From contig OZ231126.1 of assembly GCA_965153355.1 (NCBI GenBank), positions 37,510,001-37,574,000 of the forward strand: a stretch of DNA of 64,000 nucleotides, in the 5' to 3' direction. The notes beneath the pieces were generated by a model. It saw only the letters and a list, made by a program, of their open reading frames with translations. It did not search any database and was not told the origin of the DNA. Shown here in pieces: positions 1 to 64,000 of the stretch; position 1 is the stretch's first letter, and every line of letters begins with the position of its first letter. Both the position numbers and the translations under genes were made by a program. This stretch comes from Flaccisagitta enflata. Taxonomy: Eukaryota.

Positions 1-34
1 AAGCGGGAGTGACAGGAGTGTCGGTGGGAGTGGA

Positions 35-3000
35 ATGGTCATTATGGTTGGTGATGGCGGAGGTGACGGTGGAGACGGTGGTAGTGATTCACACGTCTCC
101 CATTTTCTCTCTCCAACCAAGACGCAGTTGCAGAAACATTCATCAACTAAAGCCAAAAGTAACGGCAGTAATGGTGGAGGTGACAGCGTCTTTGGAAGTG
201 TTGGAGGTGATGACGGAGGAGGTGATTGCCGAGCCAAAATCGAAGCATCATCAAAACAACCCCGTCAACAACAGCAACATCAGGATATCTGCGACGACAT
301 CAAAGAATCCATCTATTCCCCTCTTCCGACGACTAAAGAAAAGTCGTCATTTGAATATTCTCTTACATTCGTCAATAGCAAAGTAAAGAGAGGATTTCAC
401 GAGTCTGCGATGGAACCTCTCAATTCTCATTCAGCTTCTCTTTCATCTCATCCTCTACCCATCGCGCATAAAGGTCGAAGTGACAGCGTCGTAGGTGGGA
501 GTGATGATAGACATGATGATAGTGATGTCCATCTTATTACATCGGCGAAGCAAAAGAAGAAAGCATTCGTCAATAGAGAAGTAAAGAGAGGTTTGGAGAT
601 AGAGAAAACAAAAGGAGGATTTCACGAGTCTGCGATGGAACCTCCCAATTCTCATTCAACTTCTCTCTCATCTCATCTTCCTCCCAATGATTATTCGACG
701 ACGATGACGACGACGACGTCGCCGTTGGATCCATCAACTTCATCTTCATCTAGTTCATCGTTCATCTCGATGTCAAAGGCGCGTAAAGGTCGTAGTGACA
801 GCGTCAGAGGTGGAGGGGACAATATCAGAGGTGGAGGTGACAGCGTCCAAGGTGGAGGAACTGATGGTGGTGATAGTGATGTTCATCTTATCACTTCGAC
901 GAAGCAAAAGAAGAAAGCAATCGTCAAAATGAAAAAAGTGGAAAGGAAAAAGAAACAGAATGAAAGAATTCACGAGTCTGCGATGAAATCTTTCTCTTCT
1001 TCACCTTCTCTGCCATTTCATCTTCCGTCGTCAGTAAAGAAGAAAGCGACGTCGGACTCCTTATTGGTCTCCTTTTCTCCTGGCAAGTCGTCTTTGGCCT
1101 CTTCTCCTGGCAAGTCGTCTTTGGCCTCTTCTCCTGGCAAGTCGTCTTTGGCCTCTTCTCCTGGCAAGTCGTCTTTGGCCTCTTCTCCTGGCAAGTCGTC
1201 TTTGGCCTCTTCTCCTGGCAAGTCGTTTTTGGCCTTTTCTCCTGGCAAGTCGTCTTTGGCCTCTTCTCCTGGCAAGTCGTCTTTGGCCTCTACTGGCAAG
1301 TCGTCTCTGGCCTCTTCTACTGGCAAGTCGTCTTTGGCCTCTACTGGCAAGTCGTCTCTGGCCTCTTCTACTGGCAAGTCGTCTTTGGCCTCTTCTCCTG
1401 GCAAGTCGTCTCTGGCCTCTTTGACTGGCAAGTCGTCTCTGGCCTCTTCTCCTGGCAAGTTGTCTCTGGCCTCTTCTCCTGGCAAGTCGTCTCTGGCCTC
1501 TTCTCCTGGCAAGTCGTCTCTGGCCTCTTCTACTGGCAAGTCGTCTCTGGCCTCTTCTACTGGCAAGTCGTCTTTGGCCTCTTCTACTGGCAAGTCGTCT
1601 CTGGCCTCTTCTACTGGCAAGTCTTTGGCCTTATCTCCATGGGACATGAGAAAGTCCCACTCGTTTTCTCCTTGGAACAATTCTGTGGCGTATGCCTACG
1701 CCAATTTGCCATCTGCTCTCGTGGCTTTATTCAAGTTGCCATCTGCTTTCGTGGCTTTATTCAAGTTGCCATCTGCTGTTGTGGCTTTTCAAGTGCCACT
1801 TTCCGTTGTGGATTTTTGCGTGGCACCTTCCGTTGTGGTTTCTCAAGTGCCACCTTCCGTTGTGGAATCTCTATTGCCATCTCCCCTCGTGCCATCTCCT
1901 CTCACGTCTCAACAATCTCCATCTTCTTCCCGTTTTTCCGGAGGGACCCAACAGGGTTTTCATGTTTTTCAAAGCAGTGAGAATCATATTTCTACTCCGA
2001 CTTCGTGTTTGGAAGAGGAAGGGCAGGAGGAAGAGGAGGAGGAGGAGAAGAAAAGTCGAGATAGATCTTCGATATTTCCTTCTTTTTATCGTCATTCTCC
2101 CTCCAACAATCAATCCCGCGTTAAGCCTCTACTTTCGATGTTCGATGAAGAGGAAGGGGAGGAAAAGGAGGAAAAAGAGGAAGAGGAGAAAAGTAATCGG
2201 AGATCATCGGCATTCGTCTTTGTTCATCGGCATCGTGACCGTCATCCTTCCCTCAACAACATTCAACCCTTCATTCAGCCTCATCTGTCTTCGATGATCA
2301 AGGAAGAGGAAGGGGAGGAGGAGGAGGAGAAAGACATTAAAAAGTGTCACCAGTCCTTCGATCGAAAGAGCAATCCAAAAACGAGAAAGAGAAAGAAAAG
2401 AAATTCTCTCAATCGTCCTCCACATCGTTTCGAGTTTCAGCGCAAGAAAAAGAGAAAGAAAGCGCGGAAATCTCAATCATTACGGCGCCGTCGCGATCGA
2501 TGCCATTCCCGCGGACTTTCACGCCGCTTCTACGGGCGCATTGGGCGCCATTTCTTCCCTCGTGATCGATGCCACACTCACGGACGTTCGCGCGGTTTCT
2601 ACGGGCGCATAGGGCGCCACTTCCATGAGCGTTTACGACGCCGCTGCAACGGACGTTTACGCTATTTCTACGGACGCAGAAGGCGCCGCTTCTCCCGTCG
2701 TGTACGACGCAGCTTTGGACGTTCACGCCGCTTCTACGGGCGCACACGGCGCCAATTCTTCCATCGTGATCGACGCCGTTTCTATGGACGGTCACGCCGC
2801 TTCTATGGGCGCAAAGAGCGCCGCTTCTTCCGTCGTGTTCGACGCCGCTATGGACGTTCACGACATCTTCACGGGCGTGCGAAACGCCATCCTCACGGGC
2901 GAATGAATCGCCATCCTCACGGGCGAATGAAACGCCATCCTCACGGGCGTGTGAAACGCCATCCTCACGGGCGTGTGAAACGCCATCTGCGCCGATGCCG

Positions 3001-3160
3001 TCTCACAAACGGACGGCGCTCTTCTCATCTCCGCCATCGAAAGAAGATGGACATATTCAGCAGTCGCCTCATCATTCATCAGTGGATGTTTCGTTCATTC
3101 GTCGTTCATCACTCGGTGAATTCATTTGTTCATGGGTCGATAAATCTGCTCCTCATCTAA
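35..3160 (+). CDS. Long low-complexity ORF inside the LTR element (copy 1, 5'-truncated by the window edge). Gly/Ser-rich modules, SSPGKSSLA repeats, acidic Glu tracts, Lys/Arg patch, and an Arg-rich C-terminus (RRFYGR and HPHGRVKR repeats).
   Basis: 1041 stop-free codons. The second copy extends the same frame upstream (12210-13130). No CCHC knuckle, protease, RT or integrase motif is visible. Confidence 0.55.
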   Translation: MVIMVGDGGGDGGDGGSDSHVSHFLSPTKTQLQKHSSTKAKSNGSNGGGDSVFGSVGGDDGGGDCRAKIEASSKQPRQQQQHQDICDDIKESIYSPLPTTKEKSSFEYSLTFVNSKVKRGFHESAMEPLNSHSASLSSHPLPIAHKGRSDSVVGGSDDRHDDSDVHLITSAKQKKKAFVNREVKRGLEIEKTKGGFHESAMEPPNSHSTSLSSHLPPNDYSTTMTTTTSPLDPSTSSSSSSSFISMSKARKGRSDSVRGGGDNIRGGGDSVQGGGTDGGDSDVHLITSTKQKKKAIVKMKKVERKKKQNERIHESAMKSFSSSPSLPFHLPSSVKKKATSDSLLVSFSPGKSSLASSPGKSSLASSPGKSSLASSPGKSSLASSPGKSSLASSPGKSFLAFSPGKSSLASSPGKSSLASTGKSSLASSTGKSSLASTGKSSLASSTGKSSLASSPGKSSLASLTGKSSLASSPGKLSLASSPGKSSLASSPGKSSLASSTGKSSLASSTGKSSLASSTGKSSLASSTGKSLALSPWDMRKSHSFSPWNNSVAYAYANLPSALVALFKLPSAFVALFKLPSAVVAFQVPLSVVDFCVAPSVVVSQVPPSVVESLLPSPLVPSPLTSQQSPSSSRFSGGTQQGFHVFQSSENHISTPTSCLEEEGQEEEEEEEKKSRDRSSIFPSFYRHSPSNNQSRVKPLLSMFDEEEGEEKEEKEEEEKSNRRSSAFVFVHRHRDRHPSLNNIQPFIQPHLSSMIKEEEGEEEEEKDIKKCHQSFDRKSNPKTRKRKKRNSLNRPPHRFEFQRKKKRKKARKSQSLRRRRDRCHSRGLSRRFYGRIGRHFFPRDRCHTHGRSRGFYGRIGRHFHERLRRRCNGRLRYFYGRRRRRFSRRVRRSFGRSRRFYGRTRRQFFHRDRRRFYGRSRRFYGRKERRFFRRVRRRYGRSRHLHGRAKRHPHGRMNRHPHGRMKRHPHGRVKRHPHGRVKRHLRRCRLTNGRRSSHLRHRKKMDIFSSRLIIHQWMFRSFVVHHSVNSFVHGSINLLLI
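1074..1625 (+). repeat. 27-bp coding minisatellite (tctcctggcaagtcgtctttggcctct), with a few 24-bp units
   Basis: About 20 tandem units. Length variants are multiples of 3, and the antisense frame (EEAKDDLPG) is also open. Confidence 0.95.
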
Positions 3161-5245
3161 CGCCAACTACGCTTCGCGTCGTAGAAGATGTCAATTTAAG
3201 TGATATTGATTGTCTGTTCTTCAACTTACTCTTCCTTAGATATTTCTCGATAGATTCTCTCATTGTTTATTTTTCGTCGGTAAAAGGCCGAGATCACGTG
3301 AAAGAATGAAAAGAATAGGAAGGAAAATAAATGCCGTTTGAGTACAACGGACTTCTGTTACAATCGTCGTCTTTGCTCCTGTGAATAGTGTCGTCGATTT
3401 CCATGTTATATTTGTTGTTTTAAAGATGGACAACACTTAGCTACGCTCTTGCTACACTCGTTTCCCTCTTTAATCTCCGCCGATTCTCCCTACGTCTGCC
3501 AACTGCGCTTCTATGTAAAACATTGGTTCCGTTTAGTGGGGGTTGAATACGTGGGGGGGGGGGTGTTCCGTGATTGGAATGGTCAGGAATTATTAAGCAA
3601 TTCATGACATTTTATTTCCGTCATTCACTTAACCTTTTTTTTCAGCTTTTGAAAAATGATCAAGAATATTTTAGTATTATTGATATTTATTTTTTCATCA
3701 GCTATTTTTAGCTTTCTGAAATTTGCCTAAGGCTATTTGAAAGTCACGGGCCTTTATATTTCTGATTGCTCTTTCTTTTTGAGCGTGGCAATATTTGTTT
3801 TCTGAGTAAACAGTGTTTACATTTGATAACAAATTACGAGCTGAAATGGATAAGTAGATTTCAGTTCTTTGTTTCTATCTGTCTGTTTGAATAAGGATTA
3901 GATATTTCATTTCGGATTTATGTTTATATTTCCCTCCTGTTGCATTGCATATGTAACTTTTCCTTTCCGTAAGCTGTTAGGTTTACTTTTGATTATGGAT
4001 TTCGAGCTGAAATGGATAAGTAGATTTCAGTTCTTTATTTCTTTCCTTTTTTTTTCCCGCTTAATTCACGGAGAAAAATCGTTCACATTCTTACATTCAG
4101 AAATTACGTTTGTTGCATTGTACATGTAACTTTTCCTTTTGGTAAGTTTTGAGGCTTACACTTAGTTACGAATTTGATTTAGCTTTCTGATTCGATTAAG
4201 TTTTCTGATTTGATTTAGCCTTCTGATTTGATATAGCTTTCTGAATTCAGTCTAAGACTAGAAGGTCACTGGCGTTTATAATTCTGATTGCTTCTTTTCC
4301 TTTTGAGTGCGTGACATGATTTTGAAAAGTCAACGCCAATATTCTTTTGTTTGCTGAAATGGATAAGCTGATTTCAGTGTTATGTTTCCATTGAAAATGG
4401 GTTTATAGATTTTTCGCGTTTGCTTCAGAGAAAAGCGTATGAATCTTATTTTGTATTTCCATAATTTGTCATATAGAATTGACATTACGTTGCCTAAATG
4501 TACGGCAATTTTTCAAGGCCTAAGTGAATGGCATTTGTTTCATTGTTCGCGCCTATATGGATGGCGTCTTTTCTTTCATGTATTAGCTCGCCAAAATGAA
4601 CGGCATTTCTGTGATTATTTTGTCGCCTTAGTGAGTGACATTTCCAGTTTGTTCAGCATTGAAGTATTGCATACTTTCGATGTTCTCCAGCCTATAGCAT
4701 GGCATTTTCACGAATTCCTCCGGCCTATAGTAAGGCTTCATTCCTAATTTTCTCCGGCCTATAGCATGGCATTCATTCCTAATTTTCTCCGGCCTATAGC
4801 ATGGCATTTTTCTTTGGCCTAAAGTATGGCATTGTTTCTGAATTTCCTAGCAGCCTTAGTATGGCATTCCTTTTGATTTCCTCGGCCTGAAGTATGGCAT
4901 TTTCTCCATTATTCTTATGCCTAAGAGTATGGGTTTTTCATTCATTCTTGCACATAGCATTCTATGCATGTATCCTGATTCAGATTTCAGTTGAGAAAAT
5001 GAATTTTGGTCCATCTTTTTCTAGTTGCCCTAAATGTAGCCTGAAATTGAGAGAATCTTTTTCTATTTTGGCATTCATTTTAGATTGGCATTGGCATTTT
5101 GTTTGTGCTTAGCCCTTTTTTCCGTGCCTAGCATTTTGGTCACGCTTAGCATTTTGCCCCATTATGGCTCATTTTGGAAATGATTTTCCGGTCATTTTAG
5201 ACATGCTGGGTGTGTTGGATATGTTTGACATCTCCAAGTGGGGGG

Positions 5246-5775
5246 TGTGCGCGCTCCTACGCGCTTTTGCGATGCTCTTTTTGATTTGATGCGTTTAACT
5301 CACCTACCTTCCGTTTAACTTACCCCTGGTGAGACGCCTTGTCATTAATTTGATACTCGACCAAAATGGAAACAGATTTGCTCTTTAAGGACGGCAGAGA
5401 TTTTCTTTATAAGAACATACGATCTATGGCTAGTCTATTTGTCTCTTTCGTGTCCATTTCTTTCTATTATGCGTCTATTTTGTGTCAATGGTAAAGAAAT
5501 TGGCAAGTTTCTAATGGTTCTCTCATTTTCCCCATTTCAGATGATAAATGATACATGAATTTTATCATTGTTTACCTCGATACCCCTAAGTCAGGACCGA
5601 GTTGAAGTTTTGCAGGTATAAGCATTTCCAAGGCTTGTAATACTGATACACATTGATTCTTGTAAACGATTGCTTGTTTATAAATAATTCATTGTTTATA
5701 ATAAAACATTTTTGCAGACCCAGTAACCGTCTCTGCATTTACTACTACTGCCGAAGAAAGGGGGGATCGCGGACA
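5246..5775 (+). mobile_element. 3' LTR of copy 1 of the LTR element
   Basis: Runs TGTGCGCG...CGCGGACA, is preceded by the purine tract aagtgggggg, and matches 11804-12328 and 18244-18761. Confidence 0.85.
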
Positions 5776-6175
5776 ATCAGTCTGTTGGTCCATCAGTGCA
5801 AGTCATAAAGAGGGAAATGAGCGTTTTGTGTACTTTTGGCGTATGTTTGTGTATATGTGGGGTATTAAGGTGTGGATGGCGGTTGGACGCCCCTGCCCAC
5901 CCGTCCGCAACGATATTGTGACCCCACGTCACATGCTGTGTATGAGTCTGTGTTGGGAGGGAGTTGGGTGGGGCATTGGGTGTGAATGGGGGTTGCCCAC
6001 CCATTTGCAACAATATTGTGACCCAGCGTCACTGTTTTTTTTCATTCTATCATGAATTCCATTTCCATTCTTTTTTTCTTACCTTTTCTTCTTTTTTTTT
6101 TCTTCATTTCTTTCTTTTTTTTCTCTTTCTTTCTCTTTTTTTTTCTATCTTTCTTTCTTTCTTTCTTTCTTTTTT

Positions 6176-6222
<47 letters not shown>

Positions 6223-7473
6223 CTCTTTCTTTCTTTCTTTCTTTCTTTGTTTTTTTCTATAATTCGCTTTTCCTCTCTTTCCTTGTTTTTCTTTCTTTCT
6301 TTCTTTCTCTTTTCCTCTCTTTTCTTCTTTCTTTCTTTCTTTCTTTCTCTTTTTTTTTCTTTCTTTCTTTTTTTTCTTTTTTCCCTTTCTCATTTCTTCC
6401 TTCCTTCCTTCCTTCCTTTCTTCCTTCCTTCCTTCTTCTTTTCTACTTATTTCTTTCTTCCTTTCTTCCTTCCTTCCTTTCTTTCTTTCTTTCTCTCTAA
6501 AAGAAAAAAGTGTAGGAAGCGTTGAAAACGCGTAATGCGAACGCCTTAGCAACCAAAAACGTTGGATGCGATGCGTAACGCGATGCGCGAGCTGCCGGGA
6601 AACGCGAATGCAAACGCTTTTGAAAATCCCGCGCATCCTTAGCCCTGTTTTGCATCTTGGCAAGCTCAAATGCCCCATCAACTTTCAAAATGTCATTTTT
6701 GAAAATTTTCTAAAATTTTAGGCATCTTAGCTACTGGTAGACATTAATTCATATACATCAATTTACACTTTTCTATTGGAGATTGATAAGAAAATAAATA
6801 TATGTCTCTGGAACTAGCCGATGGTAAAATTGCCAAGTCATTATCTGCCTTTGTTAAAGTGTGACATTCTTCTAAAAACAAAAGATAATGAGATCAGAAT
6901 TTCTCCTTATTATCACCTGATTTGTGTCCACTGAAAATACCAAATTTGCATAGGGAATCCAAAAATATAAAAACCAAGAATATAAGACTCTTTTGAATTA
7001 GTATATCTACAGTTATATGTTTTAGAAAACGCAAATCTTGTTATTTCTAAGATACACTTATCAAATTTTTATTACACAAGATTGTCCTATTTTTGTTCCA
7101 AATTATGTTCCAGAGGATGTTTATGATCATTCTGGACAGTGACACCAAATCTGGCTTTGTGTTAGCTAGTTGTACTATTTGCTTGCTAACAAAAATCATT
7201 TGTTGCATTTGAATTAATAATTAATTTGATTATTACAAACCAGAAAAAATATATTAAAAAGGGCATGAATAAAAAGTTCTATTCGACTGTGCAACATGTC
7301 TTATTCGTTCGCCACTTTTTCCCTTCCTTCGAATTCGTCCCAGTTGCTTTTTGTCTGTCTGTGCACTTGTCTATTCATTGTCTTTCTCGTCCCAATATTT
7401 GCTCAATTTGTCTGTCTGTCTGTCTGTCTGTCTGCTTTTGTTTTTCTGTCTGTCAGCCTATCTGCATCTCTCG

Positions 7474-7571
<98 letters not shown>

Positions 7572-7928
7572 TTTTCCTCAAGGAAGTGTTTATAGAATGA
7601 TTCAATTAATTTATGGATCAAAAAAATTCTCTCAATCAAAGTCAACAAATGTTTTTCACAATTCAAAATTGGAGTGTTAAATGACTCTGAATTGTAATTG
7701 TTAATTTTTTGTGTGTGCGTGTAATATGTCTGTGAGGGTCCACAAGGCCAGCTTCCACATTTTTCAGTTTGGATACATAGAGGGATGTTGTTCCACTTGC
7801 GATGCCATAAAAATGATCACATTTGTGCATATGCAAGAGCTATCAAATCTGCTATCTAGAGCGACTTTTCGTTCACTTAATACCTTTCACAACTATCATT
7901 CTAAACGAGCTAGATTAAGTAATAATAT

Positions 7929-7932
<4 letters not shown>

Positions 7933-7984
<52 letters not shown>

Positions 7985-9005
7985 CGAGAGATGCAGATAG
8001 GCTGACAGACAGAAAAACAAAAGCAGACAGACAGACAGACAGACAGACAAATTGAGCAAATATTGGGACGAGAAAGACAATGAATAGACAAGTGCACAGA
8101 CAGACAAAAAGCAACTGGGACGAATTCGAAGGAAGGGAAAAAGTGGCGAACGAATAAGACATGTTGCACAGTCGAATAGAACTTTTTATTCATGCCCTTT
8201 TTAATATATTTTTTCTGGTTTGTAATAATCAAATTAATTATTAATTCAAATGCAACAAATGATTTTTGTTAGCAAGCAAATAGTACAACTAGCTAACACA
8301 AAGCCAGATTTGGTGTGACTGTCCAGAATGATCATAAACGTCCTCTGGAACATAATTTGCAGCAAAAATAGGACAATCTTGTGTAATAAAAATTTGATAA
8401 GTGTATCTTAGAAATAACAAGATTTGCGTTTTCTAAAACATATAACTGTAGATATACTAATTCAAAAGAGTCTTATATTCTTGGTTTTTATATTTTTGGA
8501 TTCCCTATGCAAATTTGGTATTTTCAGTGGACACAAATCAGGTGATAATAAGGAGAAATTCTGATCTCATTATCTTTTGTTTTTAGAAGAATGTCACACT
8601 TTAACAAAGGCAGATAATGACTTGGCAATTTTACCATCGGCTAGTTCCAGAGACATATATTTATTTTCTTATCAATCTCCAATAGAAAAGTGTAAATTGA
8701 TGTATATGAATTAATGTCTACCAGTAGCTAAGATGCCTAAAATTTTAGAAAATTTTCAAAAATGACATTTTGAAAGTTGATGGGGCATTTGAGCTTGCCA
8801 AGATGCAAAACAGGGCTAAGGATGCGCGGGATTTTCAACAGCGTTCGCGTTCGCGTTTTCCAGCAGCTCGCGCATCGCGTTACGCATCGCATCCAACGTT
8901 TTTGGTTGCTAACGCGTTCGCGTTACGCGTTTTCAACGCTTCCTACACTTTTTTCTTTTAGAGAGAAAGAAAGAAAGAAAGGAAGGAAGGAAGAAAGGAA
9001 AAGAG
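7933..9005 (-). repeat. Inverted copy of ~6465-7530, forming the arm of a ~2.5-kb quasi-palindrome
   Basis: Reverse-complement match throughout with scattered substitutions. Mirrored ORFs 6497..6688(-)/8770..8961(+) and 7226(+)/8232(-). Confidence 0.95.
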
Positions 9006-10402
9006 AAAGAAAGCGCGGAAATCTCAATCATTACGGCACCGTCGCGATCGATGCCATTCCCGCGGACTTTCACGCCGCTTCTACGGGCGCAGTGGGCGCC
9101 ATTTCTTCCCTCGTGATCGATGCCACACTCACGGACGTTCGCGCGGTTTCTACGGGCGCATAGGGCGCCACTTCTTCCATGAGCGTTTACGACGCCGCTG
9201 CAACGGACGTTTACGCTATTTCTACGGGCGCAGAAGGCGCCGCTTCTCCCGTCGTGTACGACGCCGCTTCGGACGTTCACGCCGCTTCTACGGGCGCACA
9301 CGGCGCCACTTCTTCCATCGTGATCGACGCCGTTCCTATGGACGGTCACGCCACTTCTATGGGCGCAAAGAGCGCCGCTTCTTCCGTTGTGTTCGACGCC
9401 GCTATGGACGTTCACGACATCTTCACGGGCGTGCGAAACGCCATCCTCACGGGCGAGTGAATCGCCATCCTCACGGGCGTGTGAAACGCCATCCTCACGG
9501 GCGTGTGAAACGCCATCCTTACGGGCGTGTGAAACGCCATCTGCGCCGATGCCGTCTCACAAACGGACGGCGCTCTTCTCATCTCCGCCATCGAAAGAAG
9601 ATGGACATATTCAGCAGTCGCCTCATCATTCATCAGTGGATGTTTCGTTCATTCGTCGTTCATCACTCGGTGAATTCATTTGTTCATGGGTCGATAAATC
9701 TGCTCCTCATCTAACGCCAACTACGCTTCGCGTCGTAGAAGATGTCAATTTAAGTGATATTGATTGTCTGTTCTTCAACTTACTCTTCCTTAGATATTTC
9801 TCGATAGATTCTCTCATTGTTTATTTTTCGTCGGTAAAAGGCCGAGATCACGTGAAAGAATGAAAAGAATAGGAAGGAAAATAAATGCCGTTTGAGTACA
9901 ACGGACTTCTGTTACAATCGTCGTCTTTGCTCCTGTGAATAGTGTCGTCGATTTCCATGTTATATTTGTTGTTTTAAAGATGGACAACACTTAGCTACGC
10001 TCTTGCTACACTCGTTTCCCTCTTTAATCTCCGCCGATTCTCCCTACGTCTGCCAACTGCGCTTCTATGTAAAACATTGGTTCCGTTTAGTGGGGGTTGA
10101 ATACGTGGGGGGGGGGGTGTTCCGTGATTGGAATGGTCAGGAATTATTAAGCAATTCATGACATTTTATTTCCGTCATTCACTTAACCTTTTTTTTCAGC
10201 TTTTGAAAAATGATCAAGAATATTTTAGTATTATTGATATTTATTTTTTCATCAGCTATTTTTAGCTTTCTGAAATTTGCCTAAGGCTATTTGAAAGTCA
10301 CGGGCCTTTATATTTCTGATTGCTCTTTCTTTTTGAGCGTGGCAATATTTGTTTTCTGAGTAAACAGTGTTTACATTTGATAACAAATTACGAGCTGAAA
10401 TG
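9001..10402 (+). repeat. Third copy of segment ~2449-3849 (Arg-rich ORF end plus 3' flank)
   Basis: Direct match from aagagaaagaaagcgcggaaatc to cgagctgaaatgg. Confidence 0.95.
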
Positions 10403-11803
10403 GTGCCTCAACCGATATTCTCCGTCAAGTTCATCTTGATTAGTCCCTTCCAGATTAACTCGTTCATCGCGCGGTTCATGGATCAGCAGTTCTTTCCTCC
10501 ATCCATCTCCACGCCATGTGTTGCTATCAAAGACACCACCATCATTAGGAAAGTCTCCGGCAATGCGCCAATATGGTCTATCGCTGTGTCCCCAGCTGTG
10601 TTCCCAGTCAATTCGCCAACTTGGTCCATCGCCGCGCCATTTAGAAAAGCCGAGCCACCCTTGCATATCTTTGCGACGACTTGGTACATCCCTGCGACGG
10701 CTTGGTTCATCGCGAAACAAATTTGGTTCGTCGAGGCGCTGATCTGGTCCATTTTGGAGCCAATTCGGTCCATTCCTAGAGGAGGAAGAGGATGCTTTTG
10801 AAGAGGAAGTCGGGGAAAGAGAAGTGGGCGAAGCGGAAGACGCGATGGAAGAGGAAGCTGGTGCGATAGTTGAGGAGGAAGAGGACGATGAGTGGTTCGG
10901 AATGGAGCGCCGTAGTTTTTTGAGCAACAATGAAGCAGAGAAGGGAGCAGCCCCAAATGCAAATCTTGGGGATACGACGAGGAAAAAACAAAAAAAGAAA
11001 ATCCGATGTTGGAGCCGCTCCGCCGACATATTTTCTCATTTAATTCGACAGATCGTTCTATCTTTAATTTTAAACGATGTAGCGTTGAGGAGAGAGGATG
11101 AAATATTCTCCATTCCCAAGTAAGCATATGACATCGAGTGGATTGAACCAAGGATGATTTTTGTAAGATGGGACTGTTAGCGGGATCTCCGTCGCCTCGT
11201 TCGTTACTTGTGGCTGCGTTCATGAAGTGAAATTTTATATTTGTGGTATGACACGGGATAATCTAGGGCGGAATTTCTTATTCATGCAAAATTAAAGATT
11301 TTTTTGTGATTGCAGATTTTTTTCTGATATTTTTGGAAAAGGCTATTCTATACCTTAGGTTAAAACATATTTCGCATCAGGGATAAGGATGCGATCCGGG
11401 ATGCGAATGCGAACGCACAGGATGCGCATGATTTAGCTAAACGCGAATAGGGATGCGGATGCATTTAATGAAATATGGGAGTGGATGCGAACGCGCATCC
11501 TTACCAAAGCGTTCGCATCAATGCGCTTTTGCATTTGCCTTGTCCTAAACCTTTAAACCCAAAACATGCAGACATTGAAAAAAATGACATTCCTACACGT
11601 TTTATTCTCCTAGCTCTTAATTTTTTCTTTCTTTCTCTTGTCCATCCATCCCTTTGTTCGTTGGTTTTATAAGATGGTGCCGATGGTGCGACCCGGCCCT
11701 GTTAACTTGTTTTAGTTGCCGAAACACATCTCTATAAGAGGCTTTGTCTGTCCATTCATCCGTTGGTCCGGTGGTCTATTGGTCCGTTGGTCTACTTCAC
11801 TTG

Positions 11804-14800
11804 TGTGCGCGCTCCTACGCGCTTTTGCGATGCTCTTTTTGATTTGATGCGTTTAACTCACCTACCTTCCGTTTAACTTACCCCTGGTGAGACGCCTTGT
11901 CATTAATTTGATACTCGACCAAAATGGAAACAGATTTGCTCTTTAAGGACGGGAGAGATTTTCTTTATAAGAACATACGATCTATGGCTAGTCTATTTCT
12001 CTTTTGTGTCCATTTCCTTCTATTATGCGTCTATTTTGCGTCAATGGTAAAGAAATTGGCAAGTTTCTAATGATTCTCTCATTTTCCCCATTTCAGATGA
12101 TAAATGATACATGAATTTTATCATTGTTTACCTCGATACCCCTAAGTCAGGACCGAGTTGAAGTTTTTGCAGGTATAAGCATTTCCAAGGCTTGTAATAT
12201 TGATACATATTGATTCTTGTAAACAATTGCTTGTTTATAAATAATTCATTGTTTATAATAAAACATTTTTGCAGACCCAGCGTCTCTTGCATTTACTACT
12301 ACTGCCCAGAGAAGGGGGATCGCGGACAGGCGCTTCAACTCGATGGCTTCGCTGACGTCGGCTCCGGTCCGGGTGGTGATGTCATTGGCAGCGACACGGA
12401 AAACAGGGCGTGCGTCAGCAGCGGCGTCAATGCGTTGGTGGACCGTCTCCAGCTTCCGGCGCTCCATCAACAACTTTGTGAAGCGTTCTTCTCTGCATCA
12501 AGGACGCCGTCGGCGGAGAATATTTTATGTCTTCAACAATGTCACATCGCGGCGAAAAATGCGTATAACGCCGCAATTTCAGCTGCATATCGAACTTTGC
12601 CAAGTGAATCAATCAGTTTCTTTGTGACCACCGTGTATCCATGTTGCGTCCTCATCGAAGAATCGCGCCGTTATTTGGAAACTCTACTGCCCATGATGCG
12701 TTTATTGCCAACTCCGACTTCCGGAAAGACTGAAACCCCAAAGGCGGGAATCGACGGGAGTGATAGAGAAGGAGAAGGTGAGGGTGTTGACATCATTGGA
12801 AGTGGTAGTAGAGGCGGCCGAGATAGAGGGTTGGAAGGTGGTGGCGGTTGTAATGATACTCACATTTGGCGAAGACCAACTATCTCTTCTCCCATTCCAA
12901 CGCCAAAGGCGTGTTTGACACAACCTCCATCCATCGCCGTCGATGGACTCGACTGCGAAAGAGTAAGTGATGGTGGTGGTGGCGTTTTAGGTGGCGGTGG
13001 AATTGAAAGTGGAGGTGATAGTTTTGCAGTTGTTTCATCCCCGTCTCCAACGATCAATACTGATTCCCCAAAGTCGACTTCTCCCGCTGAAAGGAAAAGC
13101 GGGAGTGACAGGAGTGTCGGTGGGAGTGGAATGGTCATTATGGTTGGTGATGGCGGAGGTGACGGTGGAGACGGTGGTAGTGATTCACACGTCTCCCATT
13201 TTCTCTCTCCAACCAAGACGCAGTTGCAGAAACATTCATCAACTAAAGCCAAAAGTAACGGCAGTAATGGTGGAGGTGACAGCGTCTTTGTAAGGGTTGG
13301 AGGTGATGACGGAGGAGGTGATTGCCGAGACAAAATCGAAGCATCATCAGTGCATCCTCGTCAACAACAGCAACATCAGGATATCTGCGACGACATCAAA
13401 GAATCCATCTATTCCCCTCTTCCGACGACTAAAGAAAAGTCGTCATTTGAATATTCTCTTACATTCGTCAATAGCAAAGTAAAGAGAGGATTTCACGAGT
13501 CTGCGATGGAACCTCTCAATTCTCATTCAGCTTCTCTTTCATCTCATCCTCTACCCATCGCGCATAAAGGTCGAAGTGACAGCGTCGTAGGTGGGAGTGA
13601 TGATAGACATGATGATAGTGATGTCCATCTTATTACATCGGCGAAGCAAAAGAAGAAAGCATTCGTCAATAGAGAAGTAAAGAGAGGTTTGGAGATAGAG
13701 AAAACAAAAGGAGGATTTCACGAGTCTGCGATGGAACCTCCCAATTCTCATTCAACTTCTCTCTCATCTCATCTTCCTCCCAATGATTATTCGACGACGA
13801 TGACGACGACGACGTCGCCGTTGGATCCATCAACTTCATCTTCATCTAGTTCATCGTCCATCTCGATGTCAAAGGCGCGTAAAGGTCGTAGTGACAGCGT
13901 CAGAGGTGGAGGGGACAATATCAGAGGTGGAGGTGACAGCGTCCAAGGTGGAGGAACTGATGGTGGTGATAGTGATGTTCATCTTATCACTTCGACGAAG
14001 CAAAAGAAGAAAGCAATCGTCAAAATGAAAAAAGTGGAAAGGAAAAAGAAACAGAATGAAAGAATTCACGAGTCTGCGATGAAATCTTTCTCTTCTTCAC
14101 CTTCTCTGCCATTTCATCTTCCGTCGTCAGTAAAGAAGAAAGCGACGTCGGACTCCTTATTGGTCTCCTTTTCTCCTGGCAAGTCGTCTTTGGCCTCTTC
14201 TCCTGGCAAGTCGTCTTTGGCCTCTTCTCCTGCCAAGTCGTCTTTGGCCTCTTCTCCTGGCAAGTCGTCTTTGGCCTCTTCTCCTGGCAAGTCGTCTTTA
14301 TCTTCTTCTCCTGGTATGTAGTTTTTGTCCTTTTCTCCTCTTAAGTCGTCTTCAGCCTCTTCTCCTGTCAAGTCGTCTTTGGCCTGCTCTACTGACAAGT
14401 AGTCTCTGGCCTCTTCTGCTGGTGAGTCGTCTTTGGCCTCTTTGACAGCCAAGTCGTCTCTGGCCTCTTCTACTGGCAAGTCGTCTTTGCCCTCTTCTTC
14501 TGGCAAGTCGTCTCTGGCCTCTTTGACTGGCAAGTCGTCTCTGTCATCTTCTCCTGGCTGGGTGTCTCTGGCCTCTTCTCCTGGCAAGTCGTCTCAAGCC
14601 TCTTTGACTGGCATGTCGTCTCTGGCCTCTTCTACTGGGGCAAGTCGTCTTTGGCCTCTTCTACTGGCAAGTCGTCTCTGGCCTTATCTCGGATCAAGTC
14701 TTTGGCCTTATCTCCATGGGACATGAGAAAGTCCCACTCGTTTTCTCCTTGGAACAATTCTGTGGCGTATGCCTACGCCAATTTGCCATCTGCTCTCGTG

Positions 14801-17800
14801 GCTTTATTCAAGTTGCCATCTGCTTTCGTGGCTTTATTCAAGTTGCCATCTGCTGTTGTGGCTTTTCAAGTGCCACTTTCCGTTGTGGATTTTTGTGTGC
14901 CACTTTCCGTTGTGGCTTTTCAAGTGCCACCTTCCGTTGTGAAATCTCTCTTCTCATCTCCCCTCGTGCCATCTCCTCTTACGTCTCAACAATCTCCATC
15001 CTCTTCCCGTTTTTCCGGAGGGACCCAATGGGGTTTTCAAGATTTTCAAAGCAGTGAGAATCATATTTCTACTCCGACTTCGTGTTTGGAAGAGGAAGGG
15101 CAGGAGGAAGAGGAGGAGGAGGAGAAGAAAAGTCGAGATAGATCTTCGATATTTCCTTCTTTTTATCGACATTCTCCCTCCAACCGTCAGTCCCGCGTTA
15201 AGCCTCTACCTTCGATGTTCGATGAAGAGGAAAGGGAGGAAAAGGAGGAAAAGGAGGAGAAAGAGGAAGAGGAGAAAAGTAATCGGAGATCATCGACATT
15301 CGTCTTTGTTCATCGGCATCGTGACCGTCATCCTTCCCTCAACAACATTCAACCCTTCATTCAGCCTCATCTGTCTTCGATGATCAAGGAAGAAAAGACG
15401 TTAAAGTATCATGATCCTTGATCGAAGGCGATCAAAAGCGAAAAGAAAATTCCTATGATCGTCCTCATGGTTTGAGTTCTGGCGCCAAAAGAAGTGATCT
15501 CGGTGTTCTTTGTTTACCGTCATGATCGATGCCATTGGACTTTCACGTGCTTCTCTGCATTGGTAGCCATTTTCTTCCTCGTGATCTGATCTTACATCGG
15601 ACTGGTCGCGGGACTATCTCTGCGTGCGCCAGCGCCAGCTAACCCATAGCGTTACAAGCGCTGTTTGCTCAACACGAGCTGGAAGCCTGCTACTCCAGTG
15701 TTATGACGCCGCATGGTGTCGCGCCAAAGCCTCTGCAACGCCCACCGGCGCGCTGCGCTCATTGATGCGACGCCGTTCTGCGGGCGGTCGCCGCTTCTAT
15801 GAGCAAAAGAGGCGGCCAAACTTCTTCCGTTATGTTCGTGTAGCTATGGGCGTTCTGAAAAACATCTTCGAAGATGAAGCGCCATCTATCTGAAGTGATG
15901 AATGCAGCCATCCTCTCTGGGCGTGAAGCGCCATCCTCATGGCGTGAGCGCCGTCCCCTTCTGATGTGAAACGCCATCTGCGCCGATGCCGTCTCTCACC
16001 GCAAAGCGGATGGCGTACTATAATCTCATTATCGAAGAAGATGGACATATTAGCGATCAATATCTCATGTTCATCAGTGGATGTTTCGTTCGATGGTTGT
16101 CTTTCGTTGAGTTCGTTTGTTCTCGTCGGTCGATGAAATCTGCTCATCATCTAGCCAACTCATTAGTGTGGATGTCAATTGGGATGTGGTTGTCTGTTCT
16201 TCAAGCACTCTTCATAGATATTTCTCAGGTGATTCTCTCGTTGTTTATTTTAGTGGTGTTAAGATCACGTGAATGAAGATGGGAAGGAAGATAATCCCCG
16301 TTGATTGTGGATACAATCGTCGTCTTGCTCCTATGAATAGTGTCGTCGATTTCCATGTTATATTTTGTTTAAAGATGGACCAGCATGGCCTAAAATATTC
16401 TTATAGTTCTCTTTAATCTCCATGATTCTCATGTCACCAGCACAAGCTACTGTAAGAAACATTGGTTCACGTTTAGTGGGGTTGAATCGGGGGGGTGTTC
16501 CGTGATTGGAATGGTCAGGTGCAAGCAATTCATGACATTTTATTTCCAAATCATTCACTTAACCTTTTTTTTCAGCTTTTGAAAAATGATCAAGAATATT
16601 TTAGTATTATTGATATTTATTTTTTCATCAGCTATTTTTAGCTTTCTGAAATTTGCCTAAGGCTATTTGAAAGTCACGGGCCTTTATATTTCTGATTGCT
16701 CTTTCTTTTTGAGCGTGGCAATATTTGTTTTCTGAGTAAACAGTGTTTACATTTGATAACAAATTACGAGCTGAAATGGATAAGTAGATTTCAGTTCTTT
16801 GTTTCTATCTGTCTGTTTGAATAAGGATTAGATATTTCATTTCGGATTTATGTTTATATTTCCCTCCTGTTGCATTGCATATGTAACTTTTCCTTTCCGT
16901 AAGCTGTTAGGTTTACTTTTGATTATGGATTTCGAGCTGAAATGGATAAGTAGATTTCAGTTCTTTATTTCTTTCCTTTTTTTTTCCCGCTTAATTCACG
17001 GAGAAAAATCGTTCACATTCTTACATTCAGAAATTACGTTTGTTGCATTGTACATGTAACTTTTCCTTTTGGTAAGTTTTGAGGCTTACACTTAGTTACG
17101 AATTTGATTTAGCTTTCTGATTCGATTAAGTTTTCTGATTTGATTTAGCCTTCTGATTTGATATAGCTTTCTGAATTCAGTCTAAGACTAGAAGGTCACT
17201 GGCGTTTATAATTCTGATTGCTTCTTTTCCTTTTGAGTGCGTGACATGATTTTGAAAAGTCAACGCCAATATTCTTTTGTTTGCTGAAATGGATAAGCTG
17301 ATTTCAGTGTTATGTTTCCATTGAAAATGGGTTTATAGATTTTTCGCGTTTGCTTCAGAGAAAAGCGTATGAATCTTATTTTGTATTTCCATAATTTGTC
17401 ATATAGAATTGACATTACGTTGCCTAAATGTACGGCAATTTTTCAAGGCCTAAGTGAATGGCATTTGTTTCATTGTTCGCGCCTATATGGATGGCGTCTT
17501 TTCTTTCATGTATTAGCTCGCCAAAATGAACGGCATTTCTGTGATTATTTTGTCGCCTTAGTGAGTGACATTTCCAGTTTGTTCAGCATTGAAGTATTGC
17601 ATACTTTCGATGTTCTCCAGCCTATAGCATGGCATTTTCACGAATTCCTCCGGCCTATAGTAAGGCTTCATTCCTAATTTTCTCCGGCCTATAGCATGGC
17701 ATTCATTCCTAATTTTCTCCTTCATTCCTAATTTTCTCCGGCCTATAGCATGGCATTCATTCCTAATTTTCTCCGGCCTATAGCATGGCATTCTTCTTTG

Positions 17801-18761
17801 GCCTAAAGTATGGCATTGTTTCTGAATTTCCTAGCAGCCTTAGTATGGCATTCCTTTTGATTTCCTCGGCCTGAAGTATGGCATTTTCTCCATTATTCTT
17901 ATGCCTAAGAGTATGGGTTTTTCATTCATTCTTGCACATAGCATTCTATGCATGTATCCTGATTCAGATTTCAGTTGAGAAAATGAATTTTGGTCCATCT
18001 CTTTTCTAGTTGCCCTAAATGTAGCCTGAAATTGAGAGAATCTTTTTCTATTTTGGCATTCATTTTAGATTGGCATTTTGTTTGTGCTTAGCCTTTTTGT
18101 TTGTGCTTAGCCCTTTTTTCCGTGCCTAGCATTTTGGTCACGCTTAGCATTTTGCCCCATTATGGCTCATTTTGGAAATGATTTTCCGGTCATTTTAGAC
18201 ATGCTGGGTGTGTTGGATATGTTTGACATCTCCAAGTGGGGGGTGTGCGCGCTCCTACGCGCTTTTGCGATGCTCTTTTTGATTTGATGCGTTTAACTCA
18301 CCTACCTTCCGTTTAACTTACCCCTGGTGAGACGCCTTGTCATTAATTTGATACTCGACCAAAATGGAAACAGATTTGCTCTTTAAGGACGGCAGAGATT
18401 TTCTTTATAAGAACATACGATCTATGGCTAGTCTATTTGTCTCTTTCGTGTCCATTTCTTTCTATTATGCGTCTATTTTGTGTCAATGGTAAAGAAATTG
18501 GCAAGTTTCTAATGGTTCTCTCATTTTCCCCATTTCAGATGATAAATGATACATGAATTTTATCATTGTTACCTCGATACCCCTAAGTCAGGACCGAGTT
18601 GAAGTTTTGCAGGTATAAGCATTTCCAAGGCATACTGATATTGATTCTTGTAAACGATTGCTTGTTTATAATAATTCATTGTTTATAATAAACATTTTTG
18701 CAGACCCAGTAACCGTCTCTGCATTTACTACTACTGCCGAAGAAAGGGGGGATCGCGGACA
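11804..18761 (+). mobile_element. LTR element (~6.96 kb) lacking a recognisable pol
   Basis: Direct repeats 11804-12328 and 18244-18761 with TG..CA ends and a 7/8 terminal inverted repeat. PPT immediately before the 3' LTR, imperfect PBS-like ggcgcttcaac after the 5' LTR. It splits a DINE-like repeat. No clear TSD. Confidence 0.8.
12210..16150 (+). pseudogene. Copy 2 of the long LTR-internal ORF; open 12210-14321, then disrupted by stops and frameshifts
   Basis: Nearly identical to 35..3160 from 13131 to ~14300, then degraded. First in-frame ATG is at 12693. The region upstream looks helical (LHQQLCEAFF...EESRRYLETLL). Confidence 0.55.
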
Positions 18762-20276
18762 ATCAGTCTGTTGGTCCATCAGTGCAAGTCATAAAGAGGG
18801 AAATGAGCGTTTTGTGTACTTTTGGCGTATGTTTGTGTATATGTGGGGTATTAAGGTGTGGATGGCGGTTGGACGCCCCTGCCCACCCGTCCGCAACGAT
18901 ATTGTGACCCCACGTCACATGCTGTGTATGAGTCTGTGTTGGGAGGGAGTTGGGTGGGGCATTGGGTGTGAATGGGGGTTGCCATTTGCAACAATATTGT
19001 GACCCAGCGTCACTGTTTTTTCATTCTATCATGAATTCCATTTCCATTCTTTTTTTCTTATTTTCCTTTTTTCTTCTTTTTTTTTTTTTTCTCTTCCTTT
19101 TTCTCTTCTTTCTTCTTTCTCTTTCTTTCTCTCTTTCTTTCTTTCTTTCTTTCTTTATTTTTCTATAATTCGCTTTCCTCTCTTTCTTCCTATTTTTTCT
19201 TTTCTTTTTTTTCATTTTCTTCCTTCTTCTTTTCTTCCTTTTTTTCTTTCTTTCTTTCTTCCTTTCTTCCTTCCTTCCTTTCTTTCTTTCTTTCTCTCTA
19301 AAAGAAAAAAGTGTAGGAAGCGTTGAAAACGCGTAATGCGAACGCCTTAGCAACCAAAAACGTTGGATGCGATGCGTAACGCGATGCGCGAGCTGCCGGG
19401 AAACGCGAATGCAAACGCTTTTGAAAATCCCGCGCATCCTTAGCCCTGTTTTGCATCTTGGCAAGCTCAAATGCCCCATCAACTTTCAAAATGTCATTTT
19501 TGAAAATTTTCTAAAATTTTAGGCATCTTAGCTACTGGTAGACATTAATTCATATACATCAATTTACACTTTTCTATTGGAGATTGATAAGAAAATAAAT
19601 ATATGTCTCTGGAACTAGCCGATGGTAAAATTGCCAAGTCATTATCTGCCTTTGTTAAAGTGTGACATTCTTCTAAAAACAAAAGATAATGAGATCAGAA
19701 TTTCTCCTTATTATCACCTGATTTGTGTCCACTGAAAATACCAAATTTGCATAGGGAATCCAAAAATATAAAAACCAAGAATATAAGACTCTTTTGAATT
19801 AGTATATCTACAGTTATATGTTTTAGAAAACGCAAATCTTGTTATTTCTAAGATACACTTATCAAATTTTTATTACACAAGATTGTCCTATTTTTGTTCC
19901 AAATTATGTTCCAGAGGATGTTTATGATCATTCTGGACAGTGACACCAAATCTGGCTTTGTGTTAGCTAGTTGTACTATTTGCTTGCTAACAAAAATCAT
20001 TTGTTGCATTTGAATTAATAATTAATTTGATTATTACAAACCAGAAAAAATATATTAAAAAGGGCATGAATAAAAAGTTCTATTCGACTGTGCAACATGT
20101 CTTATTCGTTCGCCACTTTTTCCCTTCCTTCGAATTCGTCCCAGTTGCTTTTTGTCTGTCTGTGCACTTGTCTATTCATTGTCTTTCTCGTCCCAATATT
20201 TGCTCAATTTGTCTGTCTGTCTGTCTGTCTGTCTGCTTTTGTTTTTCTGTCTGTCAGCCTATCTGCATCTCTCGCT

Positions 20277-20315
<39 letters not shown>

Positions 20316-21115
20316 TTTTTCCTCAAGGAAGTGTTTATAGAATGATTCAATTAATTTATGGATCAAAAAAATTCTCTCAATCAAAGTCAACAAATGTTTT
20401 TCACAATTCAAAATTGGAGTGTTAAATGACTCTGAATTGTAATTGTTAATTTTTTGTGTGTGCGTGTAATATGTCTGTGAGGGTCCACAAGGCCAGCTTC
20501 CACATTTTTCAGTTTGGATACATAGAGGGATGTTGTTCCACTTGCGATGCCATAAAAATGATCACATTTGTGCATATGCAAGAGCTATCAAATCTGCTAT
20601 CTAGAGCGACTTTTCGTTCACTTAATACCTTTCACAACTATCATTCTAAACGAGCTAGATTAAGTAATAATATGTAGTGATTGTCGCGGACGAGTGGGCA
20701 GGGGCTTCCTCCACACACACAAACTTACACAATCTAAACAGCAACATCTCTATCATGCGCTTTTACACTTTACAAACAACATCCTCAGGCGCTAAAGCAC
20801 CTCAAAAGGAAATACAGCCGCAAGTATGCTTGGTTCAATAGACAGACCATATAGACACGCTACCGTGAGACTAGTTAAAAACGCGTGAAACAATTGGTTA
20901 AGAAGCACCATGAAGGGACCCTGGTCGTTCAGGCTGCATAGATAATCGTTGTGAAAATAGATACTTCATCAAAGTTATTTTACCAAAATTACATGAATGT
21001 AAAAGAGGTGATTTACCCTTAAGTATAAAATTTGTACGTATCGTTGGTTATACGTACCAAGGCGCATGAGACAAAAGTGGATGAGTCGGATACGAAATCT
21101 TGGTCTTTTCATACA

Positions 21116-21315
21116 TTTTTAGTTGCGGTCACGCAACTCTATAAGAGGCTTTGTCCGTCCGTCCGTCCGTCCGTCCGTCCGTCCGTCCGTCCGTCCGTCC
21201 GTCCGTCCGTCCGTCCGTCCGTTGGTCCGTAACCATCGAGTCGAAAAGTGGGAAAACGCGTATTTCCGCTCCTGTCCACCCGTCCGCAACTGATGGCCGT
21301 GTATCCGGCCTTGTT
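21116..21315 (+). mobile_element. DINE-1/HINE-like (Helentron-associated) short element, type example
   Basis: 5' hairpin AGTTGCG-gtca-CGCAACT, a (GTCC)n microsatellite, 3' stem GGCCG..CGGCC then TTGTT, T-rich flanks. Related copies lie at ~11710/18762, 24770, 25098, 25613, 29228, 35381, 35920, 36730, 41730, 44790, 45250, 51660, 52351, 56161 and 60697. Confidence 0.7.
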
Positions 21316-21648
21316 TTCTTATAACATGCGTTGACAATGATCGGGAATGATCGGGAAGGTCGAAGTCAGTCAGTTCAGAGAAACATGGTTTTCATTTTTT
21401 TAAGTAAGGGATCTCATGGGGCTGAATGAGCCCTTGGACAAAACTGATAGGGTAAGTAAATTTGACATTTGGCGCCAAGCAGAATGCTCTACGACAAATA
21501 TCTTTTGTTTAGAATGTTTAAAAAAATTTTTACAAAAAATTCCAATTGAATTTTTTTCCGATTTTTCATGATTATGTGTAAGATCAATTGATTTTTGATA
21601 TATTGATTTTTGTTTGGACATGCAAATACAAGAAAACATGTTTAGGAG

Positions 21649-22378
21649 CAGCGCCGTATGGGAGGCTTTGAATTTGGGGGGTCCACCCCCAATTTGTGTC
21701 ACGACAATTTCTTAGTGTCCCAACTAACTTACTAGTGATCTTTTGTCTCTATATGTATAGAGATCAGTATTTTTTGTGCATATCAGTAAAAGAGAGCCTT
21801 GTTTTAAATCTAAGTACAGTAGAAGATTTTTTTAAAAAATGACACACTTGGTTGTGAGCGCTCTTTTATTAATGTGATGGGTGGTTTTGCCTGCACTTAT
21901 CAATGCAGGGTGATGTTTTGTCTTATGACGGGAAGCCTAATCATTATCAAATGTTGTCACAGTTTGAGCATTGTGCTTTATGACTTTAAGGAGTAAACCG
22001 AAATTATTGTCAAGCAGAGATTTTTAAAAAAAAAGATTCAGATCAGTTTCTTATGATGGGGTAAATATGTACGACGAAAAAAGGTTCAGAAATGTAGAAA
22101 CATACAGAATGATCAGTTTGAGTATTGCCATCTAAACTAGTATGAGAGCCCGTATTTGTGAATAGCACAGTGGTGGCAGTCAATTCCACTAATCCCCTTT
22201 GTATCAGGTTCGAAACAATCCCTCTTTCTCTCCCTCTCCTCTTCCGCTCTTTCTCTCCCTCTCCTCCTCCGCTCAGTCTCTCTCTCTCTCCTCTTCCACT
22301 CAGTCTCTCTCTCTCCTCTTCCACTCAGTCTATCTATCTCCTCTTCCGCTCAGTCTCTCTCTCTCTCCTCTTCCAATT

Positions 22379-22464
<86 letters not shown>

Positions 22465-22527
22465 GGTTGTGTGTCCCGACCAGGTGCCGCCATGGCGGCC
22501 CTGGCGGCCTCTTGCCATACGGCCCTG
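21649..22527. mobile_element. hAT-type MITE (879 bp)
   Basis: TIRs CAGCGCCGTATGG / CCATACGGCCCTG, perfect 8-bp TSD tttaggag, internal (CT)n. Confidence 0.92.
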
Positions 22528-23249
22528 TTTAGGAGCATAGCTGCTCATCTGTGAGGGTGTTTTTGAGTATTCTTGCTCATTACCTCATTTAGCTCAGTAT
22601 TTCTTCTGATTCTGAATGGGATAAAAAAATAAATGTGAGCATGCGAGCATGTAAATACAAGAAAGCATGTCATTGAGCATAGCTGGTTGTCTGGTTGAGT
22701 GATCTTAAGTATTTTAGCTCATCTAGCAAATTTGGCTCGGTCCTATTTTTCTCTGATATTCAGTACAATCCATACATAAAATTGCTTTCAATTTGATCTA
22801 ACAAATAAAAAAAAATTGCAGTGACTGAAGACAAAAGCTTGGTGGGGATAGGTCAATGCTTACGACATTACCGCCAATACTGGTAAACTTTTTGCTAAAT
22901 AGCTAAAGGTCAGACAATCTTTCTTGAATGTCATCTTTGCTGCAGAAGCTGTCATGATCATAGAGAAGAAAACATCGTTCCCCTGCCAAACCAGTGGTTG
23001 CCAACCATATGAGGCCTTTAAAGTTCCTCGAGTTCTCTCCAGCGTCTTATCCATGACCATGAAGATGCCACATTGTTGCTCACAAAAGAACAACATTGAG
23101 ACTTAAGATGGGGTTTTTAGAGGGGGCAGTCTGATTGTTAATTGTCCGTTTGTTCTCTTCTCATATAGCAAGTAACGTGGGGTTGAAATATCATCGCGGA
23201 CATGTGGGTAGGGGCGTGTACCGTGCAACACCCTCTCCACCCACACCCA

Positions 23250-23320
<71 letters not shown>

Positions 23321-25387
23321 CCTCGACTGAAAAAAGTTTGAATCATCGAAAATTGAGTCAAGTTCAGTTTTTTTTTCCGCCTCTTTAAAGCTTATAATTA
23401 GTTATATGTCTAGTGACTGCCACTCTCTAGTTATTACGATTATAATTGAAGATCGTAATTGACGCGTGCTAAGCGTGCTAAGCGGATGTACAAGAGGTTG
23501 AGTACGGCCATACGGGGATAGGTCTGGAGGTCGGAAGATCGGTTTCAATGCACAATTAGGGATGATGACTTGATGAGAAATCGGCTGTTTCACACCCGCA
23601 TACGCGTGTGCAGATATGCACCTACTTTCGAGCATATCACTCGCGCACAACCATACCTCATGTGGATGCGTCAGTGTGCAAAAGGTCTTTTGATCCGATT
23701 ATCATGAGGCAGTACAAGCACATTAATCAAAAGACAGTTCCAATTTTATTCATATTCAATATAATATGAAAAGTTATACATATATTTTAAGTGACTCCAT
23801 TTTGTTGAAATAGAAATATAAAAACTTATTTTGAACATTTTTTTTTCATTATTTTATTTGTAAGAAAAATAATGATTTCAACATTTCTAAAAAAGGTAAA
23901 CATTAATGTATCCAAGTACAAAGTGTTTTTATCCTTGTTATCAATAATTCTGATGCTAAATTAATTGCACAGTAACAAAAGAAATATTGCAATTTCTTTA
24001 CTTTATGATGATGATGATCTGATCCAAAGACATTTTGCAAATTGACACACCCAAATACCTCCTCCGGTATCACACCTGCTATTGCAATTGCACAGTGCGC
24101 AATAAACAGACATGATACAGTTCGGAAATTACAAACGCCTTTCTGTGGTGATTGGGGCCTCTATGGTTTGATGCTGACTACAAAATGTTCCACTTCCAGG
24201 CCAGGAGGAAATGACAAAACAGTTAAAAGTGTCTCTTTTTGTATTAAAAGTATTGCGATCACAGGAGACGTTGCAAAGTGAAAATTTTAGACGAAATAAA
24301 CGTGCAGCGTTAGGGTAGGTCAATATGCGTTTTTGTCTCAGATTGCCATGTAAGTTACGGAGGACATCCGACTTGAAAAATGATGAGTAATGGCAAAAAA
24401 ATCCGCGTTCAAATCCTTGTATGTTCATCGTTCATAACACTTTTCGCTAACAAAAAGCACAATAGTCGCTGTTGGGTTTAATTAGAGTCGCAGCCTGTCA
24501 GTAAATCTTTAAGTAGTTAATAACGATTAACTACCTCACTTAAAGCATATCCACTTTTCTCTTATAACAAAAACATTCGTTTAAGCTAGGAAGTTTCATG
24601 AGCAAATGTTTTCAACGGAACTTCCGTAACCTTAGTTGAGGACTGACTGCATTATGCAAATTAGGGAAAAAGGAGATTCCATTGGATCAGGTCTCGGTGT
24701 TGATGTTCCTTCTCGATAGCGTTCGTCGATTTCTGATCGTAGAGCACCGCTATCCTTTTGTTCAAATGATATGAGGCTTTGTTCATCAGTTCGTCCGTCT
24801 GTTGGTCTGTCGGTCCATCGGTCACACACGAGTGAAAACACGAAGTACACATTCTTTAATATCGCGGGTGTGATACATCGTGTGGGGGGGGGGGTGTTTT
24901 GCTGCTGCCCACCCGTCTGCGATGATAGCGCAACCCTTCGTTATATGTTGACAAGTTTCTGTGAACGGATATGTGCTTTAACTACATTATACAAATTAGG
25001 GGATCAGATGAAACTATTTGTACAAAATATATATGAATTATATTCGTCAACAAATGGGTTGTGACAAAGCATACATACACGCAGCAAGTTAAAAGAAAAC
25101 AAGGCCGGATACACGGCTACCCCAGTCGCGTGCCGGTGGGCAGGGGTCATAATTGAGGTCAGTTGAGCATTTGGGCCGGAGCAGTGAAGCCAAAACCCCC
25201 ATTAACGCCGAAAAAGTAAAGTGTGACGGACGGACGGACGGACAGACCAACGGACCAACGGACGGACCGACGGACCGACGGACGGACCATTGGACGGACC
25301 GACAAAGCGGGGTGTAGAGTCGCGTAACACCTGACTTAAAAAATGTAGAATGAGAAATCCGATGAAGATTAAGTGAAATTTCACAAA

Positions 25388-25546
25388 GGGTGCGTCTGCA
25401 TTCACCATATTATTTGGATATCTTATCTGGATATCAATATCCAGATATTCTACATAGTGAATTTACAGAATTTACTAAATGAAATAACCGGATATTAATA
25501 TTCAAATAGAATATCTGAATAAGCTGATTAATGCGGACACACCTTA
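25388..25546. mobile_element. Small palindromic MITE, possibly PIF/Harbinger-like
   Basis: ggtgcgtctgcatt ... aatgcggacacacc, with a degenerate palindromic interior. Confidence 0.5.
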
Positions 25547-25612
25547 AGACTAGGAGAGTGATTCGAGTTGAATCAATACAGAATTTCCCGTCCAACTAGT
25601 ACCATGCCATTA

Positions 25613-25772
25613 AACAAGGCCGGATACACGGCCATCAGTTGCGGACGGGTGGGCAGGGGCGGAATTGCGCGTTTTCCCACTTTTCGACTCGATGGTTACG
25701 GACCAACGGACGGACGGACGGACGGACGGACGGAGAAAGCCTCTTATAGAGTTGCGTGTCCGCAACTAAAAA
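25613..25772 (-). mobile_element. DINE/HINE-like element, same subfamily as 21116-21315
   Basis: Reverse-complement match to 21116-21315 with a shorter (GGAC)n. Confidence 0.8.
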
Positions 25773-26159
25773 GCGGGAATTTCTCATTGCAAAAATTTCT
25801 GTTATGGATTCGTAACCAAGTGACTTCCGTAATTCACGCGTACTTTCCCAACGGTGAAAACCAAAAATCTTTCTTATGCAATCATTGCGTCTTAGCGTAT
25901 AGTAAGTAGCGTCCTCAAATTGTCAGTTGATACGTCCATTCTTCCTTTTATCAATTTGTCCATAATTCAGAATAACAGATACACGCGTCACAAGTCACAA
26001 GTCACAAGTCACAAGTCATGTGTGGATAGTGATGAAGAAGACTAGATGGGCATTTTGAATAGGGCGGAGGTCCGCTCTTTCGCGAATCGCAAAAAAATCG
26101 AGACCAACCGTCAAACTAAGTGACCGTCTGCTTAGAAGAAAAAGAATAAAAAACTGTAA

Positions 26160-26186
26160 AGAAAGAGAGAAAGAAAGAAAGAAAGT

Positions 26187-26274
<88 letters not shown>

Positions 26275-26275
26275 G

Positions 26276-26325
<50 letters not shown>

Positions 26326-26594
26326 CAAGAACGAAAGCAAGAACAAAAGCAAGAAAGAAAGAACGAAAGAAAGATAGAAAAAAAGAAGGAAAGAAAGACA
26401 GATGGAAAGAAAGAAAGAAAGAAAGACAGACGGAAAGAAAGACAGAAAGAAAGACGGCAAGAAGGACGGGAAGAAAGACGGAAAGAAAGACGGAAAGAAA
26501 GACGGAAAGAAAGACGGAAAGAAAGACGGAAAGAAAGACAGAAGACAGAAAGAAAGAAAGACAGACAGAAAGACAGAAAGACAGAAAGACAGAC

Positions 26595-26677
<83 letters not shown>

Positions 26678-26678
26678 A
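26160..26678. repeat. (GAAA)n / (GAAAGACG)-type compound microsatellite
   Basis: Direct inspection. Confidence 0.95.
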
Positions 26679-27300
26679 ATGAAGTTATGGGAGATAAAAG
26701 AATGAAACGAAAAGAAAAAGAAAAAAAAAGGTAAAGAAGCGGTACGAGGGAAGAAAAGGAAAAAAAATTTAGCACACATGAAGAATAACATTTTATAGAG
26801 GAAAAAAGTCAATCCGCATTCTGAACTAATCGCCAAAGTGAAAAAATTGACTGCTTCACTTTGCTTCTCATTCTGCTTAGCCTCTCTGTACGCGACCGCA
26901 CGTAGACTGCTTAACAGATGACTGCTTAAGTTTGCGTTACATAAAATGGGTATAGAAACTTGCTGTTGGAGATTTTAGAGGGGAAAGTTGTCATACCGAA
27001 CTGGTTAAATCGGAGAGGAGACTCAGTTCAATTTTTTTTCAAGATTTTTTTTTCATTTTGTGAACGATGAAGATACAAGGAGTTGAAGGTCGCGCAAGGT
27101 CTCAATCTTTCACAAATTGCAACTTGAGTGTTTTTGCCAACTTACATGAAGATACATCAAGGTTCACAATATGACCTTCCCTAGTGCAGCGTGTTAACAT
27201 AAGTTTTGGACTTTGGCTTGGGACTATGATTTTCGAATTCCTCGTGATATGTTGGCGAAGTAGTCGATGGTAAGGCGGCACCAAACTGTAAAAGTAACTA

Positions 27301-28560
27301 TGGCAAAGGACCGATGACCTATGATTCCACATAGGACAGTTTTCTCCGGTTCGAAAAGCTAGGTTGGGGGGGGCTGAGAGGCCTGATTTTGGGTCTGAAA
27401 AGAAAGGTCTGATTTAGGGTCTGAGAGGCATGATTTGGGGTATGAAAGGGACTGATATGGGGGCTCAGGGGTCTAATTTGGGGTCTGAAAGGGCCTGGTT
27501 TGGGTTCTGGGAGGCCTGATTTGGGGTCCAACAGGCCTGATATGGATCTATGAGACCTGATTTGGTTCTGAAAGGCCTGATTTGGGGTCTCAGCGGTCTG
27601 ATTTGGGGTCTGAAAGGGCCTGATTTAGGGTCTGAGATGCTTGATTTGGGGTCTTAAATGCTTAATTTGGGGTCTGAGAGGCCTGATTTGGGGTCCGAGA
27701 GGCCTAAATTGGGATCTAAGAGGCCTGATTTAGGGTCTGGAGGGCCTTTTGGGCAGCGGCCCCGAAGGGGACGATGTCCTGTAGAACCCAGGGGGACTTT
27801 TGTTCGTTCATCCGTGCGTGCGTGCGTGCGTGCGTCCCCCCCCCCACTTTGAGACTCAAATCTCAGCCTCAAGGCTCAAATCCCAGCCTTGAGACTCAAA
27901 TCCCAGCCTCAAGGCTCAAGTCCCACCCAGCCTTGAGGCTCAAATCCCAACCTTGAGGCTCAAATCCCAGCCTCAAGGTTCAAATTCTCAGCCTTAAGGC
28001 TCAAATTCCATCCTCCAGACTCAAATCCCAGTCTCAAGGCTCAAATCCCAGCCTGGAGGCTCATCCTGCAGCCTTGGAGGCTCAAACCCAGCCTCCTGAG
28101 GTCAGAAACTCAGCTGAGGTTCAAATCTCAGCCTCGAGGCTCAAATGTCAGCCTGAGGCTCAAAATCCCAGCCTCCGGGCTAAATAAACCTAGCCTCGCT
28201 CGGGAAATTCCAGCCTCGAGGCCTGGGGATCCGCCCCCGCGGCTCAAATCCCAGCTTGATGCCCAAATCTGCACACACGGATGGACGAACGAACGAACAA
28301 CAAACGTCACCTCTGTGTTCTACAGGACATCGTCCCCTTCAGGGCCGTTACCCTGCTACCTATCACCTACCATCATCTACATACCCAGCAGGGCAATGGG
28401 TATCGCTGACCACATATTGCCCTTGGGCGACTGGTTATTAGGAGGCTGGGAGGCTTGTTTTGAGGCTTGGGGGGGTGGGCGTACGGAAAACGGAAACCGG
28501 AGAATATTGCCCTATGTGGAATCATAGGTCATCAGCCCCTCCGGGGCCGCTGCCCAAAAA
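27301..28560. mobile_element. Tandem-array-bearing element (outer) with a related element nested at ~27749-28432
   Basis: Outer inverted repeat gatgacctatgattccacatagg / cctatgtggaatcataggtcatc around a ~21-bp array. Inner inverted repeat gggcagcggcccc..tgtagaac around a ~20-bp gaggctcaaatcccagcct array. Confidence 0.7.
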
Positions 28561-28644
28561 GCACAACGAAATGAGAGGCTATAAACTACAATGAGCGAAA
28601 GATGTTAAAAACATGGTACAGATTGCAACAAAATACAGAGACAG

Positions 28645-29085
28645 TTAAGAACTGGCGATTCGGACTAGAGAGTCAGCCGGGAGATTGATAAACCGTTTTG
28701 TGAAGTTGTTAATGCGTTTGGTAACCAATTTCTCCCACGCTGGGCGACCTAACATATTTTGCAGGTCAGTCACACTCTCTCGATAAGAGTAACCCAATAA
28801 TTTGCGAAAAATGCTATTGTATGCGACTCTTTTTTTACTCGATTGTTTTTTGTCGGCTACGTGACCAACTTCAACTGCATATGACAGCAATGAAACACAG
28901 TGAACTTCTATCAAGCGGAGCATCACAATGTCGTCGGACTTCCCGTTGACTTGGAGAATGGAGTTGAGAGCCCAGTAGAATTTGCTGAGAGTGTCCTCAA
29001 CACAGCATCCAAATCTGCGGCCGTGAACCAGCGTCACTCCCAAGTACTTCCATTTCTCTACCCACTCTATGGGAGCAGAGTTCAA
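28645..29085 (-). pseudogene. Non-LTR retrotransposon (CR1/L2-like LINE) ORF2 C-terminal fragment
   Basis: IEWVEKWKYLGVTL (KYLG motif at the end of the RT domain), followed by typical ...LLSYAVEV...AYNSIFRKLLG. 5'-truncated. Confidence 0.8.
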
Positions 29086-30298
29086 TAAGCCTCCGTAGTC
29101 CGCAAATAAAAGTATCTAAAAGCTGGTTTTCCCACTTTTCAACTTGATGACGCCAGACCGAGGGACTGACCGATTGACGGACGGACAAAGCCTCTTTTAG
29201 AATTGCATGACTGCAACTAAAAAAATGTTACTTGATCACTAGGGCAGGAGCAGTGAGGCCAAAGACCGCAAAAACCAAAAAAAAAGTAAAGTGCGATGGA
29301 CGGACGGACCAACGGACGGACCGACGGACCGACAAAGCGGGGTGTAGAGTCGCGTAGCACGCAACTAAAAAGTTTGACAGACCTGCGGACAGATGGACCA
29401 AGGGACCAAGGGACCAACAGACAAATAGGTTGTAGAGTCGCGTACACGACTTAAAAAGACAAAGAGATTGAATAACTAAAACAGACAGGCAATCAACCAG
29501 ACAGCATGAGATGCACACACAGAAGACCATGCACTGAACAAGGCTGAAAAAGCAAATGGTGACCGACCGACAAACCGACCAACCCAGATAGCAATTAATA
29601 GAGTTGTGTAGCATGCAACAAAAAACAGTCTCCCATTTACAGGTCCGGTCAAAGCTCAAAAAGCTAAAATCTCAGTGCACTGTGTTCCCCAAAATGAAAA
29701 TTTGGGTGCCAACTTAAAAAAATCTTAATTTCCTACTTACAAAGGTTATCCAGAATCTAAAAAAGAGCTAACCGATAATATTTGACGTCCCGGATCCAAT
29801 GGTGACGCCCGCAGGCGTGCAGCCATAACAATCTTAGAGGAAAAAGGTGATTTAAATTGATATTCGATGCACATTGCGCCACAAATAATAAATTCAGGCG
29901 CGAAATCAAAAAATTCAGCATTTTTTAGCCATAAAAAAAACACACCACTGAAAATTTCATAGTTGATAGTTTTTGATATGCCAGTATTGTACTAATAGCA
30001 ATATCCGCAGGTGCGTAGAACCTACGGTTTCTGCGATACAGACAAGCAAAGTCAGATTTAACAATTTCCGAATTAAGGGGACAAAGAGATTGATTATAAA
30101 AGCATTGTTTTGTAGTATTCACTATGCTGAATCCAAATATGTTTTTTTTTTTTTCAATCAAAACTGAAGGGAAGTCGCTAAACAAAATCAATAATTTTTT
30201 TCAAAAAACACTTTTTTTCTCCCAAATTTTTTTCTTTTTGCCTAAAAATTGTTTTTGGAAATTCTGCAAGAATTTTAGCGGAAAATAAAAATTATAAA

Positions 30299-32590
30299 TA
30301 TCTTGACGATATTTTGATTGCTTCAGCCACAAAAGAAGAGCATCTCGAGGACTTGGAGCGTGTCTTCAAGATTTTGGAAGAGAATGGTTTTGTGGTGAAC
30401 AGGAAAAAGTGTATCCTGGGGGCGTCATCAGTCGAATTTATGGGCCATCTCGTCGACGCAAATGGTATCCGTCCACTCCCTGAGAAGGTAGAGGCTATCA
30501 GAAAGACCCGCCCACCCACCTCAATCAAAGAGCTCAGAAGATTTCTAGGGATGGTAAATTATTATCGTCGTTTTGTCAAGGCAGCAGCCCACCATCTCTA
30601 TTACTTGTTTGACGCCTTGAAAGCAAGTCCAAAAAGGCTAAACTGGTCTGAAGATATGCAGACATCTTTTGACTCGATCAAAGATGCATTGGCTAACTCG
30701 ACAATGCTCCACCATCCTGATCCCAATCTCTCACTTGCCATCACAACAGATGCTTCAGATGACGCGATGGGAGCTGCCATTGAGCAGAGAGGCCCTCATG
30801 GATGGGAACCGTTGGCCTTTTGGTCCAAAAAGCTATCAGACACTCAACAAAACTGGTGTCCTTACGACAGAGAGCTTAATGCTGCTCACAAGGCCATACG
30901 ACATTTTAAACACATGGTGGAATGCCGCCCTTTTACTCTTTATACTGACCACCAAAGCTTGGTGCCTTCTATCCACAAGAAAACTGACGCACCAACAGCA
31001 AGGCAAACAAATCAGTTGTCAGAGATAGCCGAATTTACTACTGATATCCGCTATCTAGAGGGTAAAAGTAACTTTGTGGCGGATGCACTCTCAAGGCCAA
31101 ATGGGATCCTCTCCAACAAAGCAGCAGCATCTGTCTCCAACATCTCTTCAGTTGCCAATGACCGTCATGTCTTCTTGCAACATTTGGACATATTGCAAAG
31201 TTCAGCTACAATCTCATCAGTTTGTTTCTGCCATCATTTGAAACCAATCCAAAGTCAACCAACCATCTCCTCAATCTCGCAGCCTTCAAGAACTGCATCC
31301 GCCGCAGATCCTCCAGCCTCTCGTCAACGCAAAGTCACCTTCGCGTCCCCAGTCGCATCCGACAACATTCGAGAGAAGCAGAGAAAAATGTTTGCGGATA
31401 TAAAAAAAGAATTGGCTGATTTCGATGTCTATTTCAATGAGGATCCTTCAACAAGCTTCTCAAGTGCCTCGTCGACGCCAGCAGCATCCCAGCCTCTCAA
31501 AAATCAGCATGTCACTGCAGCAACAACTGATGCACACGATGCCACGGTAAAAAGGAGCCATTTCAAAGAGTTTAGGCCAGCCAAATTCGAGTTGTCCCTC
31601 AAAACACTCGAAAACGCCTTCAACTGAAGCACTTGACGAGGCGCTGTAGCCCAACCACTTGGAGAAGGGCCCCAAGACTAAGCAGGCGTCTACATCAACT
31701 AAAGGGCTAACAAATGCGACCATCCGCGACCCTCTAGCCCCTCCCGTTCTCGAGCAGTGCCTCGACAAAACCGAAAATGTCACCAAAACGCCCAAATCTG
31801 AACCGCACAGTGGATCACAACAGGGAAAAATGGTGAATAAACCTATCTCCGGCTCTCAGAAGAGTTCGGAGGATTCTAAAGAAGATCAATTTTATAGATC
31901 TCGACCTGCTGAATCTGCCTATGCTATTTTGGAGAACGTCGCTCCAACCGTTTCGAAGATACAGAGCGTTAAAGCAAAAAATCTTCAGCACAGCACGCCG
32001 AAAACCGGATTTTTAAGTATGAATTCAGAAAAACCTCAATTTTTCCGCGACAAAGGATGCCTGAGCACTGAAAATTCTCAATTTGACAGTTTGTGCCGCG
32101 CCAAAGTCAATGGCGAGGTCCCCAAGCATGAGAAATTTACCGTTTCGGAGATAAAGACTGATGAAGTTGCAAATAAAAAAAATTCCGAATTTCAAACAGA
32201 AAAACTTAGATTTCTCGGTGACAAAGAATGTCGGAGCTCTGAAAAATTGCATGTCAACAGTTTATGCCGTGCCAAATCCAACAGTAATGTCCGTGTCTAC
32301 GAGAAATCTACCGTTTCAGCGCCAGAGACCGGCAAAGTTCCAAACCCAAAAATTTCTGAACTTCTAGCCGTAAATAACGCAGTTGACCATTATGATATTG
32401 ATATGGAAGAATTGGCACACCAACAGGCACTTGATCCAGATTTTAGGCAACTTTTTAAACAACGCCAGAATTGGTTTACAGTTCAGGAAAATCCCACTCG
32501 GTGATTCATACATCTACGTCGATGTCTCAAACGGTCCCACTAGACCATTTGTTCCGCTCAATTTTTTAAGGAAGATATTTAACATCATTG
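30299..32590 (+). pseudogene. Ty3/Gypsy pol fragment: RT C-half, RNase H, long spacer and start of the integrase region; frameshifted, no LTRs
   Basis: YLDDILIAS at 30299, FMGHLV, LRRFLGMVNYYRRFV, TTDAS, PLAFWSKKL, YDREL, FTLYTDH, NFVADALSR. Later ELAHQQALDPDF and RPFVP. Confidence 0.92.
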
Positions 32591-33000
32591 AAAATTTTAG
32601 CGAGAAGAAATTTTAACGAGGAAAAGTTTTAATAAAAAAAAATTTTAACAATAAACAATTTTAACAAGAAAAATTTAACAAAAAAAAATTTTAGCAAAAA
32701 AATTTTAGCAAAAAAAAATTTCAGTAAAAAAATTTTAGCAAAAAAAAATTAAAAAAGAAATTCTTATGACAAAGATTTTAGCAAGAAAAATTTCAACAAA
32801 AAAAAATTTTAGCGAAAAAATTTTAATAAGAAAAAATTTTAGCGAGAAAAAATTTTAGCAAAAACATTTTAGCGGAAAAAATTTTAGCGAGAAAAAATTT
32901 TGGCAAAAAAAATTTTGCAAAAAAAATTTAGTTATAAGACTATAGCAAGAAAATTTTAGCGAAAAACATCATTTTGGCGAAAAATTTAAAGAAAAAAAAT
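32590..33000. repeat. A-rich degenerate tandem array (aaaattttagc[ga]aaaa)
   Basis: About 20 degenerate units. One unit also sits at ~30270-30292, on the other side of the Gypsy fragment. Confidence 0.85.
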
Positions 33001-33837
33001 TTTTGAAGAAGCTAAAATAAAGTCAATAAAAAGAATTTTGACAATCTATACTGCAAAACGCGCAGGTCGTCAAACCATCTGGCAGCCGGCACATCGTCAT
33101 GAGTCATTCAAATTCTGATTGTCTAAAATCCCACTGATCGGGCATCGCTGCTTGCTCATGACGACGCTTATAATTTGATTCGCTTTAAATCCTTGTTAAA
33201 AGCTTATCTGCTCAAAAGCGTTGCGCTAACGATTTGAGGTTTTAACCAACTTCCCAATCTGGCGCACTCAGTTGAATAGCTTAAAGCTTTCTTCTCTGTT
33301 TGTTGACTAGTTTTTCTTATAACTAAGGCAAAAAAAAAAAAAACCAAACAGTACTTTGAGAGACAGCAGGAAGATGTTCACTATTTGCTAAAATTTACAG
33401 TGAATGATAACCATGATATGGACTATGTCTGGTTAAAATTTCATCAAAATCCATTGAAATCTTTAGCCGTTATCACGTTTTTACTGAAGTCACTTCTTTT
33501 TTGGACTGCCAGAGATGACGTTTATCCTAAATCAAAATATTACCATTTTTAGGGGGAATACAGTGAAATCCGATACAAATGGATTTAAAGAGGATTTCAA
33601 CATGGATTTAGCTCAAACTACTTATAACACCAACCACTCAAATGACAACAAGGCTGATCCACGGTTACCCCAGTCGCGCGGTGCGTTTTTTTCGCTTTTG
33701 CGCCACTTGATCATTTAGCGAGGCGAGTGCCAAAGACCGCAAACCTCAAAAAGCAGCCAGAATTCCGACCAATTGACCGATGGACCAACGGACGGACTGA
33801 CAAAGAGGGTGTGAGAGTCGTTAATAAGACTGAAAAA

Positions 33838-34422
33838 AAGATGCTCACACATAGGGGAAATTTCCTCCTTCTCTCCGTCCCCCCCTTGAGGCCCAAATCC
33901 TAGTCTCGACTCTCGAGGCCCAAATCCTAGCCTCAAGGCTCAAATCCCAGCCTCGAAGCTCAAATCCCAGCCTCAAGGCTCAAATCCCAGCCTTGAGGCT
34001 CAAAGCATAGCCTCAAACCTCAAATCCCAGCCTCGAGGCCCAAATCCTAGCCTCCAGGCTCAAATCCCAGCCTCGAAGCTCAAATCCCAGCCTCGAGGCT
34101 CACTCCCAGTCTTGAGGCTTAAATCTCGGCCTCATGCCTCAAAACCCAGCCTCGAGGCTCAAATCCCAGCCTTGAGGCTCAAATTCCAGCCTTGAGGCTC
34201 AAATCCCAGCCTTGAGGCTCAAATCCCAGCCTTGAGGCTCAAATCCCAGCCTCCAGGCCCCAATTCCAGCCTCCAGGCCCTAATTCCTGCCTTGAAGCTC
34301 AAATAAAAACAGCATAGGTCATCGGCCCCTTCGGGGCCGCTGCCCCTCTAACCACCTCACACCCAGATACACTCACATAGGGGCAACGGGTACTATTGAC
34401 GATCTAACGCTTTTGCGACTAT
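33838..34422 (+). mobile_element. Tandem-array-bearing HINE-like element (20-bp gaggctcaaatcccagcctc array)
   Basis: Same array and the same 3' block (cataggtcatcggccccttcggggccgctgccc...gggcaacggg) as the 27.3-28.5 kb elements. Confidence 0.7.
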
Positions 34423-37400
34423 TGATTATTCAGAGTTCATGTAGCTTACAAGTGGGCTAAGCCTAAGGTAGTACAGAAATAAAAAAAAATCAAGGCCGGA
34501 TTCATGGCTTCCCATGCACTTAGATCGGAAAGTGTACCATAACAGGACAAAAATATAAGCCGGTGCCTAGAGATGACAGCTATGGTAGAAAAATGTTCTT
34601 AATTATGTGTAGATCACATCTATATAGGGTTTTGCCTGCGTCACGATTCATCTAGGGACATTTTTTCGCGCTTGAACTCAGTAGGTTCAACATTTTGGAG
34701 GCTCTGAATGGACAAGATTTTTTTCATCTGAGATTGGAATTTTGGGAGTTTTTTTTAATAAGTCCTACAAATTTAGGAGCAGGCTTACCAAATTTTACAC
34801 ATGGCATATTCAATCAATCCTGAACCTTTGCTAAAGATTTGGCATCCTCCCTCATATCATAAGTACCATTTTTCATGTCTAGAATAGTATCATATGAAAT
34901 GGAAAAAACAATTTTTGCCGCATTTTAATTTGCGAGAAGTAGTTAACTTTAAGGGGCAAAAAGAGGCTTTGGATTTGCAAGCACGCAGGTAAAACCATAT
35001 GTTTTCTTGCTCAAGGTAGGCAACTGTACCAGTTTCAGCCGTTTATTTAGGTCAAAAGTGCCAGCTTAATTTTTTTTGTCTTGAGGTGACGCCCTCTGGG
35101 AACATAGTGCCATGTTGCCAGCAGGTGAGCAAGGGTAGGGATGAAAACGATAATCCAAGCACTTAGTCAGAAGCAGTTATGCAAAAAAAACAAAACAAAA
35201 AAACAAAAAAAATATCCCGTTAACACCAAAACAAGGCCGGATACAAGGCATGAGGGTTAGTCTGACCAACCAACGGACCAAAGGAGTGGCATACATAGCT
35301 ATGGATGTAGGGGACGCCATGTCCACCACGTCCAGGGACGTGGTAAAAGTCGGCCCTGAAAACCAAGTGTGTATTGAATTAACAAGGCCAAGTTATGGCC
35401 AATAAGTGCGCCTCGCTTGATTAAGAATTTGTGAATGAACGTTTTGAATGAATGAATGAATGAATGAATGAATGAATGAATGAATGAATGAATGAATAAA
35501 AGAATGAAAATGAGCATGATAAGGCATGAGAAGTGATAGTAATGAAGAAAGACGACAGAATTGGCCGTTTTAAGCGTTTTAAACGTTTGCATAAGCAACC
35601 GACCAACCGACAGACCGACCAACCAACTGACGGACATGACCTCTTATAGAAGTGCGAGGACGCACTTAAAAAGAGAAAAATTTGGCAGTTTGCTTGAAAT
35701 ATAACAAAAAAGCCTTTAGATGGAAGATTTTCATTCATGAATGATGTAAAAATAAAAGAGATTAGTTTTTTTACAGTTTTCAGTTTTTAGACAAGCCGGT
35801 CTTAATCCTAACTCAGTCTTGAAATACTAAGTGGACATGGCAAATTTCGGAGCTCCCCTACATCCATGTAACATAACTAAACAGGTAACAGAGTCGCGTA
35901 CATGTGACTGAAAAAAAAAAGTTGCGGACGGTTGGGCAGGGGCATCCAACCCCCATCCACACCATATGTCCCCATCAACACACCTGCCCAAAAAATCTAG
36001 AACGCTCGTTTTTCCACTTTTCAACTCGTGCATTACGGACAGACAGATGGACCGACAGATGGACCAACAGACGGATGGATGGACGGAGTTAAGTGTTCGC
36101 AACTAAAAATGTTAGTGTAACTAAAGCATTACTAAATTAGGCAAATTTTCATTGCTGGCGGGTCATTTATTGTGGTAGATCACTGTAATTAGATAGAGAG
36201 TAGAGGCCATGTCGAAGCAGACGACGAACGTAGCCTTAGATGTGTAAATGACTTTTTTAAGGTACCATCATTTTTTACCGAGTGAATTCGAGAGTTCTTG
36301 TTGCCTTTTTCTCCATTTTATGGATCTAAAAAATATCTACCAGAAAATTCTTTGGTCAGATTCTAGATTTTGATTACAAGTGGCTCGCGATGGTTGTGAG
36401 TCATAGTGCTATGAAAAAAGCAGAGAAGTGTCAATTGACCATTTAGTGCATCAGGTTTCTTGAACAACAAAATGCTCGGTTGATGGAAGTTATGATGATT
36501 GCTGATGAATATTTTTTTCTTTCCTGGTTGACCTGTTCGACCTCATTTTTTCCAACTTCTATGGCCGGAAGAATTGATTTTACCATAGATTCTTTCTAGT
36601 TAAACATGATTCTATGTGAATCAGGGGAGGAACCCATTCTTCCGGCAGTTTAGGTACCCTGCGTACCCCCCCTGATGTCGAAGGCAATATATTCAAATAC
36701 ACAAACGCTTATCGCGTTGGTTTTGATTTTTTAGTTGCAGTTGTCTGCTTCGCGATTCTTTATCATTGGTTTGTCCGTCCGTCAGTTTGTCCGTTTGTTG
36801 GTACGTTTTTCGGCGATGATGAGCTTCTTTTCTTTTTGGGGGGGGGGGGAGGGATTTTACTTTTGTTCAATCCATAAACCGTCCCTTTGTACATGTTTGT
36901 TTTGTTACGCTTGTACAATAAATGTCTATTCATTCATTCATTCACCGATGAGCTTCTTGGTCACACCTCCTGAACTTAATGCTCCAGAGGCCTCATGTAA
37001 TTTGTACCACTGCCCCTGCCCACCCACTGAGGTAGCCTAACAAGCCATGTATCCGGCCTTGTTCATCACAGTGGCGCCCGAAAAAATAACTAAAGCAGAA
37101 ACAGAGAGGAAAAAAGTGTCAAAACTAATGTCATATTTAAAGTTTATTTCGTAAGGTCTCCCTCTTCCTATCGTAGGTCACTTCAAATTCAGTCAAATAC
37201 CACAGAAATAAATTTGGAGAGTTGTACGAACGACAAATGCAAATTCTCTTAGCATACACCTTAGAAATATCATTGACAATGAAAGAGATACTAGGTTCAT
37301 GAGACGCAACGACAAAGCGCGTCGATAACAAAAAGTTCAAAAGGAAGCGTGATAGAAATAAAAGCGAAGAAAACAAAGAACCATAAAAAGGAAAATACAA

Positions 37401-37884
37401 AAACAATTTAGGTAGCACCATAGTCCTTTAATTTGACCTCAAGGACCGTCATATATAGACGATTTGATATGTGTGATGTACAGACAGACGAACAGACGGA
37501 CGAAGTGACTTGAAGAGTTGCGAAGGAAAAATTACAGAAGAAAAATTGGTTCCCGGCATGTTTCTTTGACAGGTCGATGGAGCGTGTATCAACAGCAATA
37601 AATCAAGGTTCGTTTAAAAATCTTCAAAGCAATTTTGTCAAGGCCGTAAATATATAATCCAGCGTACTATACACGGCACTCTAAATCGCGTTTAGCAGCG
37701 ATGCTGAAGCCGATATGGTCAATGAGCGGAATGACGGAATTTGAATCTTGAAACGAAATCCAATCGTTGGCACCATACAAATCACGCTTCTCCACTTTAT
37801 TGTTTTGTTTCGATAACTTTATGGGCGATCTTGATTGTTCTCTCTTTCTATATTTTCTATCTTTTCTTTATCTTTTTATTTTTT

Positions 37885-37993
<109 letters not shown>

Positions 37994-38232
37994 TTTTTTC
38001 CCATCGAAGCGGCAAAAATAAATTCCCAGCGTGATTTTTGTAAGCGTAAGGAGGGGCATAAACTCCAAAATAAAAGTAAAATCCGTTTGAATTTACGTCT
38101 AAAATCAATGTTTTATGCTTAAAGTGCGTGTAGTTGCAATAAGTGTATTACTATATTTTCCTCTTTGCTCTCTTTCGACTTGGTCTTATCCCCGGTAAAA
38201 TTCAATTTGCATGTGGTTATCAATCGAGAAAC

Positions 38233-38361
<129 letters not shown>

Positions 38362-38561
38362 GAGATTCGCTGGACGACGAGCTCCCCTTCAAAAAAATCT
38401 GCGGCAGCGCGAGTTGAAAAAAGCGGCGCCGTTGGCCGCAGCCGACGCCGCCCGGATCATCACTGCGGGCGCGCTGCTGCTCCGTCTTTATCGTCGTCAT
38501 CGTCGTCGCAGTCTTCGGGTCCGTCGTCTTCATCGACGTCGTCGACGTCTTCCTAATATAC

Positions 38562-38917
38562 ATTACGTCTGTCAGAGTGCCCAGAAAAGCCAAAATTGTA
38601 CTTCGCCTGGCAAAAATATTTTTCCTTTGCAAAAATGCTTTCAAATGAGCCATTGTACGACTTTCAAATCAATCGGGATCCATCTTTAGGGTAAGGTAGA
38701 AGATCACATTGATTCGTCATTGGAATCTATTTTTCTATTATGCAAATTTTGTCTCTCTCATACAGATCTATGGAAACTTCAAAGTCATCCTAAAGATGGT
38801 TCCTGATTGATTTGAAAATTACGCATTGGCTCTTTTGAAAGCATTTTTGCAAAGGAAAAATATTTTTGCCAGGCGAAGTACAATTTTGGCTTTTCTGGGC
38901 ACTCTGACAGACGTAAT
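38562..38917. mobile_element. MITE with ~120-bp TIRs
   Basis: attacgtctgtcagagtgcccagaaaagcc... is reverse-complemented at 38800-38917. Flanked by atac on both sides. Confidence 0.9.
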
Positions 38918-40101
38918 ATACATATATTTTTTTTCTTCATTTGGTTCTTTTTTTTAACTTGTTTTAAGTTTTCCTTTACTTGAGTTTTCCGTTCTCTCTC
39001 TTCTCCCCCTTCGTTCTCCCTCGAGTAGTTTCTCCCAATTTTCTTTACATTGAGAGTAGAAAAATAACAAGAAGCAACAAAGTTGTGGCGTCGGCGCCAC
39101 GATGCGACTTCGGCCGACTTCGGCCGACGTCGACGTTGATATCGATGAGGCATATGATGAATAGCGCCTCAAGGCTTTGAAAAGAGAGCTTGCAACAAGT
39201 CGTGACCGACGACCCATTTCAGGCCATTTGTTTTTCTCATCATGGTCACGTAAAATCGTGCCTATAGGAAGTAGTGAGACCTGTAATTACAATCGCCTAG
39301 ACTAATGTTTGTCTTTCATTAAATTTGCAATGTAGTATGTAATGCAATGTAGTATATTGCACGTAGCATACTTCACGTTGAATGTATCCAACAATCTGCG
39401 ACTCCATCCCATGCGCCGACGCTATGTTTTATCAGGACGGCGACATCCTCAAACGCTCCTCCAATCTTTCGTCCATCCACTCTCAATTTCTTAACAACTT
39501 CTCCGCCGTCTGTCTTACAAGAACGCGTTGATGTTGGTGAAAGGAAGAAGGAGGAAAAAAGAGGAGGCAAAATGATTGAAGAAACCGCAGAAGAGGGAAA
39601 AACGGACGCATTCGAGAGAGAGGGAAGCGTAGAGAGGGTTAGACAAAAAGGTGTTTCGAAAAGAAAAGTGGTGGAAAAAAAACTGATATAAAATTTGGGA
39701 TAAAAAAGCGAGAAAATAAAACACTCAGATATATGAATCGTACATGCGGAGGTGAGGAGGGAATTACAGGAAGCGAACAAGGACGGGAGTCACTGGGACA
39801 ATCCGATATTGTATATAAGAATACGAGGTAGTGGTAGTGGTTTTTTTTTAAACGTGGATATCACGTATTCGTTTTTCGTTTTCCTGGTATTGGCGTATTA
39901 CCAAAATAGGCTTTACTTGGGCTGCGGGGTCCAAAGTACAAATCAGGTAAATTTCATTTGAGGGGATTTTTTTACCTGGACGTAGAAGAAAATCCACGCG
40001 TCCCCGGGCCGGGTGCTGTGATCGAAGCTCGTGAGCTCGGATTTTATTTGGGCCTTTTAAGCAGATGCAGAATATGTGTCTGGAGGCAGTTCAGCTCGGA
40101 T

Positions 40102-40709
40102 ACTAACACCCCTTCCATAATTAAGCGAACTGGAAAAAAGGATCTAAATGGATAGTAAAAATGCATACAGAGTGATGAAATTTGACACAGAGATAGCTAA
40201 GACATAGTATTTTGACGTAGTAAAGTGATTTAGGGACTTTCCTGCATGTTAAGGGAGATGGAGGGTCTTTTATCGGAAGTGCGGTGTCAAATTATTGCCA
40301 ATTTCTACGGGAAAAATGTTTTGAAGGGAGAGATGTATACCTTCCAGCATTTTGAGAAGATGGGATGCGAAATCTCCGCCATGTATCATGTAATGAGTTC
40401 AGTTGATGCAGAAGAGACAGTGGCATAGGAGGAGGGACAGGGGAAGCCGCATAAACTGACAAAAGCCCAGTTAAAGAAGGTGATTGAGATCATGGCCAGA
40501 GAGGGCCTTAATGTGACTTTTCACTAGTTTGCATAATTCAGCTCATGAGGAGAAAGCAGTTTATATTTTTGAGTCATCTTTTGCATTATGTTGATTAAAT
40601 TTATCAATGTTGATGTTTTACATTGTTTGAATTGATAATACACGTATTTATCAACCTTTGAACAGCGCCTTTTCATCCCAGTTCGCCTAATTATGGAAGG
40701 GGTGTTAGT
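40102..40709 (+). mobile_element. Tc1/mariner-superfamily deletion derivative retaining a decayed transposase N-terminus
   Basis: ~30-bp TIRs (actaacaccccttccataatta[a/g]gcgaactgg). Internal frame ...FYGKNVLKGEMYTFQHFEKMG...MYHV...*EEGQGKPHKLT resembles a paired HTH plus a GRPR-like motif. Confidence 0.75.
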
Positions 40710-40750
40710 TGTTTTGATTTCCTACTCTTTCGATTTCCCATAGGCACGAA

Positions 40751-41054
40751 GGGGATAATTCAGTGGATGAGTGGCCCTCTGCTCTGGGTCACGAGTTCGA
40801 GTCCCACAATGGACGAGTCTTTTCAAAGAAGGTTGGAATACTCAACCTTGCGATGGGTCTCAAGGAGAGGCTTCCTGGTGGATTCCAGTGACTAGCCAGC
40901 TAGCGGGGCAGGGTGATAGGGTGGCAGGTCGGGTTAGGGCTTCAATAAGAGGATCCGAACGGGGAGCCCTGCGTGGTGAATCTGCATAACTGCCAAACGC
41001 CCCCTACTGTGCGCCTAGCGTATAGGAAACTTCCACTTCACAGAGTGGCAACAA

Positions 41055-41099
<45 letters not shown>

Positions 41100-41100
41100 C
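40751..41100 (+). mobile_element. tRNA-derived SINE
   Basis: A-box-like taattcagtgg, B-box gttcgagtccc (40795-40805), a ~250-bp body and an (AAC)n tail. Confidence 0.75.
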
Positions 41101-43190
41101 GAGGATAGACAAATCTTAATTACTGACCGACCAACCAACCTGTTCAGTACTGAAGAACAGGCGTTGGTAATTCGCGCACATTTTCAATTTTCTTCTCAAT
41201 TCATGATCAAACAATTGAATTCCCAAATCGGCATCGCGGGATCTAGGAAAGATGAGATGCCTCAGAGGACATCGCCCGTTCTTTGGTCGAAAGGTGCAGT
41301 TGATTGTATGTTAATGACTCGGGGACACCTTGACACGACTGTCTGGACCCAACAATGGTTTTGGTACAACAATAGCCAGAGCAAATGAATGACTTCATGC
41401 CAGAGTTAACGTGTTTGAAGGATGGACATGACAGTTGAAATGGTTCTTTCGTGCAAATTTTGAAAAGAGAGACTGGAGGAACCGACAGTTGGACTATTTG
41501 CAAAAAACCTAAAACACGGCGCGGCGAAGTCGAAGAATTCTGAGCAGGGGCAGAATATATCCATGAAATAAACAGTGTATAAGTAACCGCAACATAACCC
41601 AAAATAGTGTTAAAACCAACCCTAAGGTAGTAGAAATTTCATGTGCTTTTGTACATCATTTCTTATAGCAACCGAAAAAGCAGGTGCATGGTATCGTATC
41701 AGTCAAGATTGTCATAATGGCCTTTTGGGCTGGGGCAGTGATCGGGTGAGCACTGAGCAGGCGCGTATAAACCCCCATCCATACCCTCCCCATGCCACGC
41801 GCACTCCCAACTACAGAATCGTGAATGCGCGTCTTCATGCTTTCAAACTCGAGCATGACCCACGGACAGGCGGACGGACGGACCAACAGACCGCCTGACG
41901 GTCAAAACCTCCTGTAGAACTACGTGTCCACAACTAGTCAAGCAGGCGGACCTGCAAAGATTCCTGTACATAACTGCATTTGCCTGATCACCCTTTGCTT
42001 CCGGCAAGCAGTTTATCCCCCTTTTATAAATGCTCATTTGCATAATGCAGTTCCACCATCCAAACCAGAAATTGATTAGAAATACTCAGAATTTTTGTCG
42101 ACTTTCACAAGATAATATGAATCACAGTTCTCTTCCATTTTCTTGTGATAATTGGATGAAATAAATCCTCTAAATCTTGTGATGATGCAGTTAGCCATTT
42201 AACTCATCAACTAAAAAAACATATTTCCTCTTTCCAAATATATTAAAAGCTAAGGCAGAAAGTTGCATTCGTGCCATACATCGTTAATTCTGTACATAGT
42301 TTATGCTTATTTTGGAAGGTTCACAATCATGAACCCTGAAATCCTGTCTACCCCCCGCGGTACGGACGAAATCATAGGGAAGTTCAATCAAACACCCTGT
42401 TTGCGTTAATTTGCTGCTTGCTTAAAGATTCTGAAAGTGGATTTGTCCTCAGGTGTCGGTAGTTATTGAAAGTCGTGAATTACGCCTGGGATAGTGATTT
42501 CTGAGCATTATCGGCCCTGTCCACCCAGGATACTGCCCCTGCCCACTCGAATGACGTACTCTGCCCCTTTGCAAACGCTTTCTTAATTGTCTGAAAGTGG
42601 TTATCAAAATTGGGGAGCAGCAAACATAGCTCACAAGATTTACAGCGTATTCATCTTTAAGGCATCACACCGTCACCGTCACCGGATCAGCAGTGAAAGT
42701 ATGACAGGTGGAACAATATCCCTCACTATACCCACACTAAGAAATATGGAAGAGGGCCTTGTGAGCCCTCACTGACTAGTTACTACGCGCATCACTCCTA
42801 GTTTTCCATCTAGCAAAACTAACTTAGCAGTATGATTTGCTTGAGGTTTTAGAATGATTTGATTGATCTCAAATTCAGAACGCTGGATTTTAGGATATTT
42901 AACAAACAGGTCTAATTCTTATTTCCTCTTTTGCCATTATCACTCGATTATTCAACGACTTTGAAAGAAGATGATGAGTCAGAAGTTAATTGATTAACTA
43001 ACGTTGATCCAGTTGACTTGAACGAGTAACAGGAATGGACTAGACAAGGAGACACGCTCAAGCTTCCCGCGGTTTTGAAAATGATGGTTTTGCTTTTAGA
43101 TCCAAAGAAAACATTCGGGGCTCTTTAGTGTTAGTTTAATGAATGCTACGAGCAAGTGTATTGATTGATGGGTGAAGTTATTAGGAATGA

Positions 43191-43274
<84 letters not shown>

Positions 43275-43828
43275 CAGACAGAATCAGACAGAATCAGACA
43301 GAATCAGACACACAGACAGACACAGACAGAAAAAGAATTCTATACAGAAGATGAAACACAGACAGACAAAGATAGAAAAAGAAAGACAAAGAAAGACAAA
43401 GACAGACAAAGAGATGGTCGTGATAGACAAAGACAGATATAACGAAATAAAGATAGAGATAGCAAGTTCAACCTCGTTAGGGGAAACTAAGCGACATCAT
43501 TGATTTCAATTAGAAACCGAAAGAGACAAGAAGGATATAAATCATCATCGGCCCAAGGTTGAAAATTTAGAACTTAACGCGAAATTCTTTTTTTTTTAGT
43601 GAATTTTTTTTTCTCAGGCGGCATTTCTCTTTTAACCCCTTGAAAAAAGGTTTCACCCCGTTTTCAATGTACCCTTTCCAAAGTACACTCGACTCATTGC
43701 GAAATACCAAAAGAACCTCCCCACTCTCTTTCCCTTCTCATTGTGAATTGCTTTAGCAATTCACTTTAGCATCAGCCCATGACTCTGCTTCTTTTTTTTC
43801 TTTTTTTTTTTTTTGCCTTCCGGGCTTT

Positions 43829-44270
43829 GTGTCTCTGCCGTCTTTCTCTTATATAGGGTTTTGTATCTCTGCCGTCTTTCCCTCATGTAGGGTTCTGTAT
43901 CACTGCCGTCTTTCCCTCATATAGGGTTTTGTGTCTCTGCCGTCTTTCCCACATATAGGGTTTTGGCTCTCTGCTGTCTTTCCCTTATATAGGATTTTTC
44001 TCTCTGCTGTCTTCCCCCATTATTGGGTTAGTCTCTTTTACACTGGGTTTTTACTCTCTACCGTCTTAACCCTACATTGGGTTTTGTCTTTCTGCTGTCT
44101 TTCCTCTACACTGGGTTTTGACTCTCTGCCTTCTTTCCCAAATACTGAGTTATGTTTTTCTGCTGTCTTTCCTCAATACTGGGTCTTGACTTTGTGCTGT
44201 CTTTCCCCTACAATAGGTCTTGTCTCTAAGTTGTCTTTCCTTTATATTGGGTTTTGTTTCTATACTTTCT
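43829..44270. repeat. ~34-bp minisatellite (gtgtctctgccgtctttccctcatatagggtttt), decaying rightwards
   Basis: About 13 units seen by inspection. Confidence 0.85.
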
Positions 44271-44573
44271 AATCTTTTTTTACTTCTTTTCATATTTTAA
44301 CATTTATTGAAAAAATTTATCATAATTAAACATGGTGTATTAAACACCTGCAATTCACATCTTTTGGCGACAGCCACTGTTTTTTTTTCTGTTCTCACTC
44401 TCTCTTTCTTTCTCTCTCTCTTAGTTTTTCCTTCTTCAAAAAAATTCATGTAATTCATGTTTTTACTCCCGAATCTCGTAATTAGACTAACGTCTACACG
44501 CATTCATCACGTATGGCGATATTTCAAAAAAATAACTTATGTCTTAAGCTTTTTTTACTTTATCTTTTTACTT

Positions 44574-44681
<108 letters not shown>

Positions 44682-45898
44682 TCTTTCTCGAGAGTGAGAA
44701 AAGAGAGATTTATTGTATAATCGAAATAAGGTACGGCCTTATTTCAGTGTCGCACGAGACATATTTATTCGGAGAGAGGTTGTCTGTAAACAAGCCCGGG
44801 TACACGGCACAAGCTTTGTGGACGGTTGGGCAGGGGCAATTATGCAAAAATCGCTCGCAATTCAAAAATGTGACGGAGGGATGGAGGGACGGATGGATGG
44901 ACCGATCGGAAGGGTACGGCAAAGTGCCCGAGCACGCGAGCATTGCTCGTAGGCGGCAAGGTATTTTCATAGGCAGGAGATAAAAATATATGAAGAATTT
45001 ATAATGGAAATATGAAAAAAAATGTTTTTAATCTCAACATCAAAATTTTGTTTTTCTTAGTTGGATTTGAGAGAGATTTCAAATAAATCTATAATTCTGA
45101 ACCTAGAATGTATCAAAAACGTTTAAAAATTATTCAATTCTATTGTAGGCAGAAAGCCACTAAAAAATCCTGCTTGTAGGCAGCCAAAAATTTTGCCGGA
45201 CCCTGCCGACCGGCATGGCAAGGTGTAGAGTCGCGTTTCCGCGACAAAAAAAACAAGACCAAGTAGACCAAGTAGATGCGCCGTATAGATCGTCAAACGT
45301 TTGCGTTACCGACCGACCGACCGACAGGCCAACCAACCGACGGACACAGCCAGTTAAAAGAGTTGCTCTGGCAAACCTAAAACCTTTTTTTGTCTCAGAA
45401 ATAATCTTCAATTCTTTTTACTTGGTTGATGTATTTATTTTCTTAGATGTGACGCAGCAAGAAAAAAGTTGGGCTTGATGTTTTTTTTCCTGGCCTGTTG
45501 AAGGGTGGTTGGTGCATGTAGGAGGGAAATGGCTGTTTAATAAGAAGTCAAAGGTAAAGGTTAAGTGTGGGGTGGTAGATTTGGGGGTTGAGTGGTGGCA
45601 GGTGCAGGATGGTTGGCAAAAGGTGGTGGAGCTTGATTTGAGGTTGAAATTGAAAAAAAGAAAAACAACATCGAAAAGGGTGAAGATAGCATCTCGATAC
45701 GAAAAGATTCAAATAAACCCAATTTTCTTCCCAAACTATCCTTCTAGGCACCTCCGTCGATCGGCAGCAGAGATTTATAGATCTTACTCTCGATTGCCAT
45801 TTGGTTACCAAATGAAAGGAATCGTGTAAAACAAATTCAAGCGGCAGTAGGAAAATAATGAACGAATGATGACAGAATCTTTTTTTGAAATGTCCACG

Positions 45899-46071
<173 letters not shown>

Positions 46072-47671
46072 AGCTGCCGCTTTTCTCAATGACTTTTTTT
46101 TATACATTGTTGCTGTTTTTAGTAGCCTATGTTGTCGTTGTGGCAGTTACAAGATTGATATTTATCATCCCAACTGGGCCATGTCGTGATTGTCGTCATT
46201 CATCACGCGGTCTCCAAACGCAATCAGCGGGCGGAGACTTGTGAAGTACTTGTTTACACAATGAATAACCGCATTGACCGAATTACCGTTAATCCTCGAC
46301 TGCATCGCATTCCGTCGCCGTTCGGAGTCAATCAATCTTTACAAGAACGCCTTCGTAAAAAGAATCTTTTTAGGGGCTTATACTTACTGCGTTAATTTAC
46401 TCAGTTGCTTCCTTGTTGGATGGTCAGTTGGTATTTCATGTTTTACATCTTTTTATGATTGTTTATTGTTCTTTTTATCAAGATGTCATGCTAGTTAGCA
46501 CTTTTTTTCTCGTCAACTGGGCACCTCCTCAAACAATATTGAACATTAGCGTCTTTTTTTAACGTGTGCCAAAGCACCTCTATACCTGTCCTCTCCGTTT
46601 GTCGGACCGTCACGAAAATTTTATGATCCACTCGGCGCGTGTATTGGTCTATTTGGCCCTGTTCTCCTATCAAGAGAATTGGGCCATTGCGGCCACCATG
46701 GTTGGCATACACCAGACCCGGAAAGTTGTGTTGGTTAGGCTAACCAACCCAGACCCTGCACATTCATATTCAGTCCAACGTAAACGCGACTCAGGTATGT
46801 TGATGTTGATGCTGTCGACCGCGTGTGTGTACTTTTTTTCTCGATGTATTAACGTTGTTATTTTTTCAGTCACTAGTTCCCCCGCCCACACTTTACTTGG
46901 CTCATAATTACTTAATGCAACAAGGAAAAAAAAAGAAACAAAAACGAGATAAAAAGTGAAATTGAGGAGAAATTCGCAGGAAAACAAAATGAACAAGGCA
47001 CGGATGCGGTTGGCCAGGAGAGCGTTGATTTTTTTGGCCAGATAGAAACTGGGATGAGACAATGGTGCAAAATCAATTGGTTATTGACTGAAAATAGGAT
47101 ATGCGTTGCAAACGCCCGACTGACTATAATGTGAAAAATATCATTGCTTAATAGTCGCATTAGCGTTAGATGGTCAGCGGTACCCGATGCTGCTACACCG
47201 CTTTTAGATTGGACTGTCGCGAAAAGAACCTATGTTACTCATAAAATACTCAAGACAACCACCTGATTCTTTTTTTCTGAGGTAGATAATTTGATTAAGT
47301 TTTGTTCCAAATAAACAAATAAAGCCCCAGTGTTAATAGATTGACTTTAAATTCATGACAAAAATCTATCTATATCAGCCAGAAATTATCCTTTTACATA
47401 GGGAAAATAAGGTTGAAATAGCTAGAGAGTAGAGTGCTTTTCCATTTCAACCAGACTGGATCTAGACTTGGATCTGGACTTGGAAAATTGTTCAAAAGTG
47501 AAAATAATGAGACCATTTTTTGCTTACATCATAATGTATGTCAAATTCAATACCAATCCCAACATTTTAGCTTAATTCGTTAAGAAATGACAACTTTAAG
47601 AAATAAAGTAAGCAATAAATCTTTGGGGAAAAATCTTTCCATCTAAAACATGCAATATTCATTCATTTCTT

Positions 47672-48373
47672 GGGCAGCGGCCCCAAAGAGGACGAAGTCC
47701 TGTAGAACACAGGGGGACTATTGTTCGTCCGTTTGTTCGTTCGTTCGTTCGTTCGTTCGTTCGTTCGTTCGTTAGTCCGTTCGTCCATCCCCCCTCAGGC
47801 CCCTAGGCCTCAAATCTGGCTTCTAAGGCCTCAAATCTTGCCTCTCAGGCCTCAAATCTTGCCTCTCAGGCCTCAAATCTTGCCTCTCAAGCCTCAAATT
47901 CAACCTCTCAGGCCTCAAATCGGGCCTCTCAAGCCTCAAATTAGGCCTCTCAGACCTCAAATCCAAATTCTAAGGGCCTCAAACCTGGCCTCTCAGGCCT
48001 CAAATTAGGCCTCTCAGGCCTCAAATCAGCAATCTGAGCCTCAATTTATTGCTCTCAGGCTTCACTTCAGCCCTCTGATTTCAAGCCTTGATCCAGCTCT
48101 CCCAAGCCTCAAGTCAGTTCTCTCAAGCTTCCAATTGGCATTCTAAGGCCTTATATCAACCTTCTTAGACCTCAGTTTAGGCTCTTGAAGGCCTTTGGTC
48201 AGCCCTCTATAGCATCTCATCCCCTTTCTCAGGCAGGACGAACGAAAGTCCCCCTGTGTTCTACAGGACTTCGTCCCCTTCAGGGCCGCTGCCCTGCTTC
48301 CCCCTCCCTCCAATTCACAATCACTTAAAGCAGGGCAACGGGTATCGCTGACCTCATATTGCCCTTGGGCGAC
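47672..48373 (+). mobile_element. HINE/pearl-like element: subterminal inverted repeats, (GTTC)n, 21-bp tandem array, 3' hairpin
   Basis: ~47-bp inverted repeat 47672-47718 / 48247-48294. Array caggcctcaaatcttgcctct. 3' gggcaa...ttgccc stem. Confidence 0.8.
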
Positions 48374-48687
48374 CTCTTAATAAGTAGGAGGCTTAAATCT
48401 TTGAATCAGTGGGACTTTCTTTGCTTGTAGCAAAACTTAATCAAATCATATGTCAGGGGAAAAAAGAAAAAACAAACTACTATGAATAGTTTTGGAGTAA
48501 TATAGGTTCTTTTGGTGACAGTCTGATCTAAAAGTAGTAAGCAAACCTGAGCTCTGTTGAAGCGCTCAAATCCTGTAGTTAGCTTTTGCTTAGAGCAGGA
48601 AAAAATCTGGAAAAAATCCATATATTAGAACCATAGGAATGTTGAAAAATGAATTCATAATCAAGGTCCCCTCGAGTTTCAGATATA

Positions 48688-49495
48688 CAGATTCAATGAT
48701 AATACAATGAGAGGGGCAGCAAAATCGCTAGCACCCCAACCCACAGCTTAGATGGGAAATGTCACAAAGACAACTAAGGTGGCAGCTGGAACCCTATCCC
48801 AAAACTGTTCCCGCTATCGAGGCGTTTTTCAAATTTCCTTCTCATTCTATAGAAAATGGTCATAAAAGGGCTGAATCCAATACTCCTGAAAATGGCCGAT
48901 TTTCACCCTAAAAGGAGCTGCATCTCTAAATTTAGGTTAAGATTACAGACGGGACCCTAATAAGAGCGGAGGAGGGACCCAAAGTTTTAGCATCACCCTT
49001 TAGAGCTTATATGGTTCAAGCATTCATCTCACTTGCTATGGCGGTTTAGACCTTAAGCAGATACAATTGGCGCCACCATGGCGATTTTTGAATTTCCACC
49101 TAGAACACCCTTAGATTTTGCAAAATCACCCTTCAGGGCCCCCCAAAAAATTGAACAATTTTTTCTTCAATTTTGATAATTTAGGGGTGTTCTAGGCGGA
49201 AATTCGAAAATCGCCACAGTGGCGCCAATTGTATCCACCTAAGGTATATTCCGCCACAGCAAGTTTGAAATTTGCTTGAGCTATATAAGCTGTAGGGGGT
49301 GATGCTAAAACTTTGGGTCCCTCCTCTTCTCTTATTAGGGTCCCGTCTGTACAAAATTGCCTCTATGGCGGGAATTGTATTAGGATAAGCTATCGGCCAC
49401 CACCTTTGATATCCTTGTGATATTGATCATCTGAGCTTCAGGTAGGGGTGCTAGCGATTTCGACTACCCCTCTCACTGTAATATCATTGCTTCTG
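48688..49495. mobile_element. Foldback MITE (TA-flanked) with a second MITE inserted near its centre
   Basis: ta|cagattcaatgataatacaatgagagggg ... cccctctcactgtaatatcattgcttctg|ta. Confidence 0.8.
48946..49349. mobile_element. Tc1/mariner-type foldback MITE (404 bp, TA TSD)
   Basis: ta|cagacgggaccctaataagag ... ctcttattagggtcccgtctg|ta; palindromic almost to its centre. Confidence 0.9.
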
Positions 49496-49804
49496 TATAT
49501 TGTTAAACAGACGGTATGCTGTCTAAAACAGTTTTTGTTTAAGATTATCTCTGATACTAACTTTATTTATTTATCCTATCTTTATGGGGAGATTAAGCAC
49601 AAAATAAAGAAAATCGCAGTATCTGTTTTCAACTCCAGAGAAGAGGACAGCGTGGCCAAGAATAGTTTTTAAATGATTATTGTTTGAACATATTAGTCTA
49701 GTTTGTACAAAAATTGATCCCGGCTCATATTTCTTTTTACATAATGCATAATAGATTGTTTATAGATGGATTTCCCAATGAAAATCATATTTGACGTGTT
49801 ATTG

Positions 49805-50147
49805 AATAGCCCACTATAAAAAAACGCTTTTTCATGGCGAGGCTCTCTATCCAAGGAATCTGGCTCGAAATCATGCATATAGATGGTCCAACACAAAAAT
49901 TTGACCTTGTGGCTTCTCTAAATTGTGCCCGCCACCACCCCCATATCCTATGGGAAATGTACAGGAAGATTTTGGTCTGCAGAGCCTCCTATCTTTTATA
50001 ATGGGAAATGGGGTATGTGGCGGGCACACTTTATAGAAGACCCATGGCCAAATTTTTGTCATGGACCATCTAGTTTTATGATTTTGAGTCATATCTCTTC
50101 GATAGAGAACTTTTCTATGAAAAAGTGTGTTTTCTTAGTGGGCTATT
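49805..50147. mobile_element. Degenerate foldback MITE
   Basis: aatagcccacta ... tagtgggctatt; the arms align over ~140 bp. Confidence 0.8.
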
Positions 50148-50197
50148 ATTGAATTTCAGATTCCCCTTACTACTAAAAGAGGTGTATGTTAGTGATA

Positions 50198-50609
50198 CCA
50201 CTTGGATAAAAAAAAAGACGCACCTATCTATTAATTGATAAAGCAGATATAAAAAACAATTTTAGCTATTTTTAAGAAAGACATTTTTAACGATTTTCAA
50301 AAAATCTTTCATTCTAGACCAATCCCAGGTCTGTATCTCAAACGGTTTAGAAGCTAGAGCTCTGCAAAGAGAAGCACTTTTTCGCTAAAATTCATTTTTT
50401 TCATAGGGATTGCGAAACTGAAATCGGCAACGTTTTTATTCAAACTGATGCCATTTCTGAACGAATTAAGATAGCAATACCAGATTAGCGCCAAATGAAA
50501 GTACTTTCAAAGGGCTTCAAAATAACCTAAAATTTTCTATAGTTTTTTGAAGATTTAATTGCTAAATTAACCATCTAAAAGTGCGTCTTTTTTTTTTTGA
50601 TCCGCGTGG
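50198..50609. mobile_element. Tc1/mariner-type MITE (TA TSD)
   Basis: ta|ccacttggataaaaaaaaagacgcac ... gtgcgtcttttttttttttgatccgcgtgg|ta. Confidence 0.75.
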
Positions 50610-50639
50610 TAGTGGGATGAGATGGTGAGATGGTAAGAG

Positions 50640-51154
50640 GGGCCAAAAGGACCGATGACCTATGCTTGAGTTCACGGGGAATTCTGGGGAATCTTATCTC
50701 TCATCATCGTCTGGGGGGGTTAAGATGGAAGGCTGAGACTTGGACCCTAACTAGCACTTGTGCTCTGATGCTAAGATTTGGGCTTTAAGGCTGGGATTTG
50801 TCTTAAAAGCCTGGGTTTAAAGCAACAAGGCTGGATAAGGGCCTCAAGGTTAGGATTTATGTATTGAGCCTGGGATTTAGGCCTCAAGGCGGGAGGGGGG
50901 GGAGGGTTAGGCCTAGGTCTGGATTCTGGAATTTAGATGTCAAGGCTAGGATTTGGGTCCCGAGGTTGAGATTTGGGTCTCGAGGATGAGATTTGGGCCT
51001 GGAGGCTAGGATGTGGGCCTAAAGGCTGGAATTTTGACCTATGAGACTGGGTTTTGAATCATAAAGGTGGGAAGGGGGGCAAATGAACATATGAGAAATA
51101 TCCCCGTTTGTGAAAGCAAAGATAAATGTCCTCTTCGGAGCCGGTGCCCAAAAA
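50640..51154 (-). mobile_element. Old tandem-array-bearing HINE-like element
   Basis: gaccgatgacctatg end and a decayed gaggctgggatttg array, as at 27.3 and 33.9 kb. Confidence 0.6.
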
Positions 51155-51557
51155 GTGGAAGAATGAGACAGATAAACTGATTACCCAACTAACAACCAAC
51201 CATCTAACCTACTTGGTCAGGTACATCGTCAATTTCATGCGACTATTTAAAAAAACGAAAAATAGAAAAGAGCCAAGTTATAAACTCTCGGGAGTCTCGT
51301 TATCACGGTTGAAATCGGGCGCTTTATTATGTACAAAAATTCACAGCCACGTTGTAAGCTTTACAGACATCCATCATTGTCTCATTTATTCTCCCCCACC
51401 TCTCTCGCTTTTTTACATCCCCGTCTCTATCCATCGATCTTTCTCGGTTTCTTTGTCGTTTTTTTTTCTCTTTCTATCACCCTTTGTCTGTCTGTCTGTC
51501 TGTCTGTATGTCTTTCTTTCTTTCTCTGTCTGTCTTTCTCTCTGTCTTTCTTAGTTT

Positions 51558-51649
<92 letters not shown>

Positions 51650-54600
51650 TCAATATCTTTTTTTAGGTGCGACAAAGCACCTCTATAACTGGCTGTGTCC
51701 GTTGGTTGGTCGGTTGGTTGGTTGGTCGGTCGGTCGGTTGGTAACGCATTCGTTCGACGATCCACAAGTCGCACCTATTGGCCTACTTGGCCTTGTCATT
51801 TTTCTGATTACTTTTTCAATCTTTCCTACCTATTTTCTTTTTAGATGACTTCATGTAGTTAGTCATTGATTGATTGATTGATTGATTCATTCATTCATTC
51901 ATCCATTCATCCATTCAATCATTCAATCATTCATTCATTCATTCATTCATTCATTCAATCATCATCCGTTCATTCATTCATTTATTCATTCAATTAACCA
52001 TGGAATCGCTCATTCTTTTCTTACATTTTTCAGCGCTCACTCCTTGGTTAATTCTAAATACAGCCTTTATATGTTTCTGTGTCGATCCGTCGGTACGTCG
52101 GTCTGTACAATGTCATTCATGCCCCTGCCCATCCTCCCGCAAGGTCGCGTTTCCATATGCTTGTTCTTTTTTTTCACCAAGGTCGTCTACATGATTCTGG
52201 ACAGGTGAGGAAATAAGTCTGTATGCAAATAATCTTTTTATTGTTTGTAAAGCAAAACGTTTTAAGGTGAATGCATGGAAATAAAATCGAAATCATGAAT
52301 GAATTTCAGTCTGAAAACATTCTTTATCGCAACCAAACACACACAAAAAAGCAAGGCCGGATACACGGCTATCCTAATCATGTGCGGGTGGGCAGGAGCA
52401 TTATACGCGGTCAGAAGAGTATTTGGGCAGGGGCAGTTAGGCCAAAGACCTCATGAACGCCGAAGAAGTAAAAGGGGATTAACGGACCGACGGGCCGACA
52501 AAGCGAGATGTAAAGTTGCGTAAAAAGAAGAAAAGAATAAAACAATTAATGTCTCCGAATGTTTTTATGTCAATCGCTGTTAAACGCCAGATGTTGGGTG
52601 TATCATTGAATGTGTATAAATGTATGAATGAAACGAAAAATGAACAAATGAATGACTGGGGGAATAAACTGGTGGAGTTTATCCCCACAATAACCGATGT
52701 GAAGGAACTAACAAATTTTATCTGTTGTACACAGATCTTTATCATCGCCAAGTTATGGTATAGAAATAGCTTACATGAATAAACCAAAATAAATAATAAA
52801 CAGTTACTCTCGGGTCGGGAATAGCAGGGTGCTATTGTATTTGAATTTACAGACAAATAGGCTCATTACTAAGTAAAGCTCTTGGTGTTTGTGTTCACAA
52901 ATCACAAACAATCTTTGTTTGCTTTACAGCATTACCACTGAACAATGAGGTGAGGCATGGAGTAACACATTTTGTAAGTCTGCAGAATCCTCCGTCTCCG
53001 TCTTTTCCAAATCTCAGTGCAGTGCGAGCGAGTGTGCATTTGGCTCTTACGATTGCTCAGTGCTCACCTAGCCTTGTTTAAATTTCAGCTGCATGCTATT
53101 TTCTTTTTATTAGCATAATAACATACATGCAGTGATTTCTATAATCTCGAACACCTGCTTTATTCTCGCACCTTAAAAATACTCGGGTAGCAACTTCTGA
53201 GGCTTCATTCCGTCACGGATTAAACACGTATTTCATGGTCATATCTACTTCTTTCCTCAGTTTCATAGATAAAGAGGGCAGGGTTAGACTCTGCCAACTC
53301 GAACTTGTTTTCGTTCCACTGTACCCACATGGCCACACGCACAAACCATCAAATCCTACCCAGATAGGGAGAAAGCACCTACCGCCACTTCATCCCACTC
53401 AACCCACCTACATGTGCGACCCTTTTATCGTCCAGCAACGGGAGCGAGCAGCTGACGGGCATATCCGGATTAAGATATGTTTTAGCGCACCTGAAATTGA
53501 CAACAAAATGAATGCAATACTTAACTATTTTCAGCCAGTGTGAACGCGAACGCGAACGCGAACGCGAACGCGCCCTGTTAAACACTTTGTTTCATTTTCA
53601 CGTGGGGAAACTCGGAAACATTCGACAAGGGCCCAAAATTGCGCCAACGAAGAAACAAGCAGACGAAATCGAAGTTTTTTTTTTTTTTTGTGGGCAGCGG
53701 TTCGGTCGGGGGCGATATGATATTCGTTGCACTGAATCATAGCCATGGAACTCCCAGCTTTGGTGTAAGTATTGATATCCCGCAAGAAAGCAAATCCCAG
53801 ACTGAAGCTTGACTGCAGGGATTGATATTTGCATTGCTGGAACTGATACCTTGACGAAGGCCTGAATGCCTGCTTCAAGGCCGAAAAAAATCTCTAAAAA
53901 TTAGGCAAAAAGTAATCTGTCTCCGAACTAATTTTTATTACAACGACGAGGATGAGGACGAGGACGAGGGCGAGGTCCCTGATGGAAACAAGTTGACGGT
54001 TTCTCCGATTATCCTTCAGCAGGAACCAGCTAAAATTTGTACATATACATTTACCGAGATACATTTCAATTCAATTGAATACTGCTTTAACCGCTAATAT
54101 ATACTACAATGTATTACTACATATACAACTACAGGCGCCAGGGTTACCACTGATAGTGACGCTTACGTAATTCTATTTCTCCTCGTTTTCATCCTTTTTT
54201 CCATCCTATCTCTGTCTTCATCTTTGCTCTCTTCTTTGATTCAGGAAACCAACTCCTGTTACTCCTTAATTTTGTTTTCACTCGATCTTTGGCTTATTTT
54301 CTTTTCTTTCTTCCCAGTTCCCCCCCTTTTTTTTTTCTTTTTTGCTCCTCTTATAACAATTTTAATCAGAACCATTCTCTCACTCCAGACTATCGAGGGG
54401 ATCGAGTATATTAACATACTTGTTGTACGCTGCCCAAGAACGTACGGATGCGTCCGAGAGCCTAAAAATAATGTTGTGTGATCATGTGAAGATGAATCCC
54501 ATTTAAAAAGAATTACAATGGTGGAAGTATCGGTTGGCAACAATTCTTTTGTGTTAATGGCAGATAGAAGCGGTTCTTCAGTTACGAATTTTACATATTT

Positions 54601-57364
54601 ATGCTAAACATGAAGAGCATTTTCTCGGAGAAAAAAAATGTTTGGCAGAGTCCGGAATCGACGAAAAATGATACTAATACCTTTTAGGTCGCCCCTCAAG
54701 ATTCCTTTTAAAATATCATGAAAATAATCTAAACCTGCTAACAGCATTGAAATCCATACGTTCAAGTTTAATACCGTCGAGTCCGTCATTCATGTTTTTA
54801 ATACTTTGATTTATTTTGTTTTGTTTTTCTTTTTTCTACATGTTTGCCTTGATTACTGTAGAACTGCCACGTCTATTGGCCGCCCCAGCCGCTATTAGGA
54901 ACAGTCTAAGGAAGACCGTCTTAAAAAAATATTTTCACATTGACTGATTGAGATAACACACAGATCAAAACACATAACTATCGACCAACTGTTTATACAA
55001 CCGACTGACGGGGTGACATATTCGGTTGCATGCAACTTAAATTTGTTCACTCCCTCGAAGATTGTTATATCAATGTCATTTTGGGTTCCAATCATTTCAC
55101 CATTAAGGGACGAGAGGTGGCTAATCTGAACTGACCAAGACAGCTTCATCGGGCCTGGGAGGTGCTAACGATATCCAATGAGCACCAAAAATTGAGTAAC
55201 TGACACTGACAAAAGCCTCCATCGCCTATTTACGACAAAGACCAAATAAGCAAAATCATGTCCTCAGATCAGTACATATTCTGATGACCCTGGACCCCAA
55301 AAATCTGAACGAATTAGAGTTTTGGGTAGAGTAGATGCATACTAATGACCGTGCGATTTCAGATGTTCAGTGGAAGCCATTTTAAGTAGGTAAATCAAGT
55401 CAATTCTAATTTGAAGGTAGCAAGGAATGGGTAATTCTCATAAATCAAATCGGGTGGCCCTTCACTACCTCTGTCCAATATCACATATAAAATTTCATGC
55501 CTTTTTGTAGTCAGGAACATGTAAAAAAACGTACCGCTAATTTTCAAAACCTCAGCTTGATTTGTACTGATTTGAATTGGGTAACATGTATTTCAATTCA
55601 TTCGGCCTTTGGAACTTGTTGTTTCTGGCTAGTATCTTAGTAACTCGTTGCTAGGAAAACACACAACTTCGCATTTCAGTGCAGCATGCTTCCTAGTGTA
55701 TTGTGATGCTATAACTGTCTTTGTTATGTAATGCTACATTGATAGTGATCGATGGCCGAGACTTGGGCATCTAGAAATGAGTGGCTTGTACATCGTGTTA
55801 ATCACCACAAACCTAATTATTGATTTTTCTCATGTGGGACAACTGGAAGCCCTTAACTGCATTTTAAGATGACTCATCAGTATTCATCATCATATGTTTT
55901 GTTTGTTTTTTTTTTTTGTCAAGATTTACTGCGTGACATCTTTGGAATCATGCAATCATGAATTATGCAAGTTCATCTCAATCTTGTTTCTTGGCCGTAT
56001 CAAACCGCGTGACCATCCTGCAACGGTACTGATAAACGGACAGACTCTAGGCAGAAAGGTGAGAGGGCCTCCCAAACATTCATCATCATCATTCATCATC
56101 ATTCATCCTCTCAAATATCGATTCAAGAACCCACAAGGGAAACCCGACGGCCAACACATTTTTTAAGTCGCGGGAACGCGACTCTACACCTTGCCGTGTC
56201 TGTCGGTAGGTCGGTAGGTCCGTCGGTCCGTCGGTCTGTAGGTCCGTCGGTTCGTCGGACCGTCGGTCCGTCGGTCTGTAGGTCCGTCGGTCCGTCGGTC
56301 CGTCACATTCTTAAAATTCCGAGCGGTTTTCGCACCGCCCCTTCCAAACCGTCCGCGACTGGATTGCCGTGTATCCGGCCTTATTCCTTTCCTTTGGCCT
56401 TTCCGTTTCTTTTTTCTTTTCCCCCATTTAAAAAAAAAGACGCTTCGAAATTGCAATTAAAACCTTCACATACGCTAGTTAGTTATTTGATGCATGATGA
56501 GGAAAATGTTTTTTGTGCATTTTCTTTCCTCAACGATCACTGCCTCACTCTAGGTGATCACGCGATAGCTATACTAAGATTCAAAAACTGTAGACTCCAA
56601 TCTGAAAAGAATCTGAAACAGTTTCTGCTCTTCATTTCTTACTTATCAACGTTTTGTTCGTTAGCTTGCTAATTGCTAAAGCTTACAAAATGTAAGAGTG
56701 CCAACATATCCTTTTTCTTACCTCTTTTTCCTTGATATGAATGCGCCGGTCAATATAATTATGCAACGTTGTCATTGTTTAATGAACTAAACACGCTTCT
56801 AAAGAGAAACATGAGTTTCTACTCAGTGGGTCAATGAATCATGATGATTGGGTGCTTCACGTAGCAAAAGTTGGGAGTATCCCTTCACCCTACTTAGATA
56901 ATGTGGAGGAGCAAAAATCATGAAGATGACCATTTTCCTTTTTTCAAAATTCCTTCATCTTCCGTTTTTGTTTTGGCCTTAAAGTTTCCACTGATTTCCC
57001 AGAATTCAGCAAAATCCTGTGTAGTTTTGTTACAAAAAGGACAATTATTTGTTTTAAAAAATCATGATATATGTAAAAACAAACTAAAATATCAGAACAT
57101 AAGTTATGAAAGAGCAAATGAAAAGGCAGAATTGCAATTCTATGAAGAGTAGAAAATTATGAAAGCTGATTCAAACAATGTCAGCATATTGTTTTATCCC
57201 ACTGCATTATGCAAATTAGGTTTTCAAAAGCAATTTTCTAAAAAACGGAAGATGAACGATTTTTGATAAAACAAAAATGGTAAGGGTCCTAAAATTGGTC
57301 ACTCCACATTAGGTAAAGAGGGCGAAAAGAAATAACCAGCTTTTGCTATGCGAAGCACGCAATC

Positions 57365-57610
<246 letters not shown>

Positions 57611-58008
57611 CGGTAACGACGCCGATGCCGAGGAGATCACCGTGGACGACGACGTGGAGCTTCTTCCTCTAAAGAGATCGTAAATATGGAAAAAATGACA
57701 GCCGTGTTTGTTAGGGAACAAAGCAGGCGGAAACTTCAAATAAGTCTCAGCTCGAAATTTTTCGATCACCAAATAAATTTTTTTCCCTTATTCTTTCTTG
57801 AGCGGCTCCTTTAGATCTCTCTCGAGTAGAATAACTGAATTTAAAAGGATTGAGCGTAACATATTACCCTTCCCTATAATCTCAACATCGGCTTCTCAAC
57901 AATCGTAAATCTTACTTCTAGAGGCTTGAGGAGATTGGTGAGGCGCGTTGGTACAGGAGTTGAGACTTGACATGAATAATTGGTATGCTTGGTATTATAT
58001 GATTATAA

Positions 58009-58337
58009 CAGGGGTGTATATTATTGAGTCGCTTTTGATTTTTCCCCCCCCCCCCTGCCTTTGATTTTCTTCCCCGCGACGCATCGCGTCACATTTTTAT
58101 ATCCATGATTTTCATCCCCATATAGCAATAAAACTATGTATTTAAGGTTTAAATAATCTTAAATTGTGTTTTACTAATTGAGTTTTATGATTTGGTACTG
58201 CCAAAAGTTATATTTTCCCCAAATTTCCTCTTATTCTCTTTTTTCCCTCTTTGAGTTCCTTCCCCATCTCCAGACCCTTTGATTTTTTTTCCCACCCCCA
58301 CGGGGGGGGGGGGGGGACTCAAGAATATACAGGCCTG
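58009..58337. mobile_element. hAT-type MITE (329 bp)
   Basis: Ends CAGGGGTGTATATT / AATATACAGGCCTG, perfect 8-bp TSD gattataa. Confidence 0.9.
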
Positions 58338-58841
58338 GATTATAATCATATCATATCATATAATTATATGATAGGAAAACTGCATTCTCATGGGAGTCAC
58401 ATACAAAGTACGATGTTTTCATTGTATAAAATGTATAAAAACAGAAATTTCCGTCATCTTTGGACATGACATCTTTCAGTCGTGAAAGAGAATCATAGAT
58501 ATTTTACAGATTGATTGTTTGGAAATAAATCTGTTAACAGTTTTTACTTAAGGCGGATGAAGTGGTGAATTGGGTTAGGTACGCGTTGGTGATTGTTTAA
58601 TCTCCATTGATCAATGAGTCTTTCAAACTTCTTTCTATTGATTATGGCATCAATATGTTCATAGATAAACTTGGTTTTCATATATCTAAAGAAATGATAT
58701 CTCGCCAAATGACTGCAAAATGCAAATGAGAACTTTCTTTCTCAGCGACATTTACGTAATTTCCCGTGATCCTTAACCATTTTTAAAGGCTCGATAAGCA
58801 TAAACATTTCTAGTTGCTTGCTTAGTGACTGTGTGTGTGTG

Positions 58842-58948
<107 letters not shown>

Positions 58949-59281
58949 TTGCGTGCGCGCGTTTAAGTGTATGTTTGCAAATACTCTAACGTTCTAACCA
59001 AGTAAAAATATTCTATCGTTCTTACCAAGTCTGCCATGAGGCAGTGAGAAAGACGTCAAAGCAGCCTGAAACAGACAGAGATCAGAAGACTGTCATTGAG
59101 ATAATGTCTCAAAGGTCGGGACAGACAGAGATGAGAAGACAGTCATTGAGATTTAAAGGGCGGGACAGACACATAACTGAGGCGCTGTGTCTGCGAATCT
59201 TCCTTTGCATCGCGTGATCCGGCCGAGCTGCGTGATAGGCACGACCTTTCGTGATCTGCCTTCTGTGTATAATTCCATCAA

Positions 59282-59390
<109 letters not shown>

Positions 59391-59765
59391 ATCAGTAAGA
59401 AAAGAACCGTAGTGGCATTTTTTTTCGAGCCAGTATCAACTGTTAACAACTGGTGTTAACAACGAGGAATGTACAATTCCTTTAAAACCATTTATTTGTA
59501 ACAATTTTGTATCTATGAAACATAATTTGCTTTTGCTATTCTGACGATTTTATGTTCCTGCTCGATTTAAACGTCATTTTCAATTGATTAGCTAGGTAAT
59601 ATATCTGGTATTAGTGGTATATATGATATATCGTTATGGTAACATGGTTTTACCGCAAAAGAGAAGAGGAAAAATAGAAACGAAGAATGAAATAACGATG
59701 ATAAAACAACTAACTTTGGAGTGCAAAAAAGACACGAATGAAAAGGAAGAATAAAGAGTCGGTAT

Positions 59766-60155
<390 letters not shown>

Positions 60156-60262
60156 TTCATGATTGATATAACGTTGCTGTGAGGATGTGATTGATCTCGA
60201 GTTCTGGACCAATCTAGACTGATTTTATCTTTCTCGTGAGTCCTTCAAGAGATGCGTCGCAG

Positions 60263-60665
60263 ATGCACGTTGGAACGTTTCGAGTCGCGGTTTTTGGCGC
60301 CATCTTCATCTCCATCATCATCGACAGTCATGTCGTCACCCAACTGAAGACGGAATCGGCCAACAACCTTAACTCCTCTTCCTCTTCTCCCTCCACAAAA
60401 TCATACTTCCCTCCGTTGATACAAAATGCAAACTTTGCCGCTCTCGCATCCTCTCCGACATCCTCCTCCTCCTCCTCCAGCGACTCGTCCACATTTTCCT
60501 CTTCCACGTCTTTCCTCGTCAACCGCGGCTCTTTAGACCGGCTTTTCTATCAATCATCCTCTAAATCGGGGACGTTGTCGAGTTCTCCTGACTCGTCATT
60601 CTGCCATCCTTCGCCTTGGGCCAGAGTCCTCACCGCGTTGATGGTTTCGGCTGCTTTTGTTATCG
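60263..60665 (+). CDS. Class A (rhodopsin-like) GPCR exon 1: hydrophobic N-terminus, Ser-rich ectodomain, start of TM1
   Basis: MHVGTFRVAVFGAIFISIII...WARVLTALMVSAAFVI, then a g|gtaag donor (phase 1) that joins the next exon in frame. The true start could lie further upstream. Confidence 0.7.
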
Positions 60666-60941
60666 GTAAGAACATTTCTTTTGGGACTCCGCCATTTTCA
60701 GGTGCGACAAAGCACCTCTATAACTGGCCGTGTCCGTTGGTTGGTCGATCTGTCGGTCTGTAACGCATTCGCTCAACGATCCACACGTCGCACCTTATTG
60801 GCCTACTTGGCCTTGTTTCCGTAATCATGACTTCTCATAATTTCCTTTTTGTCCATCATGTTGTGTCCGTCTATGAGCCCGTTTTTTTTTAGAAGTGCCG
60901 TCCTCTGTCTGTTTGATTGTCTGTCTGGAGTCTGTGAATCC

Positions 60942-61052
<111 letters not shown>

Positions 61053-61104
61053 CCAAATCCTACATAAATTATCCCTTCCTCCCGCCTCCATTTCCTCATC
61101 ACAG

Positions 61105-61397
61105 GTCTCCTCTCTAACGTTGTTCTATTCACGGCCTCGTGGCGTCTTAGTTCCGTCCATTCGTTTATCCTCAACGGCTTTTTTCTCAACGTTGCCGCCG
61201 CCGATTTGATATCCACCGTTTGCGTGGCGCCGCTCTTCCTCTTCCTCCTCTACTACACGCTTCCGGCGTTTCCGGTGCCGTTGGCGCGCGTCGGTGGCGG
61301 CCTCGCTCTCTTGACCGCCTTGACTTCCGTGATGAGCTTCGGCGCCGTCGCTCTCATCAGGCTCATTTACATCTTCACGAGCAAAGTCAAGAAGCAG
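61105..61397 (+). CDS. Class A GPCR exon 2 (TM1 end, TM2, TM3)
   Basis: acag| ... |gtgg. GLLSNVVL (N1.50), FFLNVAAADL (D2.50), TSVMSFGAVALIRL (R3.50). Phases 1 to 0. Confidence 0.88.
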
Positions 61398-61428
61398 GTG
61401 GTATTACCGACTTACTCCGAAGTACAAC

Positions 61429-61599
<171 letters not shown>

Positions 61600-62002
61600 T
61601 AGTGTGTGCTTATAAGCAAGCAACTAGAAAAGCTGAAGATTTTTTAAAAAATCACGGAAAAAATCATCTTTAAGTTGAGAAAGGAAAGTCTTATTTGCAT
61701 AATGCAGTCAAATAGCGAGATAAGATTTTTGTTATACAAAAGCCAAATGTATCTATAAACATACCAATGCCATATCGGAATTTAGTCGTGTGCATGTAGG
61801 TTAACATGAGAGAAACATAAACATTGCAAAGGTAATCTCCGTCAGGAACTAGTGGTATAATTGAAAATCAATATCCTACTATTACTACTATTGACAAATC
61901 ATCCGACACAGACTATGTCCTCATTGACCTTTAATTTCTTTCTTTTTATTCATTAAGGACAGTAACAAACAAAAAATTCATTCCTATTCAAATGTGTCTC
62001 AG

Positions 62003-62294
62003 GGATTTCTGATGAGTCTGATCGTTTGGGTTCCATGGCTTACTTCCGCCTTCATCACTTTTTGCATCTTTCATCGCGAATCTGCCTTTGCTTCCGGTCA
62101 AACATTCCTTCAAGAGACTCGATCGGACAACTTCAATTCTTTGCTCAAAATCTTCCGCCGTCCACCGGAAATCGTGTTGTTCGTTCCTTACGCCGGCGTG
62201 TTGCCGCGGTCATCGACGGCTGCATCTAACTCATCGTCGACATCGACGACGATGACATCCTTGTCGACGACGGCGTCGAGTTGTTCAGCGCGCG
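62003..62294 (+). CDS. Class A GPCR exon 3 (TM4 and long ECL2)
   Basis: tctcag| ... |gtac. GFLMSLIVWVPWLTSAFITFC. Phases 0 to 1. Confidence 0.8.
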
Positions 62295-62460
62295 GTACGC
62301 AGAATCAGAAAAAAAATCCAGTTTATAAGAGAATGATTTGAAAAACCATTATAAATTTGATATTTTCACGTATAGATTGATATGATGATATAGATGATTG
62401 TTGCAATAATCAAACAAAGCAAAATTAACCAACGATTAAACAATAGATTGCCAACTAAAA

Positions 62461-62739
<279 letters not shown>

Positions 62740-62754
62740 GTGCACCGTGTACAG

Positions 62755-62886
62755 CGTCTTCATCGGTGTCAACGACGATCGCGATTTTCATCGGCGTCTT
62801 TGTGATTATCGTTTGCGTCTCATATTTATTCATCGCACGGACCATCGTCACTCAATTCAAATCTTACGACAGTGGAGATTCTTCTG
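62755..62886 (+). CDS. Class A GPCR exon 4 (TM5, start of ICL3)
   Basis: acag| ... |gtac. IAIFIGVFVIIVCVSYLFIARTI (Y5.58-like). Phases 1 to 1. TM6-7 are not in the window. Confidence 0.8.
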
Positions 62887-62933
62887 GTACATTCTCAATT
62901 CTTTTCATTTTTTCGTTTGTTTTTGTTTTACTT

Positions 62934-63088
<155 letters not shown>

Positions 63089-63194
63089 GCGGTTTCATGT
63101 TTTTGTTGTCGTTGTTTCATGTTTTTCGTTGTTGTCGTTTCATGTTGTTGTTGTTTCATGTTGTTGTTGTTTCATGTTGTTGTTGTTGTTATTT

Positions 63195-63286
<92 letters not shown>

Positions 63287-63855
63287 GACGGTTTTGCCCT
63301 CTCCACATTTATTTCGTTTTATTGCTCAAACGCACATCAAACCCGATTATGCCCACAGAATCGGATTTCGGTGAGTGTTGGTCGGTCCGTCGTCCCCGCG
63401 AATGTGGCGCCGTTTGTTTCTGTTGCATCGCCATTTTCTACTTCTTCTCCATTTATTCGCCTCTCATTCTCCTTACTACATTCGGAACATCGCTATTTCA
63501 AGCAGGTCAATTCTATAATCTTAAACACGCCTCAGAATGTAGGCTGTGAATATGCGGTTTCGTACGTTACAAACAAGTAACAATGACAGACGGACACCAA
63601 CAGTTATATACAGGCAGGCAGTGGACCGTGGCAATCATTAATTCATCTGCAACAAGATGTGTTTGCCTTTAAAATATGAAAACTAGCTGTCAAAATATAT
63701 CTGTTCTGAATTTACGTTCAACGATAACCGTTGTAAATAGATCATAAGTTGATAACAAAGGTATTCGATAGCATTGAAGAAACAAATCAGTGCGAACAGT
63801 AATTTTTGTCAGGTGAGATGTTTGTCACCTTCAAATTCATTAAGAAAAAAATACC

Positions 63856-63906
<51 letters not shown>

Positions 63907-64000
63907 AGAGATACGCACACACAGCTACAGACACACACAGACAAACAGACACACAGACAGACGGAGAGACTTGCGACTACGAAGTACTTTTCGGCCATTT

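Follow-up and report, generated by a model that had tools for sequence, protein, structure and literature searches.

What is a unit that ends like an LTR retrotransposon, carries no polymerase genes and holds, where gag would sit, an open reading frame (ORF) for a large and strongly basic orphan protein? The question is raised by positions 11804-18761 of a 64,000-nucleotide stretch of the Flaccisagitta enflata assembly GCA_965153355.1 (contig OZ231126.1, 37,510,001 to 37,574,000, forward strand), hereafter the window. We lean towards the view that the locus belongs to a non-autonomous LTR family whose orphan ORF takes the place of gag, and that this copy is dead. A first-pass annotation had proposed a non-autonomous LTR family encoding its own protein; what survives of that proposal is the LTR-like, pol-less, coding and apparently multi-copy character of the unit, whereas this copy is dead, has no TSD and shows no tie to Gag or capsid. 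If true, the reading describes an LTR family in which the sole gene encodes an orphan protein combining a folded head with a protamine-like tail, and thus either a new route by which a parasitic element packages itself or a new host gene amplified inside LTRs. The caution to be kept in mind is that the striking giant ORF is two paralogues stitched together.

The terminal features of the unit, here called copy C, are as follows.

11803-12328, forward strand: 5' LTR-like repeat (L) of copy C, from pairwise repeat alignment and TG..CA ends
12329-12377, forward strand: leader from L to the conserved start of the protein, without an adjacent TGG-type PBS
18234-18243, forward strand: polypurine-like run AAGTGGGGGG, adjoining the 3' repeat of copy C
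18243-18761, forward strand: 3' LTR-like repeat of copy C, from alignment to the 5' L

The direct repeats annotated as LTRs of about 520 bp are real. The two direct repeats of about 525 bp (11803/4-12328 and 18243/4-18761) are 94.2% identical over 534 alignment columns, open with TG at 11804 and 18244, close with CA at 12327-12328 and 18760-18761, and have seven of eight terminal bases inverted-complementary; copy C thus has the direct terminal repeats, TG..CA boundaries and short inverted termini of LTR retrotransposons. Inside the 5' repeat a TATA-like CTTTATAAG at about 11960 precedes AATAAA at 12257-12262, in the expected order. The annotated PPT stands as well, the purine run lying immediately 5' of the 3' LTR as it does in LTR retrotransposons, and the same run directly precedes the repeat of the neighbouring copy A, one of three copies of L in the window. 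A candidate explanation in which L, interior and L are a mere tandem duplication of 1.08 units was rejected as the main reading on the TG..CA ends, the inverted terminal bases, the abutting purine run and the excess word depth of L.

The annotated PBS-like site was not borne out beside the 5' repeat: the 15 nt next to the LTR end contain no TGG, the first being 16 nt downstream, and the window contains no tRNA gene for comparison with a PBS. Five nucleotides past the LTR, CTTCAACTCG (12333-12342) forms a perfect 10-nt complement of 12154-12163 inside L, a length of complementarity reached in 16 of 5000 shuffles. Although the complementarity is significant, self-priming from it may be entertained as a lead only. 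One RNA-library contig of 341 nt starts 130 nt upstream of the 12154-12163 site, which, if the contig represents RNA, argues against that site as the transcript 5' end.

Copy C has relatives close at hand.

2-3160, forward strand: copy A ORF, 1052 codons, intact and open at the window start; source of the '35-3160' part of the annotated giant frame
3161-5244, forward strand: non-coding internal region of copy A, from repeat comparison
5245-5775, forward strand: 3' L of copy A, from repeat comparison
8962-10403, forward strand: copy B, 5'-truncated, with a 250-aa tail ORF (8962-9714) and 3' internal DNA, 98.8% identical to copy A
18762-20677, forward strand: 3' flank of copy C, co-duplicated with the copy A flank 5776-7932, from flank alignment

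Copies A and C have about 2 kb of 3' flank in common, at 94-99% identity, and copy B is fused to an inverted copy of flank (7931-9008). Because the 3' flank is shared, the local copies must have arisen by segmental duplication, and the three copies in the window represent such a duplication, flank included, and not independent insertions. Copy C, the one complete copy examined, has no TSD of 4-6 bp (5' flank ending ..CACTT(G), 3' flank starting ATCAG..). Identity between A and C is furthermore a mosaic, over 99% across the first 1.07 kb and 88% in the tail, which suggests gene conversion among paralogues. An arrangement of this kind could also be left by a host multigene family, in which an intronless and rapidly evolving gene, encoding a disordered basic protein of structural or chromatin type, was amplified by local tandem and segmental duplication, with L as part of the unit or as a co-opted LTR that provides promoter and terminator, and with an element that never moved. 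Three copies in 20 kb, the co-duplicated flank, the inverted flank segment, the truncated copy, the mosaic identity and the absence of both TSD and tRNA-type PBS speak for this main rival, as does the folded N-terminal domain conserved in the relatives, which shows no link with a retroelement protein. We nonetheless hold it unlikely, since TG..CA ends, inverted terminal bases and an abutting purine run are unexpected at an arbitrary duplication boundary, and since the intronless ORF begins within about 50 nt of L.

Two DNA sequencing runs from the source organism also weigh against a host family. Summed contig word depth, which does not equal copy number, is about 120-260 in the flank bins at 10475-11199, 600-7400 over the 5' part of the ORF and 4900-30000 over L. 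The depth of L is thus several-fold to tens-fold that of the ORF, and contigs diverge exactly at the first base of L (11803), three of them from run X4 into PPT-side sequence, with the purine run as their loose end, and two from run X1 into other sequence. Up to seven distinct contigs cover ORF position 12785, and every contig across the L-to-internal junction carries an identical 2-bp difference from copy C. The far greater depth of L than of the interior fits solo LTRs, and the source organism appears to carry multiple copies of the LTR-bounded unit. Expression is another matter: one polyA RNA run, of which about 6% was read, put almost nothing on the 5' 1.7 kb of the ORF (depth in 4 of 30 bins, all 50 reads partial fits), and the sequencing-run search listed no RNA run with the sequence.

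The interior of copy C is divided as follows.

12378-12701, forward strand: conserved N-terminal four-helix-bundle domain, from the relatives' alignment and an AF2 model
12702-14166, forward strand: Gly/Ser/Asp-rich linker with repeated FHESAMEP/KGRSDS/DSDVHLIT modules, from the frame translation
14167-14684, forward strand: 27-bp tandem array coding SSPGKSSLA-type units (19.1 copies, 81% matches), with two in-frame stops
14685-15392, forward strand: hydrophobic LPSA.VA repeats and Glu tracts, open only in the shifted frame 14426-15421
15393-16150, forward strand: decayed K/R patch and Arg-rich tail, 79-88% identical to copies B and A
16151-18233, forward strand: non-coding internal region with short tandem repeats and without a pol remnant, from Pfam on the equivalent part of copy A

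The single frame of about 1348 codons annotated here is not found inside 11804-18761. Copy C's frame runs from 12204 to 14321 (705 aa, first ATG at 12693); the codon aligned to the relatives' start Met (12348-12350 or 12375-12377, the alignment being ambiguous) is not ATG; stops stand in frame at 14319-14321 and 14400-14402; a 25-bp gap relative to copy A lies near 14638; and the Arg-rich tail is interrupted in all three frames. The giant frame came from joining the N-terminus of copy C to copy A, whose own 5' end is cut by the window start. The annotated modules (Gly/Ser, SSPGKSSLA, Glu, K/R, Arg tail) are all present in copy A but do not form one frame in copy C. The copy at 11804-18761 is a pseudogene, an old inactivated member of its family without an intact giant ORF. 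It is also missing the second helical domain of relatives P0001, P0002, P0004 and P0007 (at about 12850-12900), and its codon differences from copy A, 12 synonymous and 45 non-synonymous, look neutral.

That a gene nevertheless underlies the wreckage is best seen in copy A, whose product has 18 SSPGKSSLA-like units, Glu tracts and a K/R patch, as well as a tail of 165 aa, 38% of them Arg. We judge the ORF to be truly coding because none of 2000 shuffles left its 645 non-repeat codons stop-free, because its composition varies by codon position, unlike that of the adjacent non-coding 2 kb, and because relatives at 28-79% identity (tblastn) conserve the N-terminal domain, with a start, MDV, just past the end of L; relative P0014 stays in frame across the Glu and K/R region, where its identity is 73%. 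The contrary view, that the frame is no gene and stays open only through stop-less low-complexity tandem repeats, can point to the 27-bp array and tail repeats, which stay open on either strand and in several frames. It is scarcely credible in the face of the stop-free non-repeat codons, the codon-position composition, the domain and start retained by relatives, and a confident AF2 model of the N-terminal domain, which places helices at 5-23, 26-42, 46-73 and 76-108 (mean pLDDT 79.5, all 10-residue blocks covering 21-100 above 90).

The intact family protein, about 1,300 aa long, is an orphan restricted to its lineage, mostly disordered and very basic. In intact members the intronless ORF begins 20-47 nt past the 5' LTR and encodes, in order, one or two N-terminal four-helix-bundle domains, a Ser/Gly-rich disordered stretch with the 9-aa array, acidic tracts and the 38%-Arg tail. 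The N-terminal domain has only eight matches in 1.84 billion representative proteins, all of them short metagenome fragments and none with pol, and is therefore also a new lineage-restricted fold family. Comparison of the modelled N-terminus with Gag and capsid folds returned only generic helical bundles, and neither a Gag or capsid family nor such a fold emerged from Pfam, PDB sequence or fold searches. Pfam gave no family at E<=0.1 for the ORFs of copy A (1052 aa) or copy C (705 aa), and a single row, DUF444 (E 0.052), in one of six family members scanned; all PDB sequence matches had E>=0.12; Foldseek against PDB and BFVD found no match at E<=0.001 for the N-terminal model; and the best VIA-align Z, 11.0, was to unrelated helical proteins and lies below the value of about 13 that helical bundles commonly reach. 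The ESM Atlas held no informative match and IMG/VR no relative; the 705-aa frame had no protein homologue of near length, and metagenome contigs yielded no tblastn-confirmed relative of the 1052-aa ORF and no exact match to a 26-nt L-terminus pattern. With no protamine or SNBP family at E<=0.1 in Pfam for the 1052-aa ORF, Arg-rich tail included, the likeness to protamines is, on present comparisons, one of composition only. A complex prediction for two copies of the N-terminal domain scored 0.00, which speaks neither for nor against self-association.

A protein without Gag features, built of tandem arrays and low-complexity tracts atypical of gag, might instead be a passenger without a role in replication, picked up when an LTR element captured a host gene, as maize Bs1 did. 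The structural evidence for such a capture is identical to that for the reading we prefer. We regard it as very unlikely, given that no host paralogue is known outside LTRs, all eight database matches being short fragments of unplaced context, and that the conserved start sits right past the LTR, like that of a native first ORF.

The annotated absence of a CCHC knuckle, protease, RT, RNase H and integrase is upheld by motif scan, Pfam and tblastn alike. Neither copy A nor copy C has a CCHC motif (C-x2-C-x4-H-x4-C) in any of its six frames; Pfam, applied to 10 of the 14 listed ORFs that reach 50 aa in the non-coding internal part (copy A's equivalent), detected no pol remnant, the one row returned, GbpA_D3 (E 0.029), falling under Pfam's cut-off; and tblastn with the window's own RT gave nothing better than E 0.55. 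No autonomous partner using the same LTR was found: the sole RT fragment of the window (30182-31624) is not similar to L and is flanked by ORFs with no matches. Elsewhere in the window, ORF 61068-61670 has only a sub-threshold ZIP match, in a His/Thr repeat. Rfam gave 0 matches over window positions 1-21000, and a bacterial promoter and terminator scan was disregarded because the locus is eukaryotic.

The reading of 11804-18761 as a defunct copy from a non-autonomous LTR family is thus supported by LTR anatomy (TG..CA ends, 94% identical repeats, TATA-like and AATAAA signals, purine run), by word depth and by a coding ORF without introns, pol or CCHC, and is weakened by the lack of a TSD, TGG-type PBS, autonomous partner and Gag match, by the flank shared between copies A and C, by their neutral-looking codon differences and by the near-empty RNA run. 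On this reading the family would spread, or would once have spread, as a non-autonomous LTR retrotransposon with RT and integrase supplied in trans, and its protein would act on RNA of the element itself: the helical head would take part in assembly, and nucleic acid would be bound by the Arg tail. A bolder version, which we think quite improbable, has the family alive in a marine eukaryote: the orphan protein would replace Gag, its head self-assembling, its phosphorylatable Ser-rich spacer regulating and its protamine-like Arg tail condensing RNA, while an unrelated autonomous element would provide RT and integrase and priming would perhaps use the LTR-internal complementarity in place of a tRNA.

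Known systems offer partial parallels. The Gag of foamy viruses, with its GR boxes, and that of Ty1, with its basic C-terminal region, bind nucleic acid without zinc knuckles, and the protein described here likewise passes from a helical N-terminal part to a basic Arg-rich C-terminal region without CCHC. It differs in having no sequence or fold match to Gag or capsid, in a far longer and more Arg-rich tail, and in the disordered Ser-rich spacer of about 700 aa between head and tail; a search of the literature for LTR-element Gag proteins without zinc knuckles found no relevant work. Maize Bs1 is a pol-less LTR element with transduced pieces of host genes, and the present unit is also pol-less with a non-retroviral ORF, although no host progenitor gene has been identified for it. 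Coding non-autonomous LTR elements, the TR-GAG group, are described mainly in plants and retain a recognisable Gag.

In the self-priming LTR retrotransposons Tf1 and Tj1, as these are described in PMC4600332 and PMC6934838, the complementary segment is the mRNA 5' end; the present element resembles them in lacking a tRNA-type PBS and in the 10-nt stretch, 5 nt past the LTR, that is complementary to an LTR-internal site, but that site may not be the transcript 5' end. LARDs, in the account of PMC13570524, are large retrotransposon derivatives of over 4 kb with a non-coding interior. At 6.96 kb the present element is of LARD size, and it has in common with them the LTRs, the lack of pol and an extended non-coding 3' interior bearing tandem repeats, yet a LARD's interior is non-coding by definition, whereas copy A holds a coding-looking ORF of at least 1052 codons, which sets the family apart from LARDs. 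The same source describes TR-GAG elements as plant LTR retrotransposons that are non-autonomous, having retained a GAG ORF but not the enzymes. The ORF here differs from theirs in that no GAG domain can be recognised in it (Pfam gave no family at E<=0.1), in its length of about 1,300 aa and in its mostly low-complexity sequence, and the element in its size of about 7 kb, in a host that is found in marine metagenome runs and is not a plant, and in having no known autonomous relative; what it has in common with TR-GAG, as characterised there, is an LTR-bounded, pol-less organisation with a single ORF in the gag position and a presumed dependence on enzymes supplied in trans.

The stretch at 11804-18761 (copy C), bounded by two ~525-bp LTR-like direct repeats (L), is probably, by a modest balance of the evidence, an inactivated copy from a repeat family bounded by LTRs and devoid of pol, in whose intact members a single orphan ORF occupies the gag position. 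This partly supports the interpretation in the first-pass annotation: a pol-less, LTR-bounded family is the more probable reading, and an intact giant ORF is not present at that place. The features on which the argument draws are as follows.

2-3160: ORF of copy A, a paralogue that continues into downstream DNA; open for 1052 codons, 5' end cut by the window start
5245-5775: third L
8962-9714: ORF of copy B, 5'-truncated (homology 8995-10403), 98.8% identical to copy A
10388-11262, minus strand: two overlapping open frames (215 and 259 codons) between copies B and C, without a Pfam family
11803-12328: upstream L of copy C, starting TG at 11804 and ending CA
18243-18761: downstream L of copy C, starting TG at 18244 and ending CA
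30182-31624, plus strand: 5'-truncated reverse transcriptase (RT) and RNase H ORF (Pfam RVT_1 9e-11, RT_RNaseH_2 5e-30)
31650-32501: 284-aa ORF after the RT, without a significant Pfam family (best Sap1_N, E 0.038, below cut-off)

The single frame of ~1348 codons originally described proved to be a composite, since its segment 35-3160 belongs to the separate copy A and copy C is broken. The open frame of copy C runs from stop to stop over 12204-14321, with its first ATG at 12693; in-frame stops stand at 14319-14321 and 14400-14402, the frame shifts near 14638, where 25 bp of the paralogue are missing, and none of the three frames stays open through the Arg-rich tail (15393-16150). This copy is dead. 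Codon differences, compared between copies A and C only (12 synonymous, 45 non-synonymous), appear roughly neutral, as expected if copy C is dead. All of the protein modules reported are nevertheless present in copy A, rather than as an intact ORF in copy C: 18 SSPGKSSLA-like units encoded by a 27-bp array of 20.7 copies, Glu tracts, a K/R patch and a tail of 165 aa (38% Arg) built from 69/135-bp and 24-bp repeats, with an overall pI of 10.9. Because shuffling its 645 non-repeat codons 2000 times never gave a stop-free sequence, and because its base composition varies by codon position, unlike that of the neighbouring non-coding 2 kb, the ORF looks coding; that the frame is a non-gene artefact is very improbable. 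Elsewhere, very long simple repeats of TTTC/TTCT, GAAA, CT and GTT/CTT types (6085-6498, 19047-19299, 26016-26974 and 62394-63580) give rise, on both strands, to spurious frames 200-370 codons long.

Searches for near-length protein homologues found none. The shorter homologues are six metagenome fragments, which tblastn aligns with the window at 60-79% identity, and an exhaustive HMMER search with the fragment alignment recovered only eight proteins among 1.84 billion representatives, each of 360 aa or less and none with a pol domain; one of them, P0011, a tandem-repeat protein that looks unrelated and does not match the window, was hit weakly and in several stretches (E 5e-7). Most fragments start MDV at a point that falls 20-47 nt past L in copy C, which has no ATG there. 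Four relatives (P0001, P0002, P0004 and P0007) contain a second tandem copy of a four-helix domain of which copy C has the first only (about 12850-12900 against the relatives); the N-terminus of copy A lies beyond the window, so that intact copies of this genome may have either form. With the relatives' alignment, AlphaFold2 models this N-terminus as a four-helix bundle (helices 5-23, 26-42, 46-73 and 76-108; mean pLDDT 79.5, with all 10-residue blocks over 21-100 above 90). The fold comparison proposed at first pass returned nothing at E<=0.001 from Foldseek against PDB and BFVD, and the best VIA-align Z of 11.0, to unrelated helical proteins, falls below the level that the tool's note calls common for helical bundles. 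Pfam gave no family at E<=0.1 for the window's ORFs of this protein (one relative touched DUF444, E 0.052), a PDB sequence search gave a best E of only 0.12, and ESM Atlas yielded no usable match. The tail region matches a single relative, P0014, in frame and at 73% identity. From these sequence and model comparisons, nothing appears to link the protein to a known family. Capture of a host gene inside an LTR element is a less likely reading, ranked with the artefact below the main alternatives, and we consider it unlikely.

The reported lack of a CCHC knuckle and of pol was borne out. The six frames of copies A and C contain no C-x2-C-x4-H-x4-C motif, and no Pfam pol domain occurs in the ten ORFs scanned, out of 14 listed of at least 50 aa, in copy A's non-coding internal stretch of 2.1 kb, their sole Pfam row being GbpA_D3 (E 0.029, below cut-off); with the RT fragment from the window as query, tblastn reached a best E of only 0.55. 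That fragment (30182-31624) derives from an unrelated LTR retroelement and resembles neither L nor the orphan ORF; the four-helix domain is found nowhere else in the window, including beside it.

The direct repeats themselves are real, the two of copy C being 94.2% identical over 534 aligned columns. Their termini are inverted-complementary at 7 of 8 bases, they contain a TATA-like CTTTATAAG near 11960 and AATAAA at 12257-12262, and the polypurine tract noted earlier corresponds to a purine run, AAGTGGGGGG, directly before the downstream repeat; the window holds no L beyond the three. Termini and purine run both speak against the main rival, a segmentally amplified host gene family in which L is incidental or co-opted, which we regard as possible yet clearly less probable. 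In its favour, copy C lacks a target-site duplication (left ..CACTT(G), right ATCAG..), and the primer-binding site (PBS) claimed for it could not be confirmed as a TGG-type site, because the nearest TGG is 16 nt past the 5' L; nor does the window contain any tRNA gene to compare it with. Five nt past L, CTTCAACTCG (12333-12342) is a perfect complement of 10 nt within L (12154-12163), a length matched in 16 of 5000 shuffles. Passages on self-priming in PMC4600332 and PMC6934838 describe LTR elements, Tf1 and Tj1 among them, that have no tRNA-type PBS and whose PBS instead pairs with their own mRNA at its 5' end. The pair could be a putative site of Tf1 type, or chance; a 341-nt metatranscriptome contig covering 12022-12359, which could be DNA, would not fit a transcript start at 12154.

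Flanks common to the copies also favour the host-family reading. Copy A and the DNA downstream of it (1-7932) align colinearly with copy C and the DNA that follows it (13097-20677), at 94-99% identity for ~2 kb past the 3' L, and an inverted copy of this flank (7931-9008) is fused to the truncated copy B, which indicates a recent complex rearrangement. The three local copies are therefore products of segmental duplication and rearrangement, not three insertions. The 3' flank is itself present in three copies, at 6450-7527, at 19246-20315 and, inverted, at 7931-9008, the inverted copy having 98.6-98.8% identity.

Sequencing runs partially matching the stretch were two DNA runs from organism A and marine-metagenome runs from several studies. 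We compared 9750-14080, long repeats excluded, with contigs from two organism-A DNA sets, with a polyA RNA run and with a metatranscriptome. Summed contig word depth, which is not a copy number, was 4900-30000 for L, 600-7400 for the 5' part of the ORF and about 120-260 for flank bins 10475-11199, an order that solo LTRs with fewer full elements would give; DNA at 10388-11262 is apparently low-copy. This excess of L, and contigs that diverge exactly at 11803, the first base of L, on to the purine-run side (three, run X4) or other sequence (two, run X1), argue against the host-family reading. Up to seven distinct contigs cover ORF position 12785, all contigs that span the boundary between L and the internal region differ from copy C by the same 2 bp, and the copies also vary structurally, with changes both in frame (-210, +123) and out of frame (-191, -836) among them. 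Directly upstream of the 5' L, 11345-11779 reaches about 26000-292000 in both DNA runs, against about 120-260 nearby; 11345-11634, where palindromic GGATGCG/GCGAACGC motifs are dense, resembles a short repeat of very high abundance, and 11635-11800 is a GTCC/GGTC-type simple repeat. All 50 matching polyA reads (about 6% of the run sampled) fitted only partially, nearly all on the simple repeat upstream of L, with depth in 4 of 30 bins.

The orphan protein may replace Gag, a putative role suggested by its architecture, in which the helical head would serve assembly and the Arg tail would bind nucleic acid; foamy-virus Gag and Ty1 Gag offer analogies. The closest kinds, described in PMC13570524, are plant TR-GAG elements and LARDs; there, TR-GAG elements require a recognisable GAG, which this family lacks, and LARDs a non-coding interior, which its ORF contradicts. 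A protein with an orphan head and a protamine-like tail within LTRs is unusual.
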